Shown: positions 1 to 64,000 of the stretch, one piece after another
How the letters are laid out: every line of letters starts with the position of its first letter
Numbering within the stretch: the stretch's first letter is position 1
Source: Nitrospirales bacterium
GTDB lineage: Bacteria; Nitrospirota; Nitrospiria; Nitrospirales; Nitrospiraceae
NCBI GenBank assembly: GCA_965223605.1
Contig: CBDCXA010000005.1
Span: 254,473-318,472 of the forward strand
Direction: 5' to 3'
Length of the DNA: 64,000 bases
Notes under the pieces: model-generated
What the model was told of the DNA's origin: nothing
Seen by the model: the letters and a program-made list of their open reading frames with translations, nothing else
Databases searched by the model: none
Program-made: the position numbers and the translations under genes

Positions 1-1
1 A

Positions 2-583
2 CTCTCTCGAGAATCAGGATTCCGCATCATTGGAGAGGCACGGACCGCGAAAGATGCCGTGGCTCAAGCGATCCTGCACAAACCCGATGTCGTCTTACTG
101 GATGTTCGCATTCCTGATCAAGAAGGCATTGCAGCCTGTACCAATATTCTTGAGGGATCTCCCTCCACGCGTGTGTTATTTCTTACTTCGTATGCGGATG
201 ATAATACGGTCCTTGCTGCCATACTGGCCGGAGCACAAGGATACCTACTCAAAGAAGTTGAGTCACAGACCCTGATCAGTTCTATAAAAATCGTGGCAAG
301 TGGACAGTCCATCTTAGATCCCGTGGTGACCAAACGAGCTCTCGAATGGATGAAGACCCAAAGTTCCCCTCCAACAGAAGGAAAACTCGATTCCCTTTCC
401 CCTCAAGAACGAGCCGTCGTGGCTCTCGTAGCGGAAGGAAAAACCAATAAGGAAATCGCCCTCGACCTGGGATTGAGCGATAAAACCGTCAAAAATTACC
501 TCGCGAATATTTTTCAGAAACTGCATATTTCCCGGAGGGCACAGGCAGCTGTCTTTTTTGCGCAGCGGAACGTCGAATCCTAG
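2..583 (+). CDS. NarL/FixJ-type (LuxR HTH) response regulator, 5' end cut by window edge
   Basis: The frame is open from base 2. Receiver motifs (DVVLLDVRIPD, LFLTSY) are followed by a LuxR-type HTH (LSPQERAVVALVAEGKTNKEIALDLGLSDKTVKNYLANIFQKL). Confidence 0.85.
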   Translation, partial: LSRESGFRIIGEARTAKDAVAQAILHKPDVVLLDVRIPDQEGIAACTNILEGSPSTRVLFLTSYADDNTVLAAILAGAQGYLLKEVESQTLISSIKIVASGQSILDPVVTKRALEWMKTQSSPPTEGKLDSLSPQERAVVALVAEGKTNKEIALDLGLSDKTVKNYLANIFQKLHISRRAQAAVFFAQRNVES

Positions 584-859
584 TTGCCCCTTTCACCAAG
601 ATGAGCGATTCAACATTTCATTTGGTCACCTTGAACAGGTCGAGTCGCAGGGCAGCCAGCTGATTTTTTTTCACAGGGTGCGTAGATGTCATACCTCCAC
701 AACTCCAACGGCCCTTGGACCGACTTTTTCTAGGTGCCGTCTTAGGATTTGCCTTGTGCATTCACAGAGATTAGGCGAAAATGTAGCAAGATCCTTTTCG
801 AACACCTAAACAGGATAGAGGCCATCATCTACTCTCGGCCCGATGTGAAAGGATAAAGC

Positions 860-1237
860 ATGTCGTCGGTACTCATCGTGGATGATGAGGATCAAATTCG
901 AAAGCTCCTACGGACCACATTGGAACGTGCGGGGTATGAGGTCATTGAAGGATCAACAGGAAAGGACGCGCTCCAACAATACCGGACGCACCAAGTCGAT
1001 CTTGTCATCATGGATATTCTCATGCCAGATAAGGATGGGCTGGAAAGCATTTTAGAACTTCGACAAGAATTTCCCGACGCGAAGGTTATTGCCATTACAG
1101 GCGTCAATGATAAAATTGGGATTCTAAACTTTTTAGAAGTCGCCAGGATGCTCGGAGCCAAACGAACCTTGCGAAAGCCATTTGAATTGGATGAGCTGGT
1201 CAAAGCCGTCAATGAGGAAATTCAACATGTAGAATGA
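860..1237 (+). CDS. single-domain CheY-like response regulator
   Basis: 125 aa. Has VLIVDDE, the phospho-acceptor context DLVIMDILMPDKDG, and KPF near the C-terminus. Confidence 0.85.
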   Translation: MSSVLIVDDEDQIRKLLRTTLERAGYEVIEGSTGKDALQQYRTHQVDLVIMDILMPDKDGLESILELRQEFPDAKVIAITGVNDKIGILNFLEVARMLGAKRTLRKPFELDELVKAVNEEIQHVE

Positions 1238-1433
1238 CTCCTAGGTCCATGCGACCGCATGCCTCACGTACCACCCTCACTCCTTGACAGATACCGACTC
1301 TTTCACGGCCTACAGACATTTCCTTGCCCTTCCTAGCAATCAAAGGAAGGCTTAGGCATCATGGGGCAACGTCACATTTAGTTCTTTTCACCGTGAACGA
1401 TTGGGGATAGACAAATACGGCCCGACGTGCTAA

Positions 1434-2765
1434 TTGCCCAAGAGAGAAGCAGATCGCCCTGTTGCCAAGACCGTCTCCTCCAGGCGGAAAAAATGGGAAC
1501 CTATCGTGGAAACATTAAGTGTACAAACCGTGCTGGGGTTAGTGGGCCTCGTCATTCTTATAGGGCTGGCGGGAGAACTTGTGTTGAAGCGCACGGGCAT
1601 TCCAAGTGTCTTGTTCCTCATTCTTCTTGGCGTGGTCCTTGGCCCCATTCTGGAATTGGCCAACCCGGCACATATACAACGTGTGGCCCCCTATTTCGGA
1701 ACCTTGGCACTCCTGATTATTCTCTTTGACGGAGGATTAAATCTCCAACTAAATCGAGTGATTCGAGAGACGCCTCTTGCCTTTCTCTTTACCTGTACCG
1801 TCTTCGTGGGATCCGTTCTGGGTACCGCTGGCTTATTTGTCTGGGCAACGCAAGGGACTTGGATGGCGGGACTCCTCTTAGGATCGATCCTAAGTGGGAC
1901 CGCGGCCTCCATCGTCATACCCGTGACACAACGACTTCACTCGATACAAGACAGCGTCAAGGTGATACTGAGCTTAGAGTCGGCCGTCGTCAATGTGTTC
2001 GTCATCGTCAGCGCCTTGGGACTCATCAAGGTCATGCTCCCATCTGAACAAGCACCTGATATGGTGTGGAATCTATTCAAAGCCTTTTTCTTTGCACTTC
2101 TTTTGGCTTCTGTTGCCGGTGCGGTTTGGGCTCGTCTGTTGACCTGGCTGCAGGGCCAAGCCCTTTCCTACATGCTCACCCTCGCGGCTATTCTCGTTCT
2201 CTATGACTTGGCAGAACTGACGGGGGCGAACGGTGCTGTCACGATTCTTTTATTTGGCCTCGTGCTGGGAAATATGCAAAGTATGGTGTCGCGACTGGCC
2301 AGTCCTATTAGACAACGACTCGGGTATGAACTTGATCAAGCCCAGTTTGCCCTTGATGTCGTTCTTAAGCGTTTTAACGAGGAACTGTCATTTTTAGTAC
2401 GAACGTTTTTTTATGTATTACTCGGCCTCATTCTTGACCCAGCCCAATTATCGATTACCGTCATAATAGCGGGCCTGGCCTTTTTTGCCGTGGGATTATT
2501 GGTACGCGGGATCGTGATTGAGATATTTGGCCGACTGTGGAGTGGGTGGAGTCTTCATGAGAAACGGGTGATTTCAGCTATGTTACCGCGCGGACTCGCC
2601 ACCGCCGTCATGGCCTTTCTCCCAGCCAACGCTGGTGTTCCACACACGGAACAGTTCCCCATGTATGCTGTCACCGTTATTGTCTTTTCTGTTCTCTACA
2701 TGACCGTGATGCTCGCGCTAGAACGTCGACCTACTCTACAGACTGGAGTTGCCATCTACCCATGA
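1434..2765 (+). CDS. cation:proton antiporter (CPA1, Na+/H+ exchanger family)
   Basis: 443-aa polytopic membrane ORF with Na_H_exchanger-like N-terminal helices (GIPSVLFLILLGVVLGP). The listed start is TTG and an internal GTG near 1506 is possible, so the start is uncertain. Confidence 0.75.
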   Translation: MPKREADRPVAKTVSSRRKKWEPIVETLSVQTVLGLVGLVILIGLAGELVLKRTGIPSVLFLILLGVVLGPILELANPAHIQRVAPYFGTLALLIILFDGGLNLQLNRVIRETPLAFLFTCTVFVGSVLGTAGLFVWATQGTWMAGLLLGSILSGTAASIVIPVTQRLHSIQDSVKVILSLESAVVNVFVIVSALGLIKVMLPSEQAPDMVWNLFKAFFFALLLASVAGAVWARLLTWLQGQALSYMLTLAAILVLYDLAELTGANGAVTILLFGLVLGNMQSMVSRLASPIRQRLGYELDQAQFALDVVLKRFNEELSFLVRTFFYVLLGLILDPAQLSITVIIAGLAFFAVGLLVRGIVIEIFGRLWSGWSLHEKRVISAMLPRGLATAVMAFLPANAGVPHTEQFPMYAVTVIVFSVLYMTVMLALERRPTLQTGVAIYP

Positions 2766-4009
2766 ATCTCATCCACACCATTACCCTCCTCGTTTGTCTT
2801 TCTGCCCTGTTTAGTTATCTGAACTATCGGTTTCTCAAATTACCGATGGCCATTGGTCTCATGGCCATATCGCTTGGAATGTCCCTCCTCTTGGTGCTCT
2901 TAGGTCGTTTTGGAATTGGAATCGAAGGGGAGGCCACCGCCTTTATTCAATCCATTGATTTTCATGAGACCTTAATGCATGGCATGTTGAGTTTTCTCTT
3001 ATTTGCAGGGGCTCTCCATTTTAATGTCCACGACCTATTCCATCAAAAATGGTTTATCGGCACCTTAGCTTCTCTGGGGACGCTCCTCTCTACCCTGCTG
3101 GTTGGCATTCTGTCTTATGGAATATTTGGCCTCATGGGGCTCGATTTTCCCATGCTCTATTGCCTGTTATTTGGGGCATTGATTTCTCCTACGGACCCGA
3201 TCGCCGTGGTCGGTATCCTCAAAACTGCCGGAGTCCCAAAGTCCCTGGAAGTCAAGATTACGGGAGAGTCCTTATTTAATGACGGCATTGGGGTGGTCAT
3301 GTTCGTCGTCCTCCTCGGCATCGTGAATCATGGATTGGCAGATCCCCAAAGTATTGCTCTTCTTTTTCTTCAGGAAGCGATTGGTGGCATGCTTCTCGGA
3401 ATCATCCTCGGTTACGTGGCCTACCTCATGTTGCAGTCCGTTGATAACTACCAGGTCGAAGTTCTCCTCACCTTGGCGTTGGTGATGGGGGGCTATACCC
3501 TTGCTCATGGTCTTCACACCTCTGGTCCCATCACGGTAGTCGTGAGTGGCCTTGTAGTCGGGAGTTACGCAAGAAAACTCGCCATGTCTTCCATCTCCCA
3601 AGAATATCTCGATAAGTTTTGGGAACTCCTCGATGAAATGATGAACGCCATACTCTTCGTATTGATTGGTCTTGAAATCCTGGTTCTTCATATACAAGGC
3701 ACCTATGTGGTCGCTGGACTTTTGGCCATCCCGATGGTCCTCTTTTCCCGGTGGGTCGCGGTTGGACTTCCCGTCAAACTCTTTAGCCTTCGCCAAACAT
3801 TTTCTGAAAAGGCCATTACGATACTGACTTGGGGCGGGTTGCGTGGAGGTATTTCTGTCGCCATGGCCCTCTCCCTCCCCATGGGTCCCATGAGGGATGC
3901 AATTGTAACGATCACCTACATCGTGGTGGTCTTTTCGATCCTGGTTCAAGGCCTTACAATTGAAAAACTGGTCAAATCCTCCACACCAAAAGAGGCCACC
4001 CTCTCTTAA
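2762..4009 (+). CDS. NhaP-type Na+/H+ antiporter (CPA1)
   Basis: 415 aa. Motifs LLFGALISPTDPIAV and GESLFNDGIGVV are typical of NhaP/CPA1. The ATG overlaps the upstream stop (ATGA). Confidence 0.85.
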   Translation: MNLIHTITLLVCLSALFSYLNYRFLKLPMAIGLMAISLGMSLLLVLLGRFGIGIEGEATAFIQSIDFHETLMHGMLSFLLFAGALHFNVHDLFHQKWFIGTLASLGTLLSTLLVGILSYGIFGLMGLDFPMLYCLLFGALISPTDPIAVVGILKTAGVPKSLEVKITGESLFNDGIGVVMFVVLLGIVNHGLADPQSIALLFLQEAIGGMLLGIILGYVAYLMLQSVDNYQVEVLLTLALVMGGYTLAHGLHTSGPITVVVSGLVVGSYARKLAMSSISQEYLDKFWELLDEMMNAILFVLIGLEILVLHIQGTYVVAGLLAIPMVLFSRWVAVGLPVKLFSLRQTFSEKAITILTWGGLRGGISVAMALSLPMGPMRDAIVTITYIVVVFSILVQGLTIEKLVKSSTPKEATLS

Positions 4010-4016
4010 CCCATTG

Positions 4017-4047
4017 CCGACCCTATTAAGGGGTCGGGAGTCTTTTT
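4017..4047 (+). terminator. candidate intrinsic terminator after the second antiporter gene
   Basis: Stem CCGACCC (4017-4023) pairs with GGGTCGG (4031-4037) around a 7-nt loop, followed by AGTCTTTTT. It overlaps REP-like motif copy 1. Confidence 0.5.
4030..4047 (+). repeat. REP-like motif copy 1 (GGGGTCGGGAGTCTTTTT)
   Basis: Same 15-nt core as at 5557 (one mismatch) and, inverted, at 6298. Confidence 0.6.
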
Positions 4048-4453
4048 CAATTCCCATCCTCTGCCTATTTTCACCTGACAAACTTCCGTTCACCAACCTT
4101 GAACACTCAAAACTCCCTCATTTATTACTTTGGTACAAAAATTCTTCAAACCGAAACGACAGGCGTTACCCAGAACATTCCCAGCGGTCTGGCCATATTG
4201 AATAGGCCACACACGTAGGGTACACTCTACGAATGGTCCTTCTTCCAATGGCAAACTCGCGACTTACTTGCTGGCGGTACGATGCAGGGTAGAGATATGC
4301 CATACCTCCTTGAACAAAAGAAAACTTCGATTTAACGTTTCTACGTTCTGTTGTACTAAGGATCCAACAATCGACCTTATACCCACGGGATAAAAGATTT
4401 TTATAGGGCCTTCGTTTTCCCATTTCCTACTATCCAAAGAGAAAGGACATATC

Positions 4454-4849
4454 ATGGGATTATTTGGAAAAATTCTAGAAAAATTAGGCTTTGGCAGTTC
4501 CGAGGCAGAGGCCGCACCTCCGACCCCTCCGCCTTCAGCCGCATCAGCTCCACCCCCCCCAACACCTCCTCCTCCAAAAGAAATGTCCCCGGTAGATGTC
4601 GTCAGTAAACTCGAAGGCCTTGCAGCTGCAAGTAAGGAAAAATTGAACTGGAAGGTCTCCATCGTTGACCTCCTCAAGCTCCTAGGTCTTGAGAGCAGTT
4701 ACGCTGCCCGTAAAGAAATGGCTGCTGAATTAAACTGTCCAGCCGATAAAATGGGAGATTCCGCGCAAATGAATATGTGGCTGCATAAAACTGTACTCAA
4801 GAAACTAGCAGAAAATGGGGGGAACATCCCTAAGGACTTATTAGACTAA
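4454..4849 (+). CDS. DUF3597-family protein
   Basis: 131 aa. N-terminal MGLFGKILEKLGF, a Pro/Ala-rich linker, and a C-terminal block KLNWKVSIVDLLKLLGLESSYAARKEMAAEL...MNMWLHKTVLKKLAENGG, which I recognise as the DUF3597 signature. Confidence 0.75.
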   Translation: MGLFGKILEKLGFGSSEAEAAPPTPPPSAASAPPPPTPPPPKEMSPVDVVSKLEGLAAASKEKLNWKVSIVDLLKLLGLESSYAARKEMAAELNCPADKMGDSAQMNMWLHKTVLKKLAENGGNIPKDLLD

Positions 4850-5087
4850 TCATGTTTGCCCCTCTCTCAACCAAGCATTTAATCCCGAGGGGCTGGAAGG
4901 CACATACGTTCTGACCCATATTAGGAACCAAGAGATGTCATCTTTTGAGCAGCAATGACCTAAATCTCTTAGGTTGTTGCTGTCTCAATTGAATCTTGTG
5001 TGTCATCCAATATTCTTCATCTCTCCATTCATGCCTACGCCTACTCTCTCAATTTGTTCTGAAAATTTTGTTAGTTAGATAATTTCT

Positions 5088-5552
5088 ATGTTTAAAATTA
5101 TTCTCTATGAACCGGAGATTCCTGCAAACACGGGGAATATTATACGCCTTTGTGCCAATACCCAGGCCTCTCTTCATTTGGTCGAACCATTAGGTTTTAC
5201 AATGGAAGACCGGCTCCTACGTCGCGCAGGGCTTGACTACCATGAATGTGCGAGCATTTCGGTTCACAAAAACTGGGATGCCTGTCAGGCTCAACTTTCA
5301 AAGGGTCGACTCTTTGCGTTCTCCACCAAGGGCTCTCAACGCTATGACCTTTGCTCATTTTCAGCCGGGGATCGATTCCTATTCGGTCCGGAAACTCGTG
5401 GATTACCGACGCACATCCTGAAATCGGTGCCTGAATCTCAATGCATACGGGTTCCTATGGCCAAAGGAAGCCGAAGCCTCAACCTCTCCAATACAGTAGC
5501 CATTGTGCTCTATGAGGCCATGCGGCAATTGGATTTTGGGTCTTGCCAATAA
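5088..5552 (+). CDS. trmL: tRNA (cytidine/uridine-2'-O)-methyltransferase, SpoU/TrmL family
   Basis: 154 aa. IILYEPEIPANTGNIIRLCANT and LLRRAGLDYH closely resemble TrmL (YibK). Confidence 0.85.
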   Translation: MFKIILYEPEIPANTGNIIRLCANTQASLHLVEPLGFTMEDRLLRRAGLDYHECASISVHKNWDACQAQLSKGRLFAFSTKGSQRYDLCSFSAGDRFLFGPETRGLPTHILKSVPESQCIRVPMAKGSRSLNLSNTVAIVLYEAMRQLDFGSCQ

Positions 5553-5556
5553 GAAA

Positions 5557-5574
5557 GGGGTCGGGAATCTTTTC
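5557..5574 (+). repeat. REP-like motif copy 2 (GGGGTCGGGAATCTTTTC)
   Basis: Lies upstream of the RAYT start and is inverted relative to copy 3. Confidence 0.6.
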
Positions 5575-5609
5575 TTGACGAAGGACCTACCTCTTTCATA
5601 CAATGGGCC

Positions 5610-6281
5610 ATGCCTAGACGTCCTCGACTTGCCGCTGGCGGTATCGCCTACCATGTGTTGAATCGCCGAATCGGACGACTCCCACTCTTTCAAAAACCCC
5701 AAGACTACAAGGCTTTTGAACGGATTCTCCATGAAGCCTATCAACAAACCGGTCTCCGCATCACGACCTATTGCCTTATGCCCAACCATTGGCATCTTTT
5801 GTTATGGCCTCGATACGATGAAGAACTCTCTGAAGCCATGCGCTGGATCACCGTCACCCATACCCAAAGATGGCATGCTCGACGCCAGACTTCCGGTACA
5901 GGTCCGATCTACCAAGGGCGGTTTAAATCTTTTCCGGTACAACGGGATGAACACTTTCTTACCGTTTCACGCTATATTGAACGAAATGCGTTGCGGGCGG
6001 ACCTGGTAGAGCGAGCGGAGGAGTGGCAATGGTCTAGCCTCTGGCGAAGACGCCAAGATGACCCTAGGCTGACCACATGGCTGAGTCCATGGCCCGTTGA
6101 GCAACCAAAGGATTGGCTTGCCCGTGTGAACCGTCCAGAACGAGCCTCTGACCTCGATACGTTGCGTACTTGTGTCCAGCGGGGTCGACCCTATGGAACC
6201 GATGCCTGGATTACTCGAACCGCCAAACGCTTATCCCTTGAATCAACCTTACGTCCTCGAGGACGGCCCAAAGGGTCATGA
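5610..6281 (+). CDS. IS200-like Y1 (HUH) transposase, REP-associated tyrosine transposase (RAYT)-like
   Basis: 223 aa. HUH motif in LMPNHWHLLLWP, a catalytic Tyr context in SRYIERNALRA, and a conserved N-terminus (IAYHVLNR). Confidence 0.8.
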   Translation: MPRRPRLAAGGIAYHVLNRRIGRLPLFQKPQDYKAFERILHEAYQQTGLRITTYCLMPNHWHLLLWPRYDEELSEAMRWITVTHTQRWHARRQTSGTGPIYQGRFKSFPVQRDEHFLTVSRYIERNALRADLVERAEEWQWSSLWRRRQDDPRLTTWLSPWPVEQPKDWLARVNRPERASDLDTLRTCVQRGRPYGTDAWITRTAKRLSLESTLRPRGRPKGS

Positions 6282-6297
6282 GCCATCCTCTTGAAAT

Positions 6298-6312
6298 AAG
6301 ACTCCCGACCCC
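6298..6312 (-). repeat. REP-like motif copy 3 (reverse complement GGGGTCGGGAGTCTT)
   Basis: Plus-strand AAGACTCCCGACCCC lies downstream of the RAYT stop. Confidence 0.6.
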
Positions 6313-6327
6313 TTTTTTTTGTAGCTG

Positions 6328-6768
6328 ATGTGGCCCCTGAGACTCAATGCCATTGTTGGAAGCGTGGTCGTTACGATCGGGTTTTGGGTCACCTGGGGAA
6401 GGCTGACCACACCCACCCTGGTGATGTTCGCGTTGGGAGTTGTGGCCTTTCTGCTCTGGCGCGCACATTCTCTTCCCGAAGTCTGGGCTTGGGCTACATT
6501 GTTGTTAGGGGTGGAATGTTTGGCCTGGCCCATTCTGACCATGGGTCGAATCAGAATGGAAACCGCGGAGCCCACCGAACAGCAAATGGGGGACATCCTC
6601 TCCTCGGTGATTTTTGGAATTTTCACTGGTATTTTTTGGTTAACCTTCTCTTACGGAATCTTCAGGAAAATCTATCCACCATCGCCCACAGTTCCTGAGT
6701 CAGCCCCATCTCCAAGCGAGAAGAAAATTTCTAATAAGAAAAAGAAAAAAAAAGGTGGGAAGGGATAG
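6328..6768 (+). CDS. hypothetical membrane protein with a poly-Lys C-terminal tail
   Basis: 146 aa with about four hydrophobic helices. The tail KKISNKKKKKKGGKG is encoded partly by an A9 run. No family recognised. Confidence 0.5.
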   Translation: MWPLRLNAIVGSVVVTIGFWVTWGRLTTPTLVMFALGVVAFLLWRAHSLPEVWAWATLLLGVECLAWPILTMGRIRMETAEPTEQQMGDILSSVIFGIFTGIFWLTFSYGIFRKIYPPSPTVPESAPSPSEKKISNKKKKKKGGKG

Positions 6769-6769
6769 G

Positions 6770-9133
6770 TCACGCCATCTCGATGGGATCTACATCGATA
6801 TCTATCTGCACACCCCCACACTGTTTTTCGGACTCCAGCCTCTCTTTCGTTTCTCTCACAATCTGTCGGGCCTGGTCAGGTTGGAGTGTTTTCACTAACA
6901 ATTGCCAACTAACACTTCCAGTGCCTTTGATCTGAGTCGAGGGGACGGGACCAAGGATCGTCAGATCTGGTAGGTCATCCGCCTCAGTAGCAAACGCCTT
7001 CTTTGCGATCGTCCGAGCCCAACGGGGGTGTTGAGACTCATAGGAACTCTGTAACCGACGGCCCCACTCTTGAGCCACTTTCAATACATGATTCGCATCA
7101 CGACCTGAGACGCGCAGGCTTATAATTGTGCTGAATGGAGGGTAGCAGAGAGCGGACCGGAGCTTGAGTTCTTGTTGATAGAAAACCTGAGGATCCTGCT
7201 TCACCACTGCTTGAATGGTATGGTGATCACTGGCATAAGTTTGGAGGATAATTTTTCCTCCCTCCTGTTGAGACTTCGAAAGGGCGACGACATGACATAA
7301 GGCGTGATAGGCCCACTCTGCGGCACGAAAGTCCGGAAAATGTAAACCAGCATCAGCATAAGGCACCCCCACACAATCGACAAGAGGAAGGGGTGGGCCC
7401 TGAAAGACCATCTGGGTACCAATTAAAACATCAATCTCACCTTTCCACATACTTTGACGAATTTGCTCCGGAGGGAATGTGCGAGATGAAGGCCCGCGAT
7501 CTAATCTGGCCACCCGTGCATATGGAAACATTCGTCGAACTTCTTCTTCTAACCACTCAGTTCCAAACCCTACCGGCTCCAACCGAGCGGCATGACAGGA
7601 TGTACATTGGTCGGGGACCGGAGCAGATACCCCACAGACCTGACAGGCTAGACTTTGGGAATGTCGATAGTAGGTGAACGAGATCTGACAGGAAGGACAT
7701 CGTGGCACTAGACCACAATCCCGGCAGATTAATAGTGGAGCGAACCCTTTCCTATTATGGTAGAGGATAACCTGGCCTCCGCTCTCGAGCGTCGAGGTCA
7801 TGGTTCGTTTCATCGCTTGACCCAACAAGGCCCCGTAGGGGATGTCACGAACAGGGCAGCAAATGATAGCCGGCGGTCTAAGGGGCTCTCGAAAAACTGG
7901 GGCCTCACCGGCAAAATCTTGTATGGCCTGGACGGTTTCTAATGAAGGATGGCTTGATCCGAGAAGCAGAATGGCCTGACTCTGCCGGGCACGCTCCCAC
8001 CCAACATCCCTGGCATGGAATCGTGGTGATTGTTCATCCTTAAGAGAAGTGTCCTCTTCGGCATCGAGACAGATCAGGCCGAGATCTTTCACAGGTGCAA
8101 AAATCGTCGAGCGGGTGCCAACCACAATTCTGGCGGTCCCATTTTGTATCCGCTCCCACACTCCAGCACGGACCTTGCTCTGCACACGTCCATGGAGCAA
8201 TTCCATTTGACCAGGCCATCGTTTTTGAACCCAGTCGCCAATCAAACAGGCTCGATGGACCTCTCCTGTCACAATTAACACGCCCCTCTTATGAGTAAGG
8301 GCCAACTCTATGGCGTCTACCAGATATCCAAGCCGCTTCTCCGCCGAAGCCTCCACCAACATGGGGATAAAGCTTCCCTCCCCCAGAGCCTGTGCCACAG
8401 TATTGCGAAACAATGAAATTGCCGGGGATGAAAGATTCCGTGTCACGGTGGATCCCTCAAGGCCAAGGTCACGGGATTCCACAGGACGGTTCTTGTTCAC
8501 TGGGTCAACGGATTTCTTTTTTTTGATTTCCTCCGTCACCCATCCTTTTTTTCTAAACTGCTGAATCTGCCTGGCCGTCGTTCCCTTCACAGAACGACGG
8601 AGAGTATCAAGGGTCAGACCCTTGGCCACAGTGGTCAGACGCTCAAGTACTAAACGATTGGTGGAAGAAAGTCGCCTGTTGGTATGCAAGACTTCTTTGC
8701 CTACTTCCGTGATGCGGTATCGAAGGGAAACACGTGGAGCCTTTTCTGGCGGGGAGAGAAATTTGATGCATTGTCCAATTGGTGCAAGGTAATAATCCGA
8801 AAGAAATTGAGCCATGGTGAGAACATCCTGAGATGATTCAGGTCCCCCCAATCCCTCTTGCACCGAAAGTATCTCTTTGAACTCTCGAGGAAATCCTTTT
8901 TTCGAACCTTGCTGAGTGTCAGGGCTATGATTGAGAGAGACGACCAGTCCCTTTAAGGTACTGGGGCCAAAAGGAACCCACACCAGACTTCCCACATGCA
9001 ATCGATCATGTAAATGGGAAGGAATACGATAGGTAAAGGCCCGGCTCAAGCGACGAGGAACAATGACATCGGCAAACATGGGCTTCGTCGACCGGGTTAC
9101 CGGGGTCGGAACGGAGGGAGGAGAAGGCGGCAT
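6770..9133 (-). CDS. priA: primosomal protein N' (PriA) homolog with degenerate ATPase/helicase motifs
   Basis: Collinear with E. coli PriA as recalled from memory: N-terminal FADVIVP...VWVPFG, the Cys-rich Zn region CRDCG..CPSC..CQVCG..CTSC, and LIGTQM. The likely start is M19 (9079). See findings for the motif changes. Confidence 0.9.
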   Translation of the reverse strand: MPPSPPSVPTPVTRSTKPMFADVIVPRRLSRAFTYRIPSHLHDRLHVGSLVWVPFGPSTLKGLVVSLNHSPDTQQGSKKGFPREFKEILSVQEGLGGPESSQDVLTMAQFLSDYYLAPIGQCIKFLSPPEKAPRVSLRYRITEVGKEVLHTNRRLSSTNRLVLERLTTVAKGLTLDTLRRSVKGTTARQIQQFRKKGWVTEEIKKKKSVDPVNKNRPVESRDLGLEGSTVTRNLSSPAISLFRNTVAQALGEGSFIPMLVEASAEKRLGYLVDAIELALTHKRGVLIVTGEVHRACLIGDWVQKRWPGQMELLHGRVQSKVRAGVWERIQNGTARIVVGTRSTIFAPVKDLGLICLDAEEDTSLKDEQSPRFHARDVGWERARQSQAILLLGSSHPSLETVQAIQDFAGEAPVFREPLRPPAIICCPVRDIPYGALLGQAMKRTMTSTLESGGQVILYHNRKGFAPLLICRDCGLVPRCPSCQISFTYYRHSQSLACQVCGVSAPVPDQCTSCHAARLEPVGFGTEWLEEEVRRMFPYARVARLDRGPSSRTFPPEQIRQSMWKGEIDVLIGTQMVFQGPPLPLVDCVGVPYADAGLHFPDFRAAEWAYHALCHVVALSKSQQEGGKIILQTYASDHHTIQAVVKQDPQVFYQQELKLRSALCYPPFSTIISLRVSGRDANHVLKVAQEWGRRLQSSYESQHPRWARTIAKKAFATEADDLPDLTILGPVPSTQIKGTGSVSWQLLVKTLQPDQARQIVRETKERLESEKQCGGVQIDIDVDPIEMA

Positions 9134-9278
9134 GTGCTATTGTAGCAACCCTAGCCGTAAGGGAACAATCATCTTCACAAACCCGACACGACAGCCCACT
9201 GAATGTTGCGACTCAAAATTGCTGCAAGGGGAAGGAGCTCTAACCCTGAGGAGACGACCTTTGAAATGCCAGATGGAG

Positions 9279-10925
9279 TTATGGAGAAGATGATGGGGCA
9301 GGGGATATGGATAAATCAGGTAGATCTTCCGAACTGCCTGCAGACGGCTTTGACTCCGATGGTTCTGGTTGGGATGATTCCGCAGCCTCTTCTTCTGCTG
9401 GGGCTTCTACCTTGGCCATAGTCTCCATCGGCTTCTCAGATGATTCACTCATCTCATTGTTCGAAGAGGACATGGGTTCTTCATTCGTTGACATCTCTGA
9501 CTCCATCATCTCCGGCTTGGAGTCCGAGGCAGAAGGGGTACTCGCTGGGGGTTCGGGATGGGTTATCAGATTGAGCGCTTCAGTCTTTGCACGTTTTGCA
9601 TCGAGGTCGAGATTTCCTTCTAATTCATACTTGGTCGGGTCCGCCGAGTAGAGAACAATTTCTACCCGTCGATTTTTTTGACGACCAGCCTCTTCTTCAT
9701 TACTGGCAATCGGAAGATAGGCCGCATAACCCATGTTGGAAATTCCTTTGGAATGCAATCCAGCTTCTTCTCGCAGAAATCGGACGACCTCAATAGCTCT
9801 TGCATTAGATAATTCCCAGTTGGTAGGAAATTTCCGTTGCAAGGTTGGACCGATTTCAACATTGTCCGTATGGCCTTCCACGCGAATATGTTTGTCTTGA
9901 ATCTCTTGAAGCGCCACCCCAACCTGCTGGAGAATCTTCACACCCTCCGGCTTAATTCTGGCTTCACCGCTATCAAACTCAATATGGTCAAGCAAGCCTT
10001 CCACAACCAATGTCTCATGGTCTCCCTCCTTGACGAATTCAAGGGGAGCAGGTTCTTCTTCCTCTGCTATAAGCAGTTCTTCTTCTGAAACAACCTCTTC
10101 TTCCATCTCGGGAATATCTTGAACCACTTCTTCCTGTCTTGGCATCGCTCGTTTAAAGACAAACTGGTCTCCACGTAGGAACGAAAAATTTGACTTGGTG
10201 ATGAGAGCGGAACTGGTATGTTCTCCCACCCGCAATACTTTGAGTTCCCCTAGTATTTTCTTGGGATGCCCTACACGTTGGCGAAAGACTTCTAGCACAT
10301 CTCCACGTTGCATGCCCTCCATCTGACCCCAATCAATGTGGACCACATGACTCTGAGCGATAAGAGTATGAGCGGGCGGAATATCGACCACTCTTCCTAC
10401 CATCCCCTCGGTTTTAATAAGGTCAGAACCCGGAACCGGCTCCTGCACCGTTAGAGGTTCAAATGGCATAAGGCTGTCACCCGGATGAATAGAGGAGTAG
10501 GATCTGTGGATCTTGACCATGGATGGGGTCTGATTCAGATCAACAACCTCAACCACACCCACGATTTTGAATAAATCTCCGAGTACTCGACTATCCATAG
10601 GGTGTGTTACTTCATGAACTTTTCGATAGATCGTAAACAACTCACCCGGTGCGACGCTTTCCCTATCACCAAAGGCGACATAGACCGCATCACCTCTTCC
10701 CAATAATCTTCTATTGCCAATGGTTTGATTATCACCGGTAATATGGCTTACCGCTCCAACCTTTGGTAACGAATCCGTAATGATCCCCGAAGAGTAGGCA
10801 AGGGCATCCTCACCATAATTCACGGTTTCGAGTTCCGCCCTGATGTCCTCGGCAGCCAACAGAGGACTTACACTCAGAGCAATGAAAAGAAAGGGCAACA
10901 AGGTGCGAATGATGTAGTTTTTCAT
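9279..10925 (-). CDS. OmpA/MotB-family peptidoglycan-associated protein with signal peptide
   Basis: Signal peptide MKNYIIRTLLPFLFIALSVSPLLAA. OmpA-like domain (VEGHTDNV...NWELSNARAIEVVRFL...NRRVEIVLY), then an acidic Ser/Glu/Pro-rich tail. Confidence 0.85.
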   Translation of the reverse strand: MKNYIIRTLLPFLFIALSVSPLLAAEDIRAELETVNYGEDALAYSSGIITDSLPKVGAVSHITGDNQTIGNRRLLGRGDAVYVAFGDRESVAPGELFTIYRKVHEVTHPMDSRVLGDLFKIVGVVEVVDLNQTPSMVKIHRSYSSIHPGDSLMPFEPLTVQEPVPGSDLIKTEGMVGRVVDIPPAHTLIAQSHVVHIDWGQMEGMQRGDVLEVFRQRVGHPKKILGELKVLRVGEHTSSALITKSNFSFLRGDQFVFKRAMPRQEEVVQDIPEMEEEVVSEEELLIAEEEEPAPLEFVKEGDHETLVVEGLLDHIEFDSGEARIKPEGVKILQQVGVALQEIQDKHIRVEGHTDNVEIGPTLQRKFPTNWELSNARAIEVVRFLREEAGLHSKGISNMGYAAYLPIASNEEEAGRQKNRRVEIVLYSADPTKYELEGNLDLDAKRAKTEALNLITHPEPPASTPSASDSKPEMMESEMSTNEEPMSSSNNEMSESSEKPMETMAKVEAPAEEEAAESSQPEPSESKPSAGSSEDLPDLSISPAPSSSP

Positions 10926-11053
10926 GGGTATCGTCTTCTCAAATTAATAAGAGAGGTATGAAAAAAACATAGCAAAAAAAGGTACATTGTCAAGGAACCA
11001 CCCTCTCCCAGATATGTTTGACAGGCTAATTTTCTGCTTGCTATGGTTTATCC

Positions 11054-11575
11054 ATGAATCGATCTAACCATATAAATTATTTAACGAAGTTGTTATCTGG
11101 TTTCCGGAACAGGTACTCCATCATTCTAAGCGTGGTTATCACGTTCACTCTTCACTTTACCAACCTGCCGGCGAGCATGGGAGGCCTGGTTCAGCTAGGA
11201 GAACACAACAAACAACACCTATTAGGGGTAGACTCCCAAAACTTAGGTAACTCTACGAGTATTGAGTCTATTCCAGATGAACCGGTCGAGTACGACCCCA
11301 AGGAAGTCAAGTCATATTATGACTGGAGAAATGACATGTTTTTCAGAGAGTTTGATTTAGAAGGTATGGGACGTGTAGATTTTATGACAGCCAGACGGAC
11401 TTACAAGGTATCACTAAACGAATATGGTAATTCCGTTGTGATGACCATGCCCTATCCTCTTTTCTATTGGGTTGATTCTAATAAGAATGGTAAATTCGAG
11501 CCTAAACTTGGTGAAATGTGGTCCGATCCCGAGGAAGACGGTGTCAATGGGAATGAAAATCTTTATGGTATTTAG
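11054..11575 (+). CDS. hypothetical protein (N-terminal hydrophobic segment)
   Basis: 173-aa ORF with one predicted N-terminal helix. No family recognised. Confidence 0.45.
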   Translation: MNRSNHINYLTKLLSGFRNRYSIILSVVITFTLHFTNLPASMGGLVQLGEHNKQHLLGVDSQNLGNSTSIESIPDEPVEYDPKEVKSYYDWRNDMFFREFDLEGMGRVDFMTARRTYKVSLNEYGNSVVMTMPYPLFYWVDSNKNGKFEPKLGEMWSDPEEDGVNGNENLYGI

Positions 11576-12076
11576 GGTGGGGCTTTGACCAGATATCATT
11601 GCATGAAAATAAGAATGTTATTAAAAAATTTATAATAATCAATAGCTTATATTAATGAACAACAAGTCCACCAAAAATAAGGAAACAAAAGGAACTCCCG
11701 ATATTCCACATCAGAGTTCCAAGAGAAGCGTCAGAACCCAAATCCATCGTCGAAACACAGTGAAGGCACAATCCCCACTTGAGTCTGAATGGGAGCATTC
11801 CTCTGGAACTACCCCCAAAAATCTTCGTATGCCTTCAGAAAATATGAAGAAATAGAACATCGAGTTTGATTTCCCATAAGAAGGCACCAAAGGTCTTATC
11901 AACCTGGAGTCCACACCTCCAAATCCCTTCCTCTCCTTACAGAAAAACCTTCGATTTATTATATACAAGCAAATGAAAAACTAGGACTTTTGGTCTATCT
12001 GGTTAGGTCCTTTGTGCGCTTGATTTAATGTGGTTCCTCGGCCTAGGATGACCGTTCTTGTTAACGTAGAGGAAAA

Positions 12077-12466
12077 GTGCTCATGGAAGGCACAGAACTC
12101 GCCTTTGAATATTTGTCGAGATATTCCGGCATTTTACTCTTTATTGCGATCGCCGGATTATTTGGAGTGGGCACGTTGCTCATCAGCTATTTCGTGCAAC
12201 CCAAATTTCCGGAAGCTGAAAAATTATCAACGTACGAATGTGGCAGTGAACCTTTTTCAGATGCCAGAATGCCCTTTCCCGTTCGGTATTATATTTTTGC
12301 CATGATGTTTGTGATTTTTGATATCGAGGTAATTTTTCTCTATCCCTGGGCCATTTCATTTAAAAAGATCGGCATTATTGGGTTAGTTGAAATGATGATT
12401 TTCATAGGACTTTTTGTGGTGGCTTATGTTTATGCTTGGCGCAAAGGGGCGTTGGAATGGGACTAA
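12077..12466 (+). CDS. nuoA: NADH-quinone oxidoreductase subunit A
   Basis: YECGSEPF and FDIEVIFLYPWA motifs. The start is GTG at 12077 or ATG at 12083. Confidence 0.9.
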   Translation: MLMEGTELAFEYLSRYSGILLFIAIAGLFGVGTLLISYFVQPKFPEAEKLSTYECGSEPFSDARMPFPVRYYIFAMMFVIFDIEVIFLYPWAISFKKIGIIGLVEMMIFIGLFVVAYVYAWRKGALEWD

Positions 12467-12556
12467 GGTCTGCCCTGTAGATGTTGGAGACGTTACCTGA
12501 TTGGCGATAGAGGCAGGTGAAAGTCTTACGGACCGTCATTTTTTAAAGGATAACCC

Positions 12557-13072
12557 ATGGGATTAATACAAATAGGGTCACATGAGAAAGACGGTGATGT
12601 GGATGTCATTACGACTACCATAGAAAAGGCCGTGAACTGGGCTCGGAAAGGGTCATTATGGCCGATGACCTTTGGACTCGCCTGTTGCGCCATTGAGATG
12701 ATCGCGGCCGTCTCATCTCGTTACGACATGGATCGATACGGTGCCGGCGTCTTTCGTGCCTCTCCCCGACAATCAGATTTAATGATTGTGGCAGGCACCG
12801 TCTGCCGGCGCATGGCACCTGTTATTCGGAAAATCTATGACCAAATGCCCGAACCCAAATATGTCATTGCCATGGGATCCTGTGCGACGTCCGGGAATAT
12901 CTATGACAGCTATAGTGTCGTGCAAGGCGTCGATCGTTTTGTGCCGGTGGATATCTATGTACCTGGATGTCCCCCCACTCCGGAAGCTTTATTTGACGGC
13001 ATCTTGAAGTTGCAAGACCGTATCATGGAAAAACGCGTATTTTTAAAGCAACCCAAGGAAGTACGAGCGTAA
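12557..13072 (+). CDS. nuoB: NADH-quinone oxidoreductase subunit B
   Basis: [17 protein letters not shown] and PGCPP cluster-N2 motifs. Confidence 0.95.
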
Positions 13073-13078
13073 ATATTC

Positions 13079-13576
13079 ATGCATCTCTTAGCCGAACGCA
13101 TCCAGCAGGAATTTCCGCAAGCCTTCATCAAGGCAGTGGAATGGCGCGGTGATGTCGCGGTAACTGTTCAACGTGACGCACTCCATGATGTCGCTACCTT
13201 TCTTCGTCGTGATTCAGAAATGGACTTCGATTATATCGTCCACGTCAGTTCAGTAGATTGGCCCGATGACGAAGAACGATTTGAGGTCGTTTATGAATTG
13301 TATTCTATACGGCACAAACAACGAATTCGGCTCAAGGCGCGCGTCCCGGAACAAGATTGTACCGTCACCTCTCTGACCGATCTGTGGAAGGGTGCGGATT
13401 ACATGGAGCGGGAAGTCTATGACATGATGGGCATCCGCTTTTTGAACCATCCCGATCTTCGACGAATTCTTATGCCTGATGATTATGATGAAGGCTATCC
13501 CTTACGCAAAGACTTTCCGCTAAGAGGCAAGGGGTGGCGGGATACCTTCGACTTTCTTGATGAACCCAGTCAGTAA
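13079..13576 (+). CDS. nuoC: NADH-quinone oxidoreductase subunit C
   Basis: 165 aa. ERFEVVYELYS and EREVYDMMGIRF are typical of the 30-kDa subunit. Confidence 0.9.
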   Translation: MHLLAERIQQEFPQAFIKAVEWRGDVAVTVQRDALHDVATFLRRDSEMDFDYIVHVSSVDWPDDEERFEVVYELYSIRHKQRIRLKARVPEQDCTVTSLTDLWKGADYMEREVYDMMGIRFLNHPDLRRILMPDDYDEGYPLRKDFPLRGKGWRDTFDFLDEPSQ

Positions 13577-13619
13577 CAAACAGGCGGGCTACCTGACCGT
13601 GGAGGCAGAATAGAACAGC

Positions 13620-14882
13620 ATGGAACGCGGACCAAAACCCTTTGAAGACCAGCGGACGACGATATATAAAGTCGATCCCGAGAATCCAGAGAGTCCGACC
13701 CTTCCGACTCTCCGCACGGAAGAACTTCTCCTCAACATGGGGCCACAACATCCGAGTACCCACGGTGTGCTCAAGGTCGTGCTCGAGCTGGAAGGGGAAC
13801 GATTGGTCAAATCCACCCCAGTCTTGGGGTTTCTACATCGGGGAGTGGAGAAATTAGCGGAAGATGGAACCTACCACCAGTTTATTCCCCACACCGATCG
13901 TCTCGATTATGTCTGCGCCATGTACAACAACTTTGCCTATTGTCGAGCCGTTGAAAAACTCATGGACATCACAGTCCCTGAACGCGCTGAATACTTACGC
14001 ACCATCGTCGCCGAAATACAACGGATCATCGGTCATCAATTCTGGTTAGGGACACAAGCCTTGGATATCGGGGCTATGACGGTTTTTTTCTATACCTTCC
14101 GAGATCGAGAAATTTTACTCGATTGGTTCGACGAATTATGCGGGGCACGACTGACCACAAGTTGGTATCGAATCGGCGGGGTCGAACGTGACTTCACTCC
14201 CTCTCTCCTTTCCAAAGTTCGGGCCTTTATCGATTATTTGCCAAGTAAGATTGACGAATATCAGGTCTTTTTAGAGAAAAATAGAATTTGGTTAGGACGA
14301 ACCAAGGGGGTGGCGGTGATTTCGGCAGAAGATGCCTTAAGCTTTGGCTTAAGTGGTCCAACACTTCGAGGCTCTGGCGTTGATTATGATTTACGGAAAT
14401 ACGAACCCTATAGCGCCTATGGCAAATGTGAATTCAGCGTGCCGATTGGGAAAAACGGAGATACCTATGACCGCTATTGGATTCGCATTATGGAGATGTA
14501 CGAGAGCGTCAAAATCATTCGTCAATGCCTAGAACAAATGCCGGAGGAAGGGCCAATCATGGCCGACGTGCCTAGTGTGACGTTCCCGCCAAAAGAACGC
14601 GTCTTCACAAACCTAGAAAGTATGATTCAACAATTTAAGCTCTTTTCCCAAGGATTTGATGCCCCACCTGGGGAAATTTATTGCGGCACCGAAGCCCACA
14701 AGGGAGAACTCGGGTTTTATATTGTGAGCACCGGAGGCGGAAAACCCTATCGATTAAAAATCCGAGCCCCTTCCTTTATACATATGGGAGCTTTTGACCA
14801 TATGGCGCGTGGCTATATGATTGCCGATGCCGTCACGATTTTCGGAACGTACGATATTGTGATGGGAGAATGTGACCGGTAG
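13620..14882 (+). CDS. nuoD: NADH-quinone oxidoreductase subunit D
   Basis: 420 aa. LNMGPQHPSTHGVL and the C-terminal DIVMGECDR. Confidence 0.95.
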   Translation: MERGPKPFEDQRTTIYKVDPENPESPTLPTLRTEELLLNMGPQHPSTHGVLKVVLELEGERLVKSTPVLGFLHRGVEKLAEDGTYHQFIPHTDRLDYVCAMYNNFAYCRAVEKLMDITVPERAEYLRTIVAEIQRIIGHQFWLGTQALDIGAMTVFFYTFRDREILLDWFDELCGARLTTSWYRIGGVERDFTPSLLSKVRAFIDYLPSKIDEYQVFLEKNRIWLGRTKGVAVISAEDALSFGLSGPTLRGSGVDYDLRKYEPYSAYGKCEFSVPIGKNGDTYDRYWIRIMEMYESVKIIRQCLEQMPEEGPIMADVPSVTFPPKERVFTNLESMIQQFKLFSQGFDAPPGEIYCGTEAHKGELGFYIVSTGGGKPYRLKIRAPSFIHMGAFDHMARGYMIADAVTIFGTYDIVMGECDR

Positions 14883-14921
14883 GATGACCGACTCACGTAT
14901 TTTGTTGTTGAGGTTAGACTT

Positions 14922-17636
14922 ATGGCATTGAAACCCGTGACGACCCCCGATGCGGAGGTCGCCTCCATTGAGTTATCGATTGATGGACAAACTCTGTCTG
15001 CGAAAGACGGAGTGTCGCTCTATGACGTAATCTCTACGACCGGAAAAGTCGTCCCGGCCATGTGTTACCACTACACCTTCGATCCCTTTGGTTCCTGTGG
15101 TATGTGTCTCGTCATGGTCGAAGGGAAAAAGGCACCGGTTCGCTCATGCACAGCTAAAGCGACCGCCGGGATGGTGGTCCGCACCGAAGGCGATGACTTG
15201 TTTGCTGCCAGAAAAAAGGCCGTTGAAAAACACCTTTCCGTCCATCCCCTTGATTGCCCAGTCTGTGATGCCGATGGCCATTGTGAACTCCAAGACATGG
15301 CGTTTAAACATGAGGTCACCAATTTAGCCAATGCCAAACAGAAATTAATTCCTGAAGATACCAGAAGTCTCGTTCTTGACTTCAACATGAACCGCTGTAT
15401 CGCCTGCGCGGAATGTATCAATATTTGTAAAGACGTCTTGATGATCGATGCCCTGCAATTTATGAAAAAGGGCGGGTTTAACCAAGTCGTCCCCAAAGGC
15501 GATCAACCTCTCTCCTGCGAATTTTGCGGCGACTGCCTGGCGGTCTGCCCTGTCGGAGCGATTACGAATAAATATTCCAAGTACCTCTATAAACCTTGGC
15601 AGCTGAAGAAAACGACCACCACCTGTAACTATTGTGGGGACGGCTGTCAGATGATCTTGGAAACCAAAGATACCGAAGTGGTACGAGTCACTTCCACACT
15701 GTCCTGGAAAAATAAGTGGGGAGAGCGGACGGACACCGCCCAAGGGCACGGTGGCATTTGTGTCCGCGGCCGATTTGGATTTCAACACCTGGATAGTTCC
15801 GCACGACTCACCCAACCCCTGAAACGCGAAAAAGGTGAACTGGTTGAGGTCGCCTGGCTTGACGCAGTCCAAAGTATTATTGATCAATTGACCGCCATAA
15901 AAGAGACCCATGGCCCGCAGGCCATAGCGGGACTGATCACCGCTCGTTGTACCAACGAAGAACTCTATCTTTTCCAAAAATTCATGCGGGTGGCCATCGG
16001 CAGTAATCATATTGATAGTAGTGCACGCTATGGCCATATGAATTTTGTCCATGCCATGCAGAAAGCCATTGGCATCGGACGCTCTCAGAATAGTTGGGAA
16101 GATATTACCAAGGCCAAAGCCATTCTCCTGGTCGGTTCAAATATTACGGAGACCAATCCCCTGACAGCCGTCCGTATCAAGGAAGCCATTCGCGTCTATA
16201 AAGCTCAGGTGATGGTCGTCGACTCGGCCCAGTCCCCCATCTCTCAACTGGCCTCACACCCCATCCTCGTCCGCCCGGGAACGGAATCGCTCTTGGTGCA
16301 AGGCCTAGTGAAAACCACCATTGAACAAGACCTGGTTGACCGGGAGGTGGTGAATAAACATCCTGAGGCTTTTGCCTCCCTGCAAAAGGCTGTGGGACAA
16401 ATCTCGTGGGACAGCATTACCAACATGACCGGAATCAACGAACAGGTTCTCAAAGAAACTGCTGCTATTTTTGCTGAAGCCCCTCAAGCAGTCATTATCT
16501 GCGGAGAAGGTATCGTTCGCCAGAGAGAGGGATTTGACCATGTGTTGGATCTTGTGGATCTGGCCTGGATTACCGGAAAGCTCGGAAAACCAGGATGCGG
16601 CATTAATACCGTTACGGAAGAAGTGAACGAACAGGGTGCGGTGGATATGGGCGTGTCTCCGGAATTTCTTCCGGGTCAAGTGCGCTTTAACGACCCCGAA
16701 GCCAGAAATAAATTCACGCGGGGGTGGGACACCGAACTTCCACCGGTAAACAGTGGCGCCTCCCTGATGAAAATACTCCAGCAATGTCAGACGGGAGAAA
16801 TCAAAGCCCTGTATCTCATTGGGGAAAATCCCCTGGCCACACTCCCCAGTTCCTTTAATGTCCAAGCTGCCCTTGAAGGAGTCGAGCTCCTGATCTGCCA
16901 GGATCCCTTTCTCACGGAAACCGGGAAGCTGGCACATTATGTCCTTCCGGCCTGTACCTATGCGGAAAAGAACGGGACCTTTACTAACTTAGAAGGGAAG
17001 GTTTTACGTATTCGTGAATCGATGGATCCCCTAGGGGAGAGCCTGCCGGATTGGCACATCCTGACGGCCATAACCAATGGGTTAGGGTACCCCTTGGAAT
17101 ATGAATCATCCCAAGATATTCAGAATGAAATCATGAAAGTCCTTCCGGGATACTATAACCTGGGACAACCCCGCGCGGTGACTCCAAATCCAAACCCGTA
17201 TCTCTCGAATGGGTATAGCCGGGATGTCGCCGTTCGCTATCACGCAACAGGGGAACGTCTGAAATCGGAACTTTCACAAGCGACGGGCAGTGAAGAATTT
17301 CGTCTCGTGATGGGCCAGGAACTCTATCATTCCGGAAAAATGTCAACACAAGCCTCGGGCTTGATAAAAATTACTTCCCACGTGGGTAGTTTGCATATGA
17401 ATGTCGAAGACTTAGAGCGGTTAGGCCTACAGGAGGGTCAGAAGGTGCGCGTGACAACTGAGAAAGGATCTCTGGTCCTTCCCGTCACTCCCAACCTCTC
17501 CATGCGTCCAGGATTATGTTTTTTCCCAGAACATTTCAATACCCCTCCGGTCAAAGATCTCATGCCGCTGGAAGTGGATTCCAAAACGGGTGTCCCCTAT
17601 TTCAAGTTGGGCACCGTGTCTCTGGAGAAGGCCTGA
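14922..17636 (+). CDS. nuoG: NADH-quinone oxidoreductase subunit G-like (2Fe-2S, 4Fe-4S clusters plus molybdopterin-oxidoreductase fold)
   Basis: 904 aa. 2Fe-2S Cys pattern (CYHY..CGMC..SC), HPLDCPVCDADGHCELQD (N5-type), CIACAEC..C and CEFCGDCLAVCP, then CNYCGDGC..C and RCTNEELY of the molybdopterin domain. Confidence 0.9.
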   Translation: MALKPVTTPDAEVASIELSIDGQTLSAKDGVSLYDVISTTGKVVPAMCYHYTFDPFGSCGMCLVMVEGKKAPVRSCTAKATAGMVVRTEGDDLFAARKKAVEKHLSVHPLDCPVCDADGHCELQDMAFKHEVTNLANAKQKLIPEDTRSLVLDFNMNRCIACAECINICKDVLMIDALQFMKKGGFNQVVPKGDQPLSCEFCGDCLAVCPVGAITNKYSKYLYKPWQLKKTTTTCNYCGDGCQMILETKDTEVVRVTSTLSWKNKWGERTDTAQGHGGICVRGRFGFQHLDSSARLTQPLKREKGELVEVAWLDAVQSIIDQLTAIKETHGPQAIAGLITARCTNEELYLFQKFMRVAIGSNHIDSSARYGHMNFVHAMQKAIGIGRSQNSWEDITKAKAILLVGSNITETNPLTAVRIKEAIRVYKAQVMVVDSAQSPISQLASHPILVRPGTESLLVQGLVKTTIEQDLVDREVVNKHPEAFASLQKAVGQISWDSITNMTGINEQVLKETAAIFAEAPQAVIICGEGIVRQREGFDHVLDLVDLAWITGKLGKPGCGINTVTEEVNEQGAVDMGVSPEFLPGQVRFNDPEARNKFTRGWDTELPPVNSGASLMKILQQCQTGEIKALYLIGENPLATLPSSFNVQAALEGVELLICQDPFLTETGKLAHYVLPACTYAEKNGTFTNLEGKVLRIRESMDPLGESLPDWHILTAITNGLGYPLEYESSQDIQNEIMKVLPGYYNLGQPRAVTPNPNPYLSNGYSRDVAVRYHATGERLKSELSQATGSEEFRLVMGQELYHSGKMSTQASGLIKITSHVGSLHMNVEDLERLGLQEGQKVRVTTEKGSLVLPVTPNLSMRPGLCFFPEHFNTPPVKDLMPLEVDSKTGVPYFKLGTVSLEKA

Positions 17637-17660
17637 AAAAAGGGAAGGTAGGAAATTCTA

Positions 17661-18224
17661 ATGGGCGATGGCGTGAAAAAAATACTCGATGCGATGATGT
17701 TCCGCGAAATTTGGGATGCCATGAAGGTGACCTTCAAGCATATGTTCTATCGCCCCATTACCTTCCAATACCCGAGAGAAGAACGAACCCTACCCGACAC
17801 ACACCGAGGAGCCTTGGGTCTCCTTCGATACGACGATGGCGTGGAACGTTGTGTGGGTTGCGACCTTTGCGAAGTGGCCTGTCCGTCGCATTGTATCAAG
17901 GTCATTAGTGAGGAAGATCAATCGCTGCCGCTTCAACGCTACGCGAAAGAGTTTTATATCGATATTACCAAATGCGTATTCTGCGGATATTGTGTGGAAG
18001 CCTGTCCCGTCAATGCGCTCGCTATGACCAAAATGTATGAATATTCAACCCACGATAAACGTACCTTACTCTTTGACAAGGCCCGACTCTACGATATTGG
18101 CGAACGACATTTAGACGATGCGAAAAAATACCTGTACGCCCATAATCAAGAAAAAGATGAACAAGCAAGCCATGACTATCGCTACTTTTTCCCACAATCC
18201 ATCAGCAAAAGTAAGTCCACGTAA
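17661..18224 (+). CDS. nuoI: NADH-quinone oxidoreductase subunit I
   Basis: Two ferredoxin-type motifs: CVGCDLCEVACP and CVFCGYCVEACP. Confidence 0.95.
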   Translation: MGDGVKKILDAMMFREIWDAMKVTFKHMFYRPITFQYPREERTLPDTHRGALGLLRYDDGVERCVGCDLCEVACPSHCIKVISEEDQSLPLQRYAKEFYIDITKCVFCGYCVEACPVNALAMTKMYEYSTHDKRTLLFDKARLYDIGERHLDDAKKYLYAHNQEKDEQASHDYRYFFPQSISKSKST

Positions 18225-18230
18225 AACGCT

Positions 18231-18764
18231 ATGATGCCTGTATTTTTTGCCTATTTTTCCCTCATGAGTATGATCACGGGTGTGCTCACCGTGGGCCTGA
18301 AAAATCCGGTCCATTGCGGCATTGCCTTGCTTGCACTCCTTTTACATGTTTCGGGACTCTTCTTAATGCTGAACGCCGAATTTATTTGGGCCGTTCAAGT
18401 CATCGTGTATGCCGGTGCCATTCTCGTGTTGTACCTCTTCGTCCTCATGCTGCTGAATTTAAAAACCGTCGAAGGCTATTTTCATAAACATGTGGTCTAT
18501 TTTTTGATCCCCGCCTGTCTCGGGACCTTGTATATCGTGGGACTCTTGGTGATGACCCCCTTTGAAGGCGAGAAGGGGACCACAACAGCAGACATGGTTG
18601 TTTCAAGTGGCAGCACCTTTTCCATCGGCATAAAAATGTTTAGTGAATATTTGCTCCAGTTTGAAATCGTCGGTGTCTTCCTTCTGGGAGCCATCATTGG
18701 AGCGATTGTACTGGCAAAGACCCCCCAGCAAACGGACGAACCGGTAGAACGGACAAAGCCATAA
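18231..18764 (+). CDS. nuoJ: NADH-quinone oxidoreductase subunit J
   Basis: 177-aa membrane protein. NAEFIWAVQVIVYAGAILVLYLFVLMLL is typical of NuoJ. Confidence 0.9.
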   Translation: MMPVFFAYFSLMSMITGVLTVGLKNPVHCGIALLALLLHVSGLFLMLNAEFIWAVQVIVYAGAILVLYLFVLMLLNLKTVEGYFHKHVVYFLIPACLGTLYIVGLLVMTPFEGEKGTTTADMVVSSGSTFSIGIKMFSEYLLQFEIVGVFLLGAIIGAIVLAKTPQQTDEPVERTKP

Positions 18765-18768
18765 CTCC

Positions 18769-19071
18769 ATGATTCCTCTTTCAGCCTATATCGCAGTCAG
18801 TACAGTGCTTTTTGCGACAGGACTGGTCGGTGTGTTGATACGTCGAAATTTCATTATCGTGCTGATGTCAGTTGAAATTATGCTGAATGCCGCCAATATC
18901 AACCTGGTGGCCTTTTCCTACTACCTCGACTCGATGGCCGGACAAATTGTGGCTCTTTTTGTCATTGCGATCGCGGCGGGGGAAGCCGCTGTCGGATTGG
19001 CCATTATTATTGTGGTGTTCAGAGGAAAAATATCCACCAATGTGGATGAAATGAATTTTTTGAAGTGGTAA
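18769..19071 (+). CDS. nuoK: NADH-quinone oxidoreductase subunit K
   Basis: 100 aa with the SVEIMLNAANINLVAF and AAGEAAVGLAI motifs. Confidence 0.95.
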   Translation: MIPLSAYIAVSTVLFATGLVGVLIRRNFIIVLMSVEIMLNAANINLVAFSYYLDSMAGQIVALFVIAIAAGEAAVGLAIIIVVFRGKISTNVDEMNFLKW

Positions 19072-19072
19072 C

Positions 19073-21067
19073 GTGATCGATACACTTATTCTGCTAATTC
19101 CGCTGTTTCCGCTGGTCGCAGTCTTACTGAACGGGCTGTTGGGCAGCCGGTATTCCCAAGAGTTTGCTCATCGACTCGCCTGGGGATCGGTGGGACTGTC
19201 GTTTCTCTGTACCCTGGCCGTCTTTGCCGACACACTGGCCAATGGAATACCGAGAGAAGTGGTCGCCTATCGATGGATTTTCGGCACCGACTTCACCATC
19301 AACCTCGCTTTTTTGATTGATCCACTCACCTGCATCATGCTCCTGGTTATTACAGGGGTCGGATTTCTCATCCATCTCTATTCCGTAGGGTATATGCACG
19401 GGGAAGAAGGATTTACACGATTCTTCACCTATATGAACCTCTTTATGGTCTCGATGCTCCTGCTGGTTATGGGGAATAACTACCTGGTCCTTTTTATTGG
19501 GTGGGAGGGAGTTGGCCTTTGTTCTTATTTATTGATCGGGTTTTATTTTGACCGTGTCTCGGCAGCCAAAGCTGCTACCAAAGCATTTGTGGTCAACCGA
19601 ATTGGAGATGCCGGATTTTTACTGGCTATTTTTCTGGTATTCGTCAATTTCGGAACCCTGGACTATACCGAGGTGATGGCCCGTGCGGGAGAGTTATCTC
19701 CGACCATGGCCTCATGGATCGCCCTCTGTCTCCTCATCGGGGCGGTGGGTAAATCTGCACAGATTCCTCTCTATACCTGGCTCCCCGATGCAATGGAAGG
19801 CCCGACACCTGTCAGTGCTCTTATCCATGCCGCGACAATGGTAACTGCAGGGGTCTATATGATCGTCCGAAACCATGTGATCTTCGACATGGCTCCTATG
19901 GTTATGACGGCTGTGGCCTGGATTGGAGGACTCACGGCCTTATTTGCGGCCACCATCGGTCTCGTTCAAAACGATATTAAACGCGTCTTGGCTTACTCCA
20001 CCGTGAGCCAATTGGGGTATATGTTTCTAGCCTGTGGAATCGGGGCCTATACCGCCGCGGTGTTTCACCTCATGACCCATGCCTTTTTTAAAGCACTCCT
20101 CTTTCTGTCAGCCGGGTCTGTGATCCATGCACTTGGGGGTGAACAAGACATAAGAAAAATGGGGGGACTCAAGGATAAAATTCCCTGGACCTTCTGGGTC
20201 TTTCTGATTGGCACATTGGCTATCGCGGGTATTCCTCCCCTGGCAGGATTTTGGAGTAAAGATGAGATTTTGGCCCACGCCTTTATCAACCATCACTATG
20301 AATTGTATGCACTGGGAGCCATTGCGGCATTGCTGACATCATTTTATATGTTCCGATTGACGTATCTGACCTTCTTTGGGGAGTCTCGAGTCGAAGCCGA
20401 GACGGCCGCACATATTCATGAATCACCCATGGTGATGGTTGGACCACTTGTCGTGTTAGCGGGCCTCTCGTTTTTAGGGGGATTTCCGGGAGTTCCACCT
20501 GAAAACGGATGGTTTCATCACTTTCTCCATCCGGTCACCGCAGTAGCTGGAGCAGAGCACCACGTGAGTCCTCTCACCATTATTGGGTTAATGGCGGTGG
20601 CCACCGCAATCGCATTGATTGGTTGGGCCGTGGCGCATTATTTCTACAGTATTCGGCCGAAGACTGGAGACCAATTGGCCACCCGATTCTCTGGAGCCTA
20701 CGACACACTCCTCAATAAGTATTATGTGGATGAAGCCTATGATGCAGCTATTGTAGAACCCACTAAAATGATTGGGCAGGCCTGGGATTGGTTTGATCGG
20801 ACCGTCATCGATGGAGCCGTCAAAGCGGTTGCCTCCTTCACCCAGAGTAGCTCCAACATTACCGTCTGGATTGAAAATCATGTCGTGTATGCCGGCCTGA
20901 ATCTTGTCGGCTATGGGAATCATCTCGTGGCGCGGTCCTGGCGTAAACTGCAATCCGGCATGGTCCATCATTATGCTGCGATCATTGTCGGCGGGTTATT
21001 TGTGTTGGTGCATATTGTGTTTGTTCTCTGGACCGGCTCCTCCTGGTTTGGAGCCATGATTCGGTAG
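19073..21067 (+). CDS. nuoL: NADH-quinone oxidoreductase subunit L (long form, 664 aa)
   Basis: GTG start 2 nt after the nuoK stop. WEGVGLCSYLLIGF and GKSAQIPLYTWLPDAMEGPTPVSALIHAATMV motifs, plus a long C-terminal region. Confidence 0.9.
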   Translation: MIDTLILLIPLFPLVAVLLNGLLGSRYSQEFAHRLAWGSVGLSFLCTLAVFADTLANGIPREVVAYRWIFGTDFTINLAFLIDPLTCIMLLVITGVGFLIHLYSVGYMHGEEGFTRFFTYMNLFMVSMLLLVMGNNYLVLFIGWEGVGLCSYLLIGFYFDRVSAAKAATKAFVVNRIGDAGFLLAIFLVFVNFGTLDYTEVMARAGELSPTMASWIALCLLIGAVGKSAQIPLYTWLPDAMEGPTPVSALIHAATMVTAGVYMIVRNHVIFDMAPMVMTAVAWIGGLTALFAATIGLVQNDIKRVLAYSTVSQLGYMFLACGIGAYTAAVFHLMTHAFFKALLFLSAGSVIHALGGEQDIRKMGGLKDKIPWTFWVFLIGTLAIAGIPPLAGFWSKDEILAHAFINHHYELYALGAIAALLTSFYMFRLTYLTFFGESRVEAETAAHIHESPMVMVGPLVVLAGLSFLGGFPGVPPENGWFHHFLHPVTAVAGAEHHVSPLTIIGLMAVATAIALIGWAVAHYFYSIRPKTGDQLATRFSGAYDTLLNKYYVDEAYDAAIVEPTKMIGQAWDWFDRTVIDGAVKAVASFTQSSSNITVWIENHVVYAGLNLVGYGNHLVARSWRKLQSGMVHHYAAIIVGGLFVLVHIVFVLWTGSSWFGAMIR

Positions 21068-21094
21068 TGATGAAAATTTCCAAGATGTAATCGT

Positions 21095-22669
21095 ATGCTC
21101 GAAGAACTGACATTTGGATTTCCCTTATTAAGCCTCCTGCTCTTCCTTCCGTTAGGTGGAGCGGTCGTGCTGTGGATTATTCAAGAAGAAGATACCGCCA
21201 AACATATTGCGTTAGGTGTCTGCGCCCTTGAATTTTTCTTATCGGTAGCCCTCCTGTGGTACTTCATTCCAAACTCGGCTGCCATGCAATTCACCGAGCA
21301 TATTGATTGGATACCGCCTCTTGGAATTAGTTACCACCTGGGTGTTGATGGTATCAGTGTCTTGTTTGTCGCACTCACGGCCTTTCTTAACCTCCTGATC
21401 GTCTTGAACTCTTGGGACAGCATTCGACACCAGGTCAAGCAATACCTCATGGCCCTGCTCGCGTTGCAGACCACCACCATCGGAATTTTTGTCAGTCTCG
21501 ATTTGATCCTGTTCTTTGTGTTTTGGGAACTCATGCTGATTCCAAGTTACTTCCTCATTAAGCTTTGGGGAACAGGATCAGGGCGACAATATGCCGCGCT
21601 CAAGTTTGTGCTCTATACCCTGCTCGGCAGCGTCTTTATGTTGGTGGGAATTGCTCTATTAAACTTAAATTACCATGAGTGGGCAGTCACACATGGGGTG
21701 GAACCATCCTATTCATTTGACCTTCTAGACCTTCTGACCGTACCAATCGCCACGAGCCAACAGATACTTATCTTTTGGCTGATCTTCCTCGGCCTGGCTT
21801 TCAAGGCCCCAATGTTCCCCTTTCATACCTGGCTGCCGGATGCCTTGATGGAAGGTCCCATTGGAATGGCCGTGGTCCTGGCCGGAGTGAAATTGGGCAC
21901 CTATGGATTTATGCGACTGAGCCTCCCGTTACTTCCAGATGCCTCCCAACATGGGACCGTCGTCCTCATTATGATGTGCCTGGCCCTGATCGCAATTCTT
22001 TATGGAGCCTTTATTGCGATTATTCAACCGGACTTCCGACGATTACTAGCCTATAGCAGCATCAGCCATTTGGGATTTGTGGTCCTTGGTTTATTTGCCT
22101 TGAACTTTCAAGGCTTGCAGGGCAGTCTCCTGACCATGATTAATCTTGGCTTTAGCACGGCCGGCCTATTTTTTATTGCCGGGTTCCTCTATACCCGCCA
22201 ACACAGTACCGATATCTCCTCATTTGGAGGAATGGCCAAATACACCCCATTGCTCGCCAGTTTTTTATTGATCGTAGGTTTGGCCTCCATCGGGTTACCG
22301 GGCACAAATGGATTTGTTGGAGAATTCCTGATATTGCTGGGCGCATTTAAATCTTGGTGGGTCTATGGCGCCATCGCGGTACTCGGGGTTATTTTTAGTG
22401 CGGCATATTTTCTCTGGTATTTTGAGCGATCGATGTTTGGGCCCTTGGGAAAACACATTTCCCACACCATACAGGATCTCCGAGCCGCTGAGATGACGAT
22501 CGTCCTCTCCCTCACCATTATGATTTTTTGGATCGGGCTTTATCCTTCACCGTTTTTGCGAATTATGAACGGGTCGGTGCAAGCATTAGTGGAGCGCTTG
22601 GAACATGGAGCCACGCAGGGACTCGCCGTCGTCAAACCCAGACACGAACAATTGAGGGAAGATGGCTGA
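21095..22669 (+). CDS. nuoM: NADH-quinone oxidoreductase subunit M (copy 1)
   Basis: 524 aa. FWELMLIPSYFLIKLWG, KAPMFPFHTWLPDA and LAYSSISHLGFV motifs. Confidence 0.9.
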   Translation: MLEELTFGFPLLSLLLFLPLGGAVVLWIIQEEDTAKHIALGVCALEFFLSVALLWYFIPNSAAMQFTEHIDWIPPLGISYHLGVDGISVLFVALTAFLNLLIVLNSWDSIRHQVKQYLMALLALQTTTIGIFVSLDLILFFVFWELMLIPSYFLIKLWGTGSGRQYAALKFVLYTLLGSVFMLVGIALLNLNYHEWAVTHGVEPSYSFDLLDLLTVPIATSQQILIFWLIFLGLAFKAPMFPFHTWLPDALMEGPIGMAVVLAGVKLGTYGFMRLSLPLLPDASQHGTVVLIMMCLALIAILYGAFIAIIQPDFRRLLAYSSISHLGFVVLGLFALNFQGLQGSLLTMINLGFSTAGLFFIAGFLYTRQHSTDISSFGGMAKYTPLLASFLLIVGLASIGLPGTNGFVGEFLILLGAFKSWWVYGAIAVLGVIFSAAYFLWYFERSMFGPLGKHISHTIQDLRAAEMTIVLSLTIMIFWIGLYPSPFLRIMNGSVQALVERLEHGATQGLAVVKPRHEQLREDG

Positions 22670-24257
22670 ATACACACTCCTGTATATTTTATTCGCACCC
22701 TTTGTCGGATCGATTGCGCTGATCTTCGTCTCGAACCGCCAACACCTCCTCGTGCGATGGATTGCGGCCGCGTCGGCATTTATTCCCTTGGTGGCCTCTT
22801 TCTATTTATTTTATGCCTATGACCCCATCCAAGGCGGGTATCAATTTATACAACGCTACGAATGGTCTCCAGAACTCGGGATTTCCTTTTACCTAGGCGT
22901 CGATGGAATTGGGACTCCGCTCGTGCTCGCGTCCTGTATTCTCCTTTTTGCGGGAATTTTTATTTCTTGGCATGTCAAAGATCGCGCCAAAGAATTTTAT
23001 ATCTTTATTTTGATTTTGGCGGCCGCCACGATTGGCGTGTTCATGTCCCTGGACCTTTTCTTCCTGTATTTCTTCTATGAAATGTCAGTCCTTCCGATGT
23101 ACCTCTTGCTGGGGATGTGGGGAAGCCATACCAAGAGCTATTTAGAGATGACAGACCCAGAGGGACTGAAACAGCGTGACTCGGTGAGTTTCATCTTCAA
23201 CTTTACGAAAAACAGTAAAGAATACGCAGCCATGAAACTCGTTCTCTTCCTCTCAGCAGGGGCCGTGGTCGCCCTCATGGGCATTCTCCTTATTTATAAA
23301 GGTTCTGGCCTCTATACCTTTGACATTCTGGTCTTGAGAGAACAGGCGCATTTTTCAGAACCCATGGCCACTCTCATTTGGCTGCTCATCTTTTTTGGAT
23401 TTGCCTCTATCGCTCCGATTTGGCCACTCCATTCCTGGTCGCCTGTCGGACATGCGGCAGCCCCGGCAGCCACGAGTATGTTACATGCCGGCGTGCTCAT
23501 GAAGTTAGGCCATTTCTCGATCATTCGAGTGGCCTTTGAAATTCTTCCGGATGCCACTAGAGAACTCATGCCTATCGCCGCCATTTTGTGTGTGTTCAGC
23601 ATTATCTATGGTGGGTTTGTGGCCTTCAATGCCCGAGACACTAAGTATGTGATTGGCTATTCCAGTTCTTCGCATATGGGATATGTCTTTCTCGGGATGG
23701 CCGCGTTGGACTATATGAGCTTAACCGGGGCGGTGCTGTACATGTTCGCCCATGCCTTGGCCACCGGCATGTTGTTCGCGATGGCAGGGTGGGTGTACGA
23801 CCAAACCCATACCAGGGATATTCCGTCGCTCGGGGGACTCTCAAACCGTATGCCTTTTATTGCCGGCTGCTTTATTATTGCCTGCATGGCCTCTGTCGGA
23901 ATGCCCGGCACGGTGAATTTTATTGCCGAAGTGATGATCATTGTCGGAAGTTGGAATAAATATCCTTTTCAGGTTCTCGTCGCCGTCATTGGAATCGTGC
24001 TCACAATGGCCTATCTCTTTAAGATGATGCGTGGGGTTTTCTACGGGCCCATGGACCAGCAATATAGCCATACCCATGATGCGGTAGGATGGGTCGATCG
24101 TGCCCCTCTCTTTATTATGATTGTCTGTAGTATTGGGTACGGACTGTTCCCCCTACACTTTCTCAAAGTCATTCAAAGCGGAGTTGATCCCCTGTTGGCA
24201 CGGATCATCGAAGTCGCGCCTCTCGTCTCTCAACATACGGGAGGCCTGGTACCCTAG
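22662..24257 (+). CDS. nuoM: second NuoM-like antiporter-like subunit (copy 2, with loop insertion)
   Basis: 531 aa. It overlaps copy 1 by 8 nt. FYEMSVLPMYLLLGMWG, PLHSWSPVGHAAAP and IGYSSSSHMGYVF are the same motif set as copy 1 but diverged. An extra segment of about 25-30 aa follows the MWG motif. Confidence 0.85.
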   Translation: MAEYTLLYILFAPFVGSIALIFVSNRQHLLVRWIAAASAFIPLVASFYLFYAYDPIQGGYQFIQRYEWSPELGISFYLGVDGIGTPLVLASCILLFAGIFISWHVKDRAKEFYIFILILAAATIGVFMSLDLFFLYFFYEMSVLPMYLLLGMWGSHTKSYLEMTDPEGLKQRDSVSFIFNFTKNSKEYAAMKLVLFLSAGAVVALMGILLIYKGSGLYTFDILVLREQAHFSEPMATLIWLLIFFGFASIAPIWPLHSWSPVGHAAAPAATSMLHAGVLMKLGHFSIIRVAFEILPDATRELMPIAAILCVFSIIYGGFVAFNARDTKYVIGYSSSSHMGYVFLGMAALDYMSLTGAVLYMFAHALATGMLFAMAGWVYDQTHTRDIPSLGGLSNRMPFIAGCFIIACMASVGMPGTVNFIAEVMIIVGSWNKYPFQVLVAVIGIVLTMAYLFKMMRGVFYGPMDQQYSHTHDAVGWVDRAPLFIMIVCSIGYGLFPLHFLKVIQSGVDPLLARIIEVAPLVSQHTGGLVP

Positions 24258-24259
24258 CC

Positions 24260-25741
24260 ATGACCTTTGACCTGACCCTATCCAGCGCAGACTTGTTTCT
24301 GCTCCTTCCTGAGATTTTTCTCACGTTGTGGCTTTGCATTGTTCTCGCGGTTGACTTCTCCATTCCACGCTTCCCCCAAAAGCAATTAGCCTATCTAAGC
24401 GTGGCGGGTCTTGTCGGAACCCTGGCTTGCTTGATGTGGTTTATTCAATCGGGCACGCAAGGCACGCTCTTCCACGATATGTTTGTGGTCGATGGGATCG
24501 CCATATTTTTTAAATTATTTATTGTCGCGTCCACAGCCCTGGTCATTTTAGCCTCTATCGATTATGTGAACCGCTTTAAATTTTTTAAGGGGGAATATTA
24601 TTTTCTGGTCCTCATGTCCGCCCTGGGTATGATGTTCATGGCCTCCGCCAATGACCTGCTCTCCCTGTTTGTCACGTTGGAGTTTGCCACCTTTGGCTTC
24701 TATGTTCTGGTGGCCTATTTACGTGATGACTCCGCCTCCAATGAAGCCGGCATTAAGTTTTTTATTTTGGGAATTTTTGCGGCGGCGTTACTCGCCTATG
24801 GAATCAGTCTGGTGTATGGCGGCACAGGAAAACTGGTCTTCTCAGATATGAACATCACGACCCCCACGCCAGCCCTAACCATCGGGTTTTTGCTCATATT
24901 TGCGGCTCTTGGATTTAAAATCGGAACTGTTCCATTCCATTCGTGGATCCCTGATACCTATCACGGAGCCCCAACTCCCGTGACCACCTTTCTCTCCATT
25001 GTTCCCAAAGCCGCTGCCTTTGCAATTTTGATCCGTATGTTTTTTGTCGCCTTGGCCTCATTCAAACCTGCCTGGGTGCTCTTGTTAGCAGGCGCGTCGA
25101 TTTTGTCTATGACCTATGGGAATATCGTCGCGATTGCCCAAAAAAATATTAAACGGTTGCTGGCCTATTCAGGTATTGCGCAAATTGGAAATGTACTCAT
25201 CGGCTTAGCGGCTGGAACGAAGATGGGAAGCGATGCGATCTTGTTTTATCTCCTCACCTATATGTTTGCCAACCTTGGAGCCTTTGCCATCGTCATCGCC
25301 GTCAGTCAAATAATTCGAAGTGATGAAATTGAGGATTACAACGGCCTGAATCGACGCTCTCCCTTTTTGGCATTCTCGATGCTGATCTTTTTACTTTCTC
25401 TCGCCGGCGTGCCTCCCTTAGCTGGCTTTATTGGAAAACTGTATATTTTTGTCGCCGCCATCAAGGAAGAATTGTACGTGCTCTTGACGGTGGGGCTGAT
25501 CAATATCGTGATTTCGATGTATTATTATTTAATCGTCGTCAAAAAAATGTACATCAATGAGCCAGATAATCCTTCAAAACTGACAGTTTCCGGTCCCATG
25601 AAACTGGTGGTGTACATTAGTTTAGCCGGAACCTTACTTCTCGGAATTTATCCCAAACCCTTTATCGAGTGGATTGTTTCCACCACGATGCTCTTTTCGA
25701 ATCTCGCCGGCCCCACTGCCTCACTTCCCGGACTAGGCTGA
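24260..25741 (+). CDS. nuoN: NADH-quinone oxidoreductase subunit N
   Basis: 493 aa. LEFATFGFYVLVAY, KIGTVPFHSWIPDTYHGAPTPV and LAYSGIAQIG motifs. Confidence 0.9.
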   Translation: MTFDLTLSSADLFLLLPEIFLTLWLCIVLAVDFSIPRFPQKQLAYLSVAGLVGTLACLMWFIQSGTQGTLFHDMFVVDGIAIFFKLFIVASTALVILASIDYVNRFKFFKGEYYFLVLMSALGMMFMASANDLLSLFVTLEFATFGFYVLVAYLRDDSASNEAGIKFFILGIFAAALLAYGISLVYGGTGKLVFSDMNITTPTPALTIGFLLIFAALGFKIGTVPFHSWIPDTYHGAPTPVTTFLSIVPKAAAFAILIRMFFVALASFKPAWVLLLAGASILSMTYGNIVAIAQKNIKRLLAYSGIAQIGNVLIGLAAGTKMGSDAILFYLLTYMFANLGAFAIVIAVSQIIRSDEIEDYNGLNRRSPFLAFSMLIFLLSLAGVPPLAGFIGKLYIFVAAIKEELYVLLTVGLINIVISMYYYLIVVKKMYINEPDNPSKLTVSGPMKLVVYISLAGTLLLGIYPKPFIEWIVSTTMLFSNLAGPTASLPGLG

Positions 25742-26092
25742 GCTATCTCGAATACGACCCATATCCATCCTTTGTCCTCTCTCCTTGGAGCTTCCCAGGG
25801 TTAATCAGTCCTCGATCTCCTGAATCTAAAAAGGCTTTAAGGATTCTCTTTTAGCGGAATACCCTTCTTCCTTGGTAACGCCCGCAACCAATTTTGCAAG
25901 AAACCAGGATATTCAAATAACCTTGCGACAGGGTGAAAGGTACGGTTTAATTATTTTTTATCGGACCGCCCCTCACCGGGAAATGGTTACATTCAGATTG
26001 AAACGCCAAAAGAGGGTAACCGTCCTGACCGCCTTGATATCACTTCTACTCAGACTGACGACGCCTGAGAAGAAGAGGACCGGCATATTCTT

Positions 26093-27469
26093 ATGCAATG
26101 GAAATGGTCGATTGAAAACCGAGTCCTGGCGGGGTTTGTCCTTGTCCTGGCTATCTTGCTCGGTATTGGCGTTGTCGCCTATAAGAATACCGTGCTCTCG
26201 GTCCAACATACCGAACGGGACAGGAAGGGACGCGAACTCCTTAAATATCTCGAACTCACCTTACAGTCGGTCGAGGATGCTGATTGGGGGTACCGTCGAT
26301 TTCTTGTGACAGGTGAGCAGAGCTATCTCACTGCCTTTGGGAAATCACAAGAACAAACTCCAACCTACCTCAAGTTAATGCACGATCTCTTTTTGGATTC
26401 CCCAACAATACAAGCTCAGCTTAGTTTATTAGAACATCATATTGATACGCTCCTTCAATCTGGGCAAGAAGGCATCCACCTTCGTCAACAAACCGACTTT
26501 CAAGGGATCCAACATCTCCTCAACTTTACGGATCGCAATAATAATATGGAAGCGCTTCGATTACGTGTCAAAGAAATCAAACAACACGAACATCAGACAC
26601 TCAAAGAACGAACATTTGAATCAATGGAAGGGACCCGAACGACCATTATTCTTTTGGCCCTTGGGACGTTTCTACAGTTTGTGCTGTTGTCGGCCGTCTA
26701 TTATCTCATCCACCATGATATCCGGTCTCGGCGACGAGTGGCGGCAGAACTTCTTCAACGCGGAAAACAGTTAGAAGCCGCCAATCAAGAACTCGAAGCC
26801 TTTAGTTACTCTGTCTCCCATGACCTTCGAGCCCCACTCCGCCATATCGATGGATACGCCTCGTTACTGGAAAAAAATGTTGGGACATCTCTGACTGAAA
26901 AGGGACAACGATACCTCGAGACCATTTCAGAATCGGCAAAGCAAATGGGCAGTCTGATCGACAATCTGTTGGTTTTCTCAAGGATGGGTCGTTCTGAACT
27001 GGCTCAAACACCAATTAATATGGAGCAGTTGGTCAAGGAGGTCCTCCATACTCTTCGTCATGACATCAAAGGTCGTGATATCTCGTGGACAATCGGGCCT
27101 CTCACTGACGTCCAAGCCGACCCAGCCATGCTTAAACAAGTCCTCGTGAATCTGATTGCCAATGCCATTAAATTTACAAAAAGCCGTCCTCTCGCACAAA
27201 TCGAAATAGGTAATGTCACAGAATCTTCCAAAGACATCGTCACTTTTGTTCGAGACAATGGGGTCGGTTTTGATATGCAATATGCTGACAAATTGTTTGG
27301 TGTCTTTCAACGACTTCATCGAGTCGAAGAATTTGAAGGTACGGGGATTGGATTAGCCAATGTGCGACGAATCATCCATAGACATGGGGGACGCACGTGG
27401 GCGGAAAGCCGTCCGAACGAAGGAGCCACCTTTTTCTTTTCGCTTCCCATTCATGGTGAGACCGGATGA
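26093..27469 (+). CDS. sensor histidine kinase with periplasmic CHASE3-like domain
   Basis: N-terminal TM helix, then the CHASE3-like DADWGYRRFLVTGEQSYL. H-box FSYSVSHDLRAPLRHI and HATPase motifs (DNGVGF, GTGIGLA). Confidence 0.85.
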   Translation: MQWKWSIENRVLAGFVLVLAILLGIGVVAYKNTVLSVQHTERDRKGRELLKYLELTLQSVEDADWGYRRFLVTGEQSYLTAFGKSQEQTPTYLKLMHDLFLDSPTIQAQLSLLEHHIDTLLQSGQEGIHLRQQTDFQGIQHLLNFTDRNNNMEALRLRVKEIKQHEHQTLKERTFESMEGTRTTIILLALGTFLQFVLLSAVYYLIHHDIRSRRRVAAELLQRGKQLEAANQELEAFSYSVSHDLRAPLRHIDGYASLLEKNVGTSLTEKGQRYLETISESAKQMGSLIDNLLVFSRMGRSELAQTPINMEQLVKEVLHTLRHDIKGRDISWTIGPLTDVQADPAMLKQVLVNLIANAIKFTKSRPLAQIEIGNVTESSKDIVTFVRDNGVGFDMQYADKLFGVFQRLHRVEEFEGTGIGLANVRRIIHRHGGRTWAESRPNEGATFFFSLPIHGETG

Positions 27470-27912
27470 GCCATCGCAAGCATCTTCTGATCGCAGATGA
27501 CAATCCCAAAGATATCGAGTTAGCCCTTGCCGCTCTCGAAGACACTCGCATTTTTCAGGAGATCACCGTCACTAGAGATGGCGTGGAAACCCTCGACTAC
27601 CTCTTTCGTCGAGGTGAGTATACAGACCGGGAAGTGGGGAATCCTGATTTGATGTTTCTTGACCTCAAAATGCCGAAAGTGGATGGTCTCCAAGTGCTTA
27701 AGACCATAAAATCTGACCCTTATCTCAAACTCATTCCGGTCGTGATGCTGACCTCTTCCCGTGAACCCCAAGATTTGACAAAATGCTATGCCCTTGGTGC
27801 AAATGCCTATATCGTCAAACCTGTTTCCTTTCAGGTTTTTGTTCAGGCCTTGACCCATGCCGGAAACTTCTGGGGACTCGTGAACGAGGCACCTCCTACC
27901 TCACCATCTTAA
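27466..27912 (+). CDS. CheY-like response regulator (receiver only)
   Basis: 148 aa. LLIADDNPKD, LMFLDLKMPKVDG and AYIVKP motifs. It overlaps the kinase stop. Confidence 0.85.
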   Translation: MSHRKHLLIADDNPKDIELALAALEDTRIFQEITVTRDGVETLDYLFRRGEYTDREVGNPDLMFLDLKMPKVDGLQVLKTIKSDPYLKLIPVVMLTSSREPQDLTKCYALGANAYIVKPVSFQVFVQALTHAGNFWGLVNEAPPTSPS

Positions 27913-28095
27913 CTTCAATCGTCATGATACCGGAGAGTCAGAGCCTCTCCGGTACAAGAGTCCGTCCTCTCTTATCTCCTGTAGGTCACATCTGTTCGAC
28001 TTTGAACATTTGACGCATTGGCAATGCCTTTCTTATACTTCATACATCACCCTGTTCACGTTCAACAGGCAATCTTGAGAGTCAAACATCTACGT

Positions 28096-28983
28096 ATGAA
28101 GTCTCTCCCCCATAAAGGCTTGTTTTGGTTGAGTCTCTTCCTTCTCTTCTTCCCAGCCGGGAAGCTAGCAACTGCGCAGGCAGCAGACATAACCTGGACC
28201 CCACTTACCAAAGGACTGTCTATGTCCGTGTGGAACCCTGGTCGAGACTGTTCAGGAACATTGCCAGCATTGATCATGTTAAGGATCAACCCTGATACCT
28301 ATCAATTTTCGACCTATCACTTTCGTGATGAACACATGTCACATCCGCTTACCATCCAAGAATGGCAACAACATACGGGCGACTTATTAGTTTTTAATGC
28401 CGGACTTTTTTTTGAAGACTTTTCGTATATGGGGCTTCTCTATAAACATGGACGTCCCCTCGGATCAAAACGCCATCCATCATGGAAAGGATTGTTTGTC
28501 GCTGAACCGGCTGATGCACGGAAGAGGAAGGCACGAGTCATGGATCTCGATAAGGATTTCTTTTCCACGACCGAACCAGGCTATGGCATGGCAGCTCAAT
28601 CGCTAATGCTGATTGACGGGCAGCGAAAACTACGGGTCCGAAAATCTTCTAAACGAGCTCACCAAACGGTCGTAGTCGAAGAAAAGGATGGCAATATCCT
28701 CTTGATAAAAACCGTCGATGCCGTGACACTCTGGGACTTGGGAATGTGTTTACGAAATGGCTTATCAAGCATTGAACAAGCCATGGCGATGGATGGAGGA
28801 TCGTCTTCAGATGTTTTTATTGCACCCAGTCTACTATCCAATACCCGCACGAGTCGAGTCATTCAATCCTGGGAATTCGTGGTGGATGGAACGGGGTCGG
28901 ATCACATTCCCCTGCCAGCTATTATTGGAATATCCCCCCGACCCATGCCGTCCCCACAGCCATCAACCAACAGGAAGAAATAA
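28096..28983 (+). CDS. phosphodiester glycosidase family protein (DUF2233/NAGPA-like), secreted
   Basis: Start chosen at MKSLPHKGLFWLSLFLLFFPAGKLATAQA (signal peptide); the ORF track begins at 28018. VFNAGLF, LMLIDGQ and AMAMDGGSSS motifs. Confidence 0.7.
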   Translation: MKSLPHKGLFWLSLFLLFFPAGKLATAQAADITWTPLTKGLSMSVWNPGRDCSGTLPALIMLRINPDTYQFSTYHFRDEHMSHPLTIQEWQQHTGDLLVFNAGLFFEDFSYMGLLYKHGRPLGSKRHPSWKGLFVAEPADARKRKARVMDLDKDFFSTTEPGYGMAAQSLMLIDGQRKLRVRKSSKRAHQTVVVEEKDGNILLIKTVDAVTLWDLGMCLRNGLSSIEQAMAMDGGSSSDVFIAPSLLSNTRTSRVIQSWEFVVDGTGSDHIPLPAIIGISPRPMPSPQPSTNRKK

Positions 28984-29002
28984 ATACCTTTCTCTGTCAG
29001 GA

Positions 29003-29461
29003 TTAGCGATGGGCTGGCTCTAAAGGAAACCCTGACTCTAACCAGGCATTCACACTGCCCGCCACATTGTAGACATGGGTATACCCGAGATCGGCTAAGG
29101 TTTCGGCAGCTATATTACTGCGTTTTCCCGATTGGCAATAGACGACAATATGGTCGGTCGTTGAGGCGCCAAGCTCCTTATGTCGACTCTTTATCTCTCG
29201 ATAGTCGATATTAAAATCAGTCCCAGGAATGATGCCTCCAGCATGCTCCTCAGCCGTTCGAACATCAACGAGGGTAAAACCTTTTTGCGAGGGAGAAGCA
29301 GCCTGTTGCAGGCCATTCCTCAATTCTTGCACGGTGAGTAGATAGGAATGATGCGCGAGTCCGAGACTCCCTGTTCCAAAACCTAAACAAAGAACCAATA
29401 CCACAAGCCCGAATGTCCCTGTTCGTACCTTTGGTACCATGGGATGATCCTCCTCTTTCAC
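29003..29461 (-). CDS. rhodanese-like sulfurtransferase domain protein, membrane-anchored or secreted
   Basis: N-terminal hydrophobic segment. VDVRTAEEHAGGIIPG and the active-site loop VVYCQSGKRS. Confidence 0.8.
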   Translation of the reverse strand: MKEEDHPMVPKVRTGTFGLVVLVLCLGFGTGSLGLAHHSYLLTVQELRNGLQQAASPSQKGFTLVDVRTAEEHAGGIIPGTDFNIDYREIKSRHKELGASTTDHIVVYCQSGKRSNIAAETLADLGYTHVYNVAGSVNAWLESGFPLEPAHR

Positions 29462-29604
29462 AGTCGCTCAAGCGATGCCAGTCAAGCCAGCCTTTTTCAG
29501 GTGCTCCGAATTCTATTGTAGGACTCAGGACAAAGACGGGTCAAGGGGCAAGGCAGGGGTTCATCAAGTCCAATGTCAGAGTGTCAGCTACCTTCAGTAA
29601 GCTT

Positions 29605-30189
29605 TTAGGAAGCCGAGGTTCCATCCGTTCGTATCACCTGCATCAAATCTTGAACCGTGAAGAGCCGATGAAGAGTGAGCCCCTCCGCTTCGACACGAGC
29701 TCTGCCGTTTTGTTCTTCCCGGTCAACAACCACGAACGCATGCTGGACCTGCAAACCGGCATCTCGGGCTGCTTTGACGGCACGTAACAAGGATCCCCCA
29801 CTGGTCAGGACATCGTCAACGATTAGGGCACGATCACCATTACCAATGGCCCCTTCTAATAACTTTCCAAGGCCATGTCCTTTGGGTTGTTTTCGAACGA
29901 CAAACGTCCGCCAGGTCTGCTGGGGAGTCGCCAGAAACCCAAAGGAAGAGATGGCGGTTGCAAGTGGGATGGCTCCAATTTCCAATCCGCCAATACAGTC
30001 GAGAGGAAGCCCCTTGATCACATCATAAGCCAAGGTTGCAACCATGTGACGTGGCTCTGGATGGGAAAGGAGATTTCGACAATCCACGTAATAGGGGCTT
30101 ACTTCTCCAGAGGCAAGGGTAAACCCGGTATCGGGACTCCAGCGAAAAGACTCCGTGGAAAGAAAGGCTTTGGCAAGATCGTCTTTCAT
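29605..30189 (-). CDS. pyrE: orotate phosphoribosyltransferase
   Basis: 194 aa. FTLASGEVSPYYVDCR and the PRPP loop ALIVDDVLTSGGS. Confidence 0.9.
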   Translation of the reverse strand: MKDDLAKAFLSTESFRWSPDTGFTLASGEVSPYYVDCRNLLSHPEPRHMVATLAYDVIKGLPLDCIGGLEIGAIPLATAISSFGFLATPQQTWRTFVVRKQPKGHGLGKLLEGAIGNGDRALIVDDVLTSGGSLLRAVKAARDAGLQVQHAFVVVDREEQNGRARVEAEGLTLHRLFTVQDLMQVIRTDGTSAS

Positions 30190-30462
30190 GACAAATTCCT
30201 AACTCGTAGACATGAGACGGCTTATGATGTAGGAGATCCACGGCTTCATAGATCTCCCTATCATCACACTGGCCTACTGGCTGAAACTTTGAAAAGAAAG
30301 GCGATCATACCCTTGCGTTACAAGGGAATCAAGCATTGCCTTACAGCACCACTGCAGACTCCTAGAGATTCCTCATACGAAGAGGTCACGTGGAAAAATT
30401 CTAGGCAACGGGTTATAGGTCGATCGAAGGGCGAGCAACAGGATGGGAGCAAGATGAAAGCA

Positions 30463-30912
30463 CTAGCTTGCTGGTTTCAGTTGTTGAGAGGAAGGAGAAG
30501 CGTCTTGCTCGGCCTGACGTTTTTGTGCCAAGGCAAATAACATGACCCCCACTGTATTCATCAAGGCTTCGACAGAAAAGGGTTTTGGAAGGAATGGCAA
30601 ATCCAGGTCTTTACGAAACGCACGTACGATAAGGTCGCTATCCGAAATATACAACACCCCGATCGCAGGAAATCGCGCGACGATTTGAGGCACCAGCTCA
30701 AGACCACTCATTTCGGGCATGAGGATATCTGCGATAAGAAGGTGAATCGGCCCCTGGTGTTTCTCGGCAATCTGTAAGGCGGCATTGCCATTTCCAGCAA
30801 TAAGAACTTTGTACCCCTGTTGGCTCAGCACTTCAGATATCAACCGACAAATCGTTGGTTCATCATCGACCACTAAGATGGTTTCTCGTTTAGGAAGGTT
30901 TGTGGTCGCCAT
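30463..30912 (-). CDS. CheY-like response regulator (receiver only)
   Basis: 149 aa. ILVVDDEPTI, LLIADILMPEMSG and PKPF motifs. Confidence 0.85.
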   Translation of the reverse strand: MATTNLPKRETILVVDDEPTICRLISEVLSQQGYKVLIAGNGNAALQIAEKHQGPIHLLIADILMPEMSGLELVPQIVARFPAIGVLYISDSDLIVRAFRKDLDLPFLPKPFSVEALMNTVGVMLFALAQKRQAEQDASPSSQQLKPAS

Positions 30913-30992
30913 GTGAACCTCTCTTTCCTATTCAGGGTCTTGCTAGCTGGAAACAGTATTGTAATAAGGGCTCAGAATTTCACTATCTTTAA

Positions 30993-31463
30993 TTATTCAT
31001 CCATCCAAGAATCCTGAGACACGACTCGAATCATAAACGCAAGCTGGCTTTGATCGTGGCACTCAGCAGGAAGGTCTATCGCACCTGCATATTCCGCTGT
31101 TCCGTTTTTTTGAACTGGAATCGAAGGGGTACTCACCACAGTCGCTTGCATTCCAGCAGCTTTATTGCACACAAGATGCCCCTGGACTAAGGTCCCTGTT
31201 GGAAGGGATCCGGATTCTGAAGGGCCCACTTCTCCAACCTTAAATTTCACGATACCCTTTTCCAAATCGACATCGGCATCTCCAATTTGTACCACTTCAT
31301 GTTGGTTAGGGTCGGAAACCCCAAGGGTCGCACCGGTTCCGAGAACCTCACCTAAGGACCTTGTGCCATCGGTCGCAGCCTGAGCTGAGAGTCCGCCTAT
31401 TCCGATTGAGACGGCCACGCTGAAAATGCTGACGAGTACTGTTTGTTTGATTCGGCTCTTCAT
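30993..31463 (-). CDS. hypothetical secreted protein
   Basis: Start chosen at MKSRIKQTVLVSIFSVAVSIGIGGLSAQA (signal peptide); the ORF extends to 31526. No family recognised. Confidence 0.5.
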   Translation of the reverse strand: MKSRIKQTVLVSIFSVAVSIGIGGLSAQAATDGTRSLGEVLGTGATLGVSDPNQHEVVQIGDADVDLEKGIVKFKVGEVGPSESGSLPTGTLVQGHLVCNKAAGMQATVVSTPSIPVQKNGTAEYAGAIDLPAECHDQSQLAFMIRVVSQDSWMDE

Positions 31464-31784
31464 AATCCACCCCTCTGTTGTGTTGATCACTGGCTGAAAA
31501 TTTCTCTTTGTGTTTATCGTCTTCATACAGTTTGAAGTATCCTCCTAAAATGAAATTTAGACATGACCCATTGGAGGGGCAGAAGAAGAGAAAAAAGCAC
31601 TACTCCAAAGGAGGGGGATACGGGGGTGGTCCTGAGAAGAAAAACGGTGAAAAACTAACGAGTAAATATCCGTAACATTATGTTTTTATTGTGATATTTC
31701 TCTTTTTTGAAAGGTCGGCCTAATCGGAAGTATTTGGAGATTCGCCGGGATTGAAAGAGAACTAATGAGAAGAAAATGGCTGGA

Positions 31785-32717
31785 TTATTTGCCTTGAGGT
31801 AAGGCTTCAGCCGATTGTGTGGAGAGTCCGGTTATGGGTTTCCACTCACGGGCCAATTCATGGGCTTTATTGAGATGCAGGGGTTTCAGTCTTTTTCCTA
31901 CCTTTTCCCGGGCCTTGCGGGCTTCTTCCACCCCTTTAGCAGCCGCCAAATTATACCATTTATGGGCTTGAATCAGATCACGCTTCATGCCACGCCCATC
32001 ATGATACATAAGACCCATTTGATACTGAGCCAGGCCATGGCCTTGATCGGCCGCCCGTTGAAACCACTTTGCCGCGGACTGATAGTCCTGTAACAAACCT
32101 CTTCCTTCGCTATACATGAGACCTATTGTATATTGCGCATCGATATGGCCCTGTTCGGCGGCTAATCGATACCATCGAACCGACTCCTGATCGTTTTTGG
32201 TCACCCCCTTGCCTTCGGCGTATCTGACACCCATCTGATACTGGGCTTGAGGATGTCCCTGATCCGCGGCCAATCGATACCAACGGCTGGCTTCCGTTTC
32301 ATTGACAGGTATGACTTTCCCTTGCGTGAACATAACGGCCATGATGTATTGGGCATCGGGATGTCCTTCTTCGGCAGCGAGTCGATACCACCGCACAGCC
32401 TCTCGATGATTTTTAGGCACACCCTTCCCTTGGGTATGTAAGACCGCCGTTCGATACATGGCCTGAATATGCCGTTGTTCAGCTGCCATGCGATACCAAT
32501 GTGCCGCCTCTTTGGGATCTCGATCTACCCCTTGACCCTTATCGTAAATCTGGGCTAGGTGAAATTGTGCCTCAGCCTTACCCTCTTCTGCCTGACTCCG
32601 AGCTGCCAAGAGAGAATTAATTTCAGCCGAACCAGATCCCTCACCTTCGGATACCACATCGGGACTACCCGAACAGCCACCAAGGAGAAGTGCCCACAGC
32701 AAGACAACCCAATGCAT
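31785..32717 (-). CDS. Sel1-repeat (TPR-like) lipoprotein
   Basis: Lipobox LLLGGCSG after an internal Met (the ORF extends to 32750). About seven tandem Sel1 units of the form A..WYRLAAEQGH..AQY.LG.MY..G.GV. Confidence 0.85.
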   Translation of the reverse strand: MHWVVLLWALLLGGCSGSPDVVSEGEGSGSAEINSLLAARSQAEEGKAEAQFHLAQIYDKGQGVDRDPKEAAHWYRMAAEQRHIQAMYRTAVLHTQGKGVPKNHREAVRWYRLAAEEGHPDAQYIMAVMFTQGKVIPVNETEASRWYRLAADQGHPQAQYQMGVRYAEGKGVTKNDQESVRWYRLAAEQGHIDAQYTIGLMYSEGRGLLQDYQSAAKWFQRAADQGHGLAQYQMGLMYHDGRGMKRDLIQAHKWYNLAAAKGVEEARKAREKVGKRLKPLHLNKAHELAREWKPITGLSTQSAEALPQGK

Positions 32718-33070
32718 AAAACCCCCTGGACTAGAAAACAAGAAAAACATTCTTTCACCAGTCCCTCCCTACGAGACTATCCTTAAGGTACATTCCTAGG
32801 CGTATCTATGCAGGAATAAAGGACTGGAAATAAAGGAATAACATGTCTAGGTGGGGCTCTTCAAGTGACCCTCTCAGGGGCTGCATCGCGCTAAGATCGT
32901 CCTTGGCACTTCCAAAGCCATCTGGGGAGGACCTGAATGACCTACTGGTTGTAAGAAACAAGAAAGCGTTGACAATCAGAGGGTTAAAAGCAGCCTATTC
33001 TAGGCGAGTTAGATCTTTGTTCTCCTTATTAAACCCTGTTGTTCGTCATTATTTTTATCCACCATTCTTT

Positions 33071-34465
33071 TTACTCTGAAGGCAAGGCCCGGGCCAGCTC
33101 ACCACCCTTCCAGTCCTTAGGTAGTCGTCCTCCCAAGGCAAGTTGAAGAGTAGATTCGGTTAGGCGATAGGCGCGTAAGGCTTGGAAGTACCCACGTCGC
33201 GTGTCTAAAATTCGCCGACGGGCTTCAATGAGAAAAATACTATTCAGTTGCATCGTGGCATAAAACCGCTCCACATAGGACAAGGCCTTTTGCTGCGCGA
33301 CAAGCATTTTATCTCTGAACAGTTCGACATGCTTCCTATGAAACGTCAGTTCTCCAATCAGACGCTGAATCTCTTGTTTCGCGGCCAGTTCGGTCGCACC
33401 CAGTTTTTTCTGGGCCTGCCGAAATTGAAATTCCGCCCGCGCGATACCGGCCTGATTTTGATCGAAAATCGGGATTTGAAGCATGAGAAGTGGTCCCGCA
33501 CCTTGAGCACGATCTAATTCCCTCATAAAACTGCCACCGGTCCCTACATCACCGAATACACGTGCTCTCTGTAGATTCAGGAGTCGGCGGGTCTGCCTAA
33601 TTTGCAGTCGAGTGAGTTGCAAATCGATGCGATGTTGCTCCGCGAACTTCCACCCTTGATCTGATGAGAAAACACGGACCGGCATTTTCTCAAGGTCTCC
33701 CTTGACCGTGACGTTATGCGTGCCGAGAGGATCGAGCCCTAACGCTTCCAAGAGATGAGCCCGAGCCGTAATACGATTGGACTCAATTCTTGCCAGCTCC
33801 ACTTGACCCTCAAATAACACGTTTTCCGCTAGATAAATATCGAGATCGTTCACCAAGCCCGCATGGAACCTGACTTTCAATACCTCGACCGTTGCCTGAA
33901 ACAGACTTACGTTATCCTTGAGAAAGGCATACATGGCCTCTTGAAGCAGCACGTCGTCAAAGGTATCACGAGCTCTCGCGGCTGTCGCCAGCACTTCTTG
34001 AATGACCAATTGAGTAACCCGCAATGCGTCGACTTCGGCGACCTTTCGGCGAAGCGGAACATTCCATAGATCAGAAATTCGAAAGAATAGATCTAGCTCG
34101 ATATTTGTCCCACTGGCTCCACTGGTGGGAAAACGGAATAACGCCCCAAGGTTTGGATTGGTATAGAGACCAGCTTGTACGACGTCTGCTCGTGCGATCC
34201 CTAACGATTCCAAAGCCACTTGAAGCCGTTGATCATTGAACAAGGCAATCTGAATGGCCTCATTCCGGGTGAGTCCATCTTGTAACAACTCTTCCACGGT
34301 TTTTTTCATGTGTACCTGATCCTCGGGAGTTTGCTGCCACATCAATGACTTCCCATTCCTCGCCAGACTCTCCTGCATGACACGGTCCCGATCCCTATCC
34401 ACGTTCACCGTGGCGCAACCTCCCAAGAACAGCATCAGGATGACATTCAGGGCAGTTTGTTTCAT
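33071..34465 (-). CDS. TolC-family outer membrane efflux lipoprotein (CusC/CzcC-like)
   Basis: Lipobox LFLGGCA and two OEP-type repeats. Its ATG overlaps the stop of the upstream multicopper oxidase (ATGA). Confidence 0.8.
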   Translation of the reverse strand: MKQTALNVILMLFLGGCATVNVDRDRDRVMQESLARNGKSLMWQQTPEDQVHMKKTVEELLQDGLTRNEAIQIALFNDQRLQVALESLGIARADVVQAGLYTNPNLGALFRFPTSGASGTNIELDLFFRISDLWNVPLRRKVAEVDALRVTQLVIQEVLATAARARDTFDDVLLQEAMYAFLKDNVSLFQATVEVLKVRFHAGLVNDLDIYLAENVLFEGQVELARIESNRITARAHLLEALGLDPLGTHNVTVKGDLEKMPVRVFSSDQGWKFAEQHRIDLQLTRLQIRQTRRLLNLQRARVFGDVGTGGSFMRELDRAQGAGPLLMLQIPIFDQNQAGIARAEFQFRQAQKKLGATELAAKQEIQRLIGELTFHRKHVELFRDKMLVAQQKALSYVERFYATMQLNSIFLIEARRRILDTRRGYFQALRAYRLTESTLQLALGGRLPKDWKGGELARALPSE

Positions 34466-35757
34466 GGCGCATCACCTTTTCGTTGACTGGGATGTCGCCA
34501 GGGCGCCTGAGGATCTTGAGGGATTACCCGCAGCAAGGTGAACATACCTCCATGAGTCATAACACCCATGGGTGCATCCGCCATCGCGTTCATCACATGG
34601 TGCAACTTGTGACAGTGCATCCTCCAGACTCCGGGATTCCACGCGATAAACTCCACATCCCTGGTCGTGCCAGGAGGGACATTGATTGTGGCCCCCTGCC
34701 ATTGTGCTGAGTTAGGGATGGGCCCACCTTCGGTGCCCACCACACGCCAGGAATAGCCATGAATATGGATTGGGTGGCTTTGCATGCTCAGATTCCCGAA
34801 GCGGATACGAACCAGCTCGCCTTGTTGAATGGTGAGCGAATCAATGCTGGGGGCAGCCTTCCCATTAAACGTAAACCAATTGAAATCCATGGAGCTTATA
34901 TTGGGATTGCGGTTCCCGGGGGCAAAGGTCCATTCTTGCAGCATGATGGCAAACTCTTTATCAGGCGTTGCTGTTTTATCTTTCGGATGCACGACCATTA
35001 GACCTCCCAGTCCAAGGGCATCTTGTTTCATGACATTAAATCCGGTGTGATACATAAACGTGCCGTTTTGATACAGCGTGAACTCATAGACATGCGTTCC
35101 CCCTGGTGGAGTCGGAGCTTCAGTGACCCCGCCGGCTCCATCCTGACTATTGGGAAGTTCCAAGCCATGCCAATGAATGGAAGTAGGTTCGGGTAATTCA
35201 TTTTTGAGAATGACGCGAATCCGATCCCCTTCGGTCACTTCAATCGTGGGACCAGGTACCGATCCGGTATATCCCCAGACAAGTCCAACTTGGGGTGTAT
35301 GGGACATCATGTGACCGGATGTCCCCGTGAATCGGTTCATGACGGGAATGGTTGATTGATCCATCGGCTTTCCATCGGTAAACACATGGGTCAAGGGTTG
35401 CGCGATCAATGTGAACACTTTGACGGTTCCATCTAATTCAAACCCAAGTGAGGGAACATTGACGGTGTGCACGCGGCCCATTTGATGATTCATGAGGGGA
35501 GGGGGCGGTGAATAGACCCTCCCTTCTTCAATACGAGGTGTGCGAATGGTTCCAAGTTGTGAAGTCATTCCCGAAGCCTCTTTTGTCGATGGCAAACCTG
35601 CAGCAGTCTTCTGGGAATGGTGCTTAACAGTGGGGGTGGGTGAGTCAGGCAGCTCATGAACATGAATACCGTCCTGAGCCAAGACGAGACTCGGAAGCAC
35701 CCAAGACGAAGGTACTAGAACAAAGAGCAGAACAATTCGTGGGATTGTATTTCGCAT
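34462..35757 (-). CDS. multicopper oxidase, apparently two cupredoxin domains, with a Met/His-rich N-terminal extension
   Basis: Signal peptide, then HWHGLE (L1), HPIHIHG (L3) and HCHKLHHVMNAM (L4). The L2 position reads FMYHTG. Confidence 0.85.
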   Translation of the reverse strand: MRNTIPRIVLLFVLVPSSWVLPSLVLAQDGIHVHELPDSPTPTVKHHSQKTAAGLPSTKEASGMTSQLGTIRTPRIEEGRVYSPPPPLMNHQMGRVHTVNVPSLGFELDGTVKVFTLIAQPLTHVFTDGKPMDQSTIPVMNRFTGTSGHMMSHTPQVGLVWGYTGSVPGPTIEVTEGDRIRVILKNELPEPTSIHWHGLELPNSQDGAGGVTEAPTPPGGTHVYEFTLYQNGTFMYHTGFNVMKQDALGLGGLMVVHPKDKTATPDKEFAIMLQEWTFAPGNRNPNISSMDFNWFTFNGKAAPSIDSLTIQQGELVRIRFGNLSMQSHPIHIHGYSWRVVGTEGGPIPNSAQWQGATINVPPGTTRDVEFIAWNPGVWRMHCHKLHHVMNAMADAPMGVMTHGGMFTLLRVIPQDPQAPWRHPSQRKGDAP

Positions 35758-35879
35758 ACCACAACTCCAATTTCAAAAAGACTCAATTGTCAGAAGATAA
35801 ATGCGGTATCTAGATTTGGGACTTGTATGGACAAACAACGCCAATACGTTGCCTCAGCCACACAAGCTATGGGGAGAAA

Positions 35880-36230
35880 TCAAATCAGAAAAATGGAAAA
35901 GAAGAGATACTGCGGTAGATTTTTAATGGGAGGATGCGGCGGTCTATACACCTCTGAAAGCTGTTTAAGTGGAAAAGGATCGATAGAAGAAGTGGTAGTG
36001 TCTGGATCAATGTGCTCGACGTCAGATTGCCATGATGAAAGAGAAGATACGAGAGCGTCAAAACATCCACTCTCGTCACTCGAAGTGTGCTGAGAATGCT
36101 GAGCCGGAAGAGAAGAAGCTTCCGAGTTGGGGATCATAGGACAGAAGAGATTTAAGCTTCCGCACACAAGAATTACAAGAACGCAGAACCACGAAAGGCT
36201 TTTGATCTTAACTTTTCCACATGACATCAT
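35880..36230 (-). CDS. hypothetical small protein (weak call)
   Basis: 116-aa ORF upstream of the oxidase on the same strand, with an N-terminal hydrophobic stretch and a Ser/His-rich middle. No family recognised. Confidence 0.3.
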   Translation of the reverse strand: MMSCGKVKIKSLSWFCVLVILVCGSLNLFCPMIPNSEASSLPAQHSQHTSSDESGCFDALVSSLSSWQSDVEHIDPDTTTSSIDPFPLKQLSEVYRPPHPPIKNLPQYLFFSIFLI

Positions 36231-36450
36231 GACTTTATTATATCCCTAAAGAAGCAGTCTTTCCACACACACAAAGGGGGCTCGATAGATTAATGAGAAG
36301 AGAAAAGGGATTCCCACAGCCCAATACCATCCTGTGTAACGGACGACCCCCAAACTCGATCCAAACCAGATTCTAGGGAATAGATTTCCCAAAATAGTAC
36401 AATTTATAAATTCAATTTACAATTTGTACCATTCCTGCTATATCTTCTAC

Positions 36451-37332
36451 ATGAAACACATTCCCCGTACAGCTCAGAAGACACTCAAAAAACTGGCCCG
36501 GACCTATCCTGCGCTAGTTGTGACCGGACCTCGCCAATCAGGGAAAACGACCCTCTCTCAAGTGGCGTTTCCTAACAAGCCCTATGTGTCTCTAGAGGAA
36601 TTGGATACGCGAACATTTGCACAAGAAGATCCTCGTGGATTTTTACATCAATACCCAGATGGTGCCATTCTGGATGAAGCCCAGCGTTGCCCAGACCTAT
36701 TTTCCTATCTTCAAACGCGGCTTGATCAAGACAAGAAAATGGGACAATTTATCCTGACCGGATCACAACAGTTTGGCCTCATCTCCGGAATTTCTCAAAG
36801 CCTAGCCGGACGGGTTGCCACTATTTCCCTTTTACCGTTTAGCCTCCAGGAATTACAAGATGCCAAAAAATCTCCTCAAAGCCTTGAAGAGCTGATGTTC
36901 AAAGGCTTGTATCCTCCAATTTACGATCGGCAGCTGGCCCCCTCTATTTGGTATGGCAATTACGTGGATCACTACATTGAACGAGATGTCCGGCAACTGA
37001 TTAACATACGCGATCTTGGAACCTATCAGCGTTTCGTTCGCATGTGCGCCGCTCGCACGGGCCAAATTTTAAACCTTTCCTCCCTGGCGAGTGACTGCGG
37101 TGTTACCCATAACACCGCCAAAGCATGGATCTCCGTGTTGGAAGCCAGCTATATTGTTCATCTACTCCAGCCACATCATAAAAATTTTAATAAGCGTTTG
37201 ATCAAGTCTCCGAAATTGTATTTTTATGATCCCGGTCTTGCGGCATGGCTCCTGAATATACAAACAGCGGAACAACTCACCATCCAGGTGCCGAAGGGGG
37301 GATTTGAACCCCCACACCCCGGAGGGCGCTAG
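36451..37332 (+). pseudogene. AAA ATPase with DUF4143 domain, 3'-truncated; its reading frame runs into the tRNA-Leu gene
   Basis: Walker A TGPRQSGKTT and ILDEAQR, then a DUF4143 start (YQRFVRMCAARTGQILN). Family similarity stops at ...LLNIQTAEQL. The final 14 codons (VPKGGFEPPHPGGR) are the antisense of the tRNA. Confidence 0.7.
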
Positions 37333-37372
37333 AACCTGAATCTAGTGCGTCTGCCAGTTCCGCCACTTCGGC
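37289..37372 (-). tRNA. tRNA-Leu (anticodon CAG), class II with long variable arm
   Basis: The reverse complement GCCGAAGTGGCGGAACTGGCAGACGCACTAGATTCAGGTTCTAGCGCCCTCCGGGGTGTGGGGGTTCAAATCCCCCCTTCGGCA folds as a cloverleaf. Acceptor GCCGAAG/CTTCGGC, anticodon loop TTCAGGT, T-arm GGGGG-TTCAAAT-CCCCC. It closely resembles E. coli tRNA-Leu(CAG). CCA is not encoded. Confidence 0.95.
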
Positions 37373-37448
37373 ATATTGGGAATCATGATGGGGAAAGAAT
37401 TATGGCTGATTGCCCTATCCGGGTCAAGCAACCGAGATGACCGTCAAC

Positions 37449-38918
37449 TTAAACCTGAGAAGAACTTTCTAGCTGTTGAGACAACATCGCCCATTGTTGT
37501 GGATCGGGAATTTGCTGGAGGTCTCCGCTGAGCACAATCCGTTCACGGATGAGTCCGGCAGCGGCCGTAATTAAGGGCGCGGCAATACGTGGAGCCTCAT
37601 CGACGAGCAACAGATCGAACCGAGTCTTGGTAAATAGGGGATCCATCACGACTCGAGCCGCCGTCGTGGCCAGCAGTCGTTTATTTTGGATAAAGGCTTG
37701 TCGGTTCGTCCCCTCTTCCGCGGCTAACATCTCACGAATTTTTTTGGTACCGCCTAATCGAACGACTTCCTCTTTGAGTTCTTGAAATTCCGGACGCATA
37801 TCCCGAGCGACGGCCGCCTCCGGACGTAACTCCGCAATGCGCGCTTGCGCAATGTCTAATTGCTTCATGGCCGCTTTCATCTGCCCTTCATAAATGACTC
37901 GGTATTCAGCCATGGTCTTGATATTCTTTCCAACGGTTTGCATAGCGACCCGTTTCAGAAGGGGTAGCGACTCATATTGAGCCACAAGTTTGTCGATATC
38001 TTTTATTTTCGTCTGGTAGCCGCTCAGCTCCGTCAACAACCGCCACTCCAAGAGTTTGACCTCATCCAGCTCACTTTGTTTTTCAGCCTTGTAGACCAAG
38101 ATAGGAGTCAACTCGCGAAACCGATTATATTTCTTTCTGAGCGAGGCCTTTTCATTCCTCGACTTCGCATAAAATTGGTGTACCTGTGATTCAAAGCCCA
38201 CATCCAGTAATGGGAATCCTTCTATCTCATGCTGGAGAGGAAATTCGTAACGGGTCATGACACTTTTATATTGAAGACCGGCCTTTCGAAAGCGCTGTCC
38301 CAGGAGTGCGACTATTTCATCCGATGCGGCATGGGTCGGACTGATCAACAACATGCGCTTATTCGATTGAATGGCTTCCAGAGCCATCTTAATGAGTTCG
38401 GCTCGCCTGTGGCTCAATTCTGTTGACCAGTTCGTGGTCACAATTGAGTTGGAACCGACACCTGTTTCTACCTGGGGTCGGTGGGCCATATCAGCATGAA
38501 ACCATGGGACTAACCGTTCAGCAGGCCCCAGGGAAAATTTTTCTGGAAATTGCGACATCTCCTGCAAACGCTTGGTGGTGGTTTCAAAAAAACCAGCGGT
38601 GTCGGGAACGAGGGTACAGGAGGGGACAGTTTGACCGAAGGCATCAAAAGTCTGGATCCAGAGATGAGTGCCTTGGCACGCCATGACATAGCCTTCGGTG
38701 GGCTCTGCAGAGTCCGGGGGAAGTACGGTCAAAGGAACATCCTCTAGTAAGACGGTACCGGCTGGAACCTCAAATTGATAGAGGTGTAAGTTTCCTTTAG
38801 ACATGACCCGGCGTCCATTGGACACCGTAATTGGAGTATCGCGCTGACTCACCCATTGTGCATCGAGCCCATCACGCCCTTGCACGGAATATTGTTCGAG
38901 GAGGTCGATTATTTTCAT
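37449..38918 (-). CDS. SF1 (Upf1/DNA2-like, AAA_11-type) helicase-related protein lacking a P-loop and the second RecA domain
   Basis: N-terminal beta-rich domain (LHLYQFEV...), LLISPTHAASDEIV (resembles the xSxTNxAVD motif), a long coiled-coil insert, Walker-B-like LLLVDEAP and motif-III-like IVLSGDLQQIP. No GxxGxGKT is present and the ORF ends right after motif III. Confidence 0.55.
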   Translation of the reverse strand: MKIIDLLEQYSVQGRDGLDAQWVSQRDTPITVSNGRRVMSKGNLHLYQFEVPAGTVLLEDVPLTVLPPDSAEPTEGYVMACQGTHLWIQTFDAFGQTVPSCTLVPDTAGFFETTTKRLQEMSQFPEKFSLGPAERLVPWFHADMAHRPQVETGVGSNSIVTTNWSTELSHRRAELIKMALEAIQSNKRMLLISPTHAASDEIVALLGQRFRKAGLQYKSVMTRYEFPLQHEIEGFPLLDVGFESQVHQFYAKSRNEKASLRKKYNRFRELTPILVYKAEKQSELDEVKLLEWRLLTELSGYQTKIKDIDKLVAQYESLPLLKRVAMQTVGKNIKTMAEYRVIYEGQMKAAMKQLDIAQARIAELRPEAAVARDMRPEFQELKEEVVRLGGTKKIREMLAAEEGTNRQAFIQNKRLLATTAARVVMDPLFTKTRFDLLLVDEAPRIAAPLITAAAGLIRERIVLSGDLQQIPDPQQWAMLSQQLESSSQV

Positions 38919-38933
38919 GATGGTTTTGCGATT

Positions 38934-39602
38934 TTAAGACGTTGATGGATGCAGCGCCTGTACCATACAGAGGGCGATACAGGCCAGGCCTCTCGTTTCC
39001 CCTTGCTGTTCCTGAGCTCCTTGCCCACATTGCCGCTCCCGGGCAAACTGCTGCAGGACCGGGATGTGCGATTCTAAATCAAAATCGTACAAAAGATACA
39101 CCTGAATAGGGACATTGGGCTCCTGTTTGGCTGGAACGGAGAGTATGAGGACTTGCCGACCCGCACCATCTTCGATAATGGCCGTATGCACGCCCCCTTC
39201 AGGAATAGGGACATCTTTAAGAACAGTATCAAGGAGCACCGTACGCTTTACCAGATGTTCAGGAGGAGCAATGGGCCTTACCCCAAGACGAATATTCAGT
39301 GAAGAGAAGTCTGGTGCGTGGAAACGTTCATCCTCGGCTGAGAGTATGGGGTGCGACTCGGACCCATAACTTGTTGGCAACAGACCAAAATAGAAGATTG
39401 TCAGGAATAAACCTAAGACCAAATTCATAAGAAATCCCACAAGAAATACGGAAGAACATCGTGGAAACCATTTATCTCCTGAGAGATATATCTTCAACTG
39501 TTTTTCTCTCATGCCCGTTAACTCGTGAAAAGATTTATATAATATCGTTCCTCCCTTAAGACTGTCCAGAGAGCTGGAGTGTAGATGTTTGCCCACCGTC
39601 AC
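38934..39602 (-). CDS. hypothetical membrane-anchored protein
   Basis: 222-aa ORF (GTG start; an internal ATG at 39512 is plausible) with one TM helix (VFLVGFLMNLVLGLFLTIFYFGLL). It lies immediately upstream of the helicase-like gene. No family recognised. Confidence 0.45.
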   Translation of the reverse strand: MTVGKHLHSSSLDSLKGGTILYKSFHELTGMREKQLKIYLSGDKWFPRCSSVFLVGFLMNLVLGLFLTIFYFGLLPTSYGSESHPILSAEDERFHAPDFSSLNIRLGVRPIAPPEHLVKRTVLLDTVLKDVPIPEGGVHTAIIEDGAGRQVLILSVPAKQEPNVPIQVYLLYDFDLESHIPVLQQFARERQCGQGAQEQQGETRGLACIALCMVQALHPSTS

Positions 39603-39705
39603 TAAGGAAAAACCTGACTAATATGACCTATGATGAATCGAATTGACTTTTCCAGGTCCGGCCAGTATCCTCTTTTCTTTCCATAAAATAGAGGGAGTGC
39701 GTGCT

Positions 39706-40221
39706 ATGAAAGTCATTCTGCAGGAGACAGTCGAAGGCCTCGGTCATTTAGGTGACCTGTTGGAGGTCAAAAACGGATATGCCAGAAATTATTTGTTACC
39801 TCGCAAAAAAGCGTTAGAAGCCAATAATCGCAACGTCAAAGCCCTAGAACATGTCAAACGCGTCACCGCCGAGCGAGCCAAAAAAGAACGAAATGAATTT
39901 GAAGACTTGGCCAAGAAGATTTCGGCCGTTTCTCTTTCCTTCTCGGTGAAGGTGGGAAAAGACGATAAAATGTTCGGGTCGGTTACGTCCAAAGATATTG
40001 GAGAAGGGTTAGCAGAAAAGGGGTTTACGGTCGATAAACGAAAAATCCTACTCGACCATCCGATTAAGGAATTGGGTACCGTCACGGTTCCGATCAAGGT
40101 CTATAAAGATGTGACGGCGACCGTTCCGGTTCACGTCACCAAAATAGAAGAGCCCGCTAAAGAGGCCGAACCGACAGAGGCCACCAAAGAGGAATCGGCG
40201 GCAGAAGGAACCCCGGAATGA
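39706..40221 (+). CDS. rplI: 50S ribosomal protein L9 with acidic C-terminal extension
   Basis: [36 protein letters not shown] is the canonical L9 N-terminus. The ORF track starts earlier, at a TTG (39643). Confidence 0.9.
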
Positions 40222-41495
40222 ATAAAGCCGTTGGGGCCCTGAAGGATTTAAAAGCCATAGACCCAGAGGTCTATAAGGCTATTCGCGCTGAGGAACGACG
40301 TCAGCGGGAAAAGTTGCTGTTGATTGCATCTGAAAATTTTGCCAGTTCCGCTGTGCTGGCTGCTCAAGGCAGCATCATGACGAATAAATATGCTGAAGGG
40401 TACCCGCACAAACGCTACTACGGTGGATGTCAATATGTGGATGTCGTTGAAGAATTAGCGATTCAACGGGCTAAGGAAATATTCGGTGCCGAACATATAA
40501 ATGTACAGCCTCACTCCGGCTCGCAAGCCAATATGGCGGTGTATCTCTCTGTCCTGAAACCTGGAGATACGATCCTCGGATTAGATTTGGCACAAGGCGG
40601 GCATCTCACCCATGGCAGCCGTGTAAACTTTTCCGGGAAATTGTTCACCTCGCACTTTTATGGGGTGGAGCGAGATTCAGAAACGATCAACTATGACGCG
40701 GTCCAAAAAATTGCAGAGGAATGTCGTCCGCGCATGCTCGTGGTCGGGGCGAGTGCCTACGCTCGCACACTCGACTTTCCCAAATTTCAACAGATCGCTC
40801 AATCGATTGGAGCCTATCTCCTCGTAGATATTGCCCATATCGCCGGACTCATTGCCGCAGACCTTCATCCAAGTCCAGTGCCCTATGCCGATTTTGTGAC
40901 AACCACCACACACAAGACCCTGCGTGGTCCACGTGGCGGCATGATTATGTGCAAGGAAGAGCATGCCAAGGCGATCAACAAAACGATTTTTCCAGGATCG
41001 CAAGGTGGCCCCCTGATGCATGTGATTGCGGCGAAGGCGGTCGCCTTTAAGGAAGCCCTCTCGCCAGCATTTAAAATCTACCAACAACAGGTCATCAAAA
41101 ATGCAAAGGCACTTGCTCAGCATTTACAAGATCGTGGCTATCGCGTCGTTTCCGGAGGCACGGATACGCATTTGATGTTGGTGAACCTCACCAGCAAAGG
41201 CATCACCGGCCGTGACGCAGAGTCTGCACTCGACCTCGCTGGTATTACGGTCAATAAGAATGCAATTCCCTTTGATGAAAAACCACCTGCCGTGGCGAGT
41301 GGAATCAGAATTGGCACACCGATGGTCACTACACGCGGTATGCGGGAATCCGAAATGCAAGACATCGTGTCATTGATGGACGATGTGTTACGCCAGCCCA
41401 AAGATCGGGCGGTCCGACGCGAAGTCAAACAGAAAACAAAAGCCTTGTGCAAACAATTTCCTATGTTTCATGATTATGGTGCAGGAGCCTCCTGA
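40218..41495 (+). CDS. glyA: serine hydroxymethyltransferase
   Basis: 425 aa. [21 protein letters not shown] and the PLP site [15 protein letters not shown]. Confidence 0.95.
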
Positions 41496-41510
41496 CGTGG
41501 GAGCATCCGT

Positions 41511-41975
41511 GTGAAGTGTCCCTTCTGCGACGAATTCGAAGATAAAGTCGTTGATTCGCGAATGGCCCGTGAAGGGGAGGTCATCCGACGTCGGCGAGAA
41601 TGTTTAAGTTGTAAGCGGCGCTACACCACCTACGAACGCGTCGAAGAAAGTCTTCCGCTTGTCATTAAGAAGGATGGACGCCGAGAGCCCTTCGATCGAC
41701 TCAAGATCCTCTCTGGGTTGAAAAAAGCCTGCGAAAAACGTCCCATTAGTATTACCACCATCGAAACGGTTTCCGATCAAATCGAAAAACAAATTCAAGA
41801 AATGGGCGAAACCGAAATATCGAGCCGGACCGTCGGTGAGGAAGTCATGCGACACTTACACCAACTCGATCAAATTGCCTATGTTCGATTTGCCTCAGTC
41901 TATCGTGAATTTAAAGATATCGATCAATTCATGGATGAAATCAAGGCGTTGGCTCACGAACGACGTGAAAAGTAA
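41511..41975 (+). CDS. nrdR: transcriptional repressor NrdR
   Basis: GTG start. Zn ribbon CPFC...CLSC, followed by an ATP-cone. Confidence 0.9.
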
Positions 41976-42087
41976 AAAAAGTAATGAGTGGGCCGTCCCG
42001 CCTATCCGAATGGTCCCATCCCTGCCTCACGACTCCATTGGTCAACCAGCTCTCCAGGCCCTCCACGATCAACAATAAGGAGGAGGG

Positions 42088-43218
42088 ATGACTGCTATGG
42101 CTCTTGCCAAGAAACCAAAAACATCGACCCCACGCACCGCCACGACGAAACGTAAATCCTCGTCATCAACCAAAGTGGCTATCATTGGAGCCGGGCGAGG
42201 CGGGACCGCGCTCATGGAAATTTTTGCCCAAGACCCGTTGGTCCAAATTGTCGGTCTGGCAGAAATCAATCCCAAAGCAAAAGGCATTGCGCTGGCTCGG
42301 CAATTAAAAATTCCCATTGTCCAAAATTACCGTGAACTCTTCTCCATGGAAAATGTCGAATTGGTCATTGATGTCTCGGGTGATGCTGACGTTCAACGAT
42401 ATTTAAAAAATTTCAGAGGCCGGAAGGTCGCGATTATCGGAGCCGCCAACGCCAAGTTTATGTGGCAATTGATTGAAGCGCGCATCAGGGCTACGGGGGA
42501 AATTGAAAAGACCCTGAATAAATATCAATCCCTCTACCAACTCTATGTGAAGGAAGCGGGGGCCGCGGTGACTGAAGAACGAACTAGGATCGCTTGTGAA
42601 ATTCATGACGGGTTGGTGCAAAGTCTGGCCGGGGTAAATTTTAAATTGGACCTGTGCGAAGAATTGGTTCCCAAAGATCCAAAGGCCTGCTCCAAAACCC
42701 TTCGTGAAACCAAAGCCCATTTAAAATTGGCCATTCAAGAAGCACGACAGGTGATTTTCAACTTGCGCCCCGTGCAATTTGAAAAGATGGAACTCATTCC
42801 AGCCCTCACCAATTATCTCCAATCGTATGAAACTCAATATCATACGACCACAAAATTTTCCGTGAAGGGAAACGAACATACCATCTTTCCTAAAACGAAA
42901 ATATTTCTCTTCCGGATTCTCCAAGAAGTCCTCAGTAATGTTCAAAAACATGCCAAAGCGAAGGAGGTCTCAGTTGATTTGGTCATCGGTCGGGAGACTT
43001 TGACCGTCACCATGGCTGATAATGGTATAGGGTTCGATATGAAAGCCATTGCACAAGATCCTGAAAAATGGGATCATTTCGGATTGCGTGGGATTGTAGA
43101 ACGTGCCAAACTCGTCGGAGGCGAAGCAACCATACAGTCAAAAAAAGGCAAGGGCACTCGAGTCACGATTAAAGTCCCGCTCGTAAAGAAGGAGGCCGTG
43201 ATTGATGGAACGCATTAA
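42088..43218 (+). CDS. cytoplasmic HisKA_3-type sensor histidine kinase with N-terminal Rossmann-like (GxGxxG) domain
   Basis: KVAIIGAGRGGTALMEIF...VELVIDVSGD, then the H-box ERTRIACEIHDGLVQSLAG and HATPase motifs (DNGIGF, GLRGIVERA). No TM helix. Confidence 0.8.
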   Translation: MTAMALAKKPKTSTPRTATTKRKSSSSTKVAIIGAGRGGTALMEIFAQDPLVQIVGLAEINPKAKGIALARQLKIPIVQNYRELFSMENVELVIDVSGDADVQRYLKNFRGRKVAIIGAANAKFMWQLIEARIRATGEIEKTLNKYQSLYQLYVKEAGAAVTEERTRIACEIHDGLVQSLAGVNFKLDLCEELVPKDPKACSKTLRETKAHLKLAIQEARQVIFNLRPVQFEKMELIPALTNYLQSYETQYHTTTKFSVKGNEHTIFPKTKIFLFRILQEVLSNVQKHAKAKEVSVDLVIGRETLTVTMADNGIGFDMKAIAQDPEKWDHFGLRGIVERAKLVGGEATIQSKKGKGTRVTIKVPLVKKEAVIDGTH

Positions 43219-43873
43219 GGTCTTAATCGCAGACGATCACCGGGTGGTGCGGGAAGGGCTCGTCGCCATTCTCAAAACGAAAGAAAATATTGCCGTGGTG
43301 GGGGAAGCCCAAGATGGACAAGAGGCCATTGAGAAAACACGAACCCTCCTGCCCGATGTCATTTTAATGGATGTCAGCATGCCGAGAATGGGCGGAGTGG
43401 AGGCCACCCGTCAAATCAAACGGGAATTTCCCCACATCGGAATCATTGCCCTCACCATGTACGATGAACAGCAGTATATTTTTGATCTCGTGCGGGCGGG
43501 GGCCACCGGCTATCTATTAAAAGATACCGATTCGTCACAAATTGTTGCAGCGATCCGGGCCATCTATCGGGGTGAATCACTGATCCATCCCTCCGTCGCA
43601 AGTAAAATTCTTGCCGAGTTTTCCCTCATGTCTCAGAAGAAGGGAAAGAAATCTGGCGTCGAACATGATCTAACGGAGCGTGAAATTACTGTGCTTCGGT
43701 TGGTGGCCGAGGGTAAAACGAATAAAGAAATCGCCAATGTACTTGATTTGAGTGAGAAAACCGTCAAAAACCATGTTCGCAATATCTTTCATAAATTACA
43801 GGTCTATGACCGAACGCAAGCGGCAATCCTGGCTATTCGTAAGGGACTCATCGAACTCGATCCACGACCTTAA
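43205..43873 (+). CDS. NarL/FixJ-type (LuxR HTH) response regulator
   Basis: VLIADDHRVVREG, VILMDVSMPRMGG and LTEREITVLRLVAEGKTNKEIANVLDLSEKTVKNHVRNIFHKL. It overlaps the kinase stop. Confidence 0.9.
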   Translation: MERIKVLIADDHRVVREGLVAILKTKENIAVVGEAQDGQEAIEKTRTLLPDVILMDVSMPRMGGVEATRQIKREFPHIGIIALTMYDEQQYIFDLVRAGATGYLLKDTDSSQIVAAIRAIYRGESLIHPSVASKILAEFSLMSQKKGKKSGVEHDLTEREITVLRLVAEGKTNKEIANVLDLSEKTVKNHVRNIFHKLQVYDRTQAAILAIRKGLIELDPRP

Positions 43874-44081
43874 TTTTTTGACGACCATCACTTCTCCAGT
43901 TTGATATACTTCCTCGCTCCCGAGGTTTCCAGGGAACCATTCAAGACAATTTTTTTCGGCCTAATGAGTTTACCCTACTATATATAGGGTAGGTCTCAAG
44001 AAAACTTGACCCAAAATTGTCACCATTTTCATGTATCACTTTAATTTTGTGTCAGATTTACCTGATCTATCACTAAAGAAA

Positions 44082-44104
44082 AGACAACACTTGTCTGTTT
44101 TTTG
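44082..44104 (+). terminator. weak terminator-like hairpin inside the AT-rich lpxC leader
   Basis: AGACAA-CAC-TTGTCT followed by GTTTTTTT. The stem is only 6 bp. Confidence 0.3.
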
Positions 44105-44227
44105 CCACATGTTGTTTTTTCTTATTATTTATTTTTTATAATAATTTTCAACAACTTATATGGACATTTTATTTGGTACGTTAGTTGCTTGATTAAAGGT
44201 GAGTCAAAAGTTATTTGTGTATTCATT

Positions 44228-45175
44228 ATGAGAAACCAACAAACATTACAGCAATCAATATCTTGTGTGGGTGTCGGGCTCCATTCCGGTCAGCCGGTCA
44301 CGATGACCTTGCAACCGGCCCCTCCCAATACAGGCATCGTCTTTCTCCGCCAGGATGCCGAACAACAGGTTTCCATACGAGCTACAGTCAAACACCTCGT
44401 TCCATCAGAACTTTGCACCGCTCTCCAGGTCAATGGAACCCACATTCAAACGGTTGAACATCTTCTTTCGGCCTTAGCCGGAACGGAGATCGATAATCTG
44501 TTTGTAGAATTGGATGGTGGTGAAATTCCAGCCATGGATGGAAGCGCCGGAGCCTTTGTCCGTCTTATCCAGTCTGCAGGTATTGTGGCTCAAGAATGTC
44601 CTCAACCCTTTTTAAAAATAATGGAACCCATTGAAGTGGTTGATGGCAATCGACTGGTCAGGATTGAACCCTCCTTGACCCCCAAAATTACCTATATGAT
44701 TGAATACAATCACCCACTTATTGAAACGCAACGGTACGAATATGACTTTTCCGTTTCAACGTTTGAGCGTGAAATAGCCGGAGCTCGTACCTTTGCCTTT
44801 TTGAAGGAAGTCGAAGCCCTCTGGTCGCGCGGTCTTGGGAAGGGTGGCTCCCTTGAGAATACGGTGGTTCTTTCAGATGATGGAATTATGAATAATTCCG
44901 GTTTGCGGTACAAAGATGAGTTTGTACGTCATAAGGTCCTCGACCTCATCGGAGACCTCTCACTTCTCGGCATTCCATTTATTGGGCATCTGACGGCTCA
45001 ACGGAGCGGGCATGCCATGCATACGAAGCTCGTGGAACAAATCCTCGCCCAACCCGAAAAATGGATGCTTCTCAATGCCCCAGAAGAGGCCGAGCGGACG
45101 ACCTCCCGGTTTACCCTCAAAAGCCGCAAACAACCAGCCCCAACTGTGGCTGTGCAGCCTTCGCCAGCATTCTAA
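44228..45175 (+). CDS. lpxC: UDP-3-O-acyl-N-acetylglucosamine deacetylase
   Basis: Start chosen at MRNQQTLQQSISCVGVGLHSGQPV. TVEHLLSAL, the EIP..DGSA context, FVRHKVLDLIGDL and GHAMH motifs. The upstream part of the ORF (from 44102) is AT-rich and unlikely to be translated. Confidence 0.9.
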   Translation: MRNQQTLQQSISCVGVGLHSGQPVTMTLQPAPPNTGIVFLRQDAEQQVSIRATVKHLVPSELCTALQVNGTHIQTVEHLLSALAGTEIDNLFVELDGGEIPAMDGSAGAFVRLIQSAGIVAQECPQPFLKIMEPIEVVDGNRLVRIEPSLTPKITYMIEYNHPLIETQRYEYDFSVSTFEREIAGARTFAFLKEVEALWSRGLGKGGSLENTVVLSDDGIMNNSGLRYKDEFVRHKVLDLIGDLSLLGIPFIGHLTAQRSGHAMHTKLVEQILAQPEKWMLLNAPEEAERTTSRFTLKSRKQPAPTVAVQPSPAF

Positions 45176-45257
45176 GTATCTCCCCTGTTCTTGACGATCC
45201 AACTGATATTCTTTTGGTACCAACCAGCACCTTTCTCTACCTATAATCGCCACGAGA

Positions 45258-45305
45258 CAAAAAAATACGCCGAGAGCGAGAGACCTCGCTCACGGCGCAT
45301 TTTTA
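45258..45305. terminator. bidirectional intrinsic terminator
   Basis: A 13-bp stem (45268-45280 with 45285-45297, one mismatch) and a 4-nt loop. It is followed by a T5 run on the + strand and by TATTTTTTTG on the - strand. It lies between convergent lpxC and the Lys-rich micro-ORFs. Confidence 0.7.
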
Positions 45306-45314
45306 GGCAGGAAG

Positions 45315-45362
45315 TTACTTCTTTTTCTTCGTCTTTGTAGCTGCTTTCTTCTTCGTTGCCAA
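45315..45362 (-). CDS. Lys/Ala-rich micro-ORF 1 (MATKKKAATKTKKKK, 15 aa from TTG; 18 aa if the GTG at 45371 is used)
   Basis: Not in the ORF track because it is below 60 aa. GGAGG lies 8 nt upstream of the TTG. It is a paralog of micro-ORF 2 with synonymous differences. Confidence 0.45.
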   Translation of the reverse strand: MATKKKAATKTKKKK

Positions 45363-45516
45363 TACCCTCACCTCCCCTCCTGATTGAAAATAATACTCAT
45401 CTGAGAAGTATGTGCCTTAACCGAAGTTAAGGATAAGGCCAAGGCCCGGTATCCAATCGAAATACCCTGCTACAAAAGGTACCACGATTTGGTGAGGTGG
45501 CAACTAAAACTTGATG

Positions 45517-45579
45517 TTACTTCTTCGCCTTAGGAGCTGCTTTTTTCTTCTTGGTCGCTGCTTTCTTCTTTACTGCCAA
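45517..45579 (-). CDS. Lys/Ala-rich micro-ORF 2 (MAVKKKAATKKKKAAPKAKK, 20 aa from TTG)
   Basis: A G-rich SD-like run (AAGGGGGG) lies 8 nt upstream of the TTG. The N-terminal codons (TTG GCA xxx AAG AAG AAA GCA GCx ACx AAG) are shared with micro-ORF 1. Confidence 0.45.
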   Translation of the reverse strand: MAVKKKAATKKKKAAPKAKK

Positions 45580-45625
45580 TGCACTCACCCCCCTTCATCA
45601 CATAAGTTTCTACGAGGCTCAATCT

Positions 45626-46231
45626 CTACACGGCCGCATTAAGATTTTCGCTTAATGCTTCAAACGTATTGGGCCCCACTTTTCGAAACCGTTTATCACG
45701 CTTTAACGACGTGGCAATTGATGTTATTGGCGTTTTCCCTTTGATCTGAATGCCCCCTTCCACGAGACGTTGGAGCAGCTCCTTTGCATGCATTGAGACC
45801 TTGGCTTCCCGGAGGATCTGATAGGCAGCCTCTGGGACGCTCTTCCCTGCATATTTACTTCGCCCAAGCAAGATTTCCCGTGATTGGTCGGTAACGTCCA
45901 TAACTGGAAGGGGACGGGCCCCCTTTCCATCCGTAATAAGTTGGCTAGACAGACTGGCGAGTTTGGCCTTATCCGCCTCCACGCGGTAGAGGGTTTCAGC
46001 CAATTCCAAATACTTTTTGATCGTCGCGATTTCTTCATCTAAGCGCTTACGCTTTTTCTCCAGTTCCTGATACCTATTTTTATAGGCACTGATCCTCTGT
46101 TCGAGCCCGACGATAATGTCCTTGAGTTCTTCCACAAGCATGACCTCTTGGTTGCATGCTTGCTTTATAGCAAAGCTTGCATTACTTGTCAATAATACTT
46201 CATTGCTTTCTTGACTATTATGCATGCGCAT
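45626..46231 (-). CDS. coiled-coil protein with C-terminal HARE-HTH (RpoE-delta N-terminal-like winged helix) domain
   Basis: The C-terminus SVPEAAYQILREAKVSMHAKELLQRLVEGGIQIKGKTPITSIATSLKRDKRFRKVGPNTF resembles HARE-HTH. The N-terminal half is heptad-rich. The start may be an internal Met near 46141. Confidence 0.65.
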   Translation of the reverse strand: MRMHNSQESNEVLLTSNASFAIKQACNQEVMLVEELKDIIVGLEQRISAYKNRYQELEKKRKRLDEEIATIKKYLELAETLYRVEADKAKLASLSSQLITDGKGARPLPVMDVTDQSREILLGRSKYAGKSVPEAAYQILREAKVSMHAKELLQRLVEGGIQIKGKTPITSIATSLKRDKRFRKVGPNTFEALSENLNAAV

Positions 46232-46554
46232 TTCATATGCTAATAATGAATATATTACTCAAAGATGATTTTAAGTCTGATTATGCAAGTGTATGGAATC
46301 GTCTTTTCTATCAACCTGTCGGTATTTTTTAATGGATAGACCCAATAATTGGTAGTCATTTTTCACAATTCCAAAAAAGCATATTTAATTCAATAAGCTT
46401 AGCATGATTTCCATAAATGTCTATTTTTACAGCATGTTCACTGTGTATTTCTTTTCGTCACCTAAAGCATGCTTGCATTTTTTCTTCCTCTGCTTTCTTT
46501 CTTTGAATGTGGATTACTTGCAAGTTTTGTTTGATATAGGTAAAGTGCCAATAT

Positions 46555-48591
46555 ATGGGCACATTTGAGGTTGAGCAATTCCTATTAGAAACCATTCAAT
46601 CCCTTCTGGGATCTAAAAGTTCGCGCGAATTTTCGGAGATTCTGACCAACCGGCTGAAACGTTTCTTTTCCTTCGAAACAGCAGGCCTGTATCTCTACAC
46701 ACCAGCATCCGATTCAATGACCCCCGTATCCAGTTTTTTAAAGGACCCTAAATCGCTTGGATACCAAGTCACCCAACTACCTCCAGAAGGTACCATTAAG
46801 CTTGAAGCAGCCCGATCCGGATCGACCCTCCTCTGTCAAGACCTCTTTGCCTCCGAGTGGACCGAAAAAAAAATCTTAACGGAACATATGTCTGCCTGCT
46901 CTCTTCTTGTGGCACCACTCCAGATCCAACCCCGCAAAGATGATGCGGGTTCCTCACGAACTCTGGCGGTGATGTTTGTAGCTCAACCAGCCAGCCATGC
47001 TTTTACAGAAGAACAACGCCAGTTACTTGATCGGATCGCCCGCTATATCGCTCCAGTTTTACACATGGTGTTGACTGGAGAAGAACGTACGGTCCTTCGT
47101 GCTATTAGTGCCAGGTTGGTGTTAGGAACCGTGACCCTCGAAGGGATTATTCCCGCAGTCAAGGATTTAATCAGGCAGGTCATTCCCCACGATCAAACGT
47201 GTTTGGTTCAATTTACGAATAAGGAAGATAGTCCCTGGTTTGACATTCTCTATCAAGAAGGAAACCTCATTGACTTGGAACAGCTCCGATCATTTCCCAT
47301 TGAACAGATGGCACCGACAGTCATGCAACGCACCGGAGCCCCGGTTCTTATTTCCGGACATCAGAACAAACCGTTTCCGGAAATGGCGTATTTTGAATCC
47401 ATCGGAATTTATTCAGGCATGCTCTTACCCTTATTTGTGACGAAACGACTTTTTGGATTCTTGGCGATTGGCAGTAGTCGTCGTCATGCCTTTTCTGAGT
47501 ATGACCTCGGCATTGCGGAACAGGTGGGTTTACATTTGTCGCAAGCGATCGCCAATATTCTCGCCTATGAAGAAATCCATGCCTTAAAAGAACAACTTCA
47601 GCGAGAAAATACCATCCTGCGGGAAGAGCAAACGCCTCCCATTAATTTACGAGAAGTCGTGGGAACAAGCCCCGCACTTCAACGTACCCTCAAAGCCATT
47701 GAGCAAGTCGCCCCAACTGACTCAACCGTTTTGATCACCGGAGAAACCGGCACGGGAAAGGAATTGGTGGCGCAAGCTATCCATCGTCTCTCAGAAAGAA
47801 GGGAACGCCCTCTCTTTAAAATGAATTGTGCTGCCCTCACCCCCTCGTTGATTGAATCGGAATTATTCGGTCATGAGAAGGGAGCATTCACTGGAGCCGC
47901 ACAACGAAAAATAGGAAGATTTGAAGTGGCTGATGGCGGCACGTTATTTTTAGACGAAGTGGGAGAAATCCCCTTGGAATTACAAGCCAAACTCCTCCGT
48001 GTGTTGGAGAGTCAAGAAATTGAACGTATTGGAGGGACAACGACGTTGCATTTAAACGTTCGAGTGATCGCCGCAACAAATCAAAATTTACTGTCGGCTG
48101 TGCAGGCGGGTCGGTTTCGAGCGGACCTCTATTATCGACTCAAAGTTTTTCCTATCGAGATTCCACCACTTCGTGACCGGCAGGGTGATGTTCCCATGCT
48201 GGCTCAACATTTTGTCAAAAAATATTCAGGACAATATCGAAAGTCGCTCACCGGGATCACCCCTGATACGCTCAAAGCCCTCAATTCCTATTCATGGCCA
48301 GGCAATGTTCGGGAACTCCAACATGTCATCGAACGTGCGGTGATCTTATCCCATGAAACATCTCTCACACATGAATTGCTCGAACCCCAAATTTCCACCA
48401 GACAGGTCCATGACTCATCCAACGAAGGAACCAGTCTCGCCGATGCCGAACGCACGCATATCCTTCATGCCCTACAAGAAACTAATTGGGTCCTGGCTGG
48501 CCCCAACGGTGCCGCCACCCGGTTAGGCTTAAAGCGTTCGACCCTCCAACATCGAATGAAAAAACTCGGTATCACCCGCGCCTCTTCATAA
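46555..48591 (+). CDS. sigma-54-dependent transcriptional activator with N-terminal GAF-like sensory region (FhlA-like)
   Basis: 678 aa. AAA+ core ([27 protein letters not shown] with [14 protein letters not shown]), and a C-terminal Fis-type HTH ([21 protein letters not shown]). Confidence 0.9.
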
Positions 48592-48736
48592 CCGCCTGTC
48601 CTTGGTCACCCATATTTGGGCAGACTGCCCATTGGCCGTCAGCATTCTTTATGAATGGTGCGGCCTGATCTTTTCTCAGGATTAATTTTTCTTTTAAATA
48701 CCTTTCATTTCATTGTTTTCATCTCATGGATATACA

Positions 48737-48752
48737 CGGCATCATCTGTGCT
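48737..48752 (+). promoter_or_regulatory. candidate sigma-54 (-24/-12) promoter
   Basis: CGGCATcatctGTGCT has GG (48738-39) and GC (48750-51) at the canonical 10-nt spacing, compared with the consensus TGGCAC-N5-TTGCW. It lies downstream of the activator gene and upstream of the ORF plus ABC exporter genes. Confidence 0.4.
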
Positions 48753-48766
48753 TACGTTGAAGTTTC

Positions 48767-49210
48767 ATGAACAACGGCCACCAACCATATGGACCACTGG
48801 ACATAGCTCAATGCGTCCAGCGATTCCTTGATACCCGATTGAAAAAGGTTGCCCCTCATGATGATTGGTCCTGGTGTGAGAAGAATTTTACTTGGTGTGG
48901 CGATCTGCTGGATTTTCTCATCCAGGGACTCCCGTCGTATACCCAAACCTTAGGGTTTACCTTCCAAGATCCTTTTCCAGGCCTGTTTCGTTTGTGGGAT
49001 GAAGATCAGTTTCCAGATGGGACCCACCTCAGAAGATTTTGGACCACAGCCTTGAACTGTTCTGACAGGAGTCCTGTAGCCATTGTCCAGACGCATTTTT
49101 ATCATCGTCATGATCAGGTGGCCTTACCTCATCCCATCCGTATTCGAGGAATGAGTCCAGCTACCTTTCATAACCCTAACGGTACGTCCCATGAATTACA
49201 TTGCCCTTAA
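48767..49210 (+). CDS. hypothetical protein (weak call)
   Basis: 147-aa ORF with no obvious SD and no recognised family. Its end overlaps the listed start of the ABC permease. Confidence 0.35.
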   Translation: MNNGHQPYGPLDIAQCVQRFLDTRLKKVAPHDDWSWCEKNFTWCGDLLDFLIQGLPSYTQTLGFTFQDPFPGLFRLWDEDQFPDGTHLRRFWTTALNCSDRSPVAIVQTHFYHRHDQVALPHPIRIRGMSPATFHNPNGTSHELHCP

Positions 49211-50324
49211 AATGTTGTTTGGCGATCGCGCCAAATACTTAATGCTCCTTTGTGGGCTCACCTTTGCCGTGATGCTCATCGTGCAACAGGGATCCATTTT
49301 TTGGGGACTCATGACCTGGTCCCAATCTGGCGTGAGCAACTTGAATGTACCGATCTGGGTCACCGATCCCAATATCAGCCAGGTCGAGGAAGTCAAACCG
49401 CTGCCTGATACCACGGTTGATCGGGTGAGAAGTATTCCGGGGGTGGAGTGGGCTGTGCCTTTGTACAAAGGGATCCTTCGTGCCCGCCTCGCCAGTGGCG
49501 ATTTTCATCGGCTCTCCATGCTGGGCTTGGATTCCGCCACACTCATTGGTAGACCGGCTACCATGTTAGAAGGGCACATTGAAGACCTACGTCAACCCGA
49601 TGCGGTGGTGTTGGATCAATGGGCGATTGAACGAATGGGAGGACCTGACATTGTTCATGTAGGAAGCACTTTTGAAATCAACGACAAGAAGGCACGGGTT
49701 GTCGGCATTGCCGCCACACAAAAAGATTTTCAAAACATCCCGGCCGTGTATACCACCTTCGAACGAGCACTCGCCTATGCCCCTCCGGAACGGAGGACCC
49801 TCTCCTATGTCTTGGCTAAACCACAAGAAGGTCTCCCAATTCTTGAGGTCACCCGTCGAATCAGAGACACGACAGGATTAGGAGCCTTTACCGCTGAAGA
49901 GTTTGGCAATAAAACGATCGCCTGGGTCTTAAAAAATACAGGGATCGGCGTCAATTTTGGCACGACAATTTTGCTAGGTTTTATTGTTGGAATGGCCATT
50001 TCGGGACAAACCTTTTATCTCTTTACGGTTGAAAATCTCAAACAATTTGGTGCCCTCAAAGCGATGGGAACATCCACAGCGACGCTAGCCCGTATGATAA
50101 TCCTTCAAGCCTTTACGGTGGGCTTGATTGCCTTTGGGATTGGCGTCGGCCTCGCCACCCTCTTTGGTCAATTGGCGGCATCAGGTGGGACCTTGCCCTT
50201 TGTCGAAACGTGGCCCCTCTTGCTCCTGGTCCTGATCGCCCTTTTAGGTATTTGTACCTTGTCCGCGTCTATCAGCATCTTGAAACTGATCAAACTAGAA
50301 CCTGCAGTCGTTTTCCGAGGATAA
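49191..50324 (+). CDS. ABC exporter permease, FtsX-like (MacB/DevC-type)
   Basis: 377 aa: N-terminal TM helix, a large periplasmic domain, and a C-terminal FtsX four-helix region. An alternative start is at 49212. Confidence 0.85.
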   Translation: MNYIALKMLFGDRAKYLMLLCGLTFAVMLIVQQGSIFWGLMTWSQSGVSNLNVPIWVTDPNISQVEEVKPLPDTTVDRVRSIPGVEWAVPLYKGILRARLASGDFHRLSMLGLDSATLIGRPATMLEGHIEDLRQPDAVVLDQWAIERMGGPDIVHVGSTFEINDKKARVVGIAATQKDFQNIPAVYTTFERALAYAPPERRTLSYVLAKPQEGLPILEVTRRIRDTTGLGAFTAEEFGNKTIAWVLKNTGIGVNFGTTILLGFIVGMAISGQTFYLFTVENLKQFGALKAMGTSTATLARMIILQAFTVGLIAFGIGVGLATLFGQLAASGGTLPFVETWPLLLLVLIALLGICTLSASISILKLIKLEPAVVFRG

Positions 50325-50327
50325 GAC

Positions 50328-51059
50328 ATGTCAGAGACAACGCCTTCTCCAGATCACAACCTCGCGATACAAAGTCGCGGTATCATCAAGTCCTTTGGAA
50401 CAGGTGATACCAAAATCACGGTACTGAAATCGATTGATCTTGATGTGTATTTTGGGGAACTGTTGCTCCTCGTTGGAGAATCGGGTGGCGGGAAAACAAC
50501 ATTGCTCTCAGCACTCAGTGGAATTTTGGACATTGATGAAGGGGAAATTGAGGTGCTTGGGACTTCTCTGACCTCCCTCTCCCATGCCAAGAAAACCAAA
50601 TTCCGTGGGCAGCATATGGGATTCGTCTACCAGCAATTTAATCTCTTACCGGCCCTCACAGCCGCAGAGAATGTGGCCGTTCCTCTTTTAATCCACGGAA
50701 TGGGAAAAGCCCCGGCTCTCCAAAAAGCCCGTGCCATGTTAGAACAGGTCGATCTTGGAGACCGAACGGAATTTCTCCCAAAAAATCTCTCTGGCGGGCA
50801 ACAACAACGCGTGGCGATTGCGCGGGCTCTCGTGAATGAACCTCGCCTCTTGATTTGTGATGAACCCACTGCCGCCTTGGACGGGGCCAATGGTCAAAAA
50901 ATTATGGCCATTCTACGGGATGTTGGGCTCTCCAAAGATCGCGCTGTCATTATTGTGACCCATGACAGTCGTGTCTTTCATTATGGAGATCGTATGGCAG
51001 AACTTACTGACGGTCGAATCGTCGGCATTCGCACGATCGAAAAGGAAGGCAGAGCATGA
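50328..51059 (+). CDS. ABC transporter ATP-binding protein (MacB/LolD/DevA-type)
   Basis: Walker A GESGGGKTT, signature LSGGQQQRVAIARAL and Walker B LLICDEPT. Confidence 0.95.
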   Translation: MSETTPSPDHNLAIQSRGIIKSFGTGDTKITVLKSIDLDVYFGELLLLVGESGGGKTTLLSALSGILDIDEGEIEVLGTSLTSLSHAKKTKFRGQHMGFVYQQFNLLPALTAAENVAVPLLIHGMGKAPALQKARAMLEQVDLGDRTEFLPKNLSGGQQQRVAIARALVNEPRLLICDEPTAALDGANGQKIMAILRDVGLSKDRAVIIVTHDSRVFHYGDRMAELTDGRIVGIRTIEKEGRA

Positions 51060-52081
51060 TTGTTCTGAAGCGAGTGAGTCTTTGGCTCTCCTTGGCAGGG
51101 ATCGTGATCACCATTGCGGTGTTGGCCACAGCGCAAAAACATCAACCGATGCCTGACCCCATTGCACCGCCGCCACATACATCCTTTGAAACCACGGTGG
51201 CCGCCTCGGGCATTATCGAGGCCGTCAATGAAAACGTCCGCATTGCTCCACCCGTCGCTGGTTTGATTACAGAGGTATTCGTTCAGGTTGGTGATCAAGT
51301 TGGAACAGGGAAGCCCCTGTTTCAACTTGATGACCGAGCCCTGCGCGCACAACTTTTGACCCGAGAGGCCGCCATTCCGACTTCCCAAGCACGAATTGCT
51401 GAGCAAGCCGCCAAGGTTGAAGACCTCCGTATCCAATATCTGCGTTTGAAAAATATAAAAGATCAACGAGCCGTGAGCGACGATACGATGAAGCGTACCT
51501 GGTATGCCTATCAGGGTGCAAAACGGGGACTCGGACGGGCCCGGGCAGAATTGAATCAGGCCAAAGCCCAACGGGAGGAAACCAAAAGGCTTCTAGACAG
51601 GCTGACCGTAACAGCGCCACGCGAAGGGACAGTACTTCAAGTCAACATTCGCTCAGGAGAATATGCTATGCCTGGCGGAACGGAACCTCTCATTCTACTC
51701 GGAGATACGAATCAACTCCAGGTGCGTGCAGACGTTGATGAAGTCAATGCACCCTTAATCACACCGGGAACTTCAGCCATTGCCTACCCAAAAGGCGCAA
51801 CGACCCAACCCATTCAATTAACCTTTGTGCGTATTGAACCCTACATCATTCCGAAGAAATCCCTGACCGGGGACAATCGAGAACGGGTGGACACCCGTGT
51901 GCTCCAGATTATCTACCGGTTCTCTCCTCCCTCGTTCCCGGTGTATACCGGACAACAGGTTGACGTGTTTATTCAACGAGAACCGAATGGTCCATCCGCG
52001 AAAAAAACAACAGGGACAGCTACAGATCACAAGAAGACGACAACTGACCATCAGAAGACTGACCGCGAGCCCAATCCATGA
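51056..52081 (+). CDS. HlyD-family periplasmic adaptor (membrane fusion protein)
   Basis: N-terminal TM helix, lipoyl-like VAGLITEVFVQVGDQVGTGKPLFQLD, a coiled-coil hairpin and a beta-barrel. The tail has DHKKTT/DHQKT repeats. Confidence 0.85.
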   Translation: MIVLKRVSLWLSLAGIVITIAVLATAQKHQPMPDPIAPPPHTSFETTVAASGIIEAVNENVRIAPPVAGLITEVFVQVGDQVGTGKPLFQLDDRALRAQLLTREAAIPTSQARIAEQAAKVEDLRIQYLRLKNIKDQRAVSDDTMKRTWYAYQGAKRGLGRARAELNQAKAQREETKRLLDRLTVTAPREGTVLQVNIRSGEYAMPGGTEPLILLGDTNQLQVRADVDEVNAPLITPGTSAIAYPKGATTQPIQLTFVRIEPYIIPKKSLTGDNRERVDTRVLQIIYRFSPPSFPVYTGQQVDVFIQREPNGPSAKKTTGTATDHKKTTTDHQKTDREPNP

Positions 52082-53577
52082 GCCCACTCGTCACTCAGAT
52101 CATACAAAGGAGCATTCTCTTCCTTCGAGGCTGTGTATTCACGCTCTGTTTGAGTGGCTGCCTCATGGGGCCGGACTATTCTCCTCCCGAGAGGCCAGCA
52201 CCGCCCACATGGGGCTCCGTTGATGACGCCTCTAAGGATGGTGGACAGATGCTTTCGACCGCAAGCCTTCCTGAGGCCCGCTGGTGGGAAGCCTTTCAGA
52301 ATCCAGAACTCAACCGACTGATTGAACGGGGGCTTATTCAAAATCATGAAATACGACAAGCCGCCGCTCGTGTGATGGAGGGTCGTGCGGCTTTGATAGC
52401 TGCCGGAGCAAGTCTCTATCCACAAGCCAATGTGGGCGGAAGCTATACGAGAGTCCGTCGGTCAGAAACCATTCTGGTCGCTCCCACTGGTGGGTCACCC
52501 CAAGGTTTTGCCCCTCCAGGAGCCACCTTTGATATTTGGGACTCGGTCCTCGACCTGAGCTGGGAACTCGACCTCTGGGGACGGATTCGTCGAGGACAAG
52601 AAGCGGCAGAAGCCCAGGCATTCGGGACCGAGTACGCTCACCGTGGGGTGATACTCTCCTTGATTAGCGATATTGGAGAGGCCTACTTCCGACTACGAGC
52701 CTTGGATGAGGAAATAGACATCGTTAAAAAAAACCTGGCTCTGAGAAAAGATGCGCTCGCCATCATTCGAAGTCGTGTGCACGTGGGACTGGGATCGGAA
52801 TTGGACGTCCAGCGTGCCGAAGTTCTTGTAGCAGAAACCGCGTCGGAATTACCCGCCTTACAGCGCCTTCGCACCCTACAACTCCACCAACTTGAAGTGC
52901 TGGTTGGTGATTCCCCGCAATCTCTTGTCCTGGAATCCAAGGCCCTCCGACAGGTCATTACACAGCCACAAATTCCCATTGGACTGCCCTCGCAACTCCT
53001 GGAGCGACGACCGGATATTCTAGAAACCGAACAGCAACTCATCGCAGCCAATGCGCGAATAGGGGAAGCCCGAGCTCACTTCTTTCCCTCTCTTTCCATC
53101 ACGGGACAAGGAGGATTCCAATCCAGCCAATTTACACAATGGTTTCAAGCAGGCAGCCACACCTATAGTATCGGCCCCTCGGTGACCTTACCTATTTTTC
53201 AGGGAGGTACTAATGTGGCACGACTGCAGGTGGCCAAGTCCCGACATATCCAAATGTTAGAACGGTATCAACAGACTATTCTTCAGGCATTCCGTGAGGT
53301 GAGTGACCTATTGGTCTCGCTTCAACGAAGGACGGAACAGCGTGAACAACAGCGTGAACAAGTCGGGGCCGCCCAATTGGCCTTCGAATTGGCCACTCTT
53401 CGCTATCAAGAAGGGCTCGTGACCTTTCTTGATGTGGTAGAAGCACACCGAACCGTACTCATAGCTGAAACACAATTACTCCAAACGGAACAAGCACGTC
53501 TCACGGATATGGTGAGCCTCTTTAAGGCCTTAGGCGGGGGCTGGCATCAAGACTCCGAATCCATGCTCGCTAGTTAG
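52078..53577 (+). CDS. NodT-family outer membrane factor lipoprotein
   Basis: Lipobox LCLSGCL followed by MGPDYSPPE. WW..F.D..L and two OEP repeats. Confidence 0.9.
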   Translation: MSPLVTQIIQRSILFLRGCVFTLCLSGCLMGPDYSPPERPAPPTWGSVDDASKDGGQMLSTASLPEARWWEAFQNPELNRLIERGLIQNHEIRQAAARVMEGRAALIAAGASLYPQANVGGSYTRVRRSETILVAPTGGSPQGFAPPGATFDIWDSVLDLSWELDLWGRIRRGQEAAEAQAFGTEYAHRGVILSLISDIGEAYFRLRALDEEIDIVKKNLALRKDALAIIRSRVHVGLGSELDVQRAEVLVAETASELPALQRLRTLQLHQLEVLVGDSPQSLVLESKALRQVITQPQIPIGLPSQLLERRPDILETEQQLIAANARIGEARAHFFPSLSITGQGGFQSSQFTQWFQAGSHTYSIGPSVTLPIFQGGTNVARLQVAKSRHIQMLERYQQTILQAFREVSDLLVSLQRRTEQREQQREQVGAAQLAFELATLRYQEGLVTFLDVVEAHRTVLIAETQLLQTEQARLTDMVSLFKALGGGWHQDSESMLAS

Positions 53578-53708
53578 GTGAGTCACCCCATCTCAGGCTG
53601 CCTTTTGCGCCTCTACAAATAACTGACCCTCTTGATGAAATATCAAAGCCCGCTGCCGATTGTTGAGAAAAACATCTGCGAGGCATCACATGTTCTCTAC
53701 TCTATGCT

Positions 53709-54536
53709 ATGATCATGGATATGGAAACGTTAGATCTTCCCCCGGCGACACTTCTTGCATCCTGTAAACAAATTGCCACGGATGTAGCCATTCAAGCCGG
53801 GGGCATCTTGCAGAGCTATGCCGAACAAGGTTTTCGCATCGAATACAAAGACGCGGTCAACCTCGTGACTGATGCCGATAAACGGTCTGAAGAGGTTATC
53901 ATTTCGACATTACGATCCCAATTTCCCGATCACCAAATTCTAGCCGAGGAAGCAGGGCTCACCACCACAAGCTCTTCTCCCTTTAAGTGGATTATCGACC
54001 CCTTAGACGGAACGACAAATTTCTCCCATCGTTTCCCGGCCTATTGTGTCTCCATTGGATTAGAATTTAAGGGGCAGCCCATCTTGGGTGTGATCTTCGA
54101 TCCGACCCGAGAAGAACTCTTTGTGGCGGAATCAGGTGGAGGGGCATTTCTGAACGATCAACCCATCCATGTCTCGAAGGCTCAACAGCTCAACAGCGCT
54201 CTCTTAGTCACTGGATTTGCCTATGACATCAGAGAAACCTCGAATAATAATTTGGATATGTTCACCAGAATGTCTTTAAAGGCTCAAGGCGTGCGTCGAA
54301 CTGGAACCGCAGCCCTTGATCTCTGTTATGTCGCATCCGGTCGATTTGACGGGTTTTGGGAAATGAAATTGAATCCCTGGGACACCGCTGCAGGAATCGT
54401 CATCGTCCAGGAAGCAGGGGGACAGGTCACGGATTACGCAGGAAAACCCTACTCAGTATATGGAAAGGAAATCGTGGCAAGTAATGGGACGATTCACCAG
54501 GCCATGTTAACCGAGCTCCAATCCAGAACCCGGTAA
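53709..54536 (+). CDS. inositol monophosphatase family protein (SuhB-like)
   Basis: ILAEE, WIIDPLDGTTNF and WDTAAG motifs. Confidence 0.9.
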   Translation: MIMDMETLDLPPATLLASCKQIATDVAIQAGGILQSYAEQGFRIEYKDAVNLVTDADKRSEEVIISTLRSQFPDHQILAEEAGLTTTSSSPFKWIIDPLDGTTNFSHRFPAYCVSIGLEFKGQPILGVIFDPTREELFVAESGGGAFLNDQPIHVSKAQQLNSALLVTGFAYDIRETSNNNLDMFTRMSLKAQGVRRTGTAALDLCYVASGRFDGFWEMKLNPWDTAAGIVIVQEAGGQVTDYAGKPYSVYGKEIVASNGTIHQAMLTELQSRTR

Positions 54537-54548
54537 CGGAGAGAGAAG

Positions 54549-55877
54549 TCAGTAAAAGGAATCCAACTGACCTTGTGCGCGAGCAAGGTTAATCCGAGCG
54601 GCATGAAAGTTTGACAGGGCTTCGATGACATTATCGCGGGCCCGCGCGACCGACGTTTGGGCGTTCGTCACTTCGACGTTATTCGCAACACCCACCACAA
54701 ATCGTTCTCGGGAAAGCTTGAGTTCCTTTAAGGAAAGCTTCAGACCCTCTTCAGCGACCAGGACCTGCTTCTGTGTGGAGGAAATCGTCAGGAGGGCATC
54801 CTGCACCTCTAGGGTCACTTGATCCGCAATGTCTTTCGATCGAATTTGTTCTTGCCTGACTTTACTACGTTCTTCTGAAATGCGCCCTCCTAATTGACCA
54901 CCAGCATAAATCGGAATCGACATGGAGAGACCTCCCGTCCAGGACGCATCCACCCGATCGATTTTATTGCCGACAAATCCATAGTCACCAGAAAACGACA
55001 GCGACGGCAAGCGTTCATTGGAAACAGACCGAAGGGTCAAATTGGCTAATTTCTCTCGACGACGTTGAGCTTCAAGTTCGACACGCTGTGCCCGTGCCCG
55101 CTCCAAGGCTTCCCGGGAGGACTGCTCTTGAATATCAACCAGCTTCAATTGGTCAGTAAGAATGAGGTTCACCGCAAAATTGATTCCGATGGCTCGAATC
55201 AGGGTGAGTTTTGCTCGTTCACGAGCATTTTGGGCCACCAGCAATCGTTGGCGCTCATTCTCGACCTGAACTTGGGCACGGGTGACATCTAACCCGGTCG
55301 CAACTCCAGCCGCCTTACGATCTTGTGCTAAATCAAGCAATTGTTGATTCAGAGCAAAATTCGCCTCGCTGGCCTTCACAGCGGCATCGGCGCGTAACGC
55401 ATCCGTGTAGAGTAACCCGACCGTCGCCATGGTATCTCGCCTTGAGACTTCAGCATCCAGTTCCGCCACTTCAATCCCTGCCTTCGCCGCTCGCCATTTT
55501 TGAATGAGGCTCAAATTAAACAGACTTTGTGTCAAGGTGCCCCGTGCATCGAACAAATTAAACGGGCCGACAATTCGTCGTCCTCCCGAGCCAAATGTCC
55601 CACCAAAAAAGGTTCGGCGTGTACCGCTTAATGCTCCTGACAGGTTTGGTAACAAAGGCGCTCGTTCCGTCTCGGCAATACCGTGAGCCTCCTGAATCCG
55701 TTCTTTAAATAGGCGGACTGACGGGTTATTGTCGACCGCCGCTTGAATGGCCTCGCGCACACTCAAACGCAGTTCCGGAAGTTCTGGTTCCGCGGCAAAA
55801 AGAGAAGTCGGCAGTCCCAAGACTCCCATGAGAATCAAAAGACATGCGGCATGATGTTGGTTAAATAATTTCTTCAT
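54549..55877 (-). CDS. TolC-family outer membrane protein
   Basis: 442 aa with a signal peptide and two OEP repeats. It is the last gene of the RND operon. Confidence 0.85.
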   Translation of the reverse strand: MKKLFNQHHAACLLILMGVLGLPTSLFAAEPELPELRLSVREAIQAAVDNNPSVRLFKERIQEAHGIAETERAPLLPNLSGALSGTRRTFFGGTFGSGGRRIVGPFNLFDARGTLTQSLFNLSLIQKWRAAKAGIEVAELDAEVSRRDTMATVGLLYTDALRADAAVKASEANFALNQQLLDLAQDRKAAGVATGLDVTRAQVQVENERQRLLVAQNARERAKLTLIRAIGINFAVNLILTDQLKLVDIQEQSSREALERARAQRVELEAQRRREKLANLTLRSVSNERLPSLSFSGDYGFVGNKIDRVDASWTGGLSMSIPIYAGGQLGGRISEERSKVRQEQIRSKDIADQVTLEVQDALLTISSTQKQVLVAEEGLKLSLKELKLSRERFVVGVANNVEVTNAQTSVARARDNVIEALSNFHAARINLARAQGQLDSFY

Positions 55878-55886
55878 AACATGTTT

Positions 55887-58800
55887 TTAAACAGAGGGAC
55901 GAGGATCCATCACACGCTCTTCCTGGATTCCTTCCATATTGTCCTCCCGTCCAGGAAACGTCCGAAGACCGGCTGCCCGTTTTGAGACAAAGGTATAGAC
56001 GGTTGGAACGAGAAAGAGCGTGAGGACCGTTGAAAAAACCAAGCCACCGACAATGACAAATCCAATTTGCTGACGACTTTCAGCACCAGCTCCGGTCGCC
56101 ATCGCCAGAGGTAAGGTGCCTAGGACCATCGTTAAGGTCGTCATGAGGATGGGGCGCAAACGGAGGGTCGAGGCTTCAACTAAGGCTTCCATCATGTCAT
56201 ACCCGCGTTCCCGAAGTTGGTTGGTAAACTCAACAATGAGAATGGCATTTTTCGTGACCAACCCCACCAGCATGACCATCCCGATTTGACTATAGACATT
56301 GAGCGTGCCACCCATGAGTTTGAGTGACAGCAGCGCACCTGTCACAGCCAGGGGTACCGTTAACAGGATTGTAAACGGATGCACAAAACTTTCAAATTGA
56401 GCCGCCAAGGCCAAGTAGACAATGAGCAACGCCAAGGCAAATGTAATGTAAAGGCTCCCCGTGGAATCCTTAAATTCTTTGGATTGGCCTGCATAGGTTG
56501 TTCTGGTCCCCGTTGGTAAAACTTCTTGTGCGGTTTGCTCCAGAAACTCCAACGCATCACCAAGGGAATAGCCTGGCCCGACGTTCCCAGTGATAGTCAC
56601 GGCTCTCAGTTTGTCATAATGGTTGAGTTCCTTCGGGGCCACGGTCTCTTCCACAGAGACCAAGTTAGAGAGCTGGATCAGGGCGCCATCGCGCCCCCGC
56701 ACGTAGACCGAACTGAGATCCGAAGGTTTCACCCGATCGCGATCCCTCAGTTTCACAATCACATCGTATTCCTCACCCTCCCGTTTGAATCGAGTCACTT
56801 CCCGCCCTCCCATGAGCGTTTCAAGCGTTCGCCCAATTACAGAGACCGGTACTCCAATATCCGCCGCTTTGTCTCGGTTAATATCGACGGCAAGTTCGGG
56901 TTTGTTCAACTTAAGATCCGAGTCAATATTCGCCAATCCGGGAAAACTTCTTGCCTTCTCCATTATTTGAGTGACGGATTCTTGGAGCTGCGTATACGAC
57001 GTCCCTTGAATGACGAACTGAACGGGATCTTTAATAAAGCTTTGTCCCAGCGAAGGAGGGTTAATGGGAAAGGCCAGAATTCCGGGAATACCAAACATCT
57101 TCGGGGCAAGCTCCGCCACAATTTCCTGTTGCGAACGAGAACGATCCGACCAGTCTTTGAACATCGTAAAGGTCAGTGCCTTGGTCACCGGGTTAGGTGG
57201 TTGGAGCCCGGGAGCAATCACCATAAAGAATTTCTTGATTTCAGGAACGGTCTCGTACAAATCCTCGACCTTCTTGGCATAATGATCCATATATTCAATA
57301 GTGGACCCTTCCGGCGCAATCATAACCCCCACGAAAATGCCACGGTCTTCCACAGGAGAGAGCTCGGACTTGAGGCTCGAAAAGAGAAATACACTTGCCA
57401 AAGAAGCCACAATCCCCACTAGAATCACGATGGGGCGGATCCCTAAGGAGAAGACCAGGGCACGATGATACAGTTTGTTCATGGTCTCAAACAGGAACTC
57501 TGTCGAACGATAGAAGCGACTAGGTCGTCCCCCAGCATGTAAGACCTTCGAGCACATCATGGGGGTGAGGGTCAGCGCGATAAAACTGGAAATAACAACG
57601 GCTCCAGCTACCGCCAATCCAAACTCTGAAAATAATCGACCCGTGCGGCCCGTCATAAAGGCAATGGGCACAAAGACGGCCACCAGAGCCACCGTGGTGG
57701 CTACCACAGCAAATCCAATTTCTCGAATGCCTTCAATCGCCGCTTGCATCCGACTCTGGCCTTTCTCAATACGCCGATGAATATTTTCCAAAACCACGAT
57801 CGCATCATCCACCACCAGACCCACTGCCAAGACAAACCCCAATAGGGTCAACACATTGATGGAGAATCCAAGGGCGTAGAGAATCGTAAACGCACTGACA
57901 AGAGATGTGGGGATGGCTACCGATGGAATGAAGGTGGCTCGCACATTTCTGAGAAAAAGAAAGGTGACCGCAATGACCAACACAAGCGCGACGGTCATGG
58001 TCACATAGACTTCGTGAATTGACCGGTCGATAAAAATCGAACTATCGAAAGACACCTCTAATTTCATTCCCTCTGGCAAGGAGGCTTCAATGCTTGTGAG
58101 CTCCTGCTTAATGGCATGAGCCACCGAGAGAGTATTGGCCTTGGACTGCTTGACGACTCCTAACCCAACAGCAGGCTTTCGGTTGACCCGAACAATTTTT
58201 CGTTCGTCTTCCGCAGCTAACTCCGCTTCACCAACATCCTGAATCCGAATCGGATAGCCTTGACGCGTGGCAACGATAACTCGATTGAATTGTTCCGTCG
58301 TATTCAGGTCACCTCTGGTGCGCACGCTAAACTCGCGTCGGTCACTTTCAATGCGCCCGCTGGGAATTTCTACATTTTGCGCACGGAGTGCAGATTCAAC
58401 GTCTTGCACCGTGAGCTGTCGAGCCGCCAGTCGTTCCTTATCCAGCCAAATCCGCATGGCATAGCGACGCTCGCCACCGATCATAACGTTAGAGACCCCG
58501 GGCAAATTGGATAGCCGATCCTTGACAAAACGATCGGCAAAGTCCGTGATCTCGAGTTGAGAATGTCGGTCACTATAAAAAGCCAGCCACATGATCGCGC
58601 GCGCATCGGCTTCCACCTTCGAGATAATCGGCTCATCTATTTCATCGGGGAGACGCCCTCTGGCCCGAGACACGCGATCCCGCACATCATTGGCGGCCGC
58701 ATCGACATCACGCTCGAGTTCGAACTCCACGGTAATTTGAGAGATTTCTTCTCGACTTTCAGAACGCAGGGTTTTGATCTGTTCAATACCACTGAGTTGA

Positions 58801-59006
58801 TCCTCGAGAATCTTCGTCACGTCAGTTTCCATGATTTGAGCACTCGCTCCATCATAGACCGTTCGGACAGAAACAACGGGAGGGTCAATGTCTGGATATT
58901 CACGAACCGTAAGGCGGGTAAAGGAAATAAGGCCAAGCAACACCAGGACGAGAGTCATGACGATCGCCAGGACCGGACGCCGAATCGATGTTTCGGAGAG
59001 TTTCAT
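55887..59006 (-). CDS. RND efflux transporter permease (AcrB/HAE1-like)
   Basis: 1039 aa. SIRRPVLAIVMTL N-terminus, VVDDAIVVLENI, 12-TM topology. Confidence 0.95.
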   Translation of the reverse strand: MKLSETSIRRPVLAIVMTLVLVLLGLISFTRLTVREYPDIDPPVVSVRTVYDGASAQIMETDVTKILEDQLSGIEQIKTLRSESREEISQITVEFELERDVDAAANDVRDRVSRARGRLPDEIDEPIISKVEADARAIMWLAFYSDRHSQLEITDFADRFVKDRLSNLPGVSNVMIGGERRYAMRIWLDKERLAARQLTVQDVESALRAQNVEIPSGRIESDRREFSVRTRGDLNTTEQFNRVIVATRQGYPIRIQDVGEAELAAEDERKIVRVNRKPAVGLGVVKQSKANTLSVAHAIKQELTSIEASLPEGMKLEVSFDSSIFIDRSIHEVYVTMTVALVLVIAVTFLFLRNVRATFIPSVAIPTSLVSAFTILYALGFSINVLTLLGFVLAVGLVVDDAIVVLENIHRRIEKGQSRMQAAIEGIREIGFAVVATTVALVAVFVPIAFMTGRTGRLFSEFGLAVAGAVVISSFIALTLTPMMCSKVLHAGGRPSRFYRSTEFLFETMNKLYHRALVFSLGIRPIVILVGIVASLASVFLFSSLKSELSPVEDRGIFVGVMIAPEGSTIEYMDHYAKKVEDLYETVPEIKKFFMVIAPGLQPPNPVTKALTFTMFKDWSDRSRSQQEIVAELAPKMFGIPGILAFPINPPSLGQSFIKDPVQFVIQGTSYTQLQESVTQIMEKARSFPGLANIDSDLKLNKPELAVDINRDKAADIGVPVSVIGRTLETLMGGREVTRFKREGEEYDVIVKLRDRDRVKPSDLSSVYVRGRDGALIQLSNLVSVEETVAPKELNHYDKLRAVTITGNVGPGYSLGDALEFLEQTAQEVLPTGTRTTYAGQSKEFKDSTGSLYITFALALLIVYLALAAQFESFVHPFTILLTVPLAVTGALLSLKLMGGTLNVYSQIGMVMLVGLVTKNAILIVEFTNQLRERGYDMMEALVEASTLRLRPILMTTLTMVLGTLPLAMATGAGAESRQQIGFVIVGGLVFSTVLTLFLVPTVYTFVSKRAAGLRTFPGREDNMEGIQEERVMDPRPSV

Positions 59007-59018
59007 AGGAAGGTGTGA

Positions 59019-60134
59019 CTACCCTTCAACGATCATGACGGGCATCCCATCACGAATTTTCTGCAGACCACCGCGCACGACGAGATCACCAGGTGCGAGT
59101 CCTTCAAGCACTTGAACCACTGATCGTTTTCTCAATCCTAATCGTATTTCGGTCATGTGAACGATGTTCTCTCTCACCAGATAGACAAAGGCCTTGCCCT
59201 GCTTTGGGACAATAGCTTCTTCTGGAATGAGAATGGCTTCTTCCGTATGGCCCGTCACCAGGGTGACATTCGCAAACATGCCTGGGCGGAGCGTACCATG
59301 GGAATTGGGAATCTTCGCCCGAACACGAATGGTTCGGCTCGCTTCATCAACACGAGGATCCAACGCATACACATGCCCTTGAAAAGATTTCCCTTCGATG
59401 GCATCAACCCTCACTTCCACCTCTTGCTTGAGGGCAAGACGCGTCAATAATTTCTCAGGAACCCTGAAATCAATTTTTAAGGTGGTGAGATCCTCAAGAT
59501 TCACAATATCCCGTCCAGCTTGAAGGTAGGCCCCCGGGGAAACCAATCGGGTGCCCAGGACACCCGAAAAGGGGGCACGGATGATCGTCTTGCTCACTCG
59601 CTCGGAGAAGAGCGCATAGGTGGCTTGCGCAGACTTTAAGGTAGTAGAAGCTTGATCCAACTCCTGTCGCGAGACGTTGTCATTCGCAATGAGGCGGCGC
59701 ATTCGATCATAATTCAATCTCGCGATTTCTAACTCGGCACGTGCTTGGGCAAGTTGTGCACGAAGCTCTGCAGATTCAAGCTGAATTAATATCGTACCTT
59801 TACGAACCTGCTGCCCTTCCTCAAAATTGATCTTCGTCACGCGACCTTGAATTTCCGGTCGAATGATCACCGACTCCTTGGCTTGTAAAGTGCCGACCGC
59901 TCGGACCTCCTCGGTTATCTCTCCAAAGGAGGCTGACGCCACCTCGACGGGCATGGCAAACCCGCCTCTCTTTTTGGCCTGTTTTGAAGATCCGGCAGGA
60001 GGATTGGAGGCTTGAGCATCAGGATTGGGATCTTTTCCCTCACGTACACCACTCCAAAAGAAAATGATTCCAATGGCCGCGGCCACAAGTATGAGGACGA
60101 CTCCGATCTTATTATTCTTGAGAAAGGCCATCAT
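59019..60134 (-). CDS. RND efflux periplasmic adaptor subunit
   Basis: 371 aa. Lipoyl/hairpin/beta-barrel pattern (PEIQGRVTKINFEEGQQVRKGTILIQLE). Confidence 0.9.
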   Translation of the reverse strand: MMAFLKNNKIGVVLILVAAAIGIIFFWSGVREGKDPNPDAQASNPPAGSSKQAKKRGGFAMPVEVASASFGEITEEVRAVGTLQAKESVIIRPEIQGRVTKINFEEGQQVRKGTILIQLESAELRAQLAQARAELEIARLNYDRMRRLIANDNVSRQELDQASTTLKSAQATYALFSERVSKTIIRAPFSGVLGTRLVSPGAYLQAGRDIVNLEDLTTLKIDFRVPEKLLTRLALKQEVEVRVDAIEGKSFQGHVYALDPRVDEASRTIRVRAKIPNSHGTLRPGMFANVTLVTGHTEEAILIPEEAIVPKQGKAFVYLVRENIVHMTEIRLGLRKRSVVQVLEGLAPGDLVVRGGLQKIRDGMPVMIVEG

Positions 60135-60781
60135 GCACCAGTATGGGACTCGTTCGACTCACCTACGCCATGGAGATAGAGCGCCAGAAGAGAGGAACTT
60201 TTCGACCGCAATGATTCCGACGGAGTTGGTTGGAGAATCCAAAGGTAAATGGTGGAGTTGAGCATCCCATGAAGGGCAAAGGCGGCTTCTTTTGGATTAA
60301 CTTGTCGGAACTCTCCCGTTTGGATTCCGCGGTGTAAAATGTCTTCCACGAGATCCAACTGCTCCTGATATCGTTTCCAACAGCCTTCCCCCAAGGCGCT
60401 CTTCACGGTCCACTCAAACCCGGCCCACTCGGAAACATAGATCCTAAAAAAGTTCCGATTTTGTTCAAAATATTCTAGTTTCGTTCGAATCACGGCCTGA
60501 AGCTTTTCAGATGACGATGTAACCTCCGCAAGCCGAGTTTGCATGAGCTCGGCATAATCTTCCATTTTGTTTTCGATCAATGAAATGTAGATTTCGTCTT
60601 TGCTTTTAAAAAATTGATAGACCGTTCCGATGGCAAATTCCGAAGATTCCGCAATCTCTGCCATGCTGGTTTTAAAAAATCCATTCTCTGAAAAAAGACG
60701 CTCAGCGGCATTCAGAATGTCGAGACGCCGCCACTCCTGCTCACGTGATTTACGCAACGTCCGTTGGCTTGTAGGGCTCAT
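60131..60781 (-). CDS. TetR/AcrR-family transcriptional regulator
   Basis: N-terminal HTH ILNAAERLFSENGFFKTSMAEIAESSEFAIGTVYQFFKSKDE. It overlaps the adaptor gene start. Confidence 0.9.
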   Translation of the reverse strand: MSPTSQRTLRKSREQEWRRLDILNAAERLFSENGFFKTSMAEIAESSEFAIGTVYQFFKSKDEIYISLIENKMEDYAELMQTRLAEVTSSSEKLQAVIRTKLEYFEQNRNFFRIYVSEWAGFEWTVKSALGEGCWKRYQEQLDLVEDILHRGIQTGEFRQVNPKEAAFALHGMLNSTIYLWILQPTPSESLRSKSSSLLALYLHGVGESNESHTGA

Positions 60782-61093
60782 GTATCCATCTCTATATCGA
60801 GAAATATTTAGAAAAATGAATAAATATTCTATTAATTGATATTAATGTTCTTTTCGATAAAAAGTCAATTCAATCAAGGTTTTGCGCAGGCTACCAGGTG
60901 ACAGGACCTATGGATGTAACCTCTTGTTTATATGGAATTTATCTAAATTTTCCTACCTAGGGTCTTCCCATTTTGATAAGAGGCATTCCTCCTAGGGAAA
61001 CGTGGAAGGTTTTTCCTATCCCTCCGGTATACAGCCCAGAGAAACTTGGGGTATGATGCCCCTTCGTATTAACGACCGGAAGGACCAAAGACC

Positions 61094-61369
61094 ATGGGAA
61101 GTCACATTCCACCCGAAGAACAGACCGGCAGCGCAAAAACGACGCAACAAGAAGCGGTGAAGGATGTTGAGCTTTTGCGAGTCATGGTGACGCGAGAAGG
61201 GCAACAGGTCCAAGCGCAATGGGCGATTCACCCTCAATTGAAACATGACTTACCTGAAAATGAATGGAAAGAAGTTAATGATCTAATGGGACAAGTTACT
61301 GGAATTGTCGGAACCTGTTTTTCCAAAATTTTATCAGAGGTCGAACCTGATCCCCCGGGAAATGTCTAA
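61094..61369 (+). CDS. hypothetical protein
   Basis: 91-aa ORF with GGAAGGA upstream of the ATG. No family recognised. Confidence 0.4.
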   Translation: MGSHIPPEEQTGSAKTTQQEAVKDVELLRVMVTREGQQVQAQWAIHPQLKHDLPENEWKEVNDLMGQVTGIVGTCFSKILSEVEPDPPGNV

Positions 61370-61559
61370 CGCCTCTCCTTCCTCCGTCCACTGTCTGAAC
61401 AGATCCTTTCTACGTGGTAGAAAAGCGAACAGCGCCATATAATGATTTGAAGATCTGGCGCATCCTTTCTTGCTTCCATTCACGCATGTCCCTATAACTA
61501 CACGAGCCATATTTTTGTGAAAGGTTATTTCCGTTCTTGAGATTCCAAGGAGGTGCATC

Positions 61560-61892
61560 ATGGACAACTACTACCATCGACATGATCTGGGAAAGTTCGC
61601 TGAGATGGGCAAGGGAAATAAAGAACTCTGGGAAAAATTTAATGGATATTATCAGGCTGTCTTTGCGGAAGGAGCCTTAACCGAACGAGAAAAGGCGTTG
61701 ATTGCCCTCGGGGTCGCCCATGCCGTGCAATGTCCTTACTGCATTGATTCTTATACCCAAGACTGTCTCGAAAAGGGATCGAACGTGGAAGAAATGACCG
61801 AAGCCGTTCATGTATCCTGCGCCATCAGGGGAGGTGCCTCGCTAATCCATGGCATTCAAATGCGAAACGTCGCAGAAAAACTTTCAATGTAA
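61560..61892 (+). CDS. carboxymuconolactone decarboxylase (AhpD-like) family protein with CxxC
   Basis: 110 aa. ALTEREKALIALGVAHAVQCPYCIDSYT. Strong SD (AAGGAGG). Confidence 0.8.
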   Translation: MDNYYHRHDLGKFAEMGKGNKELWEKFNGYYQAVFAEGALTEREKALIALGVAHAVQCPYCIDSYTQDCLEKGSNVEEMTEAVHVSCAIRGGASLIHGIQMRNVAEKLSM

Positions 61893-62122
61893 CACGGATC
61901 ACTGCGAATGCCTCGACCCCAAGCCCACCAGGAAGTATTGAAGAATAATATTTGCCAAAAGCCAAAGGGCTGACAGACACGTCATATGCTAGAAGCTTTG
62001 GGTCAGTTCAACCAAGTTGTCCAGCAAGGCCGCTGCCATGTTTGCGCGCAGAGCGTACCGCTAGTACGTGAGCACGGAAACATGGGAAGAACGCCGCTGG
62101 CAGCTTGTTTCAACAGACCCCT

Positions 62123-63115
62123 TCAGGAGGCCAGATATCCATGCTGTCGAAACCACGTTAGGGCGTCCGTGATAGCAGGCTCGATCGGACTTTGAGGCAA
62201 ATCAAGCTCCCGAATAGCCTTAGAACAGTCATATTGTTGTAAATGCGGTAGCATTTCTATGAAAAAACTTGGAACAGGAGACGGTTTGTTCAACATTCGA
62301 AATGTCCAGTCACCAAATTTGGTCCCCCAGCGGGCAAGGAAAAAAGGTAGCCGCATCCATGGAGCTGAAACTCCCGCCAGCCGTGCAATGAGCTGATTGA
62401 GTTCTTGTTGCGTCGTATTCCAATGACCTAAGATGTACCGCTCACCAACACGACCACGTTCCGCGGCGCGAATCATGCCGACAGCCACGTCCCGAACATC
62501 GATTACATTCACGTCACCTTGAACATAGCCTGACATCAATCCTTTGGCCACCATGAGAATTTGTGTGCCGCTCGTCGGTTGACTATCAAAGGGGCCAAAA
62601 AAGACGGTTGGATTGACGACCACGGCTGGGACTCCTGAACGTGCCGCATCAAGAATCCGTTCTTCCATCACTGTTTTCGCCATGAGATAGGAGTTCCGAG
62701 GATACAACGAAGAGAAGGAACAGGTTTCATCAGCTAACTGCCCAGGCTGCTGAGGAAATCCAATCGTCGTCAAGCTACTGGCAAAAACCAACCGCTCAAC
62801 CGAAGTGCGCTGCACTGCATCCAAAACATAGTTAGTTTCGAGAAGGGCCTGTTGAACAGCATCCTGAACTAACGTCAATGAAGTGGGGTAAAAACCTGCG
62901 GCATGATACACGGTCGAGCAGCCACGACATGCATTAAGCAGAGAGGTTGAATCTTGAAGATTTCCCTGAACGATTTCTACAGGAAGATCTGTTAAGGTGC
63001 GAAGATGGCTGGAGGAACGAACGAGCACTCGAACCTGATGACCCTCGTTTAGCAAGGCTCGGACGAGATTGGACCCAAGCTGTCCGGTACCACCTAAAAC
63101 TAATACAGATAACAT
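62123..63115 (-). CDS. NAD-dependent epimerase/dehydratase (extended SDR, dihydroflavonol-reductase/HpnA-like)
   Basis: VLVLGGTGQLGSNLV Rossmann motif. 330 aa. Confidence 0.85.
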   Translation of the reverse strand: MLSVLVLGGTGQLGSNLVRALLNEGHQVRVLVRSSSHLRTLTDLPVEIVQGNLQDSTSLLNACRGCSTVYHAAGFYPTSLTLVQDAVQQALLETNYVLDAVQRTSVERLVFASSLTTIGFPQQPGQLADETCSFSSLYPRNSYLMAKTVMEERILDAARSGVPAVVVNPTVFFGPFDSQPTSGTQILMVAKGLMSGYVQGDVNVIDVRDVAVGMIRAAERGRVGERYILGHWNTTQQELNQLIARLAGVSAPWMRLPFFLARWGTKFGDWTFRMLNKPSPVPSFFIEMLPHLQQYDCSKAIRELDLPQSPIEPAITDALTWFRQHGYLAS

Positions 63116-63187
63116 ATGTTGCCAGAAAGAGCTTTCCCAATGCCTTCGACTATTTGGTGAGTTCTGTTGAGTCGTAGGTTTCTAGAG

Positions 63188-63535
63188 TTAGGAGGCTCCT
63201 CGAAACGATTCAAACTCTCGGTCTGATTTGGCGGCCATATAAAAATCACTGTCGGTGAGGCCGTTGATCTTGTGCGTCCATAACTCGACCTTGCATTTTC
63301 CCCAAGCCAGATAGAGATCCGGATGGTGCCCTTCTGCTTCCGCCACCTGACCGACTTTGTTGACGAAATCCAGGGCCTGTGCAAAGTCCTTGAAGGTATA
63401 CAATCGTTCGATATGACCTGCTGGATTGAGTTGCCATCCGGCACCTAATTCCTTCAGTAATTCTTGTATACGAGCAGACTCCAGAGGGGGAACTCCGCCG
63501 CGACAGGGGACACATTTATTATCCGCTAATCCCAT
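63188..63535 (-). CDS. 4a-hydroxytetrahydrobiopterin (pterin-4a-carbinolamine) dehydratase
   Basis: EAEGHHPDL and ...LWTHK...GLT motifs. The start at 63535 has GGGAGG 5 nt upstream; the ORF track begins at 63553. Confidence 0.85.
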   Translation of the reverse strand: MGLADNKCVPCRGGVPPLESARIQELLKELGAGWQLNPAGHIERLYTFKDFAQALDFVNKVGQVAEAEGHHPDLYLAWGKCKVELWTHKINGLTDSDFYMAAKSDREFESFRGAS

Positions 63536-63738
63536 AACAACCTCCCTAAGCAAAGAGACGAAAAGCTAAGAACCTGCAAATTTGGTACGTGGAGAAGAAG
63601 GAATTATAAAGCGAAGCTAGAGAAAGGAGCAATCACGGAAGGCATCCTCATGAGGAAAAATTGACAGGTGTAAACTTCAGGGTGGTGTGACGCCGAACTA
63701 GGCCAAAATATTGGTGTGATAGTCAGGCGATGGTCCCA

Positions 63739-64000
63739 TTAGGACGCCTTGAATCGCTCTGGAACATGACAGACCATGCCGGTTTTTTGAAGCACTTCAA
63801 AGGAATACAACAAAAATGCGAGTGGAATAAAAAACTCTTTGTAGTTGGACACCACACCTACATGAGTCAGGTTTTCTCCATTCATAAGCAATATCGATTG
63901 CGTGGTAATAAGAAATCCCAAAAGAACGAGCGGTAGGGACAGACGTTCAGGTGAGGAGGAATAGGACCAGGCAAAGAATAAGAGGATAAACAGCGTCGCA
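63739..64000 (-). CDS. membrane protein, C-terminal part only (gene continues beyond the window)
   Basis: The minus-strand frame is open from the window edge (ATLFILLFFAWSY...LVLLGFLITTQSILL...) to the stop at 63739. No family recognised. Confidence 0.4.
   Translation of the reverse strand, partial: ATLFILLFFAWSYSSSPERLSLPLVLLGFLITTQSILLMNGENLTHVGVVSNYKEFFIPLAFLLYSFEVLQKTGMVCHVPERFKAS

Follow-up and report, generated by a model that had tools for sequence, protein, structure and literature searches.

A Nitrospiraceae Complex I Cluster of the 2M Type Whose Second NuoM Belongs to a Separate Lineage

The closest described relatives of the cluster analyzed here are the 2M complexes I of Nitrospira. 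In Nitrospira moscoviensis, CI_1 is of the clade 3, 2M complex I type: its NuoM is duplicated, NuoE, NuoF, and NuoH are missing, nuoG is enlarged, and NuoL is lengthened (PMC6606698). The complex was found to be transcribed above the median and to be expressed during nitrite-oxidizing growth, and ferredoxin reduction was proposed as its role (PMC6606698). The Nitrospira-type 2M complex I has been treated further in PMC8115632, PMC12342949, PMC9040806, PMC8407350, and PMC12324825, with separate nuoC and nuoD genes as a stated trait of the Nitrospirales cluster (PMC12342949).

The window considered here, a 64-kb stretch of a Nitrospiraceae genome, carries at positions 12077-25741 of the + strand twelve close-set genes in the order nuoA-B-C-D-G-I-J-K-L-M-M'-N. 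The genes and the segments discussed below are the following:

12077-12466, + strand: nuoA, 129 aa (PF00507 at 2.6e-39)
12557-13072, + strand: nuoB, carrier of cluster N2, 171 aa (PF01058 at 1.8e-30)
13079-13576, + strand: nuoC, a gene apart from nuoD, 165 aa (PF00329 at 3.6e-47)
13620-14882, + strand: nuoD, quinone-site subunit, 420 aa (TIGR01962, 545 bits, cutoff 459)
14922-17636, + strand: nuoG-like gene, 904 aa, FdsA-type Fe-S/molybdopterin fold lacking the formate dehydrogenase active site
17661-18224, + strand: nuoI, 187 aa (NF004538 NuoI, 140 bits, cutoff 135)
18231-18764, + strand: nuoJ, 177 aa (PF00499 at 2e-31)
18769-19071, + strand: nuoK, 100 aa (PF00420 at 8.3e-28)
19073-21067, + strand: nuoL, 664 aa, with a lengthened lateral helix HL (NF005141 NuoL, 752 bits, cutoff 556)
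20786-20866, + strand: insertion in HL of NuoL, about residues 572-598, its exact position depending on the alignment
21095-22669, + strand: nuoM (M), 524 aa (TIGR01972 NDH_I_M, 536.9 bits, cutoff 263.8)
22662-24257, + strand: nuoM' (M'), 531 aa, lacking the TM7 lysine (TIGR01972, 434.5 bits, cutoff 263.8)
23124-23204, + strand: insertion of 27 residues (S155-F181) in the TM5-TM6 loop of M', directly after MWG
23409-23411, + strand: codon of I250 in M', at the TM7 lysine site of the Glu/Lys ion pair (E. coli NuoM K234)
24260-25741, + strand: nuoN, 493 aa (TIGR01770 NDH_I_N, 427 bits, cutoff 333)

All of these ORFs were found where the initial annotation had placed its twelve + strand nuo genes, in agreement with the Pfam and NCBIfam assignments (NuoA, B, C, D, NuoG/FdhA-like, I, J, K, L, M, M, and N). 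The spacers from A to N measure 90, 6, 43, 39, 24, 6, 4, 1, 27, -8, and 2 nt; M' starts ahead of the stop of M, with an overlap of 8 nt (ATGGCTGA), and its start is preceded by a GAGGGA ribosome-binding site. None of the twelve ORFs is disrupted, and they are translationally coupled.

In this Nitrospiraceae genome, the locus is the ortholog of the 2M complex I that Chadwick et al. 2018 designate clade 3, as that study is represented in the papers that cite it (e.g., PMC6606698), which also uphold the earlier attribution of the variant to it. The call of a 2M architecture was thus correct, and the architecture is an already known one, not a new discovery. The order (A)BCD-G-IJKL-M-M'-N, with H, E, and F absent, recurs in 80/80 Nitrospiraceae species loci as far as the contigs reach, and the best GTDB species representative is 87% identical in M'. 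Searches of the PDB returned no chain closely related to M', L, or G, in line with the initial statement that no 2M complex has been characterized; papers of 2021 and 2025 still term its function hypothesized (PMC8407350, PMC12324825).

The encoded complex lacks the NADH-oxidizing module (NuoE/F), and nuoH is absent from the locus. Queries with E. coli NuoH, NuoE, and NuoF gave no tblastn match (E<=1e-5) in the whole 64-kb window, and the nuoG-like gene occupies the spot expected for nuoE-F-G-H. The gene order of the initial annotation already omits the three genes, their absence passing without comment. Such gaps in the operon and the window could mark the cluster as an incomplete or decaying remnant that yields no working enzyme. 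We disfavor this reading as highly improbable, given the intact and translationally coupled ORFs, the H/E/F-less order kept in 80 species with median protein identities of 66-95%, the above-median transcription of the N. moscoviensis ortholog (PMC6606698), and the conservation of all checked catalytic residues in B, D, I, A, J, K, L, and N.

As regards these residues, D79 and E81 of E. coli NuoA correspond to D82 and E84, and the equivalents of Y59 and E80 in NuoJ and of E36 and E72 in NuoK are conserved, and the E-channel (NuoA, J, and K) is intact. NuoB keeps all four N2 cysteines, including the tandem C43-C44, and in NuoD, H48 and Y97 stand at the sites of the quinone-headgroup ligands H224 and Y273 of E. 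coli NuoCD; both subunits keep every catalytic residue checked. The cluster cysteines of NuoI are conserved (8/8). In NuoL, E145, D179, K227, H252, H332, H336, K340, K396, and D397 are the residues of E. coli NuoL, while NuoN conserves E141, K220, K250, and K393 and pairs with E. coli NuoN in 100/100 bootstraps.

The initial annotation took both consecutive ORFs before nuoN to be of NuoM type, and this is confirmed. Both pass the NuoM cutoff and are intact genes whose products align with E. coli NuoM over their whole length, so neither has the look of a pseudogene; the profile matches of M, M', and N have E-values of 1e-128 or smaller, which excludes chance. In the neighbor-joining tree, the NuoM-type sequences including M and M' stand apart from NuoN, NuoL, and HyfB/D/F in 99/100 bootstraps. 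The AF2 model of M' (pLDDT 93.1) retrieves NuoM/ND4/NdhD chains at all of PDB ranks 1-21 (TM-score 0.84-0.89), with MrpD, NuoL, and NuoN behind them. The NuoM motif set is present in M' (FYEMSVLPMYLLLGMWG, HSWSP, and YSSSSHMG) and in M (FWELMLIPSYFLIKLWG, HTWLP, and YSSISHLG), except that M reads YFL instead of the claimed YLL. With NuoL and NuoN each distinct, M and M' complete a membrane arm of the complex-I type with four antiporter-like subunits, as had been proposed.

PF00361 is common to all of these families, and the second M might on that account be a mislabeled NuoN-, MrpD-, or Hyf-type subunit. We regard this as next to impossible. The NuoM profile scores M' at 434 bits, against at best <=149 for MrpD, 137 for HyfB, and 130 for NuoL, and in BLASTP M' matches M with 243 bits (30% identity over the full length), compared to 81 for N and 87 for L. 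The HMM, BLASTP, tree, and fold searches together refute such an identity.

The tree places M within the canonical NuoM clade alongside E. coli NuoM, and M' in a clade of K-less NuoMs (89/100 bootstraps). This lineage includes clostridial (Clostridia/Bacillota) and Chloroflexi NuoMs, e.g., those of Moorella thermoacetica and Clostridium pasteurianum, which were compared as protein sequences. It also includes the sole NuoM of L087, an 11-gene nuoABCDHIJKLMN cluster and the one single-M cluster seen whole. M' is thus one of a separate, old NuoM lineage and did not arise by a recent duplication within the operon. The earlier description of a diverged second copy holds as to the divergence, but understates it.

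All M' orthologs (80/80) have Ile at the TM7 lysine site and Val for the Asp of WLPDA. The canonical antiporter residue pattern is described in PMC9271201, where every pumping subunit is held to have a Glu/Lys ion pair as a conserved element. This could indicate that M' is a structural or regulatory spacer that moves no proton, the complex still translocating about 4 H+/2e-; the role of M' might then be lateral proton conduction, docking via the 27-residue loop, or ion selectivity. The loop itself is real and begins right after MWG, as first reported, although it covers nt 23124-23204 and not about 23127-23219. It is visible in alignments with M and E. coli NuoM, the TM5-TM6 loop being 38 residues long in 80/80 M' orthologs against 10-11, and it is modeled with low confidence (pLDDT 56-81), so that it may need a partner for order. 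We nevertheless consider a non-pumping M' unlikely. In 80/80 orthologs, M' retains the Glu of TM5, the central Lys of TM8, the two bridging His, and the Glu of TM12. Moreover, a K-less NuoM is the sole M in L087 and is widespread in clostridia and Chloroflexi, presumably as a normal module, and loss of the lysine is therefore compatible with a working M. Among the four antiporter-like subunits, M' also varies least: its identity over 80 Nitrospiraceae species is 79-87%, with a median of 81.7%, above N (77.7%), L (75.0%), and M (72.5%). This suggests that M' is under purifying selection, which we count in favor of the explanation developed below.

The first copy, M, keeps E145, K237, K266, and E410, and with them the canonical ion pair. 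It has Leu at the positions of E. coli H248 and H348 in 74/74 orthologs and a 2-residue deletion directly ahead of the TM8 lysine.

In NuoL, the spacing between two conserved anchors is 75 residues, compared to 46 in E. coli, a difference of 29, and the same spacing of 75 is found in 61/67 Nitrospiraceae NuoL orthologs, the anchor motifs not being found in the other 6. Relative to Paracoccus NuoL there are about 25 extra residues, and relative to Thermus Nqo12 about 40 extra C-terminal residues. The insertion agrees with the 26-aa HL insertion reported for the Nitrospira 2M NuoL (PMC9040806). A gain of 27-29 residues corresponds to roughly 40 Å, about the width of one additional subunit, as expected if NuoL spans a fourth antiporter-like subunit.

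The G subunit scores below cutoff with both the Fdh-alpha profile TIGR01591 (478 bits, cutoff 666) and the NuoG profile TIGR01973 (369 bits, cutoff 470). Its best PDB matches are the FdsA chains 9wxb_B and 6tg9_A, over the full length and with 392-405 bits. It has intact Cys motifs for one 2Fe-2S cluster, for the His-Cys3 cluster, and for the 4Fe-4S clusters. Where the FdsA motif ARVCHS has its Cys, which we take to be the Mo ligand, the subunit has a Gly (ARYGH, residue 371), and the Arg aligned in FdsA LRGQNNVQG is also lost; RYGH is found in 58/59 G orthologs. With the catalytic Cys replaced by Gly and the catalytic Arg lost, G would act as an electron-transfer scaffold rather than a formate dehydrogenase. 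It is an Fe-S-rich NuoG of formate-dehydrogenase ancestry whose molybdenum active site has been lost.

We consider it fairly probable that the locus encodes a 2M complex I with a ferredoxin-linked, extra-proton function, of which we infer the stoichiometry, the direction, and the electron partner. NuoH, whose absence from the operon and the window counts against the proposal, would come from a canonical nuo operon at another site of the genome, and electrons would be exchanged with a low-potential carrier such as ferredoxin instead of NADH. The gene order suggests a physical order N-M'-M-L. The charge pattern favors the same arrangement: M' would turn its unpaired TM5 Glu toward the TM12 Lys of NuoN and its TM12 Glu toward the Glu/Lys pair of M, just as M is set against L in ordinary complex I. 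According to the published hypothesis, the fourth subunit would raise H+/2e- from 4 to about 5, and we likewise hypothesize that M' may pump an extra proton. However, M' lacks the ion-pair lysine and M one bridging histidine (H348), and either loss could mean that four modules do not yield five protons. At about 5 H+/2e-, the proton-motive force could push electrons uphill, out of quinol and into ferredoxin, to feed the reductive TCA cycle of these nitrite oxidizers. At a proton-motive force of 0.18 V, 5 H+/2e- correspond to about 450 mV, which from methyl-plastoquinone at about +55 mV (PMC12324825) reaches about -395 mV. Short of strongly poised redox pools, this does not attain the -500 mV or lower quoted for the ferredoxins of the rTCA cycle, and it counts against the proposal.

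Alternatively, the enzyme may run mainly forward, as an oxidoreductase between ferredoxin (or another low-potential donor) and quinone that gains more energy per electron pair, used during growth on H2, formate, or storage compounds instead of in reverse electron transport. The chemistry of complex I can run either way, and the absence of the NADH module with retention of an Fe-S-rich G would suit this direction, as would the kinship of M' to NuoMs of the EFG-less complexes of anaerobes, one of which adjoins pyruvate:ferredoxin oxidoreductase genes. We hold a mainly forward enzyme to be possible but doubtful, since the cluster is conserved throughout the cultivated Nitrospiraceae, which for their core lifestyle must reduce ferredoxin with electrons of a high-potential donor (PMC12342949, PMC12324825), and is expressed during nitrite-oxidizing growth (PMC6606698). 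The two directions are not mutually exclusive.

In NuoA, B, D, I, J, K, L, M, and N, the fold and the residues of catalysis and of the channels match those of the canonical 14-subunit complex I (E. coli Nuo, Thermus Nqo, Paracoccus), and M' is folded like a NuoM (TM-score 0.88 against that of Paracoccus). The present complex differs in having four antiporter-like subunits instead of three, an HL 27-29 residues longer, no NuoE, NuoF, or NuoH, a G nearer to FdsA than to NuoG, an M' with no TM7 lysine, and an M with no His348. With FdsA (PDB 6tg9, 9wxb), G shares the N-terminal 2Fe-2S/4Fe-4S motifs and the molybdopterin fold, and differs by the Gly for the catalytic Cys and the missing catalytic Arg. 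The NuoM of L087 and its relatives resemble M' in the hydrophobic residue replacing the TM7 lysine and in WSPxGH for WLPDAH; unlike in the window, the K-less protein of L087 is the only NuoM, nuoH is present, and the 27-residue loop is absent.

In Ca. Manganitrophaceae, for which a Complex_I_3 with five antiporter-like subunits is described (PMC9040806), the locus L084 has D-G-I-J-K followed by M, M', and N, with nuoH missing as in the window. Its M, M', and N are 53%, 56-57%, and 58% identical to those here, and its M' is also K-less with a loop of +30, whereas two MrpD-like genes replace the single true NuoL of the window. From the Nitrospira 2M complexes of clade 3 (e.g., N. moscoviensis CI_1 and the N. 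defluvii cluster) there is no substantive difference: the gene order A-B-C-D-G-I-J-K-L-M-M'-N is identical, the separate nuoC and nuoD, the absence of nuoE/F/H, the enlarged nuoG, and the lengthened HL of NuoL are shared, and the M' proteins of the window and of Ca. N. defluvii are 84% identical.

The ORF listing of the window recovers the twelve-gene operon of the initial annotation at identical coordinates, with all twelve ORFs on the + strand and spacers of -8 to 90 nt, and the Pfam and NCBIfam identities agree with it.

12077–25741, + strand: operon nuoA-B-C-D-G-I-J-K-L-M-M′-N
21095–22669, + strand: M, nuoM (524 aa)
22662–24257, + strand: M′, second NuoM-type gene (531 aa)

The family calls are NuoA, NuoB, NuoC, NuoD, a NuoG/formate-dehydrogenase-alpha-like protein of 904 aa (G), NuoI, NuoJ, NuoK, NuoL (664 aa), two NuoM-type proteins, and NuoN; with the models of their own families, NuoL scores 752 bits and NuoN 427 bits. 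M and M′ overlap by 8 nt, from the ATG of M′ to the stop of M, and a GAGGGA ribosome-binding site precedes this ATG. The interval between nuoD and nuoI holds the gene for G alone, and tblastn with E. coli NuoH, NuoE, and NuoF gives no match in the whole 64-kb window, the operon included, nor in any of 80 related loci. The nuoH gene was also sought, and not found, among the window ORFs of 300–380 aa, which encode NAGPA-like, Sel1, epimerase, LpxC, HlyD, AAA, histidine kinase, FtsX, and inositol monophosphatase proteins. The co-encoded NuoE/NuoF NADH module and the quinone-tunnel NuoH of the canonical 14-subunit enzyme are absent from both operon and window. Promoter and terminator scans at the operon ends return counts no higher than those in shuffled sequence.

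The second NuoM-type protein, M′, scores 434.5 bits on the NuoM model TIGR01972 (cutoff 263.8 bits), on which M scores 536.9 bits, and reaches at most 149 bits on MrpD, 137 bits on HyfB, and 130 bits on NuoL models. BLASTP aligns M′ with M over the whole length (30% identity, 243 bits), and with N (81 bits) and L (87 bits) over part of the length only. A neighbor-joining tree combined L, M, M′, and N with E. coli NuoL/M/N and HyfB/D/F and with 119 representatives coming from a search of 1.84 billion proteins. Here, L pairs with E. coli NuoL and N with NuoN, M falls inside the canonical NuoM clade, and M′ also belongs to the NuoM family, where it is placed in a distinct sub-clade. The separation of the NuoM-type proteins from N, L, and Hyf has a bootstrap value of 99/100, and the sub-clade holding M′ one of 89/100. 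The best 21 PDB fold matches of the AlphaFold2 model of M′ (pLDDT 93.1, pTM 0.92) are all NuoM, ND4, or NdhD chains, with TM-scores of 0.84–0.89, while MrpD, NuoL, and NuoN chains rank later. The HMM bits, the bootstrapped tree, and the order of the fold matches thus speak against M′ being an MrpD, NuoN, or HyfB/D/F protein. The HMM, BLASTP, tree, and fold results therefore bear out the initial annotation, which had two NuoM-type ORFs beside NuoL and a distinct NuoN; M′ groups with NuoM rather than with NuoN, MrpD, or HyfB-type proteins.

The relatives of M′ are all from Nitrospiraceae, the best GTDB species representative being 87% identical and Ca. Nitrospira defluvii (FP929003.1) 84%. The gene order (A)BCD-G-IJKL-M-M′-N is found in 80/80 Nitrospiraceae loci, as far as each contig reaches. 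The median identity among the orthologues is 81.7% for M′, 77.7% for N, 75.0% for L, and 72.5% for M. M′ thus ranks first in conservation among the four antiporter-like proteins and, judging from this, is under strong purifying selection and not a decaying copy. In a nanopore-derived Nitrospira MAG (L052:6420–9935), nuoL and nuoM are split between reading frames; a true pseudogenization of M in this locus was considered and set aside, the frame breaks being probably indel sequencing errors.

Several further genes of the window were recorded around the operon.

1434–4009: two overlapping tandem Na+/H+ exchanger family genes (PF00999), 443 and 415 aa
5610–6281: IS200-like Y1 transposase domain protein (PF01797), 223 aa, adjoining priA
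6770–9133, − strand: priA
11054–11575: 173-aa ORF upstream of nuoA, no Pfam match
26093–28983: CHASE3 histidine kinase, response regulator, and NAGPA-like gene, directly downstream of nuoN
33071–35757, − strand: multicopper oxidase (431 aa) directly upstream of an outer-membrane efflux protein (OEP, 464 aa)

The trio of CHASE3 kinase, response regulator, and NAGPA-like gene is syntenic in 56–59 of the 80 Nitrospiraceae loci and is a putative regulator of the operon.

The canonical NuoM set of charged residues comprises a TM5 Glu, a TM7 Lys, a TM8 Lys, a bridging His, and a TM12 Glu (PMC9271201). Neither of the two NuoM-type proteins has the complete set, as M′ carries Ile250 at the TM7 Lys and M carries Leu at H348. 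In M′, the isoleucine occupies the position of E. coli K234, the lysine of the Glu/Lys ion pair, and both this substitution and that of the Asp of WLPDA by Val are present in 80/80 orthologues. Retained in M′ are the TM5 Glu (E140), the TM8 Lys (K281), the bridging H338 and H364, and the TM12 Glu (E423). M keeps the TM5 Glu, both Lys, with the ion pair intact, and the TM12 Glu. M has leucine in place of H248 and H348 of E. coli NuoM, of which H348 is a bridging histidine, in 74/74 Nitrospiraceae orthologues; M is also two residues shorter immediately ahead of the central TM8 lysine (AGV--KLG). A strict scan for a compensating basic residue specific to the clade of NuoM proteins without the TM7 lysine (K-less) finds none at ≥70% conservation.

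In the other subunits present, all functional residues that were checked are kept. These are the quinone ligands H48 and Y97 of NuoD, the four N2 cysteines of NuoB (C43, C44, C109, and C138), the eight cysteines of NuoI, and the E-channel residues D82 and E84 of NuoA, Y60 and E81 of NuoJ, and E36 and E72 of NuoK. The charged sets of NuoL and NuoN are full.

M′ is included in a large NuoM lineage (proteins P0276–P0394 of those retrieved) in which Leu, Ile, or Phe replaces the TM7 ion-pair lysine and the motif HTWSPDGH occurs. In a search with a profile of the K-less clade, Leu at the TM7 lysine position is shared by 119/119 top proteins, which also carry the motif HTWSPDGHVAAP. Those members that have a name belong to Moorella thermoacetica, Clostridium pasteurianum, C. 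beijerinckii, other Bacillota, and Chloroflexi. A K-less protein (L087:10001–11509) is also the sole NuoM of a nuoABCDHIJKLMN cluster that adjoins pyruvate:ferredoxin oxidoreductase genes, the one single-M cluster without nuoE, nuoF, and nuoG and with a K-less NuoM that was seen whole. We have also considered the K-less NuoM as a marker of second-M subunits only; this idea was dropped because the only M of the latter cluster is K-less, and the type is widespread in clostridial and Chloroflexi NuoMs.

Three clusters of the type of 2M complex I, the class with a second NuoM of Chadwick et al. 2018, were compared (Nitrospiraceae, L084, and L086), and each has a canonical M, then a K-less M′, then N. 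The L084 cluster (4838–13095), on a metagenome contig, has no nuoH and consists of D-G-I-J-K followed by five antiporter-like genes, namely two MrpD-like genes, M, M′, and N, in agreement with the five antiporter-like genes of Complex_I_3 of Ca. Manganitrophaceae (PMC9040806). The L086 cluster (1282–13279), on a groundwater-type contig, includes nuoH and has several small ORFs between M and the K-less M′. From the distribution of the K-less lineage and the M/M′/N order, M′ therefore seems to have been recruited from an old NuoM lineage, one characteristic of complexes that lack the NADH module, rather than recently copied in tandem. That the second NuoM of 2M complexes is a recruit from a distinct, ancient K-less NuoM lineage, and not a duplicated pump module, is a proposal that we put forward tentatively and with some doubt. 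If it is true and new, the TM5 Glu could pair in trans with the TM12 Lys of the neighbor in a working antiporter-like subunit; alternatively, the assumed stoichiometry of 5 H+/2e− would be wrong.

The extra segment of M′ noted in the initial annotation is real and comprises 27 residues, S155–F181 (nt 23124–23204), in the TM5–TM6 loop. The length of this loop is identical in 80/80 orthologues, and the insertion appears as a low-confidence loop in the AlphaFold2 model. NuoL is also lengthened: the conserved anchors flanking its lateral helix (HL) are separated by 75 residues, compared to 46 in E. coli (+29). Of 67 Nitrospiraceae orthologues, 61 have the same spacing, the anchor motifs not being found in the other 6. 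Relative to Paracoccus NuoL and Thermus Nqo12, there are ~25 or more extra residues. This agrees well with the 26-aa insertion published for the NuoL of the Nitrospira 2M complex (PMC9040806, PMC6606698). At 1.5 Å per residue, the gain in HL is ~40 Å, roughly the width of one subunit.

The G subunit matches FdsA (6tg9, 9wxb) at 392–405 bits and is nearer to FdsA than to any solved NuoG. All Fe–S motifs are retained. In the alignment to the two FdsA structures, Gly stands in place of the catalytic Cys (ARYGH) and there is no catalytic Arg, and this loss of the active site is conserved in 58/59 orthologues; G thus does not have the complete set of Cys/Sec ligand, adjacent His, and catalytic Arg that characterizes Mo/W formate dehydrogenases. 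We have considered G as a working formate dehydrogenase feeding the complex, and this possibility is rejected because both the catalytic Cys and the catalytic Arg are gone.

With this subunit content, NuoH would have to be borrowed, presumably from a canonical operon. Electrons may be exchanged with ferredoxin or a comparable carrier that docks on G/I. The gene order and the charge pattern are the two grounds on which we infer the physical order N-M′-M-L. In such an arrangement, the lone TM5 Glu of M′ would face the TM12 Lys of N, while its TM12 Glu would face the Glu/Lys pair of M, as at the normal M–L interface; the other order would bring two glutamates together without a lysine. Four antiporter-like subunits could raise the ratio to ~5 H+/2e−. 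The main rival explanation is that M′, being K-less, does not pump. Two observations weaken this view: a protein of the K-less type is the only M in L087, and M′ retains the remaining pumping residues.

For a pumping M′, the energetics can be estimated. Ferredoxins of the rTCA cycle are quoted at −500 mV or lower. Five protons at 0.18 V correspond to ~450 mV and, starting from methyl-plastoquinone at ~+55 mV (PMC12324825), this leads to ~−395 mV. Such a value is marginal with respect to the potentials of the rTCA ferredoxins.

For CO2 fixation, nitrite-oxidizing Nitrospira have to bring electrons from a high-potential donor to ferredoxin, a step that matters for the nitrogen and carbon cycles worldwide and for which 2M complex I is the foremost candidate. 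The enzyme also lends itself to testing how many protons one complex I membrane arm can move. For plans of mutagenesis or structure determination, it is relevant that M′ is always without the ion-pair lysine and M always without one bridging histidine, that G has no formate dehydrogenase site, and that nuoH must come from elsewhere. [quoted passage not shown] The remaining interest lies in this enzyme class being biochemically and structurally uncharacterized.

The system itself is already described in the literature, and the earlier reading of the operon as a 2M complex I is supported. Its attribution to Chadwick et al. 2018 is borne out through citing papers, which refer to the Nitrospira type as clade 3 of 2M complex I (PMC6606698). 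According to Mundinger et al. 2019, CI_1 of N. moscoviensis belongs to this clade, has a duplicated NuoM, a lengthened NuoL, and an enlarged nuoG, has no nuoE, nuoF, or nuoH, and is expressed above the median during nitrite oxidation (PMC6606698). A 2025 comparison finds the 2M complex in all cultivated Nitrospiraceae (PMC12342949). The clade 3 traits, as given in these sources, are likewise found here, with two NuoM genes beside NuoL and NuoN, the longer HL, orthology and synteny, the enlarged nuoG homologue, and no nuoE, nuoF, or nuoH (PMC6606698, PMC8115632). In a Nitrospiraceae genome such a locus is nothing unusual, and the window contributes one more orthologue rather than a new kind of system.

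Follow-up and report, generated by a model that had tools for sequence, protein, structure and literature searches.

Several members of the complex I family, among them cyanobacterial and chloroplast NDH-1, other 11-subunit forms and the Campylobacter jejuni type, have no working NuoEF NADH/FMN site, and ferredoxin or flavodoxin is assumed or proposed as their partner. The same applies to NUO-2 of Nitrospina gracilis and Kuenenia (PMC3144371; PMC3578206). In Nitrospira, a different arrangement has been described as the clade-3 "2M" complex I by Mundinger 2019 (PMC6606698), Bayer 2021 (PMC8115632), and a 2025 comparison of Nitrospirales (PMC12342949). This cluster has two NuoM and an "enlarged nuoG homolog" (PMC6606698) and is without nuoE, nuoF, and nuoH; it was found in all cultivated Nitrospiraceae beside a canonical operon that holds nuoH (PMC6606698, PMC8115632, PMC12342949). 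The canonical operon has a fused nuoCD, whereas separate nuoC and nuoD genes set the 2M cluster apart, and the two co-occur in most Nitrospirales genomes (PMC12342949). As cited in PMC6606698, Chadwick et al. 2018 framed the fourth pump as permitting a fifth proton per cycle. The gene arrangement analyzed here is thus already published, and its detection is a rediscovery of this documented Nitrospira hallmark (PMC6606698, PMC8115632, PMC12342949).

Gene content and class of the cluster

The window, i.e., the whole 64-kb stretch of DNA that was analyzed, contains a 12-gene cluster on the + strand (12077-25741) with the order nuoA-B-C-D-G-I-J-K-L-M-M'-N. All 12 genes of the open reading frame (ORF) list were assigned by Pfam and NCBIfam, with Pfam placing A, B, C, D, I, J, K, L, M, M', and N each as expected:

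12077..12466, + strand: nuoA, 129 aa (Pfam Oxidored_q4, E 2.6e-39)
12557..13072, + strand: nuoB, 171 aa, carrier of cluster N2 (Pfam Oxidored_q6)
13079..13576, + strand: nuoC, 165 aa, separate from nuoD (Pfam Complex1_30kDa)
13620..14882, + strand: nuoD, 420 aa, quinone site intact (NCBIfam NuoD, 545 bits vs a cut-off of 459)
14883..14921, + strand: nuoD-nuoG spacer, 39 nt, the canonical place of nuoE and nuoF (ORF list)
14922..17636, + strand: long nuoG, 904 aa (Pfam domains, Fe-S ligand sets, NJ tree)
17637..17660, + strand: nuoG-nuoI spacer, 24 nt, the canonical place of nuoH (ORF list)
17661..18224, + strand: nuoI, 187 aa, clusters N6a and N6b (NCBIfam NuoI, score above the cut-off)
18231..18764, + strand: nuoJ (Pfam Oxidored_q3)
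18769..19071, + strand: nuoK (Pfam Oxidored_q2)
19073..21067, + strand: nuoL, 664 aa, lengthened (alignments to E. coli NuoL and canonical NuoL)
21095..22669, + strand: nuoM, first copy, 524 aa (NCBIfam NDH_I_M, 537 bits)
22662..24257, + strand: nuoM, second copy, 531 aa, an extra antiporter-like subunit (NCBIfam NDH_I_M, 434 bits)
24260..25741, + strand: nuoN, 493 aa (NCBIfam NDH_I_N, 427 bits)

All 12 ORFs are intact and 66–93% identical to their orthologues (B 93%, D 91%, K 89%), the value for NuoB being a median across Nitrospiraceae. The G+C content of the window is ~49%, and scanning the operon for promoters and terminators yielded no excess of matches over shuffled sequence.

Both defining features of the 2M type are present, namely a second nuoM gene within the cluster and an insertion in the lateral amphipathic helix of NuoL (28 residues, for ~26 aa in the 2M definition); the earlier note on this DNA had omitted both. 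The clade-3 signature of Mundinger 2019, in which nuoE, nuoF, and nuoH are missing and nuoG is enlarged, was found in the window and in 80 relatives. That the cluster is orthologous to and syntenic with CI_1 of N. moscoviensis (NITMOv2_0156-0167) is reflected in G identity, gene order, and flanking genes: CI_1, like the N. marina cluster, has identical gene content and order, unfused nuoC and nuoD, and a lengthened NuoL, while its enlarged nuoG product (P0082) is 71% identical to the window G over 100% of its length, with no structural difference. The window organism is nevertheless divergent, its G being at most 75% identical to all known sequences except for one relative (88%). Unlike the canonical 14-subunit NDH-1, the cluster does not encode NuoE, NuoF, or NuoH, and unlike the Campylobacterota type, it has neither nuoH nor two non-homologous genes between nuoD and nuoG; Campylobacter has two substitute genes at a position that spans just 39 nt in the window. 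The other variants with an altered NADH module (NDH-1 and NUO-2) also retain nuoH, 11-subunit forms differ further in being without G as well, and Nitrospina NUO-2 has kept a NuoF that is modified and carries additional Fe-S clusters. Taken together, the cluster is a Nitrospira-type 2M complex I (Chadwick et al. 2018, clade 3), orthologous to CI_1, and we consider it probable that it operates in proton-motive-force-driven reverse electron transport, passing electrons from quinol on to ferredoxin, with a NuoH supplied in trans.

The closest canonical counterparts are 14-gene operons from Nitrospiria and other bacteria that have a long NuoG (L086, L087, L089, L090, L094, and L097), whose quinone module and membrane subunits are the same as in the window, and whose NuoG has the same domains and the same degenerate motif (37–41% identity). 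These operons differ from the window in that G is preceded by nuoE-nuoF and followed by nuoH. They mostly encode three pumps, although there are four antiporter-like genes in L090 and five in L094. The nearest canonical relatives, from the same class Nitrospiria, have the order E-F-G-H, and the cluster probably originated from a 14-gene operon by losing E, F, and H and duplicating M.

Conservation of the gene order without nuoE, nuoF, and nuoH

The earlier note had proposed that nuoE, nuoF, and nuoH are missing from both the operon and the window, with no room for them between nuoD, nuoG, and nuoI, and our searches agree. Six-frame tblastn of the window found none of the three with E. coli queries (best E 0.25), nor with closer NuoE, NuoF, and NuoH queries, taken from the four canonical operons that encode the nearest canonical NuoG relatives (best E 0.05). 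Likewise, Pfam scans of every window ORF of ≥150 aa returned no match to PF00146, PF01512, or PF01257, and together these searches rule out a frameshifted or hidden nuoH, nuoE, or nuoF in the window. At 39 nt and 24 nt, the D-G and G-I gaps leave no space for a gene in either. Between tblastn matches in relatives, the corresponding distances had a median of 84 nt and a maximum of 457 nt for D-G (73 relatives), and a median of 63 nt and a maximum of 132 nt for G-I (77 relatives).

In a synteny comparison of the kind suggested in the earlier note, the same gene order was observed in all 80 species-level Nitrospiraceae genomes retrieved. The order A-B-C-D-G-I-J-K-L-M-M-N was complete in 54 of these genomes, the other loci being shorter stretches in the same order, and NuoE, NuoF, or NuoH had no match within 10 kb of the cluster in any of the 80. 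One of the incomplete loci has an extra M2-like match. In an independent metagenome contig from ENA (L001), the gene between D and I encodes an identical G protein, and the D-G-I junctions are the same; nuoD is split in this contig, which has 4× coverage. Around the cluster, priA, an OmpA-like gene, and a CHASE3 kinase are conserved, with synteny in 43–58 loci. As a candidate for an unknown conserved neighbor replacing NuoH, an upstream ORF without a Pfam match (11054-11575) was rejected, being kept in 3 loci only.

Misassembly, which the earlier note had named as a possible refutation, is excluded by the independent contig and the 80 syntenic genomes. More generally, we give virtually no credence to the gene order being an assembly or annotation artefact or the trace of a decaying operon: the order is identical in 80 genomes and an independent contig, the 12 ORFs are intact with 66–93% identity to orthologues, and the orthologous cluster of N. 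moscoviensis is transcribed. Nothing was seen in favor of an artefact or decay, the split nuoD of L001 being the sole oddity. We conclude that nuoE, nuoF, and nuoH are truly missing from the cluster, which is under purifying selection and syntenic across Nitrospiraceae.

A core without E, F, and H is also found in further Nitrospiria, including Complex_I_3 of 'Candidatus Manganitrophus', where it comprises A-B-C-D-G-I-J-K (PMC9040806). The G proteins of this type fall in the same clade as that of the window (100% bootstrap, 48–50% identity) and share its ARYGH motif. As in the window, these clusters encode two NuoM plus NuoN, but they have two MrpD-like subunits and a small ORF instead of NuoL, and thus five pumps rather than four.

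As a further counter-case, the earlier note had considered that this arrangement might always co-occur with a single nuoEFH set encoded elsewhere and serving a different complex. Such co-occurrence is largely what the literature describes, since the 2M cluster accompanies the canonical nuoCD-fused operon with nuoE, nuoF, and nuoH. The weight of the finding is lowered because the arrangement is published and this co-occurrence largely reported.

The large subunit as a long NuoG

The 904-aa protein encoded between nuoD and nuoI contains the Pfam domains Fer2_4, NADH-G_4Fe-4S_3, Fer4_Nqo3, Molybdop_Fe4S4, Molybdopterin, and Molydop_binding. Residues 48-280 (nt 15063-15761) contain five Fe-S ligand sets: C48/C59/C62/C76, H108/C112/C115/C121, C159/C162/C165/C209, C199/C202/C205/C169, and C235/C238/C242/C280. 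All 20 ligands (N1b, His-ligated N5, N4, the second ferredoxin-type cluster, and N7) are invariant across 120 homologues, confirming the full-length NuoG with Cys/His patterns that had been noticed in the earlier note.

Several similarity scores pointed first to a recruited formate dehydrogenase. Against NCBIfam, the Fdh-alpha model scored higher than the NuoG model (478 vs 369 bits), with both scores under their cut-offs. Formate dehydrogenases, FdsA and FdhF, also came out on top in PDB comparisons of sequence and fold: FdsA (R. capsulatus 6TG9; also 9WXB) aligns to G over its full length (E 6e-116 to 7e-120), and the fold of the molybdopterin (Mo) domains matches E. coli FdhF (TM-score 0.76 on target). 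In the AlphaFold model, these Mo domains are well predicted, while residues 1-292 have a pLDDT <50 due to a shallow alignment, and the fold search therefore concerns the C-terminal part only. If G were a catalytic formate dehydrogenase alpha-type molybdo-enzyme, as in JGI annotations, the cluster would be an oxidoreductase from formate or another substrate to quinone, and the full-length Mo-fold domains would be in line with this.

The active-site residues and phylogeny instead led us to reject this first lead. The position of the Mo-ligand Cys/Sec is occupied by Gly371 (nt 16032-16034; Gly in 120/120 homologues), next to a retained His372; that of the catalytic Arg (FdhF R333 / FdsA R587) by Thr565 (nt 16614-16616; Thr in 118/120); and that of the FS0-pterin Lys by Arg282 (Arg in 120/120). 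The ARYG[HY] motif, with its Gly at the Mo-ligand position, is common to these G proteins and canonical NuoG. In an NJ tree, the G proteins from clusters without nuoH, canonical-operon NuoG having the same degenerate motif, and E. coli NuoG form one clade with 100% bootstrap, with Cys-containing formate dehydrogenases falling outside. FdsA belongs to a separate clade, and its partners are FdsB and FdsG, with no membrane arm. The genes for the next-nearest homologues of G (37–41% identity) are flanked by nuoF and nuoH in 14-gene operons, and no Mo-cofactor or fdhD-type gene was found among the window ORFs. A catalytic formate dehydrogenase is thus extremely unlikely. Judging from these residues and relationships, the 904-aa protein is a true long NuoG with a whole Fe-S chain and a molybdopterin-fold domain predicted to be non-catalytic, and the 'formate dehydrogenase' label in public annotations is wrong. 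G also misses the cut-off of NCBIfam TIGR01973 (369 vs 470 bits, the model covering residues 19-717 only), which we take as a limit of a model derived from NuoG proteins that are shorter or further diverged, rather than as exclusion from the family.

Conservation is uneven along the protein, with the N-terminal Fe-S domains being the best conserved part (84–95% identity), and the Mo-fold domains showing 62–68% conservation across the family. A pure scaffold role would not fully explain the latter level.

Four antiporter-like subunits

With two NDH_I_M genes between nuoL and nuoN, the cluster encodes four antiporter-like subunits. The insertion in the lateral HL helix of NuoL spans residues 572-599 (nt 20786-20869) in alignments with E. 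coli NuoL and the canonical NuoL of L086, and is common to Nitrospira orthologues. A similar insertion is also seen in L087, a canonical operon with three pumps. NuoL retains E144, K229, H334, H338, K342, K399, and D400 (E. coli numbering), NuoN the equivalents of E133, K217, K247, and K395, and the first NuoM those of E144, K234, K265, and E407 (60/60 orthologues). The second NuoM retains the equivalents of E144, K265, and E407, while its TM7 lysine (K234) is replaced by Ile250, an isoleucine in 61/61 orthologues. This TM7 lysine is essential in E. coli NuoM. Because the extra NuoM is without it, one more pumped proton is not assured.

Quinone module and a likely trans-encoded NuoH

The residues of the quinone site, clusters N2 and N6a/b, and the E-channel are invariant across 68–78 orthologues. 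These include the NuoA acidic motif FDIEV (68 orthologues), the NuoB ligands CC (44-45), C109, and C138 (68/68), the NuoD HPSTHG (residues 44-49) and Tyr97 in RLDY (71/71), both CxxCxxCxxxCP motifs of NuoI (78/78), and both membrane glutamates of NuoK (74/74). With a canonical quinone module and E-channel, the complex would therefore still need NuoH, which forms the quinone tunnel and joins the two arms. The statement of the earlier note that NuoH is a core subunit not known to be dispensable is upheld by established knowledge, and its two questions, on the electron partner and on the place of nuoH, are well chosen.

An alternative is that the complex works without any NuoH homologue, in a new architecture where other subunits close the quinone pocket or where the partner is not a membrane quinone. 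nuoH is missing from every 2M or five-pump cluster of the lineage examined, which therefore indicates a long-lived, stable loss and no accident. However, the working partners of NuoH (the NuoD His/Tyr, the NuoB N2 ligands, and the acidic residues of NuoA and NuoK) are invariant, no subunit of the cluster has extra membrane segments able to replace eight helices, and an expressed nuoH is present elsewhere in the model species N. moscoviensis. To our knowledge, no member of the complex I family is without a NuoH-like subunit, and we consider a NuoH-free complex very unlikely.

NuoH is instead likely supplied in trans, as the conserved residues suggest. Its simplest source would be the nuoH of the canonical nuoCD-fused operon, whose presence in the window's organism is assumed from relatives. 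In N. moscoviensis, nuoH is confined to the canonical clusters CI_2, which is expressed, and CI_3, which is silent. When NuoH was searched with a Manganitrophaceae query, only Nitrospiria proteins were among the matches listed, with at least 72% identity. More tentatively, and at somewhat below even likelihood, one NuoH from the canonical operon may be built into both the canonical complex I and the four-pump complex, with the bare NuoG surface or the cofactor-less molybdopterin-fold domain acting as a ferredoxin dock. If so, a shared core membrane subunit would tie together the assembly and stoichiometry of both complexes. We know of no precedent for one NuoH shared by two paralogous complexes. 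A canonical Nitrospira NuoH would have to fit NuoA, NuoD, NuoB, NuoI, and NuoJ partners that are distantly related to its own.

Electron partner and direction of transport

The most likely role would be proton-motive-force-driven reverse electron transport with quinol as donor and ferredoxin as acceptor, a mechanism hypothesized in the literature (PMC6606698, PMC8407350, PMC12324825). Proton-motive force entering via four antiporter-like subunits, rather than three, would drive the complex backwards, and electrons from methyl-plastoquinol (~+58 mV; quinone potential measured at +57 to +59 mV, PMC12324825) would climb through N2, N6b, N6a, N5, N4, and N1b. The final acceptor would be ferredoxin, a one-electron, low-potential carrier feeding the reductive TCA cycle. 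It may dock on the NuoG/NuoI surface bared by the missing NuoEF or, alternatively, be linked through a separately encoded, highly expressed NuoF-ferredoxin gene cluster.

The same complex could also obtain its N-module in trans, with the orphan nuoF-ferredoxin cluster or the canonical operon supplying NuoF (and NuoE) that would dock on NuoG; it would then reduce NAD(P)+ or bifurcate instead of passing electrons straight to ferredoxin. The best conserved part of G (84–95% identity) is indeed its N-terminal Fe-S domains, to which NuoEF bind in canonical enzymes. On the other hand, the window holds neither nuoE nor nuoF, nor does either occur up to 10 kb from the cluster in any of the 80 genomes, and the potential of NADH can be reached without a fourth pump, a job that the canonical complex already covers, which makes this scenario unlikely.

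Direction is a separate question, as complex I relatives are reversible. In forward mode, the complex would oxidize reduced ferredoxin or another low-potential donor, derived from H2, formate, or glycogen use, and pump an extra proton, resembling photosynthetic NDH-1 with more pumping. The fifth-proton framing of Chadwick et al., as relayed in PMC6606698, and the alternative low-potential metabolisms of Nitrospira (PMC12324825) are consistent with this mode. However, CI_1 transcripts were at or above the median in pure nitrite oxidation, where electrons must go uphill (PMC6606698), except for nuoK, which was well below the median with a large standard deviation, and Nitrospira has no other known system for reducing ferredoxin (PMC6606698). 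We thus regard a forward-running complex as quite improbable.

Implications for Nitrospira

To the published picture, our analysis adds that G is mislabelled as formate dehydrogenase in annotations, and that both NuoG and the quinone module look functional by their conserved residues; a NuoH is therefore expected in trans. The lysine lost from the extra NuoM calls a simple "one more proton" reading into question, and a complex I encoded without its NuoH poses a real question in bioenergetics. Nitrospira oxidizes nitrite in soils, waters, and treatment plants, and its CO2 fixation via the reductive TCA cycle needs reduced ferredoxin, for which the 2M cluster is the only published candidate reducer.

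A complex I gene cluster without nuoE, nuoF and nuoH

Twelve closely packed genes on the + strand of the window, named by Pfam and NCBIfam, form a complex I cluster in which a NuoG-type protein of 904 aa (hereafter the G protein) is encoded between nuoD and nuoI.

Genes of the complex I cluster (window coordinates, strand, assignment by Pfam and NCBIfam)
12077–12466, +, nuoA
12557–13072, +, nuoB
13079–13576, +, nuoC
13620–14882, +, nuoD
14922–17636, +, NuoG-type protein, 904 aa
17661–18224, +, nuoI
18231–18764, +, nuoJ
18769–19071, +, nuoK
19073–21067, +, nuoL
21095–22669, +, nuoM, first copy
22662–24257, +, nuoM, second copy
24260–25741, +, nuoN

The spacers flanking the G gene measure 39 nt (from nuoD) and 24 nt (to nuoI), and the coordinates of an earlier sequence-only note proved correct, its G start 40 nt past the nuoD stop corresponding to the 39-nt gap. 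That note also held nuoE, nuoF and nuoH to be missing from the operon, and their absence from the whole window was borne out by Pfam scans and by six-frame tblastn with two query sets. Neither E. coli NuoE/F/H (best E = 0.25) nor those of four canonical operons, chosen because their NuoG are the closest canonical relatives of the G protein (best E = 0.05), had a match in the whole window, and no window ORF of ≥150 aa contained an NADHdh, Complex1_51K or 2Fe-2S_thioredx domain, the remaining ORFs of this size being ordinary housekeeping, regulatory, and efflux genes by Pfam. Elsewhere in the window, we observed an IS200-like Y1 transposase (PF01797; 5610–6281, +) located upstream of the operon, with a SpoU methylase on one side and the priA region on the other, a tandem pair of Na+/H+ exchanger genes (PF00999; 1434–4009, +) preceded by response-regulator genes, and a two-domain multicopper oxidase gene adjoining an outer-membrane efflux protein gene (33071–35757, –).

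An assembly artefact could be rejected, since the same junctions around an identical G protein, again between nuoD and nuoI, were found on an independent ENA metagenome contig, and both gene order and flanks are conserved in relatives. In a scan limited to one genome per species, 544 genomes contained relatives, and the best 80 of these, all Nitrospiraceae (69–75% identity), were examined for the locus. The full order A-B-C-D-G-I-J-K-L-M-M-N was visible in 54 of the 80 loci, while the rest displayed partial runs of the same order, one with an extra M2-like match; the gene order had no exception among the best 80 of 544. None of these 80 loci had a NuoE/F/H match within 10 kb of the cluster. 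The flanks (priA, an OmpA-like gene, and a CHASE3 histidine kinase) are syntenic in relatives, and the twelve window proteins share 66–93% identity with their orthologues. On the ENA contig (ctg196650_4x, 4x coverage), nuoD is split into two ORFs of 209 and 231 aa (L001:5995-7258), compared to a single one of 420 aa in the window, probably through a sequencing frameshift in this low-coverage assembly.

The G protein is a NuoG with a degenerate active site

The G protein includes Fer2_4, NADH-G_4Fe-4S_3, Fer4_Nqo3, Molybdop_Fe4S4, Molybdopterin, and Molydop_binding domains (Pfam), along with every Cys/His ligand set previously named from the sequence. Its initial impression was that of a formate dehydrogenase: NCBIfam scores were higher for Fdh-alpha (478 bits) than for NuoG (369 bits), both under cut-off; the top solved-structure matches, extending over the full length, were to NAD-dependent formate dehydrogenases of the FdsA type (E 7e-120 and 6e-116), with the best true NuoG structure spanning residues 8–462 only; and a fold search with the predicted Mo domains also ranked formate dehydrogenases first. 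Orthologues (P0008, P0043, P0048, and others) are labeled "formate dehydrogenase (NADP+) alpha subunit" by JGI and 'molybdopterin-dependent oxidoreductase' by NCBI.

This impression was, however, overturned by active-site residues, the operon context of relatives, and phylogeny. Across 120 homologues, Gly371 replaces the Mo-ligand Cys/Sec (120/120), Thr565 the catalytic Arg (118/120), and Arg282 the Lys beside the first cluster (120/120). When 1.84 billion representatives were searched exhaustively, the closest relatives not of the Nitrospira type (37–41% identity) proved to have the degenerate ARYG[HY] motif in common, and all four with a recovered full operon lie between nuoF and nuoH of a 14-gene operon. 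In a neighbor-joining (NJ) tree, G proteins of E/F/H-less clusters group with the canonical NuoG of these operons and with E. coli NuoG in one clade (100% bootstrap), which excludes Cys-containing formate dehydrogenases. Taken together, these data show that the G protein is a genuine long, slowly evolving NuoG, in agreement with its original label; both database labels overlook that it belongs to complex I as its NuoG and that its active site is degenerate. Conservation across the family reaches 84–95% in the Fe-S domains and 62–68% in the Mo-fold domains. Two long antisense ORFs within nuoG (15345–16052 and 16305–16937, both –), present in 26–41 related loci, are most likely kept through sense-frame conservation, not as genes.

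Relation to known complexes and origin

Such a cluster has already been described by Mundinger et al. and Bayer et al. (PMC6606698, PMC8115632); the observation in the window is confirmed and its earlier interpretation sound, but the feature is already published. In Nitrospira moscoviensis, NITMOv2_0156-0167 has exactly the order of the window, with transcripts on nitrite at or above the median except for nuoK, which is well under it with a large standard deviation; nuoH is confined to two canonical clusters, the expressed CI_2 and the silent CI_3, and a stand-alone nuoF is highly expressed (Table S2 of PMC6606698). A 2025 comparison of Nitrospirales reported this complex (2M type, with two NuoM) in all cultivated Nitrospiraceae and UBA8639 genomes, accompanied by a canonical complex with fused NuoCD (PMC12342949). 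Both 2M-defining features are present in the window, i.e., the second NuoM and a 28-residue lateral-helix insertion in NuoL (compared at 20786–20869). NuoL of a canonical 14-gene operon with three antiporter-like subunits (L087:15034-17007) has an insertion of about the same length, hence the insertion alone is not diagnostic of a fourth pump.

A G relative with 48% identity from another Nitrospiria lineage again lies within A-B-C-D-G-I-J-K. Its family includes 'Ca. Manganitrophus', in which the same run, likewise without E/F/H, is followed by five antiporter-like genes (Complex_I_3, PMC9040806). Manganitrophus-type and Nitrospira G proteins form a single NJ clade with 100% support, and, among canonical NuoG, the nearest one (41% identity) comes from Manganitrophaceae of the same class, in an operon with E, F, and H. 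The simplest history would be a single, early loss of E/F/H from a 14-gene operon in Nitrospiria, together with the acquisition of additional pump subunits. In a marine/hydrothermal Nitrospiria contig (DUAG01000011.1; L094:2799-20805), a complete nuoA-B-(C-D)-E-F-G-H-I-J-K precedes five antiporter-like genes, i.e., extra pumps in this class also coexist with a full NADH module and NuoH.

Predicted function

Across 68–78 orthologues per set, the residues of the NuoD quinone site (HPSTHG plus the RLDY tyrosine), all four cluster N2 ligands of NuoB, both cluster motifs of NuoI, two glutamates of NuoK, and the acidic motif of NuoA are all invariant, and no subunit of the window's cluster has spare membrane helices. 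In established complex I structures, both the quinone tunnel and the beginning of the proton path are built from such residues jointly with NuoH. From these invariant partner residues and the lack of spare helices, we infer that some NuoH joins the 2M complex.

The cluster combines an intact Q-module, an unbroken N2-to-N1b Fe-S chain, and four antiporter-like subunits, without an NADH/FMN module. Following the literature, the complex would most likely run in reverse, with proton-motive force raising electrons from methyl-plastoquinol to ferredoxin, and reduced ferredoxin would feed the reductive TCA cycle. The measured methyl-plastoquinol potential is +57 to +59 mV (PMC12324825). By our own arithmetic from this value and textbook ferredoxin potentials, the energy gap is ~0.5 V per electron, which makes an extra proton input plausible.

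Both NuoM copies retain equivalents of E144, K265, and E407. At the position of the essential TM7 lysine K234 of E. coli NuoM, the first copy retains Lys (60/60 orthologues) and the second has Ile250 (nt 23409–23411; Ile in 61/61). The second copy also has a hydrophilic insertion of ~33 residues (residues 156–188, nt 23127–23225). Judging from the Lys-to-Ile replacement, this extra subunit may not pump in the standard way, which bears on the presumed pumping of a proton by a fourth subunit. Overall, the window contributes one further, somewhat divergent member of the 2M type, and the biochemical question behind this cluster is a worthwhile one.
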